Of a DNA stretch of 64,000 bases, positions 1-64,000 are shown piece after piece. Each line of letters starts with the position of its first letter. Position 1 is the first letter of the stretch. Below the pieces are notes generated by a model. It ran no database searches. It had not been told where the DNA came from and saw only the letters and a list, made by a program, of their open reading frames with translations. The position numbers and the translations under genes were made by a program. This DNA is from Rhodosorus marinus CCMP1338. Lineage: Eukaryota; Plantae; Rhodophyta. The stretch covers positions 1,736,001 to 1,800,000 of the forward strand of contig JAMWBK010000007.1 of assembly GCA_029953675.1 (NCBI GenBank). The letters run 5' to 3'.

Positions 1-224
1 AAGGTAAGCCAACATACTCCCTGACAGCTTGACTTCGTTGGACCTCCACAGTCAAACTGTGAACATTGGGTTTGACTTCTGTGTACGGCTCCAGCCTCCT
101 CCTGAAGGTACCGAAGCACCCCAGGATTAGGCTTGTACCACCAAGAGGTCACGGAGCCCGAGACTTTGGCGTAGCCGCTCCCGATGCACCAGCGCCGGTA
201 GTACCTTTTGTCTACATCATCCGG

Positions 225-351
225 TTTATTCAGAGCCTAACTGCCCTGAGAAGCGAGAAACAAGACACTGATGACGCGCGTCCAACAATAAAGCAGCGTT
301 GGATCGCCACAGGGTCAAGGACAGCTCCGTGAGGAGGCTAGCAAGACGCCC
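225..351 (+). repeat. ~127-bp direct repeat, copy 1 (copy 2 at 1583-1709), flanking the integrase remnant
   Basis: tttattcagagcctaact(g/a)ccctgagaagcgagaaa...ggtcaaggacagctccgtgaggaggc occurs twice with only scattered substitutions. Confidence 0.92.
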
Positions 352-1257
352 TCGGTTGTTCCGAAAGAGTCCACGAAGCCAACGAGAACCTACACTATCA
401 ACTAATCCAGAGCACTCGATGGTGGGTGGGACAAACCAACGCGGAGGAGACTCCAATTTTGTGTGAGAATTGTACACTTTTTTCCGCTTTTTATCCCTTT
501 TTTGTACTTTTTTACACTTTTTATCAGTCGGGCATCTAAGGTCGACTGAGCCTAGAATCATCCATTCGTGTATAGACGTTTGTCCAAAAACACTCCAAAA
601 GCCCGTTCAGAATAGATAAGACAATCAGGGGTTCTCAAGAGCGCGGGAACTTCATGTAGTTTGCGTGGGTCATTGTCCTCAGACCCCAGCTCTGAACCCG
701 CTATATAGGCAGTAGTTTCTGAGCTTTTCTTAAAGCCTTTTGCTCAGTTTATAGCGTTTTGCACATGTTACCCTTTTTTGCGCTTTTTGGCACTCGTATT
801 CTTTTATGTGGTACCCCTCGAGGTGGGAGAGCCGCCCCTCTTGGAACAAACCGATAGGACAATGCCGAATCTCGAAGCGTGGAGTCTAACATAGCCGCAG
901 CGTGTTGGGATTCATACGTGTCAAAGAGAGCCCGACGTACCTCTCTCTAGGGACCGATGTACGTATACTGTCCCTTCCGCTTCCGCTCATTGGACACTAA
1001 CACGCGGATACTCTCCTCGTTCGTGTCTGCTCGAACTAGCGCGTCGTACTGGGACTCCATCTGCTGCTATGCTCCGTCCAAACCACAACTGATTCGCGCA
1101 TCTTACCAATAGATTTCAGGAACTCAGCTCGTTCACGAACTGCTGCCAGTTCGTCCACCTGATCAACCACGACCGGCGTTTGATCCAAGGGGTATTCGCG
1201 GTGGTTCTCCGCAAAGGAATAGCTCCAAAAAGAATTTGGAGCGGAGTATTCCAGAGA

Positions 1258-1555
1258 CACGCGAAGGTGCATCCGTTGCCTACCGTGAACCTGTTCCAGC
1301 GGTGGCATCTGGAATTTAGCGGACGATTACCCGCCTCTCGAAGTTTTGGTAACAGATAGATAATGGTGCCGTGGATTCGTTGTCGAGATGGTCGGAGGTG
1401 CGGTTGATGAGAGAAGCTCGGCTGAAAGCGTGGCGAGGTTCATCTATGAGGAGATTGTGACACATTATGCTGCTCCGGAAGTAATTCTGAAGGATCGAGG
1501 TCAGAATTTCATGGCGCAAGTCGTACGTGAGTACTTAACAGCTCTTACCGACAAA
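1258..1555 (+). mobile_element. Decayed Ty3/gypsy-type retrotransposon integrase (rve core) with frameshifts and a stop
   Basis: Joining frames gives HPLPTVNLFQRWHLEFSGRLPASRSFGNR*IMV/AVDSLSRWSEVRLMR/SAESVARFIYEEIVTHYAAPEVILKDRGQNFMAQVVREYL. This follows the gypsy integrase pattern FxRWHIDFxGPLP..GNRYILVAVDxxSRW..AxxVA..PxxIxSDRGxNF. There are two frameshifts and one TAG. Confidence 0.82.
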
Positions 1556-1582
1556 ACAGATGTTTACATCGATGATGATCCA

Positions 1583-1709
1583 TTTATTCAGAGCCTAACT
1601 ACCCTGAGAAGCGAGAAAAAAGACGCTGATGACGCGCGTCCAACAATAAAGCAGCGTTGGAACGCCACAAGGTCAAGGACAGCTCCGTGAGGAGGCGATC
1701 AAGACGACC
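1583..1709 (+). repeat. ~127-bp direct repeat, copy 2
   Basis: Near-identical to 225-351. Confidence 0.92.
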
Positions 1710-2163
1710 TACATCCGCATATCATCGCCGGGGGACGAAGTCGCGACGCTCGCACTCTCATCGTTAAGTTAAGTTTGCCTGATGTACGTACCGGTCCCAA
1801 CGGTTGACCGCGCCATGTGTCAATTTCACCAACGCCTCCTGGAACGTCTGATTCCACCGCTCCACTCCCGAGTCCGTCGCGGGTGCTATGCGGATGTAAA
1901 CACCTGTTCGGTCGGTAAGAGCTTACAGCTCTTACCGTCAGTCAATATTCTCTTAATAGATTGAATTAGAAAGTGACACTTAAAGGAATATTTTAGTTTG
2001 CTGAATGGGGGCTTGGCTGCTTAATTCTGGTTTGGGATCTATTGGATTGATGATGCTAGCAGTGGGTCGACGACAGTGGAGGAGCCCTTCGATTGTGGTT
2101 TGGTATAATTTTTTTTTTTTCCCTTCTTTGACTTTCTAAGGTTGTAGGCGTTGAATTTGACGG

Positions 2164-3344
2164 ATGTTGACGAAGATCAGGACATCAGCTCCCGGCAAGG
2201 TGATCCTATTTGGTGAGCATAGTGTGGTTTACGGGAAACGTTGTCTGGCCACGGCAATCGATCGGCGGACTTATGTCACTCTTGAAGGGCGGGCTGAGAG
2301 CGGCGAGATCGAGGTGAGCGCGCTTGATCAAGTGTTCGATGGACCTCTTGATGGACTGAGGGCCCGATGTGAGGAGAGCGGGGAGGAGCCGTTCGGAATG
2401 TGTCTCGGGGTCATCCTGGCTATTGTACAGTGGTGCTGCGACGCACCGGTTCTGGCGTTCGACGGCTTTTCGCTTACAATCGAATCCGATATACCCATAA
2501 GAAGAGGTCTCGGGTCCTCAGCGTCTTTCTGTGTGGCGACCACGAGCGCGGTGCTTCTCAAATTTGGAAAGATCTCAAACAAGCTTACCGACTTGGACAA
2601 GAAGCTGGTCAACGAAGTCGCCTTCGAGATGGAGACGAAGATCCATGGCCGGGCCTCTGGCGTTGACAATACAATCTGCCTGTACGGGGGAATTCTCTCC
2701 AAACTGGGGAGCTCACTGGACGTGCTCCCAGGTATCCAATTGCCGCTCCTGATCATTGACACGCTCGTACCGCGCAACACATCGGAACAAGTCGCAAGAG
2801 TCAAGGACAGGTTGGCGTCACACAGTGCAGTCGGGCATCTCCTTCTGGATACCCTTGGCCATATCGCGGACGAAGCCCTAGTGATTATCAAGCGGAGCAC
2901 CGCCGGGAACCAACTGGACCTTGAAGAGCAGCTTTCCGAACTCTTCGAGATCAATCAAGGTGTCTTGGATGCTCTAGGAGTCGGACATGAAAAGGTAAAC
3001 CAAAAGCCAATACGAGGGTGAGGGACTATGAGGTCCCGGGCTACTGGGCCTATAGCTGACTGGGCTTTAGGGACTGGTGGCCAGCGCGCCTCTGGTATAG
3101 CTAAGCTCGATCGGGTTTCGCGTTTCTCCTTCTGCTTTGCAAGGTGAGCGCCGTTATTTCTTTATGCAAGAAGTATGAATGCCGAGCGGTAAAGATCACC
3201 GGTGCTGGTGGTGGTGGCAGTCTGATTGCCTTGGCTGATAGGAGCAAGTCTGAAGGACAGTCTGTGTCTGCTGCATTGAGGGAGGCTGGATTTTCGGTAT
3301 TAGGGATCACCACTGGGGCTGAAGGTGTCAGGATCGAGAGGTGA
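2164..3344 (+). CDS. MVK: Mevalonate kinase (GHMP family); exons 2164-2994, 3144-3344; 343 aa
   Basis: Motifs SAPGKVILFGEHSVVYG, IPIRRGLGSSA, HGRASGVD and KITGAGGGG. A GT-AG intron joins HEK|VSAV in frame. Confidence 0.93.
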
Positions 3345-3439
3345 ACGTTAAGTTGTCGTGGTCGGGAGATTGGCCTTTGTGAATATTGCTGGAAAGAAAA
3401 CAAAAATTGCTTCATCTGGGAGAGTGGATGATGTTATAG

Positions 3440-4083
3440 TTAGTCTCCTTTCATGCATCCGAAAACCATTCCTTTGCACCCATTGGCGTATCCAATGCTC
3501 TTCATAGTCTCGTACTTTGCTCCTTCGAGGTAATGGAACCTGTTTGCGGTGGTTAGGGCATTGCGGAGAAGTAGAAGCGTGTAAGAGAACGAGGAGTGCC
3601 TGGGATCAAACCAGTCGGGTGCCGTGGCAAGGCTTACTTGTAAGGGATACTGTTGTTGTCAAGTATCCGCGCGACCCAAAGTGGGGAGCTGTAACCCCTT
3701 GATCGTTCGACAGGAAATCCTTGTCCGATTCTGATCTTCTTTCCGCCAACTATCGCGTATGCAATATCGCCCATTGGACCATAGAAATCCACTCTTTCGA
3801 CCTTCTTTGCAGCAATGGCGTCCAAAAACTTCATGTAATCAATACTTTCCTCACCTTCAACTGCCTCAGCACCTCTATCGTCTAATCCTCCGTACCCGCC
3901 CGCTGCATACTCCCATCCATCGGCCCTTGCGCTCTCACCTGTCCCAACGCTCATTGCAACGGCACCAAGCCCACCGATCGCAAGACTCAGAAAACTCCTC
4001 CTCGAAAAGCTCTCATCCACGGCACATCGTGACACGCCATTGGATCTCTCCAATTCCATTCGTAAACCCGCTACAAACGCCAT
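3440..4083 (-). CDS. Plastid thylakoid-lumen protein: transit peptide + Tat signal + FtsH-extracellular/lumenal-like domain, no ATPase; exons 4083-3638, 3539-3440; 181 aa
   Basis: Starts MAFVAG; has SRRSFL + hydrophobic stretch + ARA cleavage site. IDYMKFLDAIAAKKVERVDFY resembles the FtsH lumenal domain (SYSRFLEYLxxxRVxxVDLY). The intron has GTAAG, a CTAAC branch site and CAG. Confidence 0.72.
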
Positions 4084-5247
4084 TCTGTCTCTGTCAAAAC
4101 TTCGATCCGGGTCACCTTGTACGAAAGTCCCCAAACCCCGCGCGACGATGACCAGTTCGTCTTCCCACCACCAGCCTTCCTCATACAAAAGCGCTCCTGA
4201 AGATGAACAGATCAATTGCTCCGCTGAAAGAAGATCGAAAAAGCCTCCAGCGGTGATGGTACTAAAATCACTTTTTGGCAATCTGAGAAGGGGAGATGAA
4301 TACTGATCGCGGGCTGCGAGTGCTCTTCTGTGAAGCGGATGGCTTGTTTTCTGAGCAGACCATAGAAGTTTTGTTTTGAGAAGTTTTCTGGTGGTGTTTT
4401 TTTAGGATTCTTCCTGATCAGCGGGAGTTGAACGAGGATCCCATCGGGAACTGAGCTTCTAATGTTTGCTTAGTGAGCCTGTCGTGCTTCTTCAAATCGA
4501 TGATCACAAAAAGCTGCTTATTCCATTGCAATACCTGTTACCACGACCTCCGCGGCAGAGGCGCGCTCAAGAGTCAAATTACGATATGGCAAGCGGCGTG
4601 TGATGCCCAACAAGAGTCCCAGACCAAGTCTTCAATATGTAACGCTTTCGTCCATTTCACTGAGCTCTTGTTGACAGGCGGATCCGCGACGAACTGCTTG
4701 CGTGATCTCGATTCAGAAAACCTAAATCTTGATTGCTCTTTGCCCAAAGACAACCTTTGCTCTCAACGGCATCTATGCCGCTCTCCATCAAGCGCCCCGA
4801 TCTGAACGTCACAGCAACCTGCGTGGGTTGAGCCGATCAGGACCGCCTAGGGACGGCAAGATAGGATAATAATCAACAACCTGGGCCCGCGCTGCACTTC
4901 TAGACTCAGCCGTACGTCATCCTCAACGTCAATTTGACATGATCGGACCAGGCTTGTTCATCAAGTTAGCTCCGGACATCCGCCGACATGACTGACTCGC
5001 TCCTCGTGAGGAGTGATGTGCCTCAAGCAATCATCATAGTTACGTTTCGTCGGAAGGACTGAGCATCAAAACCAGAAGCGATCCATCGTTCTGGCTTCCA
5101 CGAACAAGAGTAGGAGCTCTGGATACGGGGAGGAAAGTCTCGCAAACTGTCACGACGATTAAGTTACTCTGATGGCCAGCTGCTCTGAATATTATCCGGC
5201 GCGGTGACACAGCTCAATGTGCAACTGATGAGAAATCTTCCTTTCAA

Positions 5248-5879
5248 TTATCGCCTTGGCTTCTTCGCTGTCCTCTCATCTTTACGTGATCCAGTGACCT
5301 GCAGTGATGGGGGTTGGAGCGCTTCCGTAAGAGTCTGCAGGTGTAGACAAAGGCTTTGCTGACTGTGGTTCAATCCTTACATATTTCTCGCGCCAAGATT
5401 TGACTTGCTCGGCAGTGAGCTCGGATTCCTTTTCATACCTTGACTCTTTGCTCTCCTCGTTTGGGGAATTTTTCTGACCTACGGTAAAGATTTCGCAAAT
5501 ATGGATTTTAGCCGTGGGTTATGGAGTTTCTCTCGGGCTCTTTTCCAAGAGGCCGAGACGTACTCTGACCATCCTCAAAATATGGATTAAACCTTTTGAA
5601 CGATCTTCGACCGATCTCGCTTGTAAGCTCGCCGTATGCGCTTTCGTCGATTACGTGAACGCCCCCTTTCTTCGACTTCCTTACGGCGTCTGGAACTCGC
5701 TCAGGCCGGGGAGCAGGCTTAGTAGAAGAATTCGCAGCCGCAGTTTTCTTCTCATCGGTGCTTTCCTCGTCCGCCAACTTGGCTCTCAGGTCACGTTCGC
5801 GCTTTCTTTTCATGAAACGCATGCCCTGGAGCCCAGAGCTCAAGGACTTCACGTGATTGTCGCTCTTTTCCTGAGCCAT
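5248..5879 (-). CDS. MPP6: M-phase phosphoprotein 6 / Mpp6 exosome cofactor; exons 5879-5570, 5478-5381, 5298-5248; ~152 aa
   Basis: Family motifs SLSSGLQGMRFMKR and GRRSFKRFNP; spliced frame is continuous. Confidence 0.8.
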
Positions 5880-6556
5880 GGTCCTCCCAGCCAAGGCTGC
5901 CGGAGCAACTTCACAGCGAACAAGAAAACCAAAAACCAGCCAGAAAGTCTACGAAATGTCTCTGTGGCTACAACATCTTCGCCATACCTCTCGAAAAAGT
6001 CGGCAGACCTCTCCACCAGACCAGCCACCCAAACCGCAGCCGCAAAATCAGAACATCGAGCAAGTTCTATCTATTCGTCCGTCTCTTGCCAAACGGAGTT
6101 GCACAGGGGTCGTCAGATGACCGCATCGCTCGATCGCGCAAGGGGAGCTGTGTCAGATAAGACAACAACATCCCTATACCGATCCTCATACACCCGACGA
6201 GCTCAACTCATAACCCAAGACGTTCCAAGTGCAATTACGTGAAATTACATGTAATTATATGCAACTAAAATGAAACTCTTTTCGTGCGTAATTGCGCTAA
6301 ATGTATGTTATTCACGTACTATAGAACATAATTACGGCGTCGGGAGTATTGGTTTTTGTTTTCTGAATTTTTGAGGGGGTGGAATTTGCAGTTTCGTATC
6401 TGACGGAGTTTCGTATCATGACGGAGTGACATTGGTTTGGGAGAGTTGGGCGAGTGGAAAGGGTGGGGAAGGAGGTGTGGGGAAAGGAGCGAACACGTGA
6501 GATGGTTTAAGAATAGCAAGTGAAAAAATTCGTTTAGGTAGAGAAAGATTGTCGCT

Positions 6557-7519
6557 ATGGCTGATATTGAATCCCATTTTGAGCTTCCGGAAGGGTACGA
6601 GGAAGAGATGTTTGAAGCGTTCGAACTTTTCGACAAGAATGCGGATGGTAAGTTTCTCCGGGGAGCTTTGGGGGGTTTGAGTAGTTTTGTTTGTGTCGAA
6701 TTTGGGCGTTCAGTTTTTTTTTCGCTGTTTTCTTCTGATTCCTGACATTGCTTGAACAATATATGCGGACAGGGTTTATCGATTTCAAGGAGATGAAGTT
6801 GCTGTTGAGGTCCCTCGGGCTGCGGGTCAACAACCATGAAGCTAGAAATGTCTTTGGAGACGCTGATGAGAATGGCGCTGGACGAATTGATTTCGACAAC
6901 TTTCGAATGGCCATGGCTAAGGACTTGGTAAGCTTTCCGGCCGTCACCTTCCAGCTCACCCATCACTGGCTCTGAGTATTCGTTCTAGTCCAACATTGAT
7001 TCTGAACGTGATTGAACATCTTGATGTGAACAGCAAAAAAGAGAAGCATTGGAATCCAAGCTTGAGCACAAAATAGCCTTCACGCTAATGGACACGGACA
7101 AAACTGGGAGCCTTTCCTTCACAAACATTCGAGAAGCGGCGAATCGAGTTGGCGAAGTAAGAAATTGAATTCACTCGTATTGGCACGGAAGCGTTTCCAA
7201 TGACCCTTGCCTTCCGAAAAGCCTTGAAGTAGCTCACGTCGTCTCAGCGAAAAATACCTTCTCTAACGAAAGCCTCGAAAACCCAATCGAACCCCTTTTT
7301 GCAGTTGATTACAGACGAACAAATCAACAACATGATCGAAGACGCTGCTGGGGAGGGCGCTAAGCAAGTAAGCTTCCAGGAGTATTCAAATTTGATGGTA
7401 AGAGCCATATGAGAAAGAATACAAACGCGCTTAGGCCTTAGGCCCCTCGTCCTTACCACAATCAACTAACACGATCCAAACCCTTTCATCCTCTTCAGAA
7501 CGAAGTCCAACTTTGGTGA
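6557..7519 (+). CDS. Centrin-like EF-hand protein; exons 6557-6647, 6773-6927, 7034-7156, 7305-7397, 7499-7519; 160 aa
   Basis: AFELFDKNADGFIDFKEMKLLLRSLG and MDTDKTGSLSFTNIREAANRVGELITDEQINNMIEDA match the centrin pattern. All four introns are GT-AG and restore the frame. Confidence 0.82.
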
Positions 7520-7842
7520 AGAAATCCCATAATTTTTGTTATTCTCCATAATTATCACTATTTCAATATCCAACGAGCTTCGTATTGGGTACATACAAGT
7601 GTATGCTCCCCTCTGGATACTCTAATTGGAAACTATCTTTCACTATGAATGAAACTACCACAATCTTATTGGATGAAAAATTGATAGACAATTCTTCATT
7701 GGCTAATATGGTTTGCACAGTAAATGGACCAATCATCGAAATCTTTGATTTGTGAAGCCGAATGGGCTAGATTTGCGTAACATTCGTATTTTCCCGGAAT
7801 TTTTTGGACTAAAAAAAAGTTCGATTAATACAGATGAGTAAT

Positions 7843-7854
7843 GTATCATCGGCC
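7843..7854 (-). promoter_or_regulatory. Candidate promoter motif GGCCGATGATAC (reverse-strand copy)
   Basis: gtatcatcggcc in the AT-rich spacer upstream of the EamA gene; the same motif occurs at 58413, 58473 and 62557. Confidence 0.5.
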
Positions 7855-8315
7855 AAATTGAGTTGTCCCTATTTTTGAGGTTGTATGGACCTGAAGCGTT
7901 TTGTGGCTTTCTAATGTCATTTTTATCGGCGATTGCTTGAGGAAGAAGAGATGTCGAGAAGGGATGTGACGGGGAGGGGGAGTTGGGTAGGGAGAGCTTG
8001 GAGAGCTGCCTTGGTGTTCTGCGTTGTGTGGGAACTGGATTTTTTGTATTAGTAACTGCTCAGCTGTTAGTTTCGCTGGTGGACTGCTTTTGCAGTTTTG
8101 CTTTGATGAGGTTCGGCTTTGGGTTGTTGCAGCCCCTAGCAGTGCATTTCTGTAATTGAGGAAGTTGACTTGAAGCTGTTTGCGGTTCTCAGCATTTGGT
8201 CGTCGAGCTCTGGATGTTCTGCGTTGCGTTGAAGTAAGGAAAAGATTGAAAGCGGCTGAAATGTGTTATGTATAAATGAACCTGGTTGAGAGGAGAGCCT
8301 GGGAATAAGTTGACG

Positions 8316-9624
8316 ATGGTAGGGAGGATAGAAACTCTCCGAACGGGGAGCGGGAAGCCTTCTGTGCCTACAAGCATTAGGGGCGATGTTGGATTTCTTT
8401 TGAGTAACCCTGGTTTTCATCCGAAAAAATCTGGACGGTTATCCGTATCCAGGCGACTTATCAAAAGATGCGTTCAGCAGATGCCGAAGACCAAAGAAGC
8501 TGAGGAGGTCGAGGTTGCGCCCTTGGGTGAGCCGCAGAGAGCGAAAAGTGAGAATGGCGGGGGCTTGAAGGGTATTGGCAGAACGATTCCTGTCCTGTTG
8601 TTGAACGCGGTGACAGTGTTGTGGGGTTCACAACACGCTGTTATCAAATACGCCGTTGATTTTGATCACCTCTCACCGGACGTGCTTAACCTTGACCGGT
8701 TTTTGCTTGCAGCCATTGTCTTAACCCCATTCCTTCAGAGCTCCGGTTCCTCATGGGCCGGGTCTAGATCTCAGAGAAGGAATAGGGAAAGGAAAGGATT
8801 CGACTTAGGGGCCTTCCTGGCTGGTGGTGAACTGGGACTTTGGATGTTCGCCGGATATTCATTGCAGTCCCTTGGACTGCTAACCACGACTGCTGGGAAA
8901 AGCGCATTTTTATTATATCTCAACGTGAAAATAGTTCCCATACTATCGGCAACGCTTTACAGACGAAAGATACCGTGGAGTACATGGGGTTCAGCAGCGT
9001 TGGCGGTGCTGGGTACGAGCTTACTCTGCTTCGACGGCGGGTCCGCGCCGACCTCGGGCGATATTCTCTCCATCGGAGCAGCTTTCTGTTCAGCCATGTT
9101 TATCCTCCGACTGAGCACCGCAGCGAAGGAGTACAATACCGCAGAATTGAGCGTCTACAGCTTGTGGACCACAGTGATCCTATGCGGATCGTGGGTTGCT
9201 TTCAGTGAGCAGCCCAAGTCACTGCAGGCACTTATTCCCTCCGCCGCAGACGCTCCCGCGATCTTGTATCTGGGACTTGTAACCACCGCCTTAACCACAA
9301 TACTACAGACATTTGGACAGAGATATGTCAAGGCCGAGAAGGTAACCACGGCAATGTCTTTCACAAGCGAATGCCTTGCGTTGAGCTCCCTCTGAAAATT
9401 CTGCGCTATCTTTTGTGCTGTATTAGGCCGCCTTAATTTATGCGCTTGATCCGGTGTACGCGGCGATCTTTTCCTATGTCTTCCTGAGCGAAAAGCTCGG
9501 AGAGGCAGGAATCGCAGGCGCTTTTCTTCTCACTTTTGCAGCACTAGTTAGCCAAGTAGACACGCTGAAGTATATCAGCAGCTTTTTCTCGAATATGTCC
9601 GGACGGGTTAGGTCCGAGAAGTAG
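8316..9624 (+). CDS. EamA/DMT-superfamily transporter with N-terminal extension (possibly organellar); exons ~8316-9341, 9427-9624
   Basis: About 10 hydrophobic segments, LWGSQHAVIK, YSLQSLGLLTTTAGKSAFL, ALIYALDPVYAAIFSYVFLSE. The start codon is uncertain. Confidence 0.85.
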
Positions 9625-9757
9625 TCTTAGAGATGGCCCGCAAACAAATCTAACAGATTAACCCATAAAATTCTTACTTATAGTTCACACGCAAGGTCCT
9701 CAAGAACTCACAGTCACCGCGTAGAGCCACAATCAATTGTGATGAGGACTGATCACC

Positions 9758-10195
9758 CTACCAGGAGTCCCCAGCGGTCTCGAGTTGTTTCTTGAGACCA
9801 CGAAGCTTCTGGGCCGAGCACTTGTTCGAATGTTTAGAAGAATTCAGCTTCCTGCACGTCTTACTGCAGAATAGTGCTCCGCACTGAAAGGGGCACTTCA
9901 CGCCCTCCGCTACCACGGAATTTGAGCAGCCGGAGCACGAGCGTGAGTTATTCATATGGGGAGTGGTCTTCGAACCAGGCATTGCCTGGTCATCGTTCTC
10001 AATCTTGCTCAATTCCTTCCGAAAGAATTCCTGCTCCGAATTTGTTAACGCAGGTAAAAGAATGGAGACCAAATCCTTCGCGTCACCGCATATTTCGTCT
10101 CCGGCGACCTGCCCTCCATTCTTCTCCTTCTCGAGTCGAGTCTCTAACGCTTTAAGTTTATTCTCACTTTCCTCAAGCAGTTTTTCTAGATCCAT
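9758..10195 (-). CDS. Coiled-coil + C-terminal MYND-type zinc finger protein (may have a 5' exon at 10254-10412)
   Basis: CSGC..CPFQC..FCSKTC..HSNKC has MYND spacing; the N-terminus is heptad-rich. Confidence 0.6.
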
Positions 10196-10771
10196 CGCCT
10201 AACTTCAAGGCAAAGAGGACATCTCATTAAGATGCGTAAAGAGCAATTCCCACCCACCTCTCCAAACGAACCATACCACAGGCCTGCCAAGAGCCGGCCT
10301 TTGACGCGTCTTCTTCCAGTTTTAAGGAAGGCGTCAGTTTAGTAGTATTAAAACGGCGCTTACTAACCAGCAACGTGGGCCCGGAGCAATGTAGCAATGA
10401 GGCATGCCTCATTGCTAAAATGATAAAACTTCCTCGGATTACATTGATTTAAGGCACTATCTGGGCCTGAGCCCAAATCGGGTATGCCGCATTGAAAAAT
10501 TTATTTTATATATTCATAAACGGGTTGCCCCATTACTTCGTTCTATAATGTAACTATGATACAATATTTTGACGCTCATTCGTATCATGAAAATAAGTTG
10601 AATGCCCTATGTGAAAATGAATTATTGAATTTAAATTGATGAGCGAGTCGGAATCGCCGATATGGATTGCCCCGAGGGCACTGGGGTCTCATCACGATTG
10701 CGAAACAGTCAAGAAGCCAGGTCACTCCTGAGCTCCCGATGAATCCAAAGGTCTCACTATCAAGCACAAAA

Positions 10772-11106
10772 GCCGCTTCCAATCTCTTCTTAGTCTCGCT
10801 CTGCTTAGTTCTCCTTTCTCGGGGTTGTTGCCCCCCGAATAGATGTCCGGGTGACGCGCTCCTTACCTTTCCATATGGTTCCCGTGTTACTCAGAGCATA
10901 ACTATATCCTGACAAGCGGGTAAAAAAGACGCTTCTGAAGCGGCGTTGATTGCGTGGGTGCTTTGGGGATCAACCTTGAGTGTTGGACGCCGCTTCCAAT
11001 TCCTTCTTAGTCTCGCTCTGCTTAGTTCTCCTTTCTCGGGGTTGTTGCTCCTCAATAGATTTAAAGATGGCGTGCTCTTTACGTTTCCATATTGCTCCCG
11101 TGTTAC
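10772..11106. repeat. ~118-bp duplicated segment (10772-10890 and 10989-11106)
   Basis: gccgcttccaat..ttcttagtctcgctctgcttagttctcctttctcggggttgttgc..cccgtgttac is repeated at a 217-bp offset. Confidence 0.88.
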
Positions 11107-13275
11107 CACATTGCGATTGTGACTCTGTAACGTCTCGTGAAGCAGGTTCATCTCTGCAATGAATTTCAGTTCAATAATTCCTTCTCAACAGGAGCATTCA
11201 ATTTTTCTTCATCATACGAATGAACTTTAAGACATTGTATCAAATAAAGCATATAACTTGTCGGACTCTGTTTCATGAATATCTGAAATAAATTTGATAC
11301 CCCGAAAAAGACTAAACGTTGAATTTGGAAGAGGAACGAACTCCCGAGTCGGTGGCTTGGTCGTTCGCAGCTGTTGATCTAGCAAATGTGCACGTCGTCA
11401 ACCGGAGGGTTCATAGTCATTCACAAGGTTTGGTTCTGCAGCCAGCCCCGGAAATCCACCGACATATAGGCCTATAACTCCGGGAAAACCCAAGATTCAC
11501 CCCTAACAGCTTGAACTTCTCGTTCGGCGCAGCGAAATGAGTTGGTGTCATCAAGGACGTCGTAGCGGAATGTTTGCCGGAGTGGAAGATTTTGGAAGAA
11601 TATCGCGTTGCCGAACGAGAGTACCTCACTAGGGGAGCTTGGCCTCCGATTAAACCGATCTGTCGTTAGTTCGCAGGGATAGGGAGGTAGTACTCTATGC
11701 TATTCTAGCAAGCATCCGAAACGCCGAGTGACTCCCTAGCCCGAATACACCCTGACCACAGGGTCAAGTCGCCTGGGTGTAATGTCTGGTGCGAGATCTG
11801 ACACCATGCGGGGTTCGCTGTGGTGGAGGGACCCACTTGCCCAAGATATTCTTTGAAGCTACTTCCACGACTCATACCGATATGGTAGGTTCAAATGCGT
11901 GATCGGCGACCAGCGATCGCTCTGTACATACGCCAAAGACATCGTTCCCCCGAAGTTTCATTTCCAATGCCACTACTTAACCTTGTACATCGCGTACATT
12001 TTATAGAAGGTCACCCCCACCACGAAACCGTTCTAAATTTATTTCTAAAATCTCGCAAAAATTCCCAAACAATCTGTTTCCAAAAACCAATTAAGAATAC
12101 TATTCCAACCCCTCTCTACTAAAATTAACGAAAACAGAAACACTTATATTATATTGAAATATTTTATCGAAGTACTCATCAAGGAAAAGGAGACTAAATT
12201 TAATTACAATGTATTATACACGAATAAGGGAAGTCGCAACTTTGAGATATTATTTGATTTTTCAAAATAAATATAAGCAAATACTCCTTATCGTTTTTTA
12301 CAAATTTTGATGAGGAGAGTATCCGATAAAGTGGAGATTGACGGAATACTTCCTTCGCCAATAATTTTTTTTTCAGATTGATTGTTTTGGATCGCGTGAT
12401 ACGTCAAGCCCTGAGGTGTGATGATGGTGGCGGATTATGGTTTTAATTAGTTGAAAAGCGCACAGCCTGTCCCTTTCTTGGTTGGTTCCGTTGTTGTCAG
12501 TTTAGGTTACGATTCGTTTACTCTGGTCAAACAGACTGGGAATGAGAGTGTGATCAAGGTTAAGAATAGATAGAGAGATCTTCTTCGTTTTGCAATTAGT
12601 ATTGTCTCACTCGAATTTTTCCGGACCGTTTGGGTGGGTGGGGGTGAGTAGAGGCCGCCCCGCCGAATGGTTTTGAGACCCTTTCCCCGTCACCCCGCGC
12701 CAGGCCCCTGGACGACTCGAGAGCTTGAGCGTTGTTGGTTTTTTTGAGCTCCAGAGACATGGAATCAAGAGAAAAGCTCTCTTTGAGTCAGAGAGCGCAT
12801 TTCGATTCGTTTGGTGAGGTCATTGAATCGAAATAGCCCATCTGTCCAACACACCCATCTCTGGTCGTGATTCCAGTTTTCGAGTTTTAATAGAGTCATG
12901 AAGTAGATGAAGAAAAGGAAAGGGTTTCAAGATGTTTCAACGCAGCGAACGGTATTGTAAACAAATCAGCTGATTCTTGTCTGTATACAATTGATTTGGG
13001 CCCTGCTAGCCTGTGAATATATGCCCTCCAAGTCGTTCCGTATTTCGAAGATCTCGACACTGCGGTTCGGCGTCTCCGTGGAGAACCGTAAATTGGGTTG
13101 TTAGGGATAGCGTCACCAGAGGGCAGTGATCCAGATGGAACTGGATGGTATTTCTTCTGGAGGGAAGTAGGTTATAAACTGAGTGCCTGAGCCTTGTTCC
13201 TAGAGCGCAGGGGAGAACGAGAAGCAGGATTGAACCGCTTTGAAGCAGTGGACAGTGCATTGTTAAGAATTAGCT

Positions 13276-15133
13276 ATGGACGAGGTTGTGAAGGCAGCTG
13301 CGGGAGTATCTGGTACAGAAACGGCCCGGTTTAAGGTGTTAAACGACAAGGAGCCAAGGACTACTGGAGAATATGTGCTGTGGTGGCCTACGGAGTGCCC
13401 TAGAGTTCAGTGGAATGACACCTACGAATTGGCAAAGTCGATTGCGGTGCAAGCGGATCTGCCCATAATCTGCCTCTACGCGATCGACCTTGCGTTCTAC
13501 TCTATGGGGTCGATACGCCACATCAACTTCCTCCTGGAAGGCCTGGTGGAGCTGAAAAAGTCGGTCGAGTCCTCGAACCAGTCGAGGCTATTCCTGCGTT
13601 TCGAGCCTGTAGGCTCGGGAGCTGCGCTGAGCGTCGTCGGGTCTGAGGACCTTTCCTTTAGTGGATTCGGCGAAAAGGCCTATGCGGTCGTCACTGACGC
13701 CGTTTACATGCCGCGCTCTTCAAAAATCCTCGCTTCAGCAGCCGAAAATCTAGGTATCGATCCCTTCTAGATCCAGTATTTTCTCCTCAATTCACGAGTT
13801 CCAGGACTGATTCGTTCCTTGTTTCTAATTCAACACAGACTGTCCGCTAGTTTCCGTGGAGAGCTCTGTGGTCATTCCGATTAGAAAAATCACCACAGAT
13901 GGTCAAGTTCCAGATCAGAGCGCTTTTCTCGAAAGTTGGATGGATATTTGCACAGATTTTGTGAAGCCTAGAAAGTCCGTGAAACTAACGAGGAGGTAAA
14001 CCATGGGAAATAAATCTGTTGCTTCTCGTTTCGTTGCAGCTGCTAAACCGGAAAGTGCCCTTCCTCCTCTCGAAATGAACCGTTAACCCAGTGTTCCGTC
14101 GTCGATGGAGAAGCTGGATTGCGGTTGTGTCTTTGGATCTAGGGACAGGGAATGGTATCCTGGAGATTGGCTTCAGGAATCGGATAGGCTTAAGGAGGTT
14201 CTCAACGAGAATGGTGTCGATTCTGAAGTTTCCGCTGTCACCAGCGCGTACAGAGGTGGTGAATCTGGTGGTCGAAAGCTGCTAGGCATCTTCGTTACGA
14301 GGAAGCTGGACGCGTATGGCTACGCTTCAGAGAATTATGGCGAAACGAAGCGAGGAGAGTATGGATCTCTTTTATCGCCGTATCTCAACTTTGGATTCAT
14401 GTCTCCAAGCGAAGTGATCTCGAGATCGATGGAGTCTGGTGCAAAAGGACACAGTCTTGATACTTTCCTCGAGAAGCTCGCGCTTCGTGACTTTGCCTAT
14501 GTTCGAAGCGCCCTGGAACCGAACTACGGATCATACGAGGCAATCAAGGAGTCGGAAAGGGACGCGATCGAGCAGATCAAGGCCAAGGACGAAGACAGAA
14601 CTTACCCTGACGAGGAGTGGGCGCATGCACAGACTCATGACAACGTATGGAACGGAATACAGCGGGAGCTACTGCTGAGGGGAAGGAATATATTGAACGA
14701 CAGAAACATATGGTGTTACAAGATCATTGACATAGAAAAGTCTTCCAGAAATGCCTTTAGGTTGGCCAGAAAGTTGAACGACAAATATATGCTCGATGCC
14801 ATAGGGCCAGTCGGCATCTTCGCTCTGGTAGGCCTGTCCGCTCCTAGCCATCAACCAGGGTCCGAAACGCTTGTTGCTGAGAAAACTATTCTCTTGTTTG
14901 TTTCTAATGGATCTCACCCACTCCAGCTGGGGTGCTTTGAATCGTACGCAGGCTATCGCATGAGTATCGTAGGAGGAGGGGAGGGGTAACTTCTGCACCT
15001 GTCGAGGCCTTGGTTACCTATACGAAGCACGCTCTCGGCTCTCTGACTCTGTCCATCCCAGCTCAGTTTCTATTCTGCGACGGTGGTACCCGAAATTTTT
15101 GATCTGGTCGAGCGTAAAGCAGAGTACTTCTGA
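13276..15133 (+). CDS. Highly divergent class II CPD-photolyase homologue; exons 13276-13753, 13839-13995, 14092-14827, 14927-14985, 15067-15133; ~498 aa
   Basis: N-terminal YVLWW..PRVQWN..INFLLEGLVEL; C-terminal LSPYLNFG, THDNVWNGIQRELL, RNIWCYKI and LNDKYMLD align colinearly with class II photolyases. Confidence 0.8.
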
Positions 15134-15884
15134 TTTTGCTAGAACCAGCAGCTCAAGTCCGATGAGCTTCTTGTAGAGGGATTGGTGAGCTTCTTTCTTA
15201 TTTATCTCTGATCCCGTTTGAAATTCGACGTAATCGTCACGGCATAGATCCGCGATGAAGTGTAGCTGGCCGGACGAGAGCTCGAGCGCTGAACTCTATC
15301 CAGTAGAGCTTGCTTGGTACATGGACAGGGAGCTTGTAGGTGAAGCTGATGCTCTCTTTTGAGATGTACTGCCAGTGAACTCGACGGCTTAGCTATCCTA
15401 ATGTCACAGGTGTTGCCGAATGACAGATCTAGGCCTAGGCTCGTTGACCTGGCTCCCCTCTCATGAGATGGTGAAAGGTCTGCATTGACTGAGTGGAGCA
15501 GCTTTGAGTTTTTTCAATGTTTATGAGGTTAACTAAAATCAAGTTTCATGGTAGTTAATCGTCGATCGCGAATCAGGGGCTGCACCCTCAAGATAGGAAA
15601 AGCCATTGACAGACTCTCCATTAGCTGGATTAGCGTTTTGGTTCCCTAGATGCCGTGCCAGATCCTATTCCACTTGTCCAAGAGTGAGTTATGTTCTAGG
15701 TGGGACCTGTTGGGCCTGGAGAGGGCATCAAGTCGATTTCGAGGTGCGTACTTAGGTTTCGTGGTATTCCGAAAACTGCATTTGGCGTACGGGGTTTGAA
15801 TCACTGTGAATAGTCGTGTGTTGCTGACGATCCCTGAAAACAGCTCGTGATGAGAAGAGCTGATGCTTTGGAGGGAGGTTGAGC

Positions 15885-16671
15885 ATGGAATGGGACGCTC
15901 CGATAACGGTCTGGGAGGAACATTTGAAGGCGTATTCGCACGCGATTAAGGTGAGGGGTGAGAGCACTGCGTCGAGATCTGAGCTTTCCAAGTTGGACCA
16001 TGAGGTGAGAAATTTTGGAGATGCTGCGAGGAGACGAGATCCAGAATCGATCACCAGGATCGAGCTGTCGAAGATCGTCTCTTGGAAGTTGAAGAGGGGA
16101 AAATTTAGGCCGAGGTTACAGAAGCTCGCGGACTCGAATACGGAAAAGGCGGTTACGGACACCTCATCCAGGGCGTTCAGCTATGTGAAAAAGGGGGACC
16201 TGACGAAGGCGCTGAAGGCCTTGGAAGAACTCTCCGGTATAGGTCCAGCGACAGCATCCGCGGTTTTATCAATTGTTTGCCCATCCCGGTGCGCGTTCAT
16301 GTCCGATGAAGCCCTGGCTGCAGCCCCCGCCCTCAATGGACGAGTTGACTACACGAACAAAGCCTTCAAGCTGTTTCAAGAAGACATGATTAGCAAGTCC
16401 AGGCAGCTGGAGGAGTTGAGTCCCCACAAACAGGTAGGAATTTTGCTAAAATCTAACCATCTAATCCCTCCGCGCGGGACATCGCTTGCCTGCAAGCGGG
16501 GGGGTAACGTGCTTGGGCTGGGGGACTCAACCATATGGAAACTTGTTTTTAACTTAGAAATGGACACCAGTTATGGTTGAGAATGCGATATGGTCCTCTA
16601 TCACTCGAAAGCAGCTCGACAACACGGAAAATCTGGGCTCAAAACCGAAACGAAGGAAGGTAGGAAAATAG
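15885..16671 (+). CDS. Amun-like helix-hairpin-helix DNA-glycosylase-fold protein; exons 15885-16433, 16558-16671; 220 aa
   Basis: ELSKIVSWKLKRGKFRPRLQKL, HhH motif LSGIGPATASAVLS, FMSDEA, WTPVMVENAIW, and a basic NLS-like tail KPKRRK. Confidence 0.72.
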
Positions 16672-16704
16672 ACTATTCTGCCGCAGAATGATGCAACAGC
16701 AACT

Positions 16705-17246
16705 CTACTTTGTGTGGGAGACCTTGGGAAGGTCGAAATGTTCAGGCTCTGCCGCAAGCTTCTTGTTAAATCCCTGTGTATGATTAAACAACAGACGATT
16801 CGTTTGGTTTTCTTCAGAACCAAGTGCATACGCAACACTAACGATCAACCCTCTTATCCAGCAAGGGCTTTGGAATTTACAAGTCACCTCTACTTGATCT
16901 CGATAAGTCATTTTCGCAGCCTTTTCAATCCTAGCTCGTTCCCTCTCCTCTTGAACCCTCGCAAACCTCTTTTCAGCTTCGGTTCGTGTGTCTCTCGTCG
17001 TTTCCAAGCTCGACACAATCGCAGGCTCCTCCTCTGCAAGCCTAAGCAAACCGAAACCACAGACGTCGAGTCAGACCCCCCCTCACAAAACACAACAAGA
17101 CCCCACACACTCCAAAAAAACCAAAAATCCACTTGGCTCACTTACTTCTCCACCTTGGAGCTCTTCTTCTTTCCCTTAGACTTCTTCTTCTTCTTCACCC
17201 CCTTCAACTTCAGAGCCCCCCGCTGAACGCTTTCATACTCAGACAT
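16705..17246 (-). CDS. FAM32A: FAM32A (DUF1754) family protein; exons 17246-17146, 17041-16888, 16773-16705; 107 aa
   Basis: MSEYESVQRGALKLKG at the N-terminus and RTEAEKRF..EHFDLPKVSHTK at the C-terminus. Confidence 0.88.
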
Positions 17247-17431
17247 CCTCTTTCTCCCTTTTCCAAATCAACAACAGCTTTCCCAACCAAACGCTAACGC
17301 TAAGCAAACTAGTCCTCCCTCAACTTCAAACTCTACCAACCCAACCCGTCGTCCCCTCTAGAAACTGCTTTGTTCCCTTCAAAGCACTAGCACTCTAACC
17401 CAATCAAACAATCCCCCCCATCTCACCCCTC

Positions 17432-17475
17432 CAAAACCATCCCAAAACCATCCCAAAACCACCCCAAAACCACCC
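17432..17475. repeat. 11-bp tandem repeat CAAAACCAYCC x4
   Basis: caaaaccatcc caaaaccatcc caaaaccaccc caaaaccaccc. Confidence 0.9.
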
Positions 17476-18338
17476 CCCCGAAGAAACACCATTTTCCCTC
17501 TTCAAAAACGGAGAAAAAACAACAACAAAAACACCACTATCCCCAGGTCCATTAATATCGCACTACTTTGTGACTATTCCGGTATAATATTGTATTTTAT
17601 TTTCAATTTTATTTAAACGTTGCTTAACAGCATATCCTCTGTTTGCAACTTTTATTTGTGTTCTTTTATGATTGCACTTTTCAAAAATATTGTAGACTAC
17701 TAACCATGTTTTAAACTTATTTATTTATAAAATATCTACTATGCTATAAAAATTGAGCCCAGATAGTGATGTATTAGAAATATTTAAAAAAACAGAAGCA
17801 TCATCGTGGACCAAAATATAATAATATTTAACAAACAACATGTACAAATCTAGTACGAAGAGCAAGAAGATTTTAGTACAACGATAGTAATCAATTATTT
17901 GTTTTGTTGTAAACATATGGTTATATACTGATGTACTAAAGACGTACTAGATTGATAGTACAATGTGTTTTTGTACTATTCTATTTACGAATGTGAAAGG
18001 GTGGAGGAATGGGAAGGATTGATAAGTGCGGAGGGGTTACGAGGAGGAGGATGGAGAGGGATGGATGGGGGAAGGAGGACGAAGGAGGACGAAGGAGATG
18101 GATCTTTGGCTTCTTTTCGTATTTTAAGGGTTTTCTGGAGTTTTTGGAGCGACGTAGTGTTTTTTGAAAGGAGTTTCTTGGGGACCGGTTTTGATTAAGA
18201 GACTAGTTGTTTTGCGGATCTGGGTGGGAGCTGGTAGGGACGAGGAGGATGTAGAGAGGAAAAGGCACTGGGTTTTTTTTTGTTTCTCTGGTTTTTATTT
18301 GGTACCCATGGTTTAGTTGGAGATTTCGGTTTGAGGGG

Positions 18339-20048
18339 ATGATTCGAGTTGCTGTGGGAGGTTCTGGAGGACGTTGGACCGCGCTGAGATCAGGAACACT
18401 GAATCAGAGGCGAGGTCTGAGCCAAGGAAGGATACGGTTTGCGTCCTTGGGCAGAGCGTCCGGGGAAATACGTCGGTTTACTCCTTATCTTTCTGGAACG
18501 GCCGCTAGGGTTGTGTTTGGGACAGTTGGACTGCATTTCTGTCTGTCTTTCCTGGATCAGTCGTCGGTTACGTATTGTGAAGCCGAGAAGGAACCACTCG
18601 GATCTGATGAGGAATGGAATCGACTGCATGATATGCTCGAGGATGTGCGAAAGAGTACGAACGGTACATTTGAGGCCACGACGGTGAGAAGTGAGGACTC
18701 TGCTCTGGTGAGATTCAAGGTGCAGGATCATGTGGACCTGTTCGAGCTACTGGTCTGCGTGCTCAGCTCTCTCGATGAGAACGAGCTCCGCGCGGTGAAC
18801 TTGGATGGGGGTGAGGGCGCTAAAAATCTTTCCATTCATGCAGACGACGGATTGAGTTCTTCTTCGGTCCGCGTTTGGTCCGATAACGTACATATTTCGC
18901 TCTTCCAGCCCCAGGTGGGACCTTTTCATGCGGAACTCACCTTCGAGAGGTTTAACCAGTTCTTCACCCCGCAGGAGATGGACGGGATTGTGGAGGCCTA
19001 TCAACTGTCCCAGTTGGGACAGAATACCTCTGGGACAGACGGTTACGGAGCGTCCACGCGGAAGCCAGAGCGCAGTATGGAGGGACCGAAAAGTGCGCAG
19101 GAGTTTGCAAGAGTCGAGCGCGAGCTGGCCGAGTTCGGAGCATCTGTACATCAAACTGATCGAAAGCTCCAGTGGAGTGATCTCGCAGGTTACGATGAGA
19201 TCAAGCGGCTGATAGACGATACGCTGATCTATGCGTTAACATACCCTGAGGTCTATGATAGAATCACGAAGGCGACCCGAGAGAGGTTCCAGACTAGCCG
19301 TCCAAGGGCGGTGCTGTTCGAAGGGCCACCAGGCTGTGGTAAAACCACAAGCGCGAAGATTTTGGCATCCCAGGCTGGCGTTCCGTTTGTACATATTCCT
19401 GTCGAAGGCGTCATGAGCAGATGGTATGGAGAGTCTGAGCGAAACCTATCGAAAATGCTCTCGACGACCAGTGAAATGGGCCCCGCGTTGGTGTTTGTGG
19501 ATGAGGTTGATGCGTTGGGAACCTCGCGAGACAAGGAGATACACGAAGCGTCAAGGAAGATGCTCTCTGTTCTTCTGAGGCACATCGATGGTATGGACGG
19601 ACAGCAGTCTTCCATACTCGTCGCGGCAACAAACCGTAAATCGGATCTAGATGCGGCGCTGCTGTCCCGCTTTGATATAGTTATCCGGTAGGTTGCAAAG
19701 CTACCGCTGCAGCTGCGGCTCGTCTGTTGATAGACAGGACTGTGTCGCTGACTCATTTTCCGCTGTCTGTTTTTCTATCTGCCTAGGTTCGATCTCCCAG
19801 ACGAGAGTACTCGAAGAGCAATGTTTGCACTCTATGCAAAGCAATTGGATGAGGAGGAGCTGTCGATGCTCGCCGTGCGGTCAGAAAAGTTGTCGGGGCG
19901 CGATGTGTTGGACATCTGCAAAGAAGCCGAAAGGGCCTGCGCCGGACGATGCATCAGGGAGAACAGGACAGACACATTGGATCTCCCCGTCGCGAACGAC
20001 TATCTCCAAGCTCTTGAACAGTTTTCAAAGTCTGCAGAGTACGCCTAG
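18339..20048 (+). CDS. Single-AAA-domain ATPase with probable mitochondrial presequence; exons 18339-19687, 19787-20048; 536 aa
   Basis: Walker A GPPGCGKT, Walker B VFVDEVD, SRH ATNRKSDLDAALLSRFD; Arg/Gly/Ser-rich N-terminus. Confidence 0.88.
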
Positions 20049-21157
20049 CAAGCGTGGTGCCCCTGACGAACCACCCTGAAACGAACTATGACCCACCGGT
20101 TGCGAACAGTTACTCACACGATGCTGCTGCATCAAATGGATTCCACATGATGAAAACCGTACCTGTGCTAAGCAATAGAGCCGGACTCCAGGGCCATCCT
20201 CGAGAGAAAGCGCGTGCCGGCGTTTGGCGTAGAACCGGGGCAGCTGAACAGGCTCGATAGAAAGGGCGACGAGTTTGTAAATATCCACATCGATTATAGT
20301 TTGCTTGGCACTGGCTATCCTCGTGGGAACCATCTTCTTTCGCAGAAGTACCAACCCTAGCCGGCTGGTTCCTTAGTTTTGGTGAGCTGGAGTTGAGGAG
20401 AGCTAAATGGAGGATGCAGCCCTTGGTCGTCGACCCTAGCTACGTGCCGGACCTTGTCTATATATTTTGTTTTCTTGTCGACACGGGCTTTTATAGCTGC
20501 TTTCATGTCTGTCGGATTCGGACAGGATGCGGAAGGAAACTTAACTCTAGAAAAGCGAAATCGTTTGTCACAACTTTGCGACTTTTGGCTTAACCGTGCG
20601 GGATATATGGAGAGCTTTGACCTCCACAAAGCTGGGCCACCGCGCCCCTTATGCTCGCTTCGGTCTGAAGCACATGCCTCATAAGAATCAACGACTACCA
20701 AAATGCAGTACTTGAATTGTAATCTTCGCGATCTATTTGGCAGTCGTGTCGTGGCCATCGCCTCACAGCACGCTTACAGGAGAGGAATTGACCGCGTCCC
20801 TCCACTGTGCAAGCTCTACCCGGAGCTCAGAAGACTGTGGCCCACCCTTGAAACAGACGCGCACCAGTCCAAGTCTCGCGCTATGTCAAAATCTCAGCAT
20901 TTCACATCCGTGTTGTGTTCCAATTGAACTTCCTTCCTTCCTCGTCCGTTCACCATGTCCTTCGATGCACTTTGAAACGCATCGCTCTTGATCTTGGGTG
21001 AAGGAAGCTTCCACCTTTCTCATGCACCATAACTTCTCCGCTGGCATAACAGACTCCGGTCATCATGGGAAGCAAGACTACGAGTCCAGTAGAATCCGAG
21101 TCTTTGGCAGGGGGTTACCATGGGCTCCGGATTCCTCGTGGCAGGCCAACGCTAGTT

Positions 21158-22708
21158 TCAAAATTGTTCCTTACAGCTCCAGTATTTCCAAGTCTTGTCG
21201 TAGCAAGCGGTGACAATATGCTCAGCGCTACCGCCGATATCTCCGCAAGTTACCTGTAGGGGCAGGGCCAGGGCAGGTCAGGTCAAAATAGGAAATGTTT
21301 AGAAGCCAAGCATTGCGGGAGCAAACTCCAGACGACCTCGGGAAACAAGCCTTACCTTTTCTTCATGGTTTGACAAAACACCAACTAGGACGTAACCCCT
21401 TCTGCTCCAGACCTTTGCGGTTTTGTCAAAAGAAGTGGAGAGGAGAACGTGACCGCTTCCGGGTTGATATTTCACGGACGTTACGCAGGAGGAATGCGCG
21501 GCGATTGTATAGAAGCAGCGCCGTTTTCTCAAGTCCCAAATTTTGATCGAGTTGTCGTTGGATCCAGTGGCAAGTTGGTACCCGTCAGGAGAGAAATCTG
21601 CGCCCAGAACGCTATCAACATGACCAGTGAATGTCATGATACACCTTCCTGATCGATTGTCCCAAACTCTTACGGCTCGGTCCAGTCCACATGATGCAGT
21701 TAGCGAGCCGTCTTGATGAAAGGCGATCCGATAGATGGGTTTGGAGTGTCCCTCCTGAAGAAGAAGGCAGGTACCGGTTTCAAGGTCGTACAGTCGCCAT
21801 GTCGTGTCGAAGCTGGAAGATCCAAGGAGCTCTCCGTTTGGGTGAAAGGCAACTCCTGAAACGCGATCGGCGTGGTCGCGGTAGACGGCAGTGATACGGT
21901 CCTTCTCCTCCCTTTTTGTGTCCCACAGATGAACAGTTTTATCCGCAGAACAGCTCGCGATGACGTCCGGTTTGGACGGATGGAAAGCGAGATGCGAGAC
22001 GCGCTCTGTGTGTCCCTTCAGAACGAGCGGAAGGGCGCCCGAGTTGGCGTCCCAGAGCTTGACGAGACCTGACCAAGAGCCAGTAGCGATGGTTGATGGA
22101 TCCTGCGCTCCAGAGGAGAACGCGCAAGCGGCGAGTGGTCGGGAATCTCCGATCTGGGACGATACAAGCGCAACGTTTTGCATTGATGCGTAGATTTCGT
22201 TGCCTTCCTCTCGGAATTCGACGCTTCGGAGCCGCTTTCGAGATTCTACAAGTCTGTCCCTTGAGTTGTGAAGGGATTTCTTCAGGATCTTAAGGCGCGC
22301 CTGTTTCAGCTCCTCCAGGCCCTCAGTGAAGAACTCCTCCGGCGCTGGCTCGTTCTTGTTTTCCTCCTCCTTCGCGTCCTTCTGCTCATCGGAGGGTTTG
22401 TTCTCCTTTTCCTCCAAAACCAGGGCTCGAAGACGTTCTCTTCGATCGTGCGCATCTTCTCCGAATAGACAAACTGGCTCTCCACGGTTCCTCAGCTCCG
22501 ATCGAACGTCGGTATCGGCAGTCGGCAAAACAAGCGCACGAGCTTCTCTCTGTTTGTCCAACACTCCCTCTCGATGTTCCTGCTCTTTCCTGGCATCCTC
22601 AGCCGCGTTATCAAAAAACACGCTCTCAACCTGTCCATTTTCGCCTACCCCATTCTCCTCACCAGATTCAGATCCAGAACCCTCCTCCATTTTTGTAACA
22701 GCTGCCAT
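21158..22708 (-). CDS. PRP4: U4/U6 snRNP protein Prp4 (SFM domain + WD40); exons 22708-21356, 21253-21158; 482 aa
   Basis: PRP4/SFM motif DVRSELRNRGEPVCLFGEDAHDRRERLR followed by seven WD40 repeats. Confidence 0.93.
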
Positions 22709-23724
22709 TCTAAGCAATCCAAAATCGTTCTAAAAGCAACCAAAAATTCCCAACTGTTCACCTCGAAACAATCAATTCCAGTCCTTCAAGCTCCATCATC
22801 CTCTTCACACAAGCAAAAAACCGCTCTCTAAATCCACCACGACGATCCAGTCCGTTCCCAAAACTCCTCTCTTGACCAAAGCCACCTGCATAACCCAGAA
22901 GAGGATGCTCGTTCCTATCGATAGTCTATATAAACCAGCTCCTTCCTTCTCACGCCCGCCCCGCTTGCTATCAAGCCGATGCCGCCTTGTCCTTAGCAGC
23001 GCATCGACAAAGCTGCTGATTGTTGAATAACTTGTTGTTGAACACTGCTGTACTTCCAATCGCTTGGTACGTAACAAGGTCTTGAACGACGAAAAGTTCC
23101 TTCCGTTCGATGTGCTTAGTTCTCTTATGTAGCCGATGTCCTTGTAATATGGATCCTGCCGCTTTGCTCGTCAACGAATAGTCTGGCAATATTCCCAATA
23201 GGTTGAATGATCTCCTCCAGTAGATGCTTTAGCCAGATTATTCGTTGAACATTCTTTTCGTTCAAGATCTTGTGGAAGTACAAGAAGTCACTGATCCGTC
23301 TTCTAAAACCAAACCTCAGCCTCTGACTGACGATCATCGACGTGACCCAATCCAGAAGGCCTCCTCATCGATGACCGGAACCTGCAATTCCCACAAAGCG
23401 ATCTCAGGGGTTTCAAAGGACTAGAAGAAGGTAAAGTTGTACCCAAAGTCTATGCACAATGTTTTGAAACCTTCTTCTACAAGCTCCAGGTTTCAACTCT
23501 ATCGCTAAGCGTAAACAAGGCGATCACTGGATCCCTCCCCTCCCCCCCCGTCCCTGAAAAGAGTGAAACGATAGGAAGGTCTCACTCAGTGATGTCTGGA
23601 ACCGGCTTCCAGAGCCTGGTCAAAGTTTCAAGAGGAAGACAGGAGTGTGAAAAGCACTCGACAAAAAGAGACGAACAAACTGGAAGTTCGGATCCTCTCC
23701 ACTCGTAGAGGACGACAAAGCCGA

Positions 23725-24330
23725 CTTGGTAATCTCCGCGGCAGACAAGTTCCCGAAGCGATCCTTCCGTTCAAAGATAGAGGAGGGCGACGTGTGCTGC
23801 AAGAGCTGCAACAAAAAGTGGAATAATCTTGTCAACTGACAAGGTGCTGAACATTATTCTTCTCCAAGGCCCAGTCTGAACTCTCTCAACAAGAAAACGC
23901 GACTCTCACTGATCCTTCCGGTCGTAAGGGATGACGAAGCCTACTTGGTAATCTCCGCAAATCTCCGCAACCAGCTTCCCGAAGCGATCCATGCTTTCAA
24001 ACATCAAGAAGACGATTTAGGCTTGCAAGAACACAACAAAACGTAGTAAACAAGGAACGCTCTTGTCGGCTGACAACGAGAACGCAATGTATGGGAGTTC
24101 AAGTTGCCGCTGTTCTTCTCCAAGCCCCAGTCTGAACGCCCTAAACTAGACGACGCGACTCTTCCTGATCCTTCCAGAGTTCAAGGATGACGAGTCCACT
24201 TGGTAATCTCCGCAACCAGCTTCCGAAAGCGAGCCATGCTTTCAAAGATCGGGAAGAAGACGATATGTGGTGCAAGAACAAGCAAAACGTAAAAGCGGAG
24301 CGTTCTTTGTCGACGGACAAGTCTGCAGTC
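23725..24330. repeat. Three diverged tandem units (~220-255 bp)
   Basis: Anchor cttggtaatctccgc at 23725, 23944 and 24199, with shared flanks (ttcttctccaag..cagtctgaac..gcgactct..ctgatccttcc..ggatgacga). Confidence 0.85.
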
Positions 24331-24761
24331 TCCCGAGAAGACGAGGTCTCCTCAACGTACTCAATACAACCCCGACGGAATCGCCTTGAAAGAAGCAGTG
24401 CGTACGTTCTGAGTACAGCTGAAGAAGATAAAGTGCGCATGTACCATAGAAAAAGAGCGAGGGCCGAGCTGCTGAAGAGTAGCTTTCCAATGAGAAAGTC
24501 TGGGCCCGCTGGGCTCTTGACAGTTCCCTAGCTCAAACCTCGCGGGAAGAACCCGACGAGTACACAGCTCAGCTTCCAGGTTCGAGCTCGCCGTGATGAT
24601 CGTGGAGATTTCGACTGCGTTTTGAAGAGAAAACACTTGTGATTTACTGTACAAAAGGAGATGAACTCCGTCCTATGGGCGCCCACCTTACTCGTAGTGC
24701 TTTTTCGATCCGCAGAATTCTGGTGGACGGCTCCGGCGTGGTTCGTCGCCAGACTTGCCCG

Positions 24762-27700
24762 CTAGAGAATGCTCTCTCGAATATCTTCGATCTTCCGAAA
24801 TACCTCAGGTACTGATCGATCCAGCACTTCGGCCAACTCCTTCTGCTTGTTAGGGACAAGCGTCGCGAATTGTTCGACAAGATCCCCATCAACGACGTTC
24901 CGAACGGGATAATAGTAGGATCTATAGTTTAGGTGATCGCGCCCACAGAGCGGAGCCTTGGATTCCCTCAAGGACATTTCGAGCTGCTGGAGAAGCTCAA
25001 CATCGGACCGGAACGCGACAGGAGCCAACGCTCCTATGGCGCCTCCAATGGTCGAGTAGAGAATAACATCGGAATTCCCACCTAGAGACACTTTCGTCAA
25101 CGTATTTACAATCGATCCTACGTGAAAGCAGGCCTCGACGAAGAACTTGTTTGGCGCAGATGCACCAGCTTCGAGCAGCCTCCCTCCCGTCGGATCAGAA
25201 TCCAGCGACTCGCTCAGTTCTACGGGTATTCTCAGAACAAACACATTGCCAAACTTATCCGCTCCTGCTACAGTCTGGTAGTCCAAAATACATAGTGAGG
25301 TCATCCAACGGGGAACAGTGTCATCCGCTACAACCATGAGCCGGTTCTCCGAGACTTTGTACTGAAGTAAAGTCACACTCTCCTGGACGTCCCCAATAAA
25401 GATTCGATCGCCAATACTCGCGATGGAATTCAGCTGGAGACAGCGTAGAGAGGTAGCCAAAAAACAAGAAACCAGTGAGCAAGGGTGACATCGTCCAAAG
25501 AAATTTACCCAGCCGCTTTTTCTTCTGCTGCAACTTACAAGAGTGGGCACCGCTCCCTTATATTCAGTCTTCTTAAGAAGTCTCTTCTTCCCTAGTTCGT
25601 AGAGCCTCAAGGAGTCGCCTATACCCGCCAGGATTCTGCCATGGAATGTCTCAAGCGCGACGCATGGCTTTTCTATGGATGTAACATGGACGAGGTTTAG
25701 CTTCCTCGGCTCGTGGTTGAGAACGTAGAGCCGGAGCTCGCCTGTGGCTGGTTTCTCCGGTTTGATTCGACGGTCCGGCGGAGAGGTAGAGTCAATCAGC
25801 AGGTGCCTGGCCACGGAGACGCATAAGAAAAGCTCTCCTGGTCTATCATTGAAGGTGACAACGCAACCGGCCAGTGCACATTCATCTTCTTCCAATTCTA
25901 TCTTGTCCAGAGTCACCGCGCTCGGTGATTCGTCCTCGTCCTGCACATCTTCAGAGCTGTTCTCAATGTCGTTCCGGTACATACTCGACAGCCGAATTGT
26001 CGAAGCCCACTTGCCCAATGGCATTGACCCCGTGTGTCCTCCGGGGCCGACCGTCAGCTTAGACGTCCGCTGATCAGATTCAATCGAGACCACAAGTCCA
26101 CTCGAAGGCGATTCGGGGGCTTTCATGTTCAAAAGTCGCCTTGGCGTGCACGGTAACAGCATCTGGGTCGTGTTGAAGACCGCTCCGGGAGCAGCATCAT
26201 CCAACGCGGCCTGGCCAATCATCTCTGGGTCGTCCAATGATAGAATCCGAAGAGCTGACTTATGCACCGTCACGAATCCCTCCGGAACCTGCTCTGAGCA
26301 AAAGCTCGTGGCCATATCTACGGCGAAAGAGCAGAGCGGAGAAAGGGTTGTTCTACCCCAGCTCTGGGGGTGCAATACCCAGACCGAAGTGCTCAGGGCA
26401 AAACATGTCTCTACACCGCCAACACTCACGTGGTGAAGACGGACAGGCCTGGGGCTAAGGAACCTCGTTCTCTTGTCCGTGATTTGCCCGCTCATCACAT
26501 CGAGCTTAAGTCTCAAGAGAATCCCGTTTTGCAACCCGACCAAAAGCACCGGCTGATCCGATCCCACCAGCAGCATCGCCAGCGAGCTCACTGGGCCCGG
26601 CAACGCTTGCACAGCAGCGTTCTGCAGACTACCATCCGATTGGATTCCGAGCAGCCTTGCAGTATTGCTCACCCCATCCGAAATTGCCAGAAACATTCCT
26701 CGAGATCTGCCCACCGCTGGCCTCGAAAACGCAAGACAAGGTCGTGCTCCATCCGTGCTCTGCTCGGATCCTCCTCCCATGGAGAATACGCCGTCGAGCT
26801 TCTCGACTTCGTCCAGGTTGCCACTCTCCGAATCCAGCTCAAAATAGACAAGATCACCCGAAGACAGGGCGACGGCAATCTGAATCGGATTCGATGTTGC
26901 CGCTGTTATTTGCGTGCCTGCTGGGGGCTTCCACTCCATCACCGCCGCGTTCCTCCTCACTAGCCTGATTCCGTTTGCGTGCACCTGGACAATAGCGTCG
27001 TCGCCGAGTAGGACAGCCAGAATCGTCGCTACGTCTCCCAAAAATCCAGATTCCGTCACCTCCTCCACGGTCTCACCGATCCGAAGCACAAGAGTTGCAT
27101 TCTGGAAGCCCACCACAATGTACTGATCGTATTCATCGGTGCGGTTTTCCTTTATCGTGAATACCGCAATAGGAGAAGCCGGCAGCTCAGATACAGCCAT
27201 TTCCTGCACGGCAAATCCACGCCTTAGCAAGTTCAAGGACGAGGCAGTTCCTCTCCCGCACGCTACTGCGATTTGAGTCTCCGATTCTCCGCAAAAATCA
27301 TCTGTCTGCCAGGCGAGCATTGGCGCCAGCGACTTCAACGTATCCATCACAAGCAGATTCTCCGGTGAGCCCCTTGGAACGAACTGGAGGCGTTTACCAG
27401 TATCTCCGTTGGCTACTGTAGAAATGGAAAGCCCACCGGCAGGGTCGTTGTCGTCACCAACACCTTGAAACTGGTAGAAATTGTGATTCCCAAACTCGCT
27501 CGCCGCGAACAGAAATCCAGTCCTAAGCACGCACATCGCAGATGCGGCGTACGGCAACGTATCCAGATACTTGATGCGGACCTCGGACACGGTCTCTTCG
27601 GACCACTTGAGCTCCACTTTGAGCAGATCTCCGCGCTCAGTGCAGAGGAGGAAGAAGAACATTCCCCGCTGCTTGTGCAGAGCGTGCGAGACGATCATTG

Positions 27701-28584
27701 TGTTGTTCTTCGCATCTCCCTGGCGATGAGGAAGCATCGCTTCGACGACTGGGTGCTCCTTACTGATTCCATGGTAGCAAATCTTTCCCAGCGAACAGAC
27801 AAGAGCGCCACTGGGCCCGTCTCCTCCTCCGGGCACGCTGCAAACTTTTGTGGCGGAGTCTTCAACTTGAACCGCCTGCTTCCGCATCGCATGGTTGAGG
27901 CCGAGATCCAACTCGTAGTAGACAAGAAGTTTCTTCTTCGGCGCCTCATACGGTCTCTCCAAAGCCGCGAAAATAGGGTTTTCAAAGCCCACGTCCAAAG
28001 CAGCGACGTCATAACAGACAACACCGGTCTTATGCGCCTCGAGCGGGGAGGATATCGTTAGGTTCTCTTTCGAGTCGCGGTTCAAGACATAGACAAATTT
28101 TTGCTTCTCCAACGCCCCGAGGAGACAGGCACGTCCTCGTGGATCGGCTACTGTGTACTGTCCGGGAACAATCCTTCGAACCCCGCTCTTGCCAAAGTTC
28201 TCGCAATGAACCTGATATCGGAAAGGGCAAAGTGCGCGTAAGAATCTTTGCCTAGAAAGGATTAAAAGTGTTCGAGGTACAGACCTGATCAAAACGTCCC
28301 AACTCTCCGTTGAACTGAACAACCGTAACATTTCCAGAATCCGACCCGATGATCAAGTAGTCACGTTTAGCTCCAGTAAGCCTGAACGCCGCAAGTGACC
28401 GTAGCTGACCAAAACAGTCCGACCTCCCTACCAACCTCAGCTTTCCATTCTCATCTGGACGCACCACCTCCAGACTCGAACCGCAAGCAAGCGCGATCTC
28501 GTGTACCTTGGGCCCAGAAAAAGATCCATACGCCAGTGCGATCACACCAGTCGGCTTCTGCAACGTCAAATGATACAGATGCAT
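24762..28584 (-). CDS. SF3B3: Splicing factor 3B subunit 3 (SAP130/Rse1); exons 28584-28285, 28211-25539, 25433-24762; 1214 aa
   Basis: MHLYHLTLQKPT start, DYLIIGSDSG, TYYELDLGLNH-like YYELDLGLNH, LCGRDHLNYRSYYYPVRNVVDGDL; length matches the family. Confidence 0.95.
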
Positions 28585-28916
28585 ACTTCCAAATAATAGA
28601 TATGTATACCCTTTCCCAACAAACAAACTAAAAAAAGCTTAACACGAAATCCCCCTCCCCCCAAAACAAAAAGCAAAACCCCAAAAACTCTTCACTCCAA
28701 TCCACGAGAAATCCTATTATGATCCATGAAGATCCTTTTCGTAGGATTACCTAGGAACTAATCATACATTCTGGTGTTCAGTACTCTAACTCCATCACGT
28801 CTAAGTACATTCATGCCCACTCTCTCTCTCTCCATCCCTCTAAAGCTCACAACAGATGTGAACATTTCGCTGGAGAACCTTTTTTTTTTTCCCCCATTCA
28901 TCGATCAACCGATACG

Positions 28917-28974
28917 GCATCGTTTCCGCCATTTTCCGCGGCCGCGGAAAATGGCGAACGGACGGAAACGATGC
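28917..28974. repeat. 58-nt inverted repeat with a perfect 30-bp palindrome (28927-28956) centred on GCGGCCGC
   Basis: cgccattttccgcgg|ccgcggaaaatggcg plus outer arms gcatcgtttcc / ggaaacgatgc. Confidence 0.95.
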
Positions 28975-31051
28975 TATCCACATAGGAACTCGCTTTCATT
29001 CTCTGTGTCGTGGAAGAGATGGTTAGTTAAAGCTAGACTTGCTTCTTGGAAGTGGCGTATTTATAGATGAGTGATATTTATGCTTACTCGAGCTTTCTTT
29101 AACTTGTGAAATCACTGAAAATGGAAAAGACTATCGTCCGAATGGACATCTACATCGAAATGGACAAAAATTCGATGTGGTGTGGAAGGGATGGCAAATG
29201 GCAAGCTAGACTGCCTGGCTGATGTATTGGTGGACTGTAAGGCATTAGGTTTCCTAGGCTTGTCCCTGGTTCGGGAAACACTCAAAATGGAGAAGGATGT
29301 GGCTGGCTAAGTCTTGATCGGAACTTTATCTGCTTGCTTTGGCAAGCTATGGTTCGAATCCGTGAGTGTCATGTGGGTGCGTTTTTGGGATGCGAATTTT
29401 CTGTCAATCGATGTGGGTCTGGGGTATAAGGCAACGGCAAGCTAGAATTTACAAGCTAATTCGTGCTAAGCAAACCAGGCCGAGTCCATTCATCGATCAA
29501 TTGACGACGTGAATATCTGATGAGCTAATCGGTTTGCTTGACTGTCTGCGCTTTTCGACAGGAATTTCAGGAATCCGCATAGCGGAGGAGCAGCTCCTGC
29601 CTGTGAATGTACTTTCAGCAAAACTGAGGGCAGATGAACTTCTTGCAAGCGCCTATGGTCCACCGCACACGGCAGCGCTCTTAATCGAGGGAGCACCGCA
29701 GATCCCTCTAAACGCTTGAACGATGTCACAGCAATCCTTGGCCTGCCCTCTACCGCTCTCACCCCTCCCCTTCGTCAACCCCTTCCCCCGCCTTCAGACC
29801 TCGCTATTACACAGCCATACAACCCACAACCAGCGCCAGCCCTTGGACTCCGCCAGAGTTCCCACGCCTCCTAAACTTGATAAAACAGACATCTTTTCGG
29901 TGTGGGTGTGTTCTCTGTTTATCTACTACAGCACCTAAAGACTACCGTTCAGCCTCCAGCATGCACCTCCAGACCGGTACATCCACCATCACATCCCCAC
30001 CCCCCCCCCAAGCGGTCAGCAAGCGAACCCGATCAACCCACCCGTTCCAAAACCGTATCAAAACCCCCCAATTTCCTATATACCGTATATAACTATTTCA
30101 AATATTTCTCAGGATACTGTCCATTAAAAACTCCGAACGTCTTAAAGTTCAGTTCATTCAACTCGAAAACAGCTCTTCACATTGAAAATAGTAAACATTT
30201 TAGCCCGCTCTTTTCGAAAGAACGATTGCTATACAATCATTATCAGCTTCGTTTTGATTGTTTAATTTGCCCGTTTGATGTGACCAATATTATTTGCAAT
30301 TAACGACGAGCTTGCATTTTTATTGATTAAGAGATAAAGTTTCTTGGCCAAAGGTTTGGCATTTTGTAGGCAGGAGTCACTTTAGAGTCCCTAAGGGAGT
30401 GGAGAGTCTTGCCGGCTTTGCTTGCGGATTGTACACAAGCAGCACTGGAAGGCGGGGGGTCCGCGGTCTAACTTTTTTGTTTTTCTACGACTTGAACGGT
30501 TTGATTATTCAATATGTCACCCCGGTATTCCATACTATAAATATGTACATATAAAAAAGTAATTAAATAAACGATCTCGTTTCGCTTTTAGAATACGAAA
30601 TACGGGGGGGTAGATTTTTGAAGATTAACTCCAAGCGAAACTCTATCAACAAAAGGAGGGGGAAGGAGAGGGGGGTTTAGAGATAGTAAAACGACGGCCC
30701 TCTCGTCTGGTTTCCAGAACGGTCTTTTCATCAATTCACGACATTAATATCAATATAAAACTCTTTAAAATTCAATATACATCGTAATTATTTTTAAGAT
30801 AAGTTTATATTAAATATTTATGACATATTAATAAGTTAGAATTGTCATGAACGACAATTCCATGGAGAGGAGATGCTGCTGTAATGAAATAAGCACTGGT
30901 TTTATTATTGAAAAAGGAATTTATGAGATGTGTGGGGAAATGGTGAAGGAAAAAGGAGGATGATTTCTTCGATGCTAAGAAGTGCTTTTTGGAATATGGA
31001 GAGGAAAGTGGGACGGGCCAAAGACAGCCACACAAATACGTTTTTGGGCTG

Positions 31052-31054
<3 letters not shown>

Positions 31055-31081
<27 letters not shown>
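31055..31081. repeat. (GAT)9 microsatellite
   Basis: Nine consecutive GAT units. Confidence 0.95.
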
Positions 31082-31084
<3 letters not shown>

Positions 31085-31810
31085 GTCCACCAGCATTCTT
31101 ATGTTAGAATAGATGATCCGTCAAGAGCACCTCCAAAAAGGTGTTTATATTATTCAAGTGGGACAAGTCGCAGGAAAAAAGGGGGGCGCCGTTGTAAAAG
31201 CACGTAGCAAGCCACCCTTTTGGCGGCGGACCGACAAGAGGACTCCTATACGTTTAGTCTGGCTTTTTGTTTGAATGTGAAGGAGGATCTTTTTAGCAGG
31301 GAGACTGTGGTTGTAGTTTTATGTGAATCGTCTCTTGAGAAGAAGAAACAAGGTCCAAACAGGCTTGTCAAAGAAACCGTCCGCGTAGCCCCGTTACACG
31401 TGATTTCAAAGTGCAGTCGCTGCCACTTTTTCAGGGCGAGATTGAGAAAGAGGTGGATGTGAACGTGCTGGAAGCAGGTCATATAGGTAAAGGTTTTGGG
31501 TCCATTTAGAGGATCCAGGAGGAGGTTAGGTTTGGGGAGGTTTGCATGCGGTGGAAGACGACCTTTTGAGGTTTTTGGTAGACTTTGTTGGGAGTGAAAG
31601 GAGAAGGTTTTTGGTTGTCGGGAGCGACGAGGTGTTGAACGATTCTTTTCGTCTAGGGACGGTCGGGTGTTTTTAAATCTTTCCGCTGCGTAGTATGTTA
31701 AGTTGAAGTTTTGCGGCATTTTTGCACGCGTTGGGAGGAAAGTTTGGTTCTGCGTTGGTTCTTTTGGGCGGGGGAGATCTTGAGACTATTTTTCGTCTTT
31801 TGTGTGAGTC

Positions 31811-33744
31811 ATGGAAGCTTTTGTAGGTAGCGGGAGTGGCTTCCTTGGGACTGGGGACGTTGGGGTAGGAAGCCGCGTAGGGGTGAGGAGAAGGGCGACA
31901 TGTATGGTGATGGAAAAGAAGAAGAGCATGAGAATTGCTAGTTCTCCAGTTTATGGGGATGGAGCTTCTTCTGATGGGAAGTCGATTGCCTTGCGTGGGC
32001 CAAAGCCACAGGGGAAAACGTCGGGGCGGCCGGCGGTGGTGAACTGGGCGAGGGAGGAAAAAGGCTCAAAGGGAGGTACGAAGGTGGCTGATGTTGCGGT
32101 TCCAGAGGTCCAGGAGATCATGTACGAGAACGCGAAAGCAGTGGAGAAAAGGGGTGATTGGCGATTGGCGCTGAAAATGTACAACGAACTTTTGAAGATG
32201 GACCCGAGCAATGGAAAAATTTATGTTCGAGTGTCAATGCTGTTCAGGAGGCTCCGGAAGATCGACGCATGTCGGAACATTCTCAGAAGGGGACTCCGTG
32301 CAAACCCAATGAACGCAATCATATGGCAGAATTGGGCAGATATCGAAAACAAGGAGGGCAACGTCGATCTTGCGAGGAAATTGTACAAAAACGCGCTCAG
32401 TTCAAATTCACGGCTGCACTCAATCTACAATTCGTGGGGCAGCCTCGAGGCTCGTTTAGGAAATATTGCGAAAGCTAGGGAGCTGCTCAACAAGGGGCTC
32501 AAGTTCAATCCGGATAATTCAAGGCTGCTGTATAGTTTGGGAGTTCTCGAGGACAGACAGCACAATTCCGAGCTTGCCAGGAGATTACTGATGAGGGGCC
32601 TGAAATTGGAACCGGATAACTCCTACCTGCATCAAGCGTTAGCTCTCGTGGAACTGAAGGCACACCGAGTTGGCAATGCGAGGGAGTGCCTGCGAAGGGC
32701 AACCAAGGTGGATCCAAAGAACACGATGGCTTGGCTGACATGGGCACAACTCGAAGAACTTCAAGGACAAAAGGACGTCGCGAGAAGGTATTACCGCATT
32801 GGCTCGGAGGTACGCATTTCAGGTCTCAATGCACTTCACGACTTAAGTACTAACTAGTATGCGAATGGCGCCCTCTGTAGATAAATTCCGCTGGCAACAT
32901 CACGGTATGGCAGTCCTGGGCGAGGATGGAGGAGAAGCTTGGACACGACGAGGATGCCGTTTGGATATATTCCGAGGCTATTGCGAGGGGTTTTGCCGAT
33001 GCTTTGCTTTACAACGAGTACGGCCTCTTGCTGCGCAAGATTGGTAGAAGACGAGATGCGGTCGAGGTTTTCAGACGAGGGTTGGGTGTTGACGAGCACT
33101 GCTCCCAGTTGTACAAGGTAGGAAGGGCGTTTCCCTAGTCGATTTTGGACGCGAGGTGTAGGATGTTCTTGTACGGTACTGAGATGCGGATGTTTGCTTC
33201 CCATGAACGACAGAGTATTGCGTTAGGACTTGTTGAGGACGGATCAATTGAACAGGCGAGGAGAGTCTTCAGCGTTGGTGAAAGGAAAGGAATCGGCCGC
33301 GATGTAGCCAAACTGTTGCACGCCTGGGCAGCTGCGGAGTGGCAGGAGCAGGAGAAAGCTACCGCCAGGGAAATATTCCAGAGAGCTGTCAAAGTGGATC
33401 GCACCTGCGGTTGGCTGTGGATGTGGTATGTAGAATGCTCATACTTGCGCTTGTATGGCACCTCGCTTGGTGTTTAACGAAGCTCGTGTTGGAACTTGTT
33501 TAGGTTTGGCAGGTTCGAACTGGAGGAGGAAAACTTTGACCTGGCGCGACACTTCTTCGCCTGTAGCATAAACGCAGATCCCCGAGACGGGTCCGCATGG
33601 AGGGGATGGGCCGAGCTTGAACGGAAGCAAGGTAACGAGGATCGCGCTAGATTTTTCTACCAGAGAGCAAATGAGTTAGACACAAGGAAGGAACTGTATG
33701 ACTGCGATCCCGAGCATCCTCTGGCAAGATGCCATTCGCACTAG
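31811..33744 (+). CDS. Plastid-targeted HAT/TPR repeat protein, HCF107/Mbb1-like RNA maturation factor; exons 31811-32809, 32881-33117, 33214-33425, 33504-33744; 562 aa
   Basis: MEAFVG transit peptide; repeated HAT helices such as IWQNWADIE..GNVDLARKLY, AWLTWAQLE and AWRGWAELE. Confidence 0.82.
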
Positions 33745-35226
33745 TACATGTGCAATTTGGACGAATGAGTAATGTATGATATGTAAAGATTATCCGTGTT
33801 AGTAGATAGCCTCCGTCCGCCTGAAAGGACTGTTCATACCTCGGCACACAAGCGACTCTATCCGCAACAAAACTTAACACAATAAGCTAGTCCATAGCCA
33901 GCTTCAGGCTCCTGCAGAGCTGACTCGTCAGGAAGACATTGTCATCCTCGGTTTATGCGAATTGGTCACTGGGCATCTCAATGGTTTCACTTTGGCCTTT
34001 GAAAGCTCGCAGAAAGCCGTCTAAAGTATGAAGATCTGTTTCGGCAGTTTCTTTCCCCTATCTTTACGAATCCCCCCATCGGATCGACGAGAAAGCGAAG
34101 AAACGGGGCAATTGCTTGAACCTGCCGTATACCGACGAGTGTGCAAATTGCTGACGTGGTCAGAAAGTTGACAACAGAAGAACACTGTCGCAGGCAGAGG
34201 GTGAAGCTTGGCGACCAACCTGAGCTTAGGACGGAGCTGCATCCCAAAGAACCGGGATGTAAGCAGGATTTCGCGGAAGTGAACCAGCTAACTAGAACTC
34301 ACCGGACTGAATCTAGCTAGAAAAGTCGTATGCCATCTGCTTTGGGGCAAAGCCCAAGACGCGTCAGCGCAAAACCGCACCAGGATCCGAACGAGCTTGG
34401 AAATGCAAAAGCTTCCTCCCTAATGCCTCTCGAGCAACGCCCTATGCACGTTGCCTTTATCTAATCGAGCACGATGCGGGGGGTGGTTGATTGTTTAGCT
34501 TCGGCGAACAACTATCTTCGGACAAACAAGAGCTCGGTTGGATTGGATTAAGACGGAACTGAAAAATCGGTGAAGGGCTATTTATCCAATCCAACCGACG
34601 CCGACCTCTTTCTTGACCACTCCAGGACTCGAAGCGTGTAGATTCAATTCGCACAGTTCGTTCACTTTTTGAGCCTGAGTATCTTTGAGAAGCGGAAACA
34701 AGACGCTGTGTTGGCTTGGCGATTCCACATTCACACACCGCGATACTTGCTCGCCTCCCTGTCCACGCTGGAGAGCTGCTAGCGGCTCCTCTTCGAAGGC
34801 ACAAAGGAGTCACTGTACGCGGCACGTGTTGAGAAGGAGTGCAGATGCCATAACGCATCGTTTCGTCAAGTCTGGATTCGGGTGAGGAGTGTTTAGCAAA
34901 ATCGAATTTCATGTTAACAAATGGATCTCCTATGTGGGCAGAGTTAACCCTTTCTTGACTCTACTCCGATGCACACAGATCTGCCCTACCACACATAGAG
35001 CTTGGGGGTGGGGGGGGTTTGCAGTGCACAGCTCGAGGGAGGCAAACGACCTAGTGGAAAAGCATAAACAAAGGACATGGTTTAGAAAGTATCTTTGAGG
35101 ATACTTTCTCACCAACGCTCGAAGTCGGATATGCAGTAGGCCAATGTGCAAAGTACATGAACGACTACACACCCCCACAAGATATGCTGATGGTCAACGA
35201 TAAGGAAACAGTCGTTCTGGTTTTCC

Positions 35227-35506
35227 TTTCGTCGTTTAGGAGGACGATTTTCTGGATCCGTCCTGCTCTTCATCATCCTCTAAGCTTTTGAAAAGACTCT
35301 TCAAAGTCGGGCTCGTTGTGGTAGTCTTTTCGTCGTTTAGGAGGCACCATTTTTACACACAAAATAGTTTTGCATCTTTGTCTTCATCGTTCTCCTACAA
35401 GCTTTCTGGAGGGATCCTTCAAAGGCGGGTGAGGAGGAAAAGGACGATTTTAGACAAAACTCCGTTTTCCATCCTGGTCTTCATCATGCTCTTTTAAAAG
35501 CTTCTG
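35227..35506. repeat. Three degenerate ~100-bp units
   Basis: tttcgtcgtttaggagg at 35227/35328; aggacgatttt at 35241/35441; tcttcatc at 35267/35381/35478; aagctt at 35282/35399/35498. Confidence 0.65.
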
Positions 35507-36028
35507 ATCCATCGAGGGAGGGTGAGGGGAGGAGAGGAGTATTCTGGTTTTTGGTTTCCTCGGGTGAGGAAGGACGGACGATAACCAAACGTCTAAATTG
35601 TATTTGTCATTTGGTGGATCTTTCCCTACAACTAGTTCACTGCGTTGGTGCCTAGGTTATTCTCAAAGAGCCGGGGCATTCGTTTCCTTCAGCCTATTGT
35701 TTTGAAGGGGTTACTCGTAGACGGGAGAAGAGGAAGGGAATCTTTCCGTTGTTAAGGAAGAAAGGAGGCGATTCACCAAGAGGGTATTACTCGACGATCC
35801 TTTTCGTTGTTGTTTTTTTGCCTGTTTTGGGAGGTTTTGAACGACCAGGGAGGACGCTCAATTTCATCGGCGTTGTTTTTTAGAAGGGGATTCTAGGCGG
35901 CTAAGTGCGTCTGCACCGTTGTCCTGTTTTTTGGTTTCGGCCGTCGAATTGCGAGGATAGTTAAGGGCCTTTCAGGTTTGATGCAGGAGGGAGGGGTTTT
36001 GGGATAGTTTGGCTTCTTGAGCAGGACG

Positions 36029-38124
36029 ATGAAAGGGTTCGGGACGTCTTTTGGCGGTGGCGCAGGTGCTCCTGCTCCTGCTGCTGGTGGTGGTGGGTTA
36101 TTTGGATCTACCCCTTCACAAGCGCAACCGGGTGGGACAACATCGTTGTTCGGCACGCCAGCAGCAGCACCAGCTGCTGGTGGGTTGTTTTCCAGCCCCG
36201 CGTCATCATCTGGCGGGCTCTTCTCCACGCCAGCTCCGGCAGGCGGTGGACTGTTTTCAAACCCTGCATCTTCGTCTGGGGGACTTTTCTCGACACCCGC
36301 AGGGCCGGCCACTGGAAGCTTGTTCTCAACTCCTGCTCAACCCGCACGAGGAGGTGGACTCTTCTCAACCCCAGCCCAGGCGGGATCAGCTCCCTCGCTC
36401 TTCGGAAACGGAGGAGGAGGGACGGGACTCTTCGGAAGCACCACACAGACCCCACCTAAATCGTTGGGTGTCTCAGGGGGGTTTGCGCAGAGCACACCAG
36501 CAGGAGGAGGCTTGTTCTCTTCAGGTTACAACTTCAACCGATCTCCAACCACTCCTCAACAACTATCACCGATTCAACAGGCTCCAGCGACGTTTCCAGA
36601 GTCTACAAACTTTTCAGATCTTCCAGAGGTAAGATATCAAGCAACGCTCATCATGTAGGACGTCGCCTCGAAGCACTCGCGACGTAGATCTTCCACGACG
36701 ACAACTGTTCCAGACCTTTGGTGACACAAATTGGTGCGGCAATGCTGGCGATGAAGAACGACAGATGTGGTCTTATGCAAAAGCTTAAACACCGACCAAA
36801 TCCTCTCTGGGAGGATTGAGTTCCTTCATTAGAGAGCCAGAACCTTACAACCGCCCAAACCTTCACCAGGAGGATCTCTTCTTTCTTCGTAGAGTCTGTG
36901 CAACGATGAGATCTATCAGTTGAACTGAATCGGTTGTTGTATTGCCTCCGATCAAAAAAGACCAGCGATCTCATTAGCCTACATCGTCAGCTATGCTTTT
37001 CGCCGTTCACCGAAGAGATTTGATGGATTGGCTGTTTGCCTCTGGATTGTTCTTTGCTGTCTTTGGCTTTTATCTCCTTCTCATATACGGCTCTCTTGTG
37101 GATTGGACAGGACTTCAAGGTGAAGTTGTTGGCGCTGGAAAAATACATCAAGGAGCAGCGTTTGGCGAGTGCGAGGCTTCGTCAGAGGCTTGAGACATCG
37201 GAGACATCTCTAAGCAGTGTCAAGGATCAGTGCGATAGTGTTTCGAGGTTGATTGCCAAGGCGAAAAACGCGCTGGATTCCGACAAGCTCCAGGCCGAGC
37301 AGCTCAAAGTCGATGTCAGGTCCGAGCTGAAGAACGCGGAGACCGCGACCGTGACGTTTGAAAGTGCTAGGTCAAATCCTGGAACAAACGCCAAACTCGT
37401 ACAATACATCATGCCGTTCTTCTTCACGACGATTCAGGAACTGGAGTTCAGAGGGAATAACTACAAGCGACACATTGAAGAAGTAGGACCGTCCAATCTC
37501 CCCCCTGAGTCTAATTTAGGCTAGCACAAAAAAGCAAGTCTTCTAAGAGGATGAAGCTTACTGTTTACCCCTCCAAATTTCTAGGTCGAGGACTACTTGC
37601 GAAGTCAACAACCTGCGAAACCCAAGACGCAAATAGTAGAGGACATTTTGCAGCGGCTGCACGACTATTTTCTAGCGGTAGCTTCACAAATGGGCGCACA
37701 GCACGACACTGTACAAGAACTCAAGGACGACTACCTGGCTCAGTTGAGGCATAGGATCCCCGACGCTGTAGATCCGTTTGAGGAGGCGGCGAAGAAAGAG
37801 GCTGCAACGAAGCTCAAAGAAAGAAGTGCAGCTCTAATGGCCACAGAGCAAGCGATGAAAGCTTTCCAGGCTCAAGTAGGTTTGCTTTAACCGCGAGTTT
37901 CTTATAACTATTGAATCCCAAGGGGTTTGGGCAATCTTCTGATACGGGCAAGTATTATTCTCCTACCCGCTCGGCAGGCACAGCCGAATCAAGCCGCGTC
38001 ACCGACCCAGTTGCAGATGGCCACTCCAGCCACAGGTGGACTACTCAACCCGGTACCAACTCCGACGACCAACCTTTCGCTGGACATACCCGGTGATAGG
38101 GATGCGCTGAGAAGAAAAAGATGA
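36029..38124 (+). CDS. NUP58: Central-channel nucleoporin Nup58/Nup49-like; exons 36029-36628, 37111-37482, 37585-37875, 37978-38124; 469 aa
   Basis: N-terminal G/S-L-F-G/S repeats, TNFSDLPE, coiled coils, HDYFLAVASQMGAQHDTVQELKDDYL..DPFEEA. Confidence 0.82.
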
Positions 38125-38624
38125 TGAAACCCAGCCTCAGGCTAGACATCCATCCATTGTCACGTCGGAAAAGATCACGACACGAGCAAATACTGCTCTC
38201 ACCAGCTGGAACTGCTCGTTGACCGGGCATTTGCAAACCTCAGAGCAGAACGCTGAGCAAAACAGGGACTATTGTGAAGCAATGGTTTTCTCCTTTCTGT
38301 TTTATTGCTACTGCTTTCAGAAGGAGCAGTTTTGCTCACCGCTTTCAAGGACGAGCGGGGCGCTCCGGCGTCTATATAGCCGGAACCTGTGAACAAGCCC
38401 TCATTGGGACCGGCTAAGATTAATATCATAGTTTGCTGCTCTTTCGTCGTGATAGGAGATACAACCAGTACGCAGGGGACCGCGCTCTCTGGGTTCTTCA
38501 CAAAATATAAGAAAATAAAACGAGGGCTTCTCATAGTCGACTAAGCGCGCACAAAGCGGGCCTCGTCGCTTGGTTTGCCATTTCGGAGTCACATGGAAAT
38601 GATCGCTGCACGTTGGCATAGTGG

Positions 38625-40535
38625 TTACGCCTTCTGCTCTGGTTCTGGATAAACCCACTTGGCTGGCTTGATTGCGTCTCGAATGTCCTGCTCAGTTATC
38701 TTGATTCTATCGTTGAGCTTCTTCCTGACCGGTTCTTCAAACCAGGTGTGGCTTGCCACCTGATCCAATGTTGCTCGTTTCGTCGGCTCTTTGGTGAGCA
38801 TCATCTTCAAAAGGTCTTTCAGTTTGAGACTGACACGGGGAGACTAGGGCAGGAGAAGAAAGACAGTTTTTGCCGTTAGTATCGAGAGAATAAGACAGGA
38901 AAATTAAAAACCGGTCCGCGGAGAAATAGGGAGTTCTGGAGATTCAGGGCATTCCTACCGAAGGAAACTGCAGCTTCTCGGTGCAAATAACGTCGTACAG
39001 TTTGAACACAGAGGAAGCGATGAAGGGAGCCCTCCCGTAGACCATGTAATAAATAGTTGCACCCAAGCTCCACACATCTGCGGAGTAGTTCTCTGGAGGC
39101 GGCTTTGGGCTCTTGTCTGACATGCAAAACTCGGGAGCAAGAAATGCTGGAGTTCCAGGCGCAGTAGGCTTGCCCTTGCTATCTAGGTCGTTCACATCGT
39201 ACATCCTTGCTTCGCCAAAGTCACCTAGCTTGACCGTGCCATCCCCGGATCGCAAAAGATTGTCCGGCTTGATGTCCCTGTGCACGACACGCTGTGCGTG
39301 AAGATACATCAACCCCGCGACGACGTCTTTCATGATTTCCTTTACAGCCTCTTCCGACAGCTTCTTCTCATCCTGAAGCTTGCTGCTGTCGAGGACAACT
39401 CCACGTGCCATGTACTCAACAAGAAGGACTACTCTGTCGGTCTCCTCGTCGAACAGTACGTCTCGGTGTTTGACAATGTTCGGATGTCTGAGCTTTCTCA
39501 GGATCGCTACTTCAGTCTTGTTGGATTCTGAGAGGAACGATGACTTCCTCGACTTGTTCATGATCTTGGCCGCGTAGAACCGCTTATCCAAGGTAGAAAT
39601 CGCCAATTTTACCTTTGCAAACGATCCTCGTCCAATACCTTTTAATGAGAAAACACGTCGCTGCAAAGTCAGCAAAACCCAAAAAGCAAGACCCAAAATA
39701 TAACCGGGCTGGTAGCAAGGTACAGCAAATCTTACCGCCCAGCAAAATATATTCATTTACCCGCTTCCTCGTGGACATTGGCTTTCCCTGCCAAGAATCC
39801 TTCAGCGGATCGTACTGAAGTCTTTCCTCCAGGATCTATTGAGCGGATTAGGAAACGGAACTGTGTGAGTAGAAGGAATTAACTCAACTAGCGCGAGATC
39901 AGCGCTGTGCTCACGGTATTGCCCATGAATACTCTGGTATCCCGTGGTACCAGACAGGAAAGCCCGGTAAGCCAGAGTTTCACTTCACGTGGGTTTGATA
40001 GGTTCAGAACCACTCTTTGACGATCTAGCTGGAACGCGATGCTGTTTCCCTCGCTCCTGAGTGTTCTACACTTGGTCAGGTTTATCCTGCTGTTTTGGTC
40101 GGGTCTGCGCTTGGATTTGGACATTAGCGAAGCGAGGTCCTCTCCCAACCATATCCACTTCTCTGAGATCATGCGAAACAGCCTCTTCTTTTTCTGTGCA
40201 CGAGTGCCCCGTAACAGCTCCACAACACAGTCCAGAACCGATTTTCCGGGTACGCTGGAGGCTTTTGCCATTGCATTTTCAGTCGCCGATGCCATTGGAA
40301 CTTTTTCCTCTTCCACAAGCTCATTCACAGTGGGAAAAAACAAAGTGTCGCCTTCGGCATCGTACTCCGATTCCACGCTTAGCCAAGAATCTGCCGACAA
40401 CTTCGAAAACGAGTCGTCCCTTGGTATCTCCTCCTCCTCAGCATCCGAATCCTCCACATCATCCTCTTCCAAGTACTCATCTGCCATAACCCCCAAATCA
40501 TCAACAACCTTCGTCCCATCGCCGTAGCTAGCCAT
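38625..40535 (-). CDS. Ser/Thr kinase, CaMKK/SnAK(GRIK)-like, with an N-terminal acidic region and PH-like domain; exons 40535-39915, 39835-39736, 39638-38959, 38843-38625; ~539 aa
   Basis: NEYILLG|GIGRGSFAKVKLA, AAKIM, HRDIKPDNLL, DFG, GTPAFLAPE, DVWSLG. The 3' end could instead splice to a stop at 38531. Confidence 0.88.
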
Positions 40536-42561
40536 ATTTAATCGATAAAAGCTTCCTCAACGGGACACACCCAGCCCAACGCACATTCAACCCTAAAGCT
40601 CCAAGAACAACGTTCAACCTGCACTCAAACAAAAAAGAACAAACCGGCTACACAACAACGAAACTCAAGAAAACAAAAAAAACCCTCAACCGAGTACCTC
40701 TCCAAACAGAAACACGTACACAGCCCAAAAGAAACTGCGTTCTTTTCTCCCGGTCCTCACACACAACACCGAGAAGTCAGGCTAAAGCAAAAAAAAACAA
40801 CCAATTCCCGCACACCAACTTCAGCCTTCTTCAACCACTCCAAACAGCAGGACAGACACAGCCCTTCCCCTCCGCAATCCAATTTTCTCTTCTTCTCCCT
40901 CTCAACCCACCTCTCCCTTCCAATCCACTTCCCCTCCTCCCAATCCCCTTCCTCCCTCCCTCCCTCCCCATCCCTCCCAACCAACTTAACCTCCCTTCCC
41001 CCTCCCCCAAACCGACATCTCTATATCTCCTTTTTCCTCATAATCCGCCCTCTCAAAAACAAGCCGAACTAAACTTAAATTCCGAAAGAGACAACCCATT
41101 ATTCCTTCCTTTTTTATATATATAATTTACCAATATCCATCCCTCAACACCCAAAAGCTTCCTTTCATATTTATAAACTTATGAATATTTTACCCCTTAC
41201 AAAACAATTGCTTCCTAATTTTTCTTATTTCTCTACATTACTGAACTAAAATGAGTATTTTTAAATATTATTGCATTAACATATGTATATAAAAATTAAA
41301 GGATTGTAAAAAGTAGTCAATCAAAATAAGTAAACTAGTCGTTATTACTAAGATTTTGTTTTATAAATATGGGATATTCAGTCAACTACGCACTGAACGA
41401 GAAATATATATATTTCTCTGCCTCTCTTGTCCGCCCCTGGGTTTCTTGCTTAGTGTGGTGAGCCTCGCGGGGATTAGATTCATCGTTTTAATTTTGAAGG
41501 TATGTTTTCTTTGGAGAGTTTGCTGTCGGGAGAGGCTTTTTTTTTAGTGCCAAGCAACCCCTTGGATGGGGAATTTGTCCGGATTGCTTCTTCGGGGATT
41601 GTTTGGGCTAAATCTTGTTTTGTAATTGTATCAAGAATATATTCTTTTCGAATTTATTGGAATTCGATTATATACTAATTTATATTTTGATGCTTTTTTG
41701 CAGATGTACATTTAGTACTTGTATTTGATTTGGTCGGGGTTGGGATTGGGGCTGGCTGTCAGCTTTTGGTTGCGTAGGAGAAACTGAGGTTGAAAGCACC
41801 CAACAGGCATTTTGGAACAGACGAAAGGAGTCTGTCTATAGATGAGCTTAGGGATAATTCGTTTGGTATTCTCAACTCTGGATGCAAGCAGCGGAGGAGC
41901 TTTTCCCGCAAACGCCAGGAAGTGGTGAACTTGCCGAAACGAGAAAAAAAAAACCAAAAGAGGAGAAGTGAGAGTGGGCGTTCGAAGGTCGTTTCTAGGG
42001 ATCTTTCTGGCTGCATTGGTTCGCCCATCTGGTGCCATTGGCTATTGAGAAATCTCCATCGTTTCCCACAGCGGTCTCCGTGAATACAGAGTCCGATAAC
42101 ACAATGCGAAGCTATCGATAGGATACATTTTATACTGACAAGGCTTCTCAGCGTTGTCGGGACGAGCTTCCACAGCGACCACCCCAAAACCAGCCCCACA
42201 AGGTTCGCTGAGGAGAACGTTGGAGTGCAAAATAATGAAAACTATGCCGAATATTTGTCTAAATTATTCTAAATTTATCATCAGCAGACCCCTAATATGA
42301 TGCTCTGAACTACTTCCTATACAACAAAAAACATTTATGAGCCATGTCAGATGTTGAACGGGAAACTCAGGGGTCTCTATTTTGGATTTTGGGGTACACT
42401 ATTTCCTTTTTTGGGGAGCCCCACCATTCAACGTTCCTGTTTGCTTCAAGCGGGTTGGGAGTCGAGTTGGTGGAGAGGGTGGGAAAGGAGGCAGCAGTAG
42501 TATAGACCTTTTTGTTTTTGGTTTGGGAGAGAATTGGGAACAACAACTGGAGTATTTGGAG

Positions 42562-43254
42562 ATGGCTGGAAGAATACCTGGTAGATCCGTTGTAACCAAG
42601 GAGGAGGATGCTGGGGAGCTTCGGTTAGGAAAGGAGTTTGATCCCAAGGTGGCTACGGCGTTGATGATCTGCGAGGCGCACGCCTTGCTTCAGGAGAAGC
42701 TACAGAAGGGAGACGTGAGCGATGATATGGACAGGTAAGCGGATAGAAGTTCGATAAAAATTTTATTTGTCGGGCTTATTCGTTTTTCTTGCGAGTTTTG
42801 TTCGTCTCCTGGGAGGGAGCCACTGGCCGCTGACGGATCGATGGAGCACGTATTGATCAGCTTGGACTTTCTGCTTGACGACTTGGACAGTGTTTTCAGG
42901 CGAAGCCTGGCGTATACGGAGAAGTTTGATAGGGTTCGAGAGCTGGAAAATACGCAGGCGATTCGCGAGAGACTTGATAGGCAGAGGGAGTTACACCCTT
43001 ATGAAAGAGCTCAACTCGTAAACCTGTTACCCGACACCGTGAGCACAAGTCAATACAAGTTCTGCGCTTACGGCATTATTTATTCTTTTCCTGCGAGTAC
43101 AGGAATATTCTGCTTAACAACACAATCATCAACACGTTCTTCTTCTCAATAGGCGGAGGAAGCAAAGTCGATTATCCCCAGTTTGCAGGAAAAGGTCAAC
43201 GAAGATCAGCTCAACCACCTCCTGCAGGACTTGGCTAGCTTCACACAGGGCTAG
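42562..43254 (+). CDS. RPB4: RNA polymerase II subunit RPB4; exons 42562-42734, 42891-43038, 43153-43254; 140 aa
   Basis: EEDAGELRLGKEF, ALMICEA, LHPYERAQLVNLLPDTAEEAKSIIPSL. Confidence 0.92.
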
Positions 43255-43472
43255 GTTGGGTCGAGTAACTCTCCTCTAACCGAAACATCACCTTTGTATA
43301 GTAAAGCAGACAAGACTTTTTTGTTCAATCCACCAACGCTTGCTCTTCTTCGTCAGCCAAGCACCTGCTCCAAACGAAAACCATCGCGGGGAGCTGAATC
43401 CGAAAGCTGGATTTCGTTTCAAGACATGCGGAATGCAGTGATAAAACCCAGAATATTCAGCAGCTGTTTCAT

Positions 43473-43999
43473 CTACTCGACAACTGTGCTCTCCACCTCA
43501 ATCGGAGTATTTCGGACATTCCACTTCTGTCCATCAGCCTTCCATCGCTGTTGTCTAGCCGGTACTATCCTCGGGTCCCGGGATTCCTTCCCTATGGCGA
43601 CTATACCGTCACCGGCTTTTGCAGTTAACGTCTTCTTGCCCTCCATCCTCCTTACAGCTTTGGGAACATCCTCGTTCCGAACCCTTTCAATTCGCACCAT
43701 CTTAATCGCGTCCTTAAGGCGACCCCAGTGCTCCTTTCTGTCCTCGAGGACCAAGATTTGTTGTGTCTTAGTGAACCCAAGAGCCTAAAAGTCAAAGCGA
43801 ACGCAAAATCGCGAATTGCTTGTTTTTTTTTTCAGAACGCTGAAACAAGATTTAACACATGGTCATGTAGATATACATCGTCTACGCCTACCTGGCACGC
43901 CTTCTTCTCAGTAGGATTTTTTCTGAGCATACTTCGAATCCGTTGGACTACCAACTTCGTATCCTTCAGCGCCAGATACTTTCCATATCCGCTCACCAT
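43473..43999 (-). CDS. MRPL30: Ribosomal protein uL30 family (probably mitochondrial) with a C-terminal extension; exons 43999-43892, 43784-43473; 139 aa
   Basis: KLVVQRIRS..KKACQ|ALGFTKTQQILVLED..GRLKDAIKMVRIE follows the uL30 pattern (LKITLVRS..LxALGL+KxxQTVxxED..GMIxKVxHLVKVE). Confidence 0.7.
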
Positions 44000-44816
44000 G
44001 ATGTGATTTGAGATCGCGTAGCAAAGAGCTGAACGACTACTTCAGCAAGGATCAGGGCTCCCCCACCGGCTGGCGAAGCGAGAACCACAATTCAATATAA
44101 ACAGAAGAAACTAGAAAATAATATGCACTTTTTCGCTCGCTCAGTGGTCTCCCTACAAACCTTTCTAGCTTAGTTGCAACAAAGTGCCCCATTTTCGTGA
44201 GGCCTCACCAGCCAGTCGGTCCTCTTCATCAACCACACCGACGTCGTGGAGCGTTGACCACTTGACCTTTGATGAAAATACCTTTTTGCTTGGGTTGCTC
44301 GTCTAAACGGAGGTTTCGGAAAGATTATCAAACAGTCTCTATTCCAGCGCTAGGTAGGATCCGATCGAGGGCTTCGACCAAAACGATTGTGGTATCCGCA
44401 CCAGCCCCCCCGCCCCCTCCACTACCTCAGGGTTGGATAACCTCACGACCTCTGACTTGCGGGAGACGAGTACAGTGGATAACCAGAATTTTTACGTATA
44501 TAATACAGAAATAGCTTTCTAGAGGAACCGGAAAGCTCACAAGAACCTCACTTCTATGGCTCATTCCCTCTTCGAACTAAACGAATGCCCACCGACACAC
44601 AATCCCCCCGATGGGGAAAGAAAACAAAATATTTTTAGGCCACAGCCTGTTCTCTTCCGGAAGGACAGCTTGTCACATATTCAAAACGCCACCTGTCCAA
44701 TTCCTACATTGACAGCCTGTCCTAACTTTTTCACGACGTAAGAAAAATTCGTTGTTCTCGTTTTTTCGAAATAAAACAAAGCTGGTTTTTCCGGGCTGCT
44801 ATAAAACCTTCAAAAA

Positions 44817-44837
44817 TTGGCGCGTTTTCGCGCCAAA
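44817..44837. promoter_or_regulatory. Overlapping E2F-type sites, TTTCGCGCCAAA, inside an 8-bp inverted repeat
   Basis: ttggcgcg-tttt-cgcgccaaa matches TTTSSCGC on both strands; it lies in the divergent uL30/WD40 spacer. Confidence 0.55.
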
Positions 44838-45355
44838 CCTGCACAATATCCTGAATATCGGAAGATATTAACTCCTTTTGGGGTCTCTTTCAAAAAAACG
44901 TTTGAAAAAAAAGAGGAAAGGGGTGTCCCATTCATTTATAATGTTTTTAGGTATTAATTTACAAGTTTCCATTTGTTGCGTTGGCGTTGGGATGTTTTTG
45001 GGACAAAAGTTTGGGACAGGTAAGGGGTTTAAATTATTACTATTATTTTAGAGGCTTTGGGGAGGATTTTGGAGGAGATTTTAGTCACCCTGAAGTGCTT
45101 AATGTGAGCGATGATTTAGTTGGAATAGTTTTTTCGGGGAACTTGACTGGACTTGGAGAGGGTTTGGGAGCGCTATAGTAGATCTAGGGGGAGGGGGATG
45201 GATTGATCTGAATGGATGTTTGGGTAAGGTAGATGAAGTCGGATGCGAAGGTATTTGGATTGGGAGATCTGGATAGGATTTGGTGAAGGTCGCTTGTCCT
45301 GGGAGGACAGGTTGAGTTTTTTGGAAGTAGTGGGGGGGGTGATGCTTGAGGATCT

Positions 45356-47181
45356 ATGGTGAGGGAGGACGTGGGTAAGCTGGGGCTGATTAGCCCTAGT
45401 GGAAAGCGGACGTATGCAGGGGGTTCTAGATGTGAGGAGGAGTTCAGCGATGACGATACTGCGGCGAAGAGTTCGAAGAGTGGGAGGTCGCGGGGCCCGT
45501 ACGACTGGTCAATATACGAGAAGCTTCGGAAGAGGGAGGCCAACCAGTTGGAAGCGAGTAAGTTCTTCCTCTATTCGGTGAAGGAGAAATTTCTTCAGTC
45601 CAAACTGCAGGTGGGGAGTGTGGAGAACGACTTGAACCCGTTGCGACTGCTGGGCACTGATGATGTTCCCTGCCTATCCTCCAACAGGTCGAAATAGATA
45701 CCTTCGATCCAGAGAGTCCAGAGATCAAGATGCCGTTTCAGAGAACGAGAAGTAAAGTGACAGAGATTGTCGCATCCTCGAATCTTATTTTCACCCTCAC
45801 GAAGACTGGCGTTTGCATCGCATTTGACAGAGGTACGAGGAATCTATTCACTCCCAAAAAACCCGCTCCAACGCATGGTCATCCCATCCCTGCGTCTCCT
45901 GCCGCTAAAATCGGTGATCGCATACTTGATGCAGATAAACTCAAGCGTATTTGCTTCCTCAACGCCACCGACGACGAGGTAATCCGATCGCTGTTCTTGA
46001 ACAAGGTGAACAACTCGATCATCACTGTCTCAGTCTTCCGAGAAGACAACTTTTCCTCGCTTCGGTGTCGCAGCACGCATTTGCAATACGTACGAAAAAA
46101 GGAAACGAACGCTGGCTTCGCTCTCTTCGAGTCCGAATCTCTTCGATGGCCTGGTAAGGAGACGCACGCACGCACGCCAAGCCCCCGCAAGAATACAGGA
46201 ACTCACAGAAACAACTAACTATTGGCTCCTTTGGTCCTGTGGTCCCTGCCCGTTCATCCATTCCATTGAACAGGCTTTGTAGAGTTTGATGACCTGAACA
46301 GCAAGGTCTTGACGTTCTCTTCGGAGAAGAACGAGTACAAGATTTGGGGCCTGGCCAACTACGAGCATCTCTATACCATCACAGACTCTCGGATCCAGGA
46401 GATCAAGGTTAGCCCCAATATCCTCCTGCTGATATTCTCCCGATCTCATGGAGGGGGCTACGTTCCCTTACGGATACTGGACGTTGAGACTGGCAAGGTC
46501 CTCCGCGATTTCAAGCATCTGCTTCATCGGCATAAGAAGATCGACTTCATGGAGCAGTTCAACGAGAAGCTGTTGATCAAACAGGAGCGGGAAAACCTGC
46601 AGATTGTCGACGTGAACACCTCTAGAGTGGTCGAGGTTGAACGTTCACACTTCCTAACCCCCAATGCGTTCATCTTTTTGTACGATACTCAACTTTTCAT
46701 GACCTTTCGAAACCGATCGGTAACCGCGTGGAATTTTCACGGCGAGCTGGTCACTAAGTTTGACGACCACGAACTCTGGCCTATTGACGATCAATCAGAA
46801 GCGCATACAAGCAACAACAACATTCACCTCAGCCAACAGGTGCGCTTTCTCAAACCATTCAACTGGCAGTAGCGACGGCTGAAACATCTAATCTGTTCCC
46901 GCTCTCCCTCTCTCTCCGCATCGCCAAAACTTCGTCAGGATCTTATTATAAGCTACTGCAAAAACTACGATTGCAAGCACGCGAACGTCGATGACGCTCA
47001 TGGCTCGATCAACATCTCGTCCATATCAACCGGCAAGTGCATGGCGAAGATCTCCTGTGACAGCGAATCCCTCCAACACCGGCACGCCCTCAAAGGGGTC
47101 TCAGCTCTGTACTACAACGAGGACCGAAATGAGATCTACACGGGAAACAGATCGGGAACGGTGTGCATATGGTCAAGCTAA
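45356..47181 (+). CDS. Conserved uncharacterised WD40-like beta-propeller protein; exons 45356-45610, 45688-45832, 45935-46153, 46274-46839, 46939-47181; 475 aa
   Basis: RICFLNATDDEVIRSLFLNK, LFESESLRWPGFVEFDD, IDFMEQFNEKLLIKQE and NEIYTGNRSGTVCIWS resemble a plant family of unknown function. Confidence 0.85.
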
Positions 47182-48500
47182 GCAGAGGACACAGACAAAC
47201 CAAGAAGAAAGCCACTTGCTGTCGAAGGCACGGCAGCTTCGTTACCACAAGGAAAGACTGGCTCCTCCTTTTCAGCTCGGAATTTATGTAAATTGAAAAT
47301 AAAAGAGTCCTATTCGTACTTTTTGTCTATTGTTCCCAAATTTAGAATATTATCCCAGTATTAGAAGTACCGGGTTTGAATCTGACACGTCCAAAGTTTG
47401 AACTTTTGAAAACATATTCTGCAATTATTTTGTTTTATTAGATTCACTTTGTGGTAGTGATATTTATCACCCCCTCGGTTGATTCGAAATAGGTCCTTAA
47501 TTAAGATTCTCCTGTCTTGTCTCGTGTGTGGTTGCTCTTTGCTGATGGTTTCCGTGGAGGGAAGGGGAGGCGTTGCAATGTTGAACAGCTTTATGTCCAC
47601 TCGCAATGGCTCGGACTAGAATCTTCTCAAACTGCCGCTATTCTACAGAAGATTACCTGCTTGACAACCCCCCCTTCCTCCCTTCCCCTCCAGCGAACTA
47701 GAAGCCTATGCATTGCTTAGAGCTCACCCACTCTCACTTTGCGTGGAGATGGAGAGTCATCCTCCATATTCCAGAGATCATAAGCAGAATACTTTCAATA
47801 TCTTAGAACAGATACCGCAAGCTAACTGATCCAGCAAAAGCACTACTCTATCGATCCGGGCCGAACCTCAATGGACGCGTGGCTGAAAAAAGAAGCCGTT
47901 GTGGAAGGGGGATCAAAGGGCTTGAATCCAGACCCATTCTGGCACCTAACATCCTCTCTCGCCCCCCCCCACCCAAAAAAAGGAACTGATCTGAGTAGCA
48001 ATCATATCAGTCCAGGGGATGACTCCAGCCAGCGCCAAGTTGCGCCAGCTAAAACAGACCCAGAGCAGGGAAACTTTCAGTATCCCCAACCCCGCCCGAT
48101 GAATGAAAGTCTCCAAAGTCAGCCTTTCTCCAAGACAGATTGGATCGATGAGAGAAATCTTTTTTAAGAGATATGAAAGATCATCTCTCCAGTAGATAGG
48201 GTCGTTTTTCCTTCACATCCAGTAGACTCTCCTTGTCCCCCTCCCACTTCCCTATCCCGAACTGTTCCCGTTACGAGTGAACAGATATATGTCTCATTGT
48301 GAGCTTAATATGAAAAAGAGGGCTGGAGAGGTTGGGGAAGGGGACGGGAGGAGGAAGAAGAAGACTAGCTATCCTGTTGGAAAAACCTCAAGACGGACAG
48401 AAATCTGATGAAGATATATTGTACCTGTTGGAGGACTCCGCAACTTATGATTATTATATCTTTGTGACTTTTTCTCTCTTTGGAAGCATTTTTGAGAGGT

Positions 48501-48539
48501 GGGTTTGGGTGGGGGGCGGGTGGGGGGGGCGGGGCGGGG
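48501..48539 (+). other. G-quadruplex-forming tract ~45 nt upstream of the CURT1-like ATG
   Basis: GGG TTT GGG T GGGGGG C GGG T G8 C GGGG C GGGG: seven G-runs with 1-3 nt loops. Confidence 0.7.
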
Positions 48540-48582
48540 TGTGTGTTTGGAAACACGGCGCTTCCGAAGGAGAAAGAAGAGT

Positions 48583-49278
48583 ATGGACTTTAGATTATGC
48601 TTCGTCGGAGGATCTCGTTGGCTTACCATAGCGAGTCGGGTGAGATGGGTACAATGTAGTCTGTGTTCTGGTTGAGATCTGGGAACTGAATTCTGTTTAT
48701 TGTTTGTTTTTTTTTGTCTTTGGATTATCTTCGTTTGGTGTAGACAAATGGGTCTGTAGCTGGGAGATCAAGGAGAAACGCCAAGTTGGCTCCTGGAAGA
48801 GTGAGATGCAAAGATAGGGTTGAAGTAGGTTTTCACATGTTCTTCCTCCTGGAGTGGTTGACAAGGCACTTTGATCTCCCCACCCTCCTCTCTCCCCCAC
48901 CACCACCCCCCGCCCGGATCTAAGGGCGTGTCTGTTTTCGTGTTTTGGTGGTGGATAACGCAGGAAGAAGCGTCCAAACTTGACGTTGTAGAGAAGGTTT
49001 TTGAAGAAACCAAACAACAACAAGAAGAGGAAGAAGAAGATACGCGCCCTGTTGTAACGGCCACGGACGTCACGCCTACTCAGGAGGCTGAAGATAGAGA
49101 CGATTCTGGTATTAGACTTGCGGTGGCGTTGTTCGGAGGTCTAGTTTCGTTCTACTTTTTCGGAGGAATCGTGAGAACGGTCGACGGCTGGCCGGTTGTA
49201 CCTTGGTTTCTGGAGATTATGGGCTTTGCATTCACGATCTGGGCTGTTCTAGCAGTGTTTATTCCCAAGTTAAGATGA
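48583..49278 (+). CDS. CURT1: CAAD-domain (CURT1/CurT thylakoid curvature) protein; exons 48583-48639, 48744-48824, 48964-49278; 150 aa
   Basis: Transit peptide MDFRLCFVGG..; GGLVSFYFFGGIVRTVDGWPVVPWFLEIMGFAFTIW matches the CAAD two-helix signature (AIDxIPLLPxLLELVGIGYTxW). Confidence 0.7.
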
Positions 49279-49915
49279 ACCTGACGGTTCCGCCTTCATC
49301 GTCACTGGATTTTGGTACAAAAAAGCGCTCCAACGAGGAAGGACAATCTGCTGCTACAAATGACTTGTGTGAGGTTTGGGTTTTCGTCATCTTAATTACG
49401 TATTAAAGAATTAGAGGAGGTAGGCGGGTGAAAACAAAGAAAAACAAGGACAGCTGTGACAACTTCCAAGAGAACGGGCAACGGACAGACTCATTTTATA
49501 CCCTTCTGTTTTGGGGTGTTCCTGGAGAGCATCATCCATCATCGCCCCAAGAGGACCAGCCTCTCGCCAAGTAATTGAGCCTAGCTTTCTGATATCTCTT
49601 ACCTTGAGAGGCTGATCGTACCAATAATGATGAGCTTGAACGTTAAACAGGCCCGTAGGCCTCATTTCAGCTTGGGACAACAACGATTGAGCCCGGTCGA
49701 GGCTCCTCGTCATTGACAAGGCGTCCATCCCGTGGACGTAAAAAATCCAGGCTTGGTTCAAAGGCCCAACTTGCGAGATTCTGTAGGAGCTTCTTGTATC
49801 ATGCACCCGCCCAGCGATGATACCATTCTGCTGGAGCTTTCAAGGTTTTTTTTTCCATTTTGTTTATCTTATCCTTCGGCTTCTTACTCAAACTTCCTTT
49901 TGGTTTTGTTCTTAC

Positions 49916-50550
49916 TTAATCCTCGACTTCTTTCTCAAAGTCCCGAAGCATTTCTGGGGAAACATCGATGGGAACGGCCAGAGCCTTACCCACTCTAGGC
50001 TTCTCTCGAGTCTCCCGTACGTACTTTATGAAGTATTCCACGCTGTTCCACTTCTTCAAGTACTGAGAGATGGCCTCCAGATGGCAAAGGTAATCCTCTT
50101 CTTCTAATGGGAAGCTCTGTTGTTCGAAATATCTGGTTTTGAACGTCGGGAAGAAGACGGTTCGCGCGTGAGCAGGCTGGCCGAGGGAAGAGAATAAAAT
50201 CCTCTTTCGGGAAACGGAGGGGAATGTTTGGTTACGTACTTCCACATGATATTGACCGTAATAAGTGACTTCCCATTGAACCATGGCGTGGCCTTGAGCT
50301 GAATATCATAGCACCTTCCATACTTCTCTAACAACAAGTCTCGAAGCTTATACCCGTCGAACTCCTTCTCATGCTTCTCCTCCCTCGAAAACTGGTCAGT
50401 CAGCCGTAACCTCGCCGCCTCTACCTCATCATCAGGCGACCTTGGAAACTTGAATTTACCAACACCACCAGCTCGACATACGACTTCCCTACCCCTCCTC
50501 ACATCACTCCTACTACCACTGCCAATCCCAATCGCAAACCCCGCCACCAT
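49916..50550 (-). CDS. DUF3067 family plastid protein; exons 50550-50240, 50132-49916; 175 aa
   Basis: LRDLLLEKYGRCYDIQL, IMWKYFEQQSFPLEEEDYLCHLEAI, EKPRVGKALAVPID. Confidence 0.85.
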
Positions 50551-52342
50551 CCTAAAACAAAAAGACAATCAAATCCGAACTAACTCAATCTTAAGTACGT
50601 CGGAGAGTTCCTAAACCTTGTCACTGGCTACGTTCCTCTTCCAGCCAACAGCCCAAAGACAAAGTTCCAACCACGTCCACAACAGTTACCACCAGACCAA
50701 ATTCAATATATACACCACACTATCCTAACAACATATCCTCAGTGGGCGAGAGAAGCTACTACCTCACAAAGTGCTCTTAGCGATGATCTGTGTGGCTCCT
50801 CTCGGAGCCACAGTACTGAAAGTGTTATGATCTATGTAGACTCTTAGTCTGATAATGGCAATGGATGCCCAAGTTGAGCTGGTTTAGTTTTCATCTCCCC
50901 GCCTCTCTCCCCCCCGGCCCCCGGGACGAAGAGGTAAAAGTCAGTTGGGGAGCTTACTAAGCACGTCCGACCTAACGGGATTTGGGAATTTTTTTTGTTA
51001 GAGCTCAGCGGGCGGATGCCTGGCGCTGGCTTGGGGATGGGGTTTTTCATGATCGTGATGAGAAGAGCTTTATTCTGTGGTGTTCTAATACGACCCGATA
51101 ATCTTAGAGTCGGGTTCTCTCGTGGGTTTAGCCTAGCCTTGTTCCTCTCTTGGGTGGGTGGGTCTCTGAACAACACGCTGGTCTGTGCTCTAGGTGCTCT
51201 AGGTGGACTTCTTTGTTGGTACCGGAGTCGGACTGGACTCCTCGTCTTCCTCAACGGAGGAAAACCCAAAAAATGGAAAAAAATAGTCAGAGAATCTCGT
51301 CCATCTAAATATCCACATAGGGATATTTTTTTAACTATTTCATATTAAATCACCAATCATTAGATTCATAAGTTTTCATACAGACTTAACGATAATTTAG
51401 TTTATATATTACGTATTCATATACTATATTTTGTATTAATTTAACACTACGCGTGTAATATTTTTTTCATATATATATATTATTTGTATGAACAAATATT
51501 AGGAGGCAATCGAAATAATTTCTATTAATTATATTATTTTTAGTTTATTATGAAAACAAATATGACCATACTCAAAAATATTTTTAATTTTAATTTTGTG
51601 TTCTTGAAATTTGGGAATTAATTGTGATTTGTCTTTGGCTGTCGGAAATTTGGGCAGTTTCGCGATGGAGAGATTGTTGAGGATTGGGTTCCTGGAATAG
51701 CTTTACTGCTATAAGAAAGGAGAAGACACTATGTCTTCATTGTACATCTGTGCAGTTGTTGATATTGGATTAGACTTTGGAGGGACCTGTTCGCACCCAA
51801 CCTTTGGGCCTCTACCTGCGGACAAGCTTTTTTTGATAAGCAGGAGCACAAGACGCCTTTCCCACGGCCGCTGGTAAGAAGGATTTTCCCTTAGCGTGGT
51901 TGTATCCAAGATGGGAGAGCCCCAGGGAGTGCACGGACATGAGTAGAATTTGACACCAGAAGCTCTTGCTCGTTTGCTTGTAAGGACTTCGAGCGCTACG
52001 GAGTGCGAGCGGATTGAGTCATGACCTTTTTGTAGAGCCTGCTTTTCCAAAAATCTTCATGCACAGATGTACTTGGATGCTCACACGGTTAGTTCTCGCG
52101 CGAGCCCCAAAGGTTGCTAGTTCGAAGCGCGGAAAACTACATGTCATAAACGTAAATTTTGTTTCAAGCTGAAGATGCGCTTGGTCTTGGCACGCCTTCA
52201 TGTCAGTATCACGCCGTTCCACTGTCAGCGGAGTTTTCGTTTTTTAAACGTGCTCTGGCTGAATGATGTCCACGAAGGCTTGCGTTTCAACGAACTACCC
52301 GATAGAACACCACAGATCGATTTGCGCGTTTTGGGAGTTACG

Positions 52343-52836
52343 TTAATCTGATTTCGATGCTTTCGCGAGCTCCGTCATGAACCTGCGGAGAACAAAGTCG
52401 GTCGACAAAAAAGAGCAGCATTAATCAGGCGCTTCAAGTTTGGTTCGGAGATGTTTTCGAAGGAGGTCGGCTCGCTTTAGATATGCGCGCTCACCAGAAG
52501 TAGCTTCCTGTGAGGCCAACAGATAGTAGGAACATAATCGCCGAGTGAGGAGAGTTGATTCCTGCAACTGCCATTCCGAGCAAAACGACGTTAAGCGCGA
52601 CAAGAATCAGCCGCAAAAGCCTGCGTCAATACGAATCGCGATGAATTCATCAAGGCAAAAGTAGAACAGAAGCAGACTGTGAGATTCAGGAATCGAATCA
52701 AAGGTAGAGACCCACCCGCCAGGGCGAAAACCCACGTATGAGTTCCGGAGCCAACTCCGGGAGAAAACAGTCCGTTCATGAACCCAGGGTCACCATTTTC
52801 GACTTGGTCTCCGCTAAAGTTTTGGCCTTCATCCAT
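52343..52836 (-). CDS. PKR1: Pkr1-like ER V-ATPase assembly factor (two TM helices); exons 52836-52736, 52620-52495, 52382-52343; 88 aa
   Basis: Spliced product ..MNGLFSPGVGSGTHTLLRLILVALNVVLLGMAVAGINSPHSAIMFLLSVGLTGSYFWFMTELAKASKSD resembles the Pkr1 pattern (SIFTPG..H..LSxGLWxSINWFxxEL). Both GT-AG introns restore the frame. Confidence 0.65.
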
Positions 52837-53297
52837 GATGGAGATTCTCAAGCTTGAAAACTTCTTCGCTTAGTGCTTTAAGCTGTTAGCCTCAATCAGT
52901 CCGCAGCAGACACCACCATGAACATATGTATAAGTGCCGTCCCTGTTGACAGCACGCCCAACGTCGAGGGTTGAGTTGAGTGGTAAGCCTGTGGATGGGT
53001 ACAGACAGCGCTCGGGGCAGCGCTGAAGCTGATTTGAGCGGCTGGGGTATTGAGGATACTGAAAGTGCTCAGGCATCAATACAGTGGGTAGCCCTGTCAA
53101 AACCTGGAGCCGCTGGGGCCTGGAGACTTGACATCTACCCTGTTGCAGTACGGGTTTTCGTTGACGTTCCTAGGGAAATATCTCGTGTTGGTCGAACGAA
53201 GCGTCCAATGCGTGTGAGAACGTCCTTCTGTAGTCGAGTCCTAGATTCGTCTCATTGGAAGCCTTGTTTCTGTAATTGATACTCGCTTGTTCTTTCT

Positions 53298-56200
53298 TTA
53301 TTCGATCTTGAGCATCTTCTTGAGCTTGATCACGCATATCCAATCTTCTTTGGCGAGGTCGTCCCTGAAATGCTCACGGAGCAGGTCGATGGAGTGCCTG
53401 CTCATCTTGCTCACGATTTCGCTGGTGTGGTCAAAGTGCCTTCCGTACATTACGTTGACGGTACCTGGGCTCTGGATCTTAATAGCAACTGATTCTCCCT
53501 TGTGGGCGGTATTCACCGCCTTCTTGTTCAGCTCAATCGACTGGACAGTACCGATATCAATCCATTCGTCGTCCTTCACCTTCGCCAGCAAGGGAGTGTT
53601 ATTCTTCAAAAAGCCCTCAAGAACCTGAACAAACGAACTCTGGTATTCAGATTCTCAAATAGAGCAAGGAAGCCGCCCACCTTGCTAGGGTCCATACCTC
53701 CACGCCAACAACGATGGGGTCCTTCTTGTTGAACACAAAATGGGGAAAGATCTTTAGCCTGCACGGAAACACGACGTCCACAGACGCAGCCTCACGCCTA
53801 GATTTCTTGATTCCTTCCATGTAGGCGGTGAATTGGTCGAAAAGATGATAGATAATATCCGCTGTGAAAATGCGCACGCCTACTTCCTGTGCATAGTCTC
53901 GCGCGTCGCTTTCCACTTTGACGTCGAAAGCCATAATGCATGCGTATTCCCGCTTCTTCTCCAGCATGGTTGAGCACCTAACCACGTCCTTCCTGTACAC
54001 TGGTCCAATGTTTATGCCTGAAACCGGAATCTAGTCGAAGGTTGAACACAAAAGCCCAGCGAAGGTCAACAATCTTTGGGCGGCCTGAAACAAGCTAAAG
54101 GAGGAAAACAGACACTTAGCAAACTCACATTCGACGTCCGCAAGAACTCTAAGAGGGCCTCTAAGGATCCGAGTGTTGATGCCTGTACATATACACCAAC
54201 GCCGCTGCGGTCCACCGATCGAAGAATTCCCGAAAAGTCCTTCATGACCTCTTCCTTGAGGAATTCTATCTCATCTGCGGTACCCTCCTCAGCAACGAGG
54301 AGTTGAGTACCTGCCACTGACTTTTCGAGACCCTCTCCAGCAATCTTTACACCCTGTGCAGCAAAGATTTCCTTATGATGAAGGTACTGGCCCTTGACTC
54401 GAAGTTCACGCATCGGGTGCGGTGTCAGGAGGGCACGAACAGTGGTCACAATCGGTGCATCCAGACCACAGACGACAATCGTATCTCCTTCCTTCAGCTT
54501 GCCGCCCGTCAGCACAACGTCAATCGTCGTTCCAAAGCCCTCAATAACCTTCACTTCGAGGACAGTACACTCAAGCACATCCGAATATATCAACCTGTTC
54601 GGAGTGACGACGGGTAGGTTACGTGCTTAGTAAAAGCTCTACATTGGGTGGGAGGAGCATTTCCTCGGCGCACCTCTCCTTCAACAGACTCTGAGACAGA
54701 TTAACCAGCATCATCAGCAGGTCCGGAATTCCCTCGCCGCTGATTGCTGAAGTGGGAACAAAAGAGATGTACGACCTCGGGTCGGGGTTCTCCCAGTACA
54801 ATGCAGCGTTAAAGCCCTGTTCTGCGAAAAGCACTTTCGTGTCGTCAAGGCGCCGGTGGAACTCCTCGACGACAAAGTCGGGCTGCTTCTTCAGGGAATC
54901 TCTCGTTGGTGTATTCGTGCAAGGTACCCAGCCGTACATTCGATCCACCTGGAACACAATTGAAAAAGGCGCAAGCTGCCCGGCTCAGCACGTGGTTCGG
55001 GGTTAGATTCTCCTCGCGGGGCACCACCAACCTTGTTGAGCGCCACAATGAACGGTGTCTTTCGCTGTCTCAGAAGTTGAATGCTCTCCAACGTCTGCGG
55101 TTCGAGACCGTGCATGATATCCACGACCAGAATTGCTAAATCACAAAGGCCGGAGCCTCGGGAGCGCAGGTTCGTGAAAGACTCATGCCCAGGAGTATCA
55201 ATAATAAGAAGTGCCGGTAGCCTGTACTGCATCTTGACCTCTTTCACCTTGCTCACTTCCTTTCTTACAGCTTCCATGGGGAAGAATGTTGCTCCTATTT
55301 GCTGGGTAATACCTCCGGCTTCCCCGTTCTGACACATTCCCGAAACATAGCAGCAGAGTGGAGAAAAAGTTCAAAAGACAAGCCCTTCAACGTGAGCAGA
55401 TCTTTGACAGCATCGTTGTTTACCTGCACATTTGTCCTTCTGATTTTGTCCAGAATTTTTGTCTTTCCGGTGTCTACGTGCCCAAGGATACAAATGATTG
55501 GGGAACGCAGCCTCTCCGGATCTCGCTTTGCCAACAGTTCCCGCTGACGCTGCAACCTGCGCTTCTTCGCCACTAAGAGCTTCTTGTTCGCTTCAGCCCT
55601 ATGCGGAGCGAGACACAGTGCATTTGAACGTGTTAAAAATATGAGATAAAGGCACCTCGAAATGAACGCAAACAATACGGGACTGACCCCGATCAGCCGC
55701 GCTTCTTCTTTGGTTCCATACCGTCGCTTTCTGGCTGCTGGGTCATCATCATCGGAATCAGAATACTCCTCGTCAGAGTCAGAGTAATCGTCGTCATCCT
55801 CCTCGCTACCCTCCTCTTCGTCATCCTCGTCTTCAGCCTCCTCCTCCTCCTCACTGTTCGGCTCTGCCTCTGCTCGATGAGCTTCGCTTCCGTTTACAAG
55901 AGCATCCTTGGTCTCTGCAGTCTCATCGTTAACCTCCGATGGTTGCTTGGAGCTCTCCTCCGCTTCCAACGAGTCCTCCCAGGTCACCGCAACAGGTTCG
56001 GCGGTTTCCAACGCGTCCTCCCATGTTTCAGCGACGGGATCGCTTTGCTCAGTTGCTTCCTTCGGTGGCTCTATGTTTGGTGATCTGTCTTGTGTTGCAA
56101 TCTTCACGTCGCGACTCGCCTGCGGTATGGGTTCTTCTTTGGTGATTTCCTTTGTCGCCGATTCCGCCACTGGGCTAGCTACCTTACTCTTGTTGCTCTG

Positions 56201-58165
56201 TTTCTGCTGTCGCCGCTTCTTGCTGTCATATACCACCTTTTTCTTTTTTCCGTCGGTTGAAGTCTCCGAGGCGGCGGCAGCGGGTATCTAAAACCGCGAG
56301 AGAACAAGCGTGAGGTTGTGAACTCAAAATGTATATGACCGTACCCAGCAAATCTCTGGTTCATGTAACTGGCAATCTCGACATGCATCTTGTTCCGCCC
56401 CAACTGGGCTTGAGCGTAATTCGTATTTCTTACCATGCCTGAAGCTATTAGCTGCTCTCTGTACTGGTCTGCCTTCTTCTTACGTTCTAGTTCCTTTTTG
56501 GACAAAAGCAATCCTTGCTTTCTCAACTCCTCCTTCTTTAGCCGCTGTTTTTCTCTCTGCTCCTGTCTCTTTTGCCCCTTAACCTGTGCCTCCTCTTCCT
56601 CCCTGCGCAGCTGTTCTTCTAGATCACGTTGCTATAGGGGTGCGGGTTCGGGGCGTGAAACGGCTTCTGTTAGTAACTTGTGGTGCTTCAGGAATCACGG
56701 TGTGGCGGTACCACTATGAACCACAATTTAAAAATACCTTTTCCGCCGCTTCTTGTTCGGCTCTCTCCTGCTCCATGCGCTGCTTCTCCACGGCCTCTTT
56801 CATACGCTTGACTGCAGCCGACTCCTTCTTGCCCATCTTTCCAGGCGCCGCTGCCGGTTCTTTAGCAGTTTCTACCTTTTTCACCTTTGCTCGCTCTTTC
56901 TTCTTGAGCTTCTTCTTTTGCGCTGCAGTAAGTTTGACTTCCTTCTCGGGCTCGTCTTCTTCTCCCTCCCCTTGGATAGCACTCTGAGCAGCATCCGATG
57001 GCACGTCCTTTGTCTCTTCGGTTACAACATCCTTGCGAACATCCGGAGCTGCAGCTACCTCTGCGCCGGCATCGGCAACGGGGGTCTCTGACTCAGGCTT
57101 TGAATCATAGACACTGGTACTAGTAATCACTACTTCTTTTGCTCCCTCAATCTCGGCCATTAGAGCCTCAATTTCCTCCTCTTCCTTGGCCTTTTTCTTC
57201 TTCTTCTTGTCCTTCTTGCTCTTAGAAGCCGAGGGCTTGGGAACTGCCTCGAGCTCGGCCAGGATGGCGTCAATGTCTTCCTCCTTTTGTTTTTTGTCGT
57301 CCTTGCGTTTCTGGGCTTCAATGGCCGCCTTCCCTCTCGCACGAGAGACGTCATTCATTTCAGCATCCTCCGTGGTAACCGAGCTAGTTGCTGCCGCTGG
57401 CTTCTTGCTGGCAGCCTTGCCCTTCTTCTTGTTTGCAGCCGCGGCTGGTACTACGGGAGCATCCACAACGGGTTTCACGGCTTTTTTCACTGGCGCTGTC
57501 GCTTTGGCCTTCGCAGCAATCGCTCCGGGAATAATCGGCGCGTCATCATCGGAGTCATCATCAGATTCGTCTGCGACCTGTAGACCCGCGAAACCGGCGC
57601 CTTTCTTGACACCAAAATCAACGACCGGTGCTTCATCATCGTCCGAATCGTCATCGTCTTCGTCATCATCAATAGTCAGCCCAGCAAAGCCAGCGCCTCC
57701 TCCTTGGGTCTGAGCCTTGCCTTTCTTGATCCCAAAGTCAACTATGGCGACGTCATCATCATCAGACGACTCCTCGTCATCTTCATCATCAACTGCGAGC
57801 CCTGCAAACCCGGAACCGGCTTTCTTCGCCCCGAACTCAACAGCGGGAGCTCCGTCATCAGACTCTTCATCATCGTCATCATCCAGATCCGCGAGAGCCG
57901 CAAAGCTTCCTCCTTTCCCACCGTCGCCTAAGGCACCCGCCGTAGCCCCCTCGTCCTCATCGTCTTCCTCAAACTCGAACGCCACCGCAGACTTCTTCGC
58001 CTTCTTCTTCGCTGACTTCTTCGACGCCATCCCAATCACAACCGGATCCTCCTCAAACTCACCCTCTTCGCCCAACCCCTTCCCAACCCCACCCAAATCA
58101 TCATCATGAGGATCCTCCTCAACCTTCGAAGCCTTCTTCCCCTTACCAGCTTTCTTCTTACCCAT
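53298..58165 (-). CDS. EIF5B: Eukaryotic translation initiation factor 5B (multi-exon)
   Basis: [68 protein letters not shown]; long K/E/D-rich N-terminus. Confidence 0.95.
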
Positions 58166-58412
58166 ACTTTCCAAAAACCAAAAGAACTCTACGAAGCACT
58201 TCAGCACTTCCACAGAAGCAAATCGTCCCAAACTCAGCTAACAATCCCCTCATCAGCACATCTCCCACACACCTCCCGACCGTCTCCCCATAACTCCACT
58301 CATAAATATCCTTCCCGAGTCTGAAACATTAGAGGCAGTCATCCCTCAAGAAAGAAAACTCCATGAAAAATGGAAAAAACCACATTTCCTCCCACCGGGC
58401 CAAGCTTCCCAC

Positions 58413-58483
58413 GGCCGATGATACACAGGCTTCGTGCGACAGCCAACGCTACTTTTGGGCGAAATGTGAATAGCCGATGATAC
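58413..58483 (+). promoter_or_regulatory. Two copies of the motif GCCGATGATAC in the eIF5B / GNAT-like divergent promoter
   Basis: ggccgatgatac at 58413-58424 and gccgatgatac at 58473-58483. Confidence 0.55.
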
Positions 58484-58853
58484 TTTTTTGGGCTCTCGGG
58501 CCAAAGTTATAAACGACCGATGTTCCTGTTGGGGAGGGGGATTGTAAAGGGGAAGGAGGGAGGAAGGAGGGGGAGGTTCCAGTATGGGAGGAGAAGGGAG
58601 ACTTTCCTGAAGTAGTTTTTATATGAGAAGCAAGCCTTGAAAAAACTGTTTTTTAATGGAACAATTGGAAGACAGGATCAGGGATTGGGTTTGTCTAACA
58701 TGCCTGCTTGAGATTGAGTCAGTTCAAACTGTCTGTTGTAAATCTGACTGTCGTTGTTGGTGAGCTTACCTGGAAGCCATTGGCTGGATGTAAGTGCAAC
58801 GGAGCTTTGAAGTAGCTTTCGCGGTGGTTTTCTTTTTTTTTTTGGATGAGAAG

Positions 58854-59435
58854 ATGTCTTCTGGTTTTGTGTTTGTTGGAGGAAATGCTTCAACAAAGCG
58901 GTTGATAAGGGTATGTAGGGCTTCAGCTTCTGAAGAGCTTACCTTTGAGGATCTTGAGGGTGCAGCTGCTCGTCGGGGCTTTCGAATTTCCGATCGCTCA
59001 GCTGGACCGTTGTTGGCCTTTGATGCGTTCGCGGAGGATAAGAGGATCGGCTTCTCAACGGGCTACGTTGTGCCTGGACTTAAGCGTTTGCACATAGAGG
59101 GCATGAAGGTCGGGCAAAACGCTTCGAAAGGTGGATCACTGCTGGATGCCAACGCCGCAAAGATTCTGGTGCTATGTCTTATTGTTCGAGCTGCTGAGAT
59201 GCAGGCCGCCGATATCTATGGACTTGCCATAAAGGACGAGGAGGAGCAGCATCGTCGTCTTTCGAACTATATACAGCGTATGACAGGTGCCGTGCCAGTT
59301 CGAGAGGTGGGCGGTTCCTTAAAGGATGCACCCGACAGGGTGGTATGGGGTGGAGAAGGCACAATATTCCGAGCTTCTGTTTCCGAGCTTTTGCGAAAAT
59401 GGGCGCCTATAATTCATCGTATGGCCCGTCGTTGA
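58854..59435 (+). CDS. Plastid-targeted GNAT-fold-like protein of a conserved photosynthetic-lineage family; 193 aa
   Basis: MSSGFVFVGG transit peptide; LHIEGMKV, YGLAIKDEEEQHRRLSNY, REVGGSLKDAPDRVVWGGEGT. Confidence 0.65.
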   Translation: MSSGFVFVGGNASTKRLIRVCRASASEELTFEDLEGAAARRGFRISDRSAGPLLAFDAFAEDKRIGFSTGYVVPGLKRLHIEGMKVGQNASKGGSLLDANAAKILVLCLIVRAAEMQAADIYGLAIKDEEEQHRRLSNYIQRMTGAVPVREVGGSLKDAPDRVVWGGEGTIFRASVSELLRKWAPIIHRMARR

Positions 59436-59496
59436 ATGGGCAACTATTGGCTTTTTATGCATTCTACATTACAACACTTGCTCTCTGCCCTGTATG

Positions 59497-62314
59497 TTAC
59501 ATCGTTGGTACTCTAACATCGGATTGTGCGTGAGATTCTTCAAAAGCGCCGATACTCTTCAGCGCCTCACAAGGGAGCCTCAGGTCGTCAATACGGGCCA
59601 GGTACGTCTTGGGATCTTCGCATGCGGCCTTGCCGAGTTTTGAAACAATGCCGAGCAAATTCGAGAAGAGCGCATCCGTACATACGTTTGATGTTGTGAC
59701 TCTGTGTGAGCTGCGGTTACTGTTTAAAGGCCTCTTGGAAAGAACAGCAGAGCTCTGAAACATGACGGGAGCAACACTTAGCTATTGTTAAAGAACTAAC
59801 CGTCATGCGCATTGGAATACTTACGTCTTTGCTCTCAAGCAGAATAAGCACCTGCTCTTTTGCTGGCGTAGGGATCAGATTCCAAGGGTCCGTTGCCTTC
59901 ACGTATCTGCAGAAGTCGATTGCAGACTCGGCCAAACGTGCGTCTCGAACGGACTCTCCATGTAAACCGGTTCCGATAGATTTGGTCCAATACTCTCGTA
60001 CGCGAGGGGCGACCTCGATCAGACGTGGCAGTTTTGCGCACTGTTTCAGACACGAATCCGGTCAGGGACTCATCAGCATCGAGAAATCATTATCTCCAAA
60101 TGCGATTAAATTGCTTACCTTCTTCACCAGGCGCAATGCCGGGTACTGGATCAGAACTCCTCCCTTTCCAATACCTACGAGTTTGGCGAACACTCTTCCG
60201 AGAAGTTCTTTGGAGACCGTGGAAAACTGACTTGATGGCAATGGGCCAAGCACTTGGAGAATCAAGTTCAGCTGAAAAACAGATTCCTCCGAGCAGAAGC
60301 GTTCGAGCAGCCTTTCGACATCGTGATCGGTAAGCGCTGTTCGATCAAGGCAACGATTAGCAACCTGCTCCTTCCCTGGCGAGTTAGAACGTCGAGGCGA
60401 TCAACAAGTTTGCAAGGGCCGACAATGGGTCGATGCGAGCCCTCATTCCCAGCTTACCTGTGCCTGCTAACCTCGACTCCTCCATCAACTCCCGGATTAC
60501 CTCGCCAGGGAGAATGTTCTCCTCCACGAAAAACAGGGCTTCATCAAGATCTTCAGCGAGAATTTTTCTCGCAAATTCACGGCGCTCGACCGCGGACAAT
60601 GTCGAAGCTTTTATGAAGCCTCTTAGAATGTTGACAAGTATTCTCCGTTGCCTCGTGGCTTTGAAGGCTGTAGCAATTTTCGCTGCTTCAACAATAAAAC
60701 CGAAAAATACTCGTCGCTGCTTTTCCGAAGAGCACCAAGGGATCGCATCGGAGTAGAAAAGGCTGATCAGATAAGAATCTGCTTGGCAAAGCCCTTGCAA
60801 CTCACTCACCCGCAATGAGTTCACTTGAGAGAACATTCGGTCCAGTACAATCATCGAGAGCATGCGTCTGAAAGCGGACTTCGCTAACGCCATAGAGACA
60901 AAAAGCTTTGAAAGCTCAACGCAAGCCTCGCTACTCCGAGTGAGAGAGATACTAATGTCCACGAGGACTACGTGGCACGCATCGAACAGGCTAGGATCTG
61001 ATCTACTTCCCTGGAAGTTGAGCAGAGTGAATACTCCTGTAGAATTGATCTGCGTGTCGATGAATAGTGATTTCTTACCTCAACTCCTCGTTCTAGAGAA
61101 GAACTGTTCTCGATTACTTCGTTGAAAACTCTCCTAAGAATGTCAAATGACATAAGAGGGGACGGACTTCCCGTGACATTCGTTATACTTCGATAGCACA
61201 TCTCCAGGCAAACCAGCAGCTTTCCAAGATCCCATTCGACTGCATCGATGTCGTTGGTGGAACTTTGAAGAGCCAATATAGATCGAACCCTTTTCCAAAA
61301 AAGTCCACTGCCTGGGCCAGTCCCTCCAATGCCACTTGCAGCAGCCACGGTGCTCATGGGCTTGTCAAGCATCATGTGCTCCAGAGCTTTGGTAATCATT
61401 CCACCATCCCTACCTACGCCAGTTTCAGACTGTTCGGCAGCTCTGATTCGCGTTGTGTACGCCTTGGTACATACAGCGAGCTAGGTGAGAGAAAATGACA
61501 TGCCTGAGTTGAAATGCGTCTCGTAAAGTTTTCCTGCAAAGCAGATCGCTGGTACCTTCGCCACTGCTGAAAAGGCCTGGTCACTAATGTTGAACTTTTC
61601 GCTCGTGCGCTCTATGGTCAACTTGAAAAATCTGAGAACCTTGAGAAGCTTTTCGGCAGTTGCTGTAGCCTGTTCGTTGACTCGGATTCCCTGTGAACGA
61701 CACAGGGGCGAATGATAGAACGATTAGAGTGAAAAACACGACAATATCCAACAAGGCGATAGTTGCTGTACCAAGATTCTTGCAATCTGGAGCTCCAGAC
61801 TCTCAGCTGTAGTGCTCATCGAGATCAGCACTTCGCTCGCTAGTTGATCGTCTCGAATTTTCTCCAGTAGGGACGCTAGCCCTTTCCACAACACGCTTCC
61901 TGCGGAAAATTTCTGCGGACTGTCTAGACTGCACTTCTCAGCGGTATTGAGAAGCTGCTTGAGATTGCTCTCGGCAAGACCTCCATCCTCTACGTTCTGA
62001 ACACACTCTTGAACCCGGCTTTTGTTCAGTTGGAGAAAAGCATTATCGATGCTATCATTGCAGCCAGTTCGAGACAGGACCTGGCCAACAAGTTCCATCC
62101 CACCGGCGAAATCTCTGTACACATCGCGCAAATCGAACAAGTGTAATGAAAGACGAACATTAGCTATCGAACAAACACCAAACACGCCATTGAAGAGATT
62201 CACAAACCTGCTGATCAGTTCACGACATGCTTCACCCCAGAACTCTGCGTCGCGGGGCAAACTCTCATACCGGGCGAGAAACCCCTCCATACCTTCAAGT
62301 CGATCCCACTCCAA
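59497..62314 (-). CDS. Large multi-exon alpha-helical (ARM/HEAT-like) hypothetical protein
   Basis: Consecutive Leu-rich helical ORFs on the minus strand (62314-61724, 61399-60968, 60962-60384, 60265-60062, 59763-59497), separated by intron-like gaps. Exon boundaries were not fully resolved. Confidence 0.65.
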
Positions 62315-62556
62315 AAAACCGATCTCCTTCGTGTCTACTCCTTCATGGGGAGCTAGTACTCAAGAAAATCTCAAAACGCAACCTACATCTTAAGCAGAGG
62401 CCGCAAATTATTCCTCTTTTAGTGTCCCCGCGCAACTCCAACCCAGTCCCGAGAGTGACCCTTCAGTCTGCTTCAAGGAAACCCACCATTTAGTCCCTGT
62501 TGAGGGTTAGGAAACCGAGCCCGAAAATTCTTCCAAATGTCAATAAATATCTGCCC

Positions 62557-62568
62557 GGCCGATGATAC
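62557..62568 (+). promoter_or_regulatory. Motif GGCCGATGATAC upstream of the ARM-like gene
   Basis: Exact 12-mer also found at 58413 and, reversed, at 7843. Confidence 0.5.
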
Positions 62569-64000
62569 AAAAGAAATGTAAAAAAACCATTGATTTCCGC
62601 GGGCCAATCCCGGTCTTCAATGACCAACCCGAAATTGGGATGCATCACTGTTTTCGTGTGATTCTAACCGCCTGGAACGGACAGTCTGTCCAGACTTCTA
62701 CGGGTGGAGATGGAACCTCCCGTTCGCGAGAGGAACAGAGCTAGAGCTGATGACGGAGTGCTTCTCTTGATCTTGAGGAGAATGACAGAACGTGATAAGC
62801 TGGCCTCATCTTTTCTTCTGTTCCATGGACCAGATGATGCTCCTGAGTGCATGAGCACGGTGCGTGATTCCACCAACACATGGCGAGCGTTCGATCTGTG
62901 CAACGTCTCCCTGTAATCTACTCATCTGAACTAAGAGGAGAGTGCCTAGAAGTTCATCTGGTTGGTATTAACGTGCACATCTGCATGGCTTTTGCAAACG
63001 AACTGGAGATCGACGAATGGCAATACCGAAGCGTTGCGATCAGTAAGACAGAGCTCCTTCCAAAGGACGCTTTCCAGAGAATTTAATCATTTTCCATAAT
63101 TTCTCAAGCCTGGCAGCTCTGTGTCGCACAAGGCCACCATAAATCCGCACGCGGGAAAGCTGGGGACGCCTATAAACAATCAATCCCTAGATGCGAACCT
63201 TTCGCAACGATCATCATTTCCGCCGTTGCTCATGGAAATACTCAGGCATCAAAACGTCATACAAATCCTGCACATCCGGGTACGCAACAAGGACATCCAA
63301 CCACCGCAGAAACCCAAATTCTAAAACACCCACAGTCGACCAAAACATCCAACACATTCAACGCCAAACTACCGTCCAGACCAGCAGTGCCATTTGACTT
63401 CTTCATTGCCAAAGACGTTTGCCAAATCCATCCAACAGCTTACACCTCATTCGCCTCTCGCAACATCTTCTTCAGTCGATCCCAACCCCTTCCCAACTTC
63501 CCATTCCGTACACTCCTTCACGCCGAGATGCAACTGTCATCCTCTTACATAATACTCAGATCAGGCGATTCCTCCCAAACGTGTCAAAATTCCCGGGTTC
63601 AGTTTTCTACAAATTCTAGTAGGGGGTAAATTCTACCTCATAACCGGCCATAAATGGCCATGACAATTTGATAATTCAATATCATTGGATTTGGATTGAT
63701 ATTTACCAAGGAGGGGATGTAATTAAACATTTTCCTCCGAGGAGATTGTTGTGGTGAAGCATTTTATGAATGGCGGAATTGGGGATTATGGGGCGGGTGA
63801 GGAGGGAGATGAGCATAGGTGGGGAAGGGGCTTGTAGAGGATTTGCTTTCTCCGTTCTTGGGGGGAGTGAAGGTGTGAGGAGTAAGATTGAAAAGGGTTT
63901 TTTTTATTGGTGAGGTAGGAATCGTTGGATGTTGAAGCTTTTGAAGCTTTGGTTTTTTGGTTTCGGGTGGGTTCGCGTGTGCTTTTTGGGGGAACGGAAG

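Follow-up and report, generated by a model that had tools for sequence, protein, structure and literature searches.

A diverged class II photolyase homologue in the red alga Rhodosorus marinus, a candidate cryptochrome-like flavoprotein without DNA repair activity

Does the class II photolyase-like gene that begins at position 13,276 of the stretch shown above still encode a DNA repair enzyme, or has its product taken on another role? The window analysed here is the whole 64,000-nucleotide stretch of Rhodosorus marinus CCMP1338 (contig JAMWBK010000007.1, positions 1,736,001 to 1,800,000), which is red-algal nuclear DNA. From its letters alone, the original prediction had proposed a paralogue of class II photolyases that kept its flavin pocket and lost the residues that contact the DNA lesion. 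The neighbours of the gene are ordinary, as listed below. No synteny with a Cyanidioschyzon-like locus was found, and a tblastn search of the 64-kb window returned no tandem copy or paralogue of the gene.

8286-9395, EamA-type transporter gene
15879-16580, helix-hairpin-helix protein gene, just downstream of the photolyase-like gene
18339-19691, AAA ATPase gene
21299-22717, minus strand, WD40 protein gene

The gene had been described as a single intact open reading frame of about 498 residues running to 15133. In a plain ORF scan the interval comes out as two separate ORFs (13276-13770 and 14105-14989); three-frame translation together with inspection of the splice sites gave four exons and three short GT-AG introns on the plus strand, with a stop codon at 14987-14989. 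The spliced product has 477 residues and is identical to GenBank KAJ8903592.1 (P0076; "hypothetical protein NDN08_004696 [Rhodosorus marinus]"), encoded on a 2.2-Mb contig; the orthologous transcript also agrees with this model. Intron 3 reads like coding sequence in the plain scan because it is in frame and free of stops, while the form of the gene that retains intron 2 has in-frame stops. The features of the gene are as follows, with residues of the Methanosarcina mazei class II enzyme given as the reference.

13276..13753, plus strand, exon 1, with the ATG at 13276; residues 1-159 plus one base, most of the N-terminal alpha/beta (antenna) domain
13754..13838, plus strand, intron 1, 85 nt, GT...AG; the Rhodosorus MMETSP transcript L004 joins 13753 to 13839
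13839..13995, plus strand, exon 2; carries the codon of L190 (13928-13930), where the reference has the lesion-phosphate contact R164
13996..14091, plus strand, intron 2, 96 nt, GT...AG; kept in some transcript isoforms of a sister strain
14092..14827, plus strand, exon 3, the FAD-binding helical domain
14327-14332, plus strand, exon 3, S291/E292 in place of R256/N257
14366-14380, plus strand, exon 3, SLLSP, the FAD phosphate motif
14474-14476, plus strand, exon 3, K340 in place of E301
14648-14650, plus strand, exon 3, W398, equivalent of W360
14702-14713, plus strand, exon 3, R416-N417-I418-W419, equivalents of R378-M379-Y380-W381
14732-14734, plus strand, exon 3, I426 in place of W388
14777-14779, plus strand, exon 3, N441, equivalent of N403
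14795-14815, plus strand, exon 3, D447-AIGPVG in place of D409-GRDPNG
14828..14926, plus strand, intron 3, 99 nt; spliced out in L004 and absent from the orthologue P0001 and from KAJ8903592.1
14927..14989, plus strand, exon 4, with G459 (14930-14932) in place of W421 and the TAA stop
14990..15133, plus strand, 3' untranslated sequence beyond the stop of the annotated protein and of the orthologous transcript; L004 continues through it

A fifth exon reaching 15133 by way of acceptors at 15062 or 15067 was ruled out, since ...GGGEG* is the terminus of the annotated protein and of the orthologous transcript product alike.

Sequence comparisons group the protein with the class II photolyases, as had been proposed, and its predicted fold is that of class II. 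Among PDB sequences phmmer matched class II CPD photolyases only (M. mazei 2xry, E about 7e-24; rice 3umv, E 2e-15). The sole NCBIfam match was TIGR00591, the class II family, at 146.8 bits over model positions 5-412 of 453; this lies below the curated cut-off of 550 bits, and the canonical paralogue described below scores 527.7 bits. Pfam PF00875 matched residues 35-184. Pfam FAD_binding_7 was not matched in the protein, which says little, as most canonical class II sequences also go without a match. The AlphaFold2 model, built from a 71-sequence alignment, was confident (pLDDT 92.1, pTM 0.93), and in Foldseek its best matches were the M. mazei and rice class II structures (TM 0.75-0.78, E 1e-24 to 1e-21), whereas other CPF classes gave a TM of about 0.6 and E 1e-13. 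The two-domain fold is thus common to the modelled protein and the class II enzymes with which it was compared (M. mazei MmCPDII, 2XRY/5ZCW; rice OsCPDII, 3UMV; the Rhodosorus enzyme NDN08_001415), at a TM of about 0.77, although sequence identity to them is only 21-25%.

PPL/PHR2 proteins (Arabidopsis At2g47590, GERALT) were considered as a known system of a similar kind. They are CPF members that have a shortened FAD domain, lack conserved substrate-recognition residues and have a non-repair role (bioRxiv 10.1101/2024.08.16.608208), and they are reported in red algae too. PPL/PHR2 descends from CRY-DASH (PMC4564169, PMC9498864). This identity was rejected for the Rhodosorus protein: there was no DASH match, the sequence matches were to class II only and class II gave the best structural match.

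To compare individual residues, the M. mazei reference was rebuilt over residues 7-461 from the HMMER alignment and its numbering was checked on 19 landmark residues. Three sets of sequences were used, namely 67 canonical class II enzymes (first alignment), 20 units of the red-algal clade described below against 29 canonical enzymes (second alignment), and a broad set of 188 canonical sequences. In M. mazei the CPD is contacted by W421, W305, M379, N257, E301, R164 and R256, and the residues that intrude into the DNA bubble are D428, R429, W431 and R441 (PMC6126647). The assignment of FAD contacts follows conservation and general knowledge of the CPF rather than a published contact table. The main replacements and retentions in the Rhodosorus protein are these.

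R164 to L190, lesion contact, lost; R164 is invariant in 67 of 67 canonical sequences
R256 to S291, lesion contact, lost; also replaced throughout the clade
N257 to E292, lesion contact, lost; also replaced throughout the clade
E301 to K340, lesion contact, lost; lost in most clade members
M379 to N417, lesion contact, lost
W421 to G459, lesion contact, lost
W388 to I426, distal (third) Trp of the electron-transfer chain, lost; Tyr or Phe in most relatives
G410-R411-D412-P413-N414-G415 to A-I-G-P-V-G (448-453), flavin-side loop, rewritten; D412 is Gly
Y380 to Ile (I418), lost
D428, R429, W431 and R441, absent, the protein stopping short of this region; none conserved in the clade
S265, S268 and P269, FAD phosphate motif, kept, in SLLSPYLNFG (304-313; S304, S307)
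Y345 (Y383), H356 (H394), W360 (W398) and N361 (N399), kept
R378/D409 (R416/D447), salt bridge, kept
W381 (W419), proximal Trp, kept
N403 (N441), at flavin N5, kept

The lesion pocket is therefore dismantled (R164L, R256S, N257E, E301K, M379N, W421G), and the protein terminates where the class II bubble-intruding region would start, ahead of the Asp-Arg-Trp...Arg 'bolt' that holds the unpaired DNA bubble open. The basic C-terminus (KIRYM...KRKF region) is absent as well. What the protein has in common with class II enzymes is the S-x-L-S-P-Y-L motif, the salt bridge between R378 and D409, the class II-specific Asn403 and H356, W360, W381 and Y345, while the lesion contacts, W388 and GRDPNG are replaced. 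The electron-transfer chain is represented by W419, W398 and Y383. These alignments bore out every retention that had been read by eye (LSPYLxFG, the salt bridge, the N5 Asn, H356, W360, W381 and Y345), and likewise the changes at E301, M379, W421, W388, GRDPNG and the C-terminal motif. The claimed loss of W305 proved not to be diagnostic: this position is Arg in 48 of the 67 canonical sequences of the first alignment and, in the second, also in the canonical enzymes of Rhodosorus and Porphyridium; the Rhodosorus protein has L343/R344 there. The changes at R164, R256 and N257 and the absence of D428, R429, W431 and R441 had escaped the first reading.

The pattern extends beyond single residues. 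Among the 188 canonical class II sequences, 81 positions are at least 93% invariant; the clade keeps 40 of these and loses 28, with 13 intermediate. The 40 include S265, S268, Y345, H356, W360, N361, R378, W381, N403 and D409, and D412 in most members. The 28 include R164, M379, W388, G410, R411, N414, W421, D428, R429, W431 and R441, and also H374, Y376, W328, H336, D339, R341, K383 and K451, and they take in every DNA and lesion contact found among the invariant positions; of the seven contacts with the lesion that have been published, four are lost in this way (R164, M379 and W421, and E301 in most members). Conversely, 24 positions are conserved in the clade and rare in canonical enzymes, several of them flanking the FAD motifs; in the numbering of the Rhodosorus protein they include R299, E301 and G303 just ahead of SLLSP, D415 adjoining R416, and M445 and A448 around D447. 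The Rhodosorus protein is acidic (pI 5.1), as are 19 of the 20 clade units, against a canonical median of 8.7. The contrast carries little weight, since the M. mazei enzyme is acidic too.

A separate canonical class II gene, which the original prediction had suggested looking for, is present in the same genome. A search that started from the class II protein of Porphyridium purpureum (sequence in the PMC9498864 supplement) found NDN08_001415 (P0280), a protein of 508 residues encoded on another contig (3.19 Mb) that has every canonical motif: FLEELIVRRELA, YMRMYWGKKILEW and a further stretch of 34 residues not shown here. The gene in the window is thus an extra, diverged copy and not the CPD photolyase of the organism.

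When 1.84 billion representative proteins were searched exhaustively with a four-sequence HMMER profile, a small group (283-3580 bits) stood apart from canonical class II proteins (at most 245 bits). So far this clade has been found only in red algae, in at least four named genera (Cyanidioschyzon, Porphyridium, Rhodosorus and Pyropia). Besides the Rhodosorus protein its members are as follows.

Cyanidioschyzon merolae BAM80384.1 / XP_005534991.1, "similar to DNA photolyase", 690 residues, with relatives from hot-spring metagenomes
Porphyridium aerugineum, one single-unit protein and one giant protein
Two further MMETSP transcripts
Pyropia vietnamensis MMPV_002535, 666 residues, with a close relative in a Logan assembly

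In neighbour-joining trees of 49 sequences, midpoint-rooted and with no outgroup, the clade that contains the Rhodosorus protein was monophyletic in 200 of 200 bootstraps and separate from canonical class II enzymes; those of Rhodosorus, Porphyridium and a glaucophyte grouped apart from it (81%). A tree of this kind does not place the branching of the clade before or after the eukaryotic acquisition of class II. Clade members are 30-53% identical to one another. Of the 18 non-degenerate units, 16-17 still have the FAD-proximal residues and W381/W360/Y345/N403, whereas the distal Trp is not conserved, and positions 421 (E, D, Q, N, G, T or L, often acidic) and 379 are variable. Most members have variable C-terminal tails, of about 75 residues in C. 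merolae, and Gly-rich and acidic in Pyropia. The C. merolae protein is 35% identical to that of Rhodosorus and has the same residues kept and lost, although it differs in having a low-complexity insert of about 100 residues, a C-terminal extension, D412 and a Tyr at 388.

Among the papers that could be searched, by subject and by accession, none names these proteins or describes a non-repair clade derived from class II, in line with the original prediction, to which no description of such a lineage was known. The 'unassigned red-algal branch' of Deppisch 2022 was considered and rejected as the same family, because the family motifs are absent from the supplementary sequences of that study that were searched. 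BAM80384.1 is absent from the accession list of PHR1-5 and PHR7 of C. merolae. It may be the seventh CPF gene ('PHR6', uncharacterised) of Asimgil & Kavakli 2012.

The giant Porphyridium aerugineum protein (P0078) has 4,593 residues and, by hmmsearch, nine full-length tandem units joined by linkers of 5-36 residues, followed after unit 9 by a 156-residue low-complexity tail in which G, M, P, A, Y and Q are abundant. Its ORF runs uninterrupted (526-14307) through a transcript of 14,454 nt, and since the units are only 28-44% identical to each other the array is old rather than an artefact of assembly. The FAD and electron-transfer residues are intact in units 2-8; in unit 1 several of them are gone (Y345, H356, N403), and unit 9 is degenerate. 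A second, 5'-truncated transcript (P0079) has the same layout, with four units and a G/A/Y/R-rich tail, and the last unit of both polyproteins lacks the FAD residues.

A pseudogene had been named as one outcome that would contradict the prediction. The gene is under purifying selection and is not a pseudogene. Another Rhodosorus strain has an MMETSP transcript for a complete orthologue (P0001; 476 residues, 91% identical), so that the gene is transcribed and spliced in that strain with its reading frame intact. As P0001 is without a nucleotide record, the contigs L004-L006 of the partial transcript P0081 were used; they align to positions 12734-17330 of the window with introns 1 and 3 removed and intron 2 kept, and removal from L004 of a 98-nt GT-AG intron homologous to intron 2 reproduces P0001 exactly. 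The dN/dS comparison that had been suggested was run on the two coding sequences by the Nei-Gojobori method and gave dS 0.320, dN 0.048 and an omega of 0.149 for the whole gene, with 0.17 for the N-terminal domain and 0.10 for the FAD domain, which is the more constrained half. Identity between the two strains is 82% at third codon positions and 94-95% at first and second positions.

How far does the protein resemble cryptochromes? Plant and animal CRY proteins, which arose from class I/III and (6-4) photolyases, have the same pattern, in which one copy of a photolyase retains its flavin site and Trp chain, sheds the residues that bind lesions and exists beside a working enzyme. They come from another parent class, however; class II has a different Trp chain and N5 Asn, and the Rhodosorus protein is tailless. 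Of the features by which cryptochromes are recognised, it has the CPF fold and, at the level of sequence, the FAD residues, and it has no C-terminal extension, ending within the homology region. Such an extension is the usual signalling part of cryptochromes, so its absence, like the rewriting of the flavin-side loop GRDPNG, speaks against a cryptochrome reading.

We consider that the Rhodosorus protein belongs to a red-algal clade that split from class II CPD photolyase long ago and is now a non-repair flavoprotein comparable to cryptochromes, with a probability of roughly 55%. The most economical function would be cryptochrome-like light or redox sensing, a reading that we favour by a little over even odds. 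With the lesion and DNA contacts gone, the protein is predicted to be without DNA repair activity, and it probably senses light or the redox state without repairing DNA. To judge by the residues kept, FAD binding has probably been retained. Light in the blue or UV-A range would then reduce the flavin through W419, W398 and Tyr, and the resulting redox or conformational change would be passed to partner proteins instead of splitting a pyrimidine dimer; in the relatives of the tailless Rhodosorus protein signalling would probably go through the variable C-terminal tails. In the M. mazei enzyme, where the radical pair forms with a yield of 55%, only about 4% is reached once W388 is mutated to Phe (W388F; PMC5885780). 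In view of that drop, with D412 as Gly, W388 as Ile and Y380 lost, photoreduction in the Rhodosorus protein could be inefficient. As far as sequence analysis can test it, the original interpretation is supported.

Retention of the Trp chain is no proof of light dependence, as mammalian-type cryptochromes illustrate, and the protein could instead be a light-independent scaffold or regulator that uses the fold as a structural or protein-binding module, with the flavin dispensable or structural. The Porphyridium proteins are what best suits such a role: nine tandem units with a 156-residue Gly/Met/Pro/Tyr/Gln-rich tail in one ORF, and four units with a Gly/Ala/Tyr/Arg tail in the second transcript, form a multivalent polyprotein layout that resembles a scaffold more than a classical receptor, the last unit of each is without the FAD residues, and the clade does not conserve the distal Trp. 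We nevertheless regard a scaffold as unlikely, because the retention of the FAD-proximal residues and of W381/W360/Y345/N403 in nearly all non-degenerate units, across at least four red-algal genera, is hard to explain if the flavin is irrelevant, and because selection is strongest on the FAD domain.

The same retained residues, together with the photolyase fold and with N403, which stabilises the reduced flavin in class II, would also suit light-driven repair of a changed substrate, such as single-stranded DNA, RNA or a non-CPD lesion. CRY-DASH was itself originally classed as a cryptochrome. Precedents exist in CRY-DASH and NewPHL, whose repair is restricted to single-stranded DNA (PMC7736829). 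Unlike CRY-DASH, however, the Rhodosorus protein no longer has R164, E301, M379 and W421, four of the seven lesion contacts in the published list, with R256 and N257 replaced too; the former pocket positions are variable rather than conserved anew, so that the clade offers no conserved new pocket at 421 and 379, and the basic DNA-binding C-terminus is missing from proteins that are acidic. Repair of a new substrate is accordingly quite improbable in our judgement. The many lost catalytic residues, the truncated C-terminus and a score of 147 bits against the 550-bit class II cut-off might finally be taken as signs of a decaying, non-functional duplicate, yet the intact frame, the conserved splice sites, transcription in the second strain, a dN/dS of 0.15 at a dS of 0.32, a confident structure model, and the survival of orthologues and paralogues in at least four named red-algal genera with 24 clade-specific conserved positions make decay very improbable. 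Cryptochrome-like sensing remains the reading that we prefer.

In the reviews and phylogenies consulted, every described cryptochrome traces to class I/III, (6-4) or DASH ancestors, and class II appears there as a repair enzyme only, often as the outgroup (PMC7560933). A non-repair lineage derived from class II, if true, would be an independent repeat of the transition from photolyase to cryptochrome and, because class II differs in its Trp chain and its N5 asparagine, a natural test of the features that this transition needs. More tentatively, and with the balance against it, this may be the first known cryptochrome-type lineage from a class II photolyase, dating to early red algae, with the nine-module Porphyridium flavin protein and its tail acting as a multi-chromophore light or redox sensor or scaffold of a design unseen in photoreceptor families. 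That nine-unit protein is in any case a separate puzzle in protein architecture. Red algae are without phytochromes (PMC10853006), so an additional flavin photoreceptor would bear on how they sense light, and since the C. merolae orthologue lies in a genetically tractable alga the question is directly testable.

In the protein encoded by the photolyase-like gene, the flavin-proximal Trp W419 is immediately followed by a Cys, C420, which corresponds to position 382 of the M. mazei class II photolyase. This position is occupied by Cys in 13 of the 20 units compared within the red-algal clade, whereas canonical enzymes carry Gly or Ala. The residue pairs listed for this protein are:

Window 14711-14716: W419-C420
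Window 14933-14938: C460-F461

Directly 3' of the photolyase-like gene lies a gene whose product has a helix-hairpin-helix DNA-binding motif, and the contigs of the sister Rhodosorus strain contain the same neighbour.

Window 15879-16580, plus strand: helix-hairpin-helix gene (Pfam PF00633, E 5e-6)

Transcripts of that strain (L004-L006) align to window 12734-17330, keep intron 2 of the photolyase-like gene, which introduces stops, and extend more than 2 kb beyond the stop codon, across the helix-hairpin-helix gene. One possible explanation of this pattern is read-through; alternatively, the assembler may have joined transcripts that overlap, or the RNA may be unspliced. Elsewhere in the window, the AT skew drops to -0.32 over 2 kb (56001-58000), overlapping the part of an eIF5B-like GTPase gene that encodes a Lys/Glu/Asp-rich N-terminal region; the GTPase carries the motif [11 protein letters not shown].

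Window 55295-58231, minus strand: eIF5B-like GTPase gene

A Cyanidioschyzon-type orthologue was located on hot-spring metagenome and SRA contigs:

L001/L002, 6001-8076: Cyanidioschyzon-type orthologue

The gene is without introns and is flanked by the RPS10, poly(A)-binding protein and citrate synthase genes. In its product, the FAD domain is interrupted by about 100 aa rich in Ser/Ala/Gly, and the C-terminus is extended by about 75 aa.

Some members of the clade are multi-unit proteins, among them P0078, which is encoded by a single 13.8-kb ORF:

L007, 526-14307: P0078 ORF, Porphyridium aerugineum MMETSP0313 transcript

P0078 consists of nine photolyase-like units in tandem (pairwise identity 28-44%), the last of which has lost the FAD residues, followed by a C-terminal tail of 156 aa rich in Gly/Met/Pro/Tyr/Gln. 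The 5'-truncated P0079 (1,898 aa) is of the same design, but with a Gly/Ala/Tyr/Arg tail. We know of no other CPF protein that combines tandem photolyase-like units with a low-complexity tail.

R. marinus also has a canonical class II photolyase, encoded on another contig of the same genome (P0280, NDN08_001415), in which the residue matching M. mazei W305 is Arg instead of Trp. Arg is also present there in the Porphyridium canonical class II enzyme and in 48 of the 67 canonical class II sequences of the first alignment, so that at lesion-contact position 305 it is M. mazei that is atypical.
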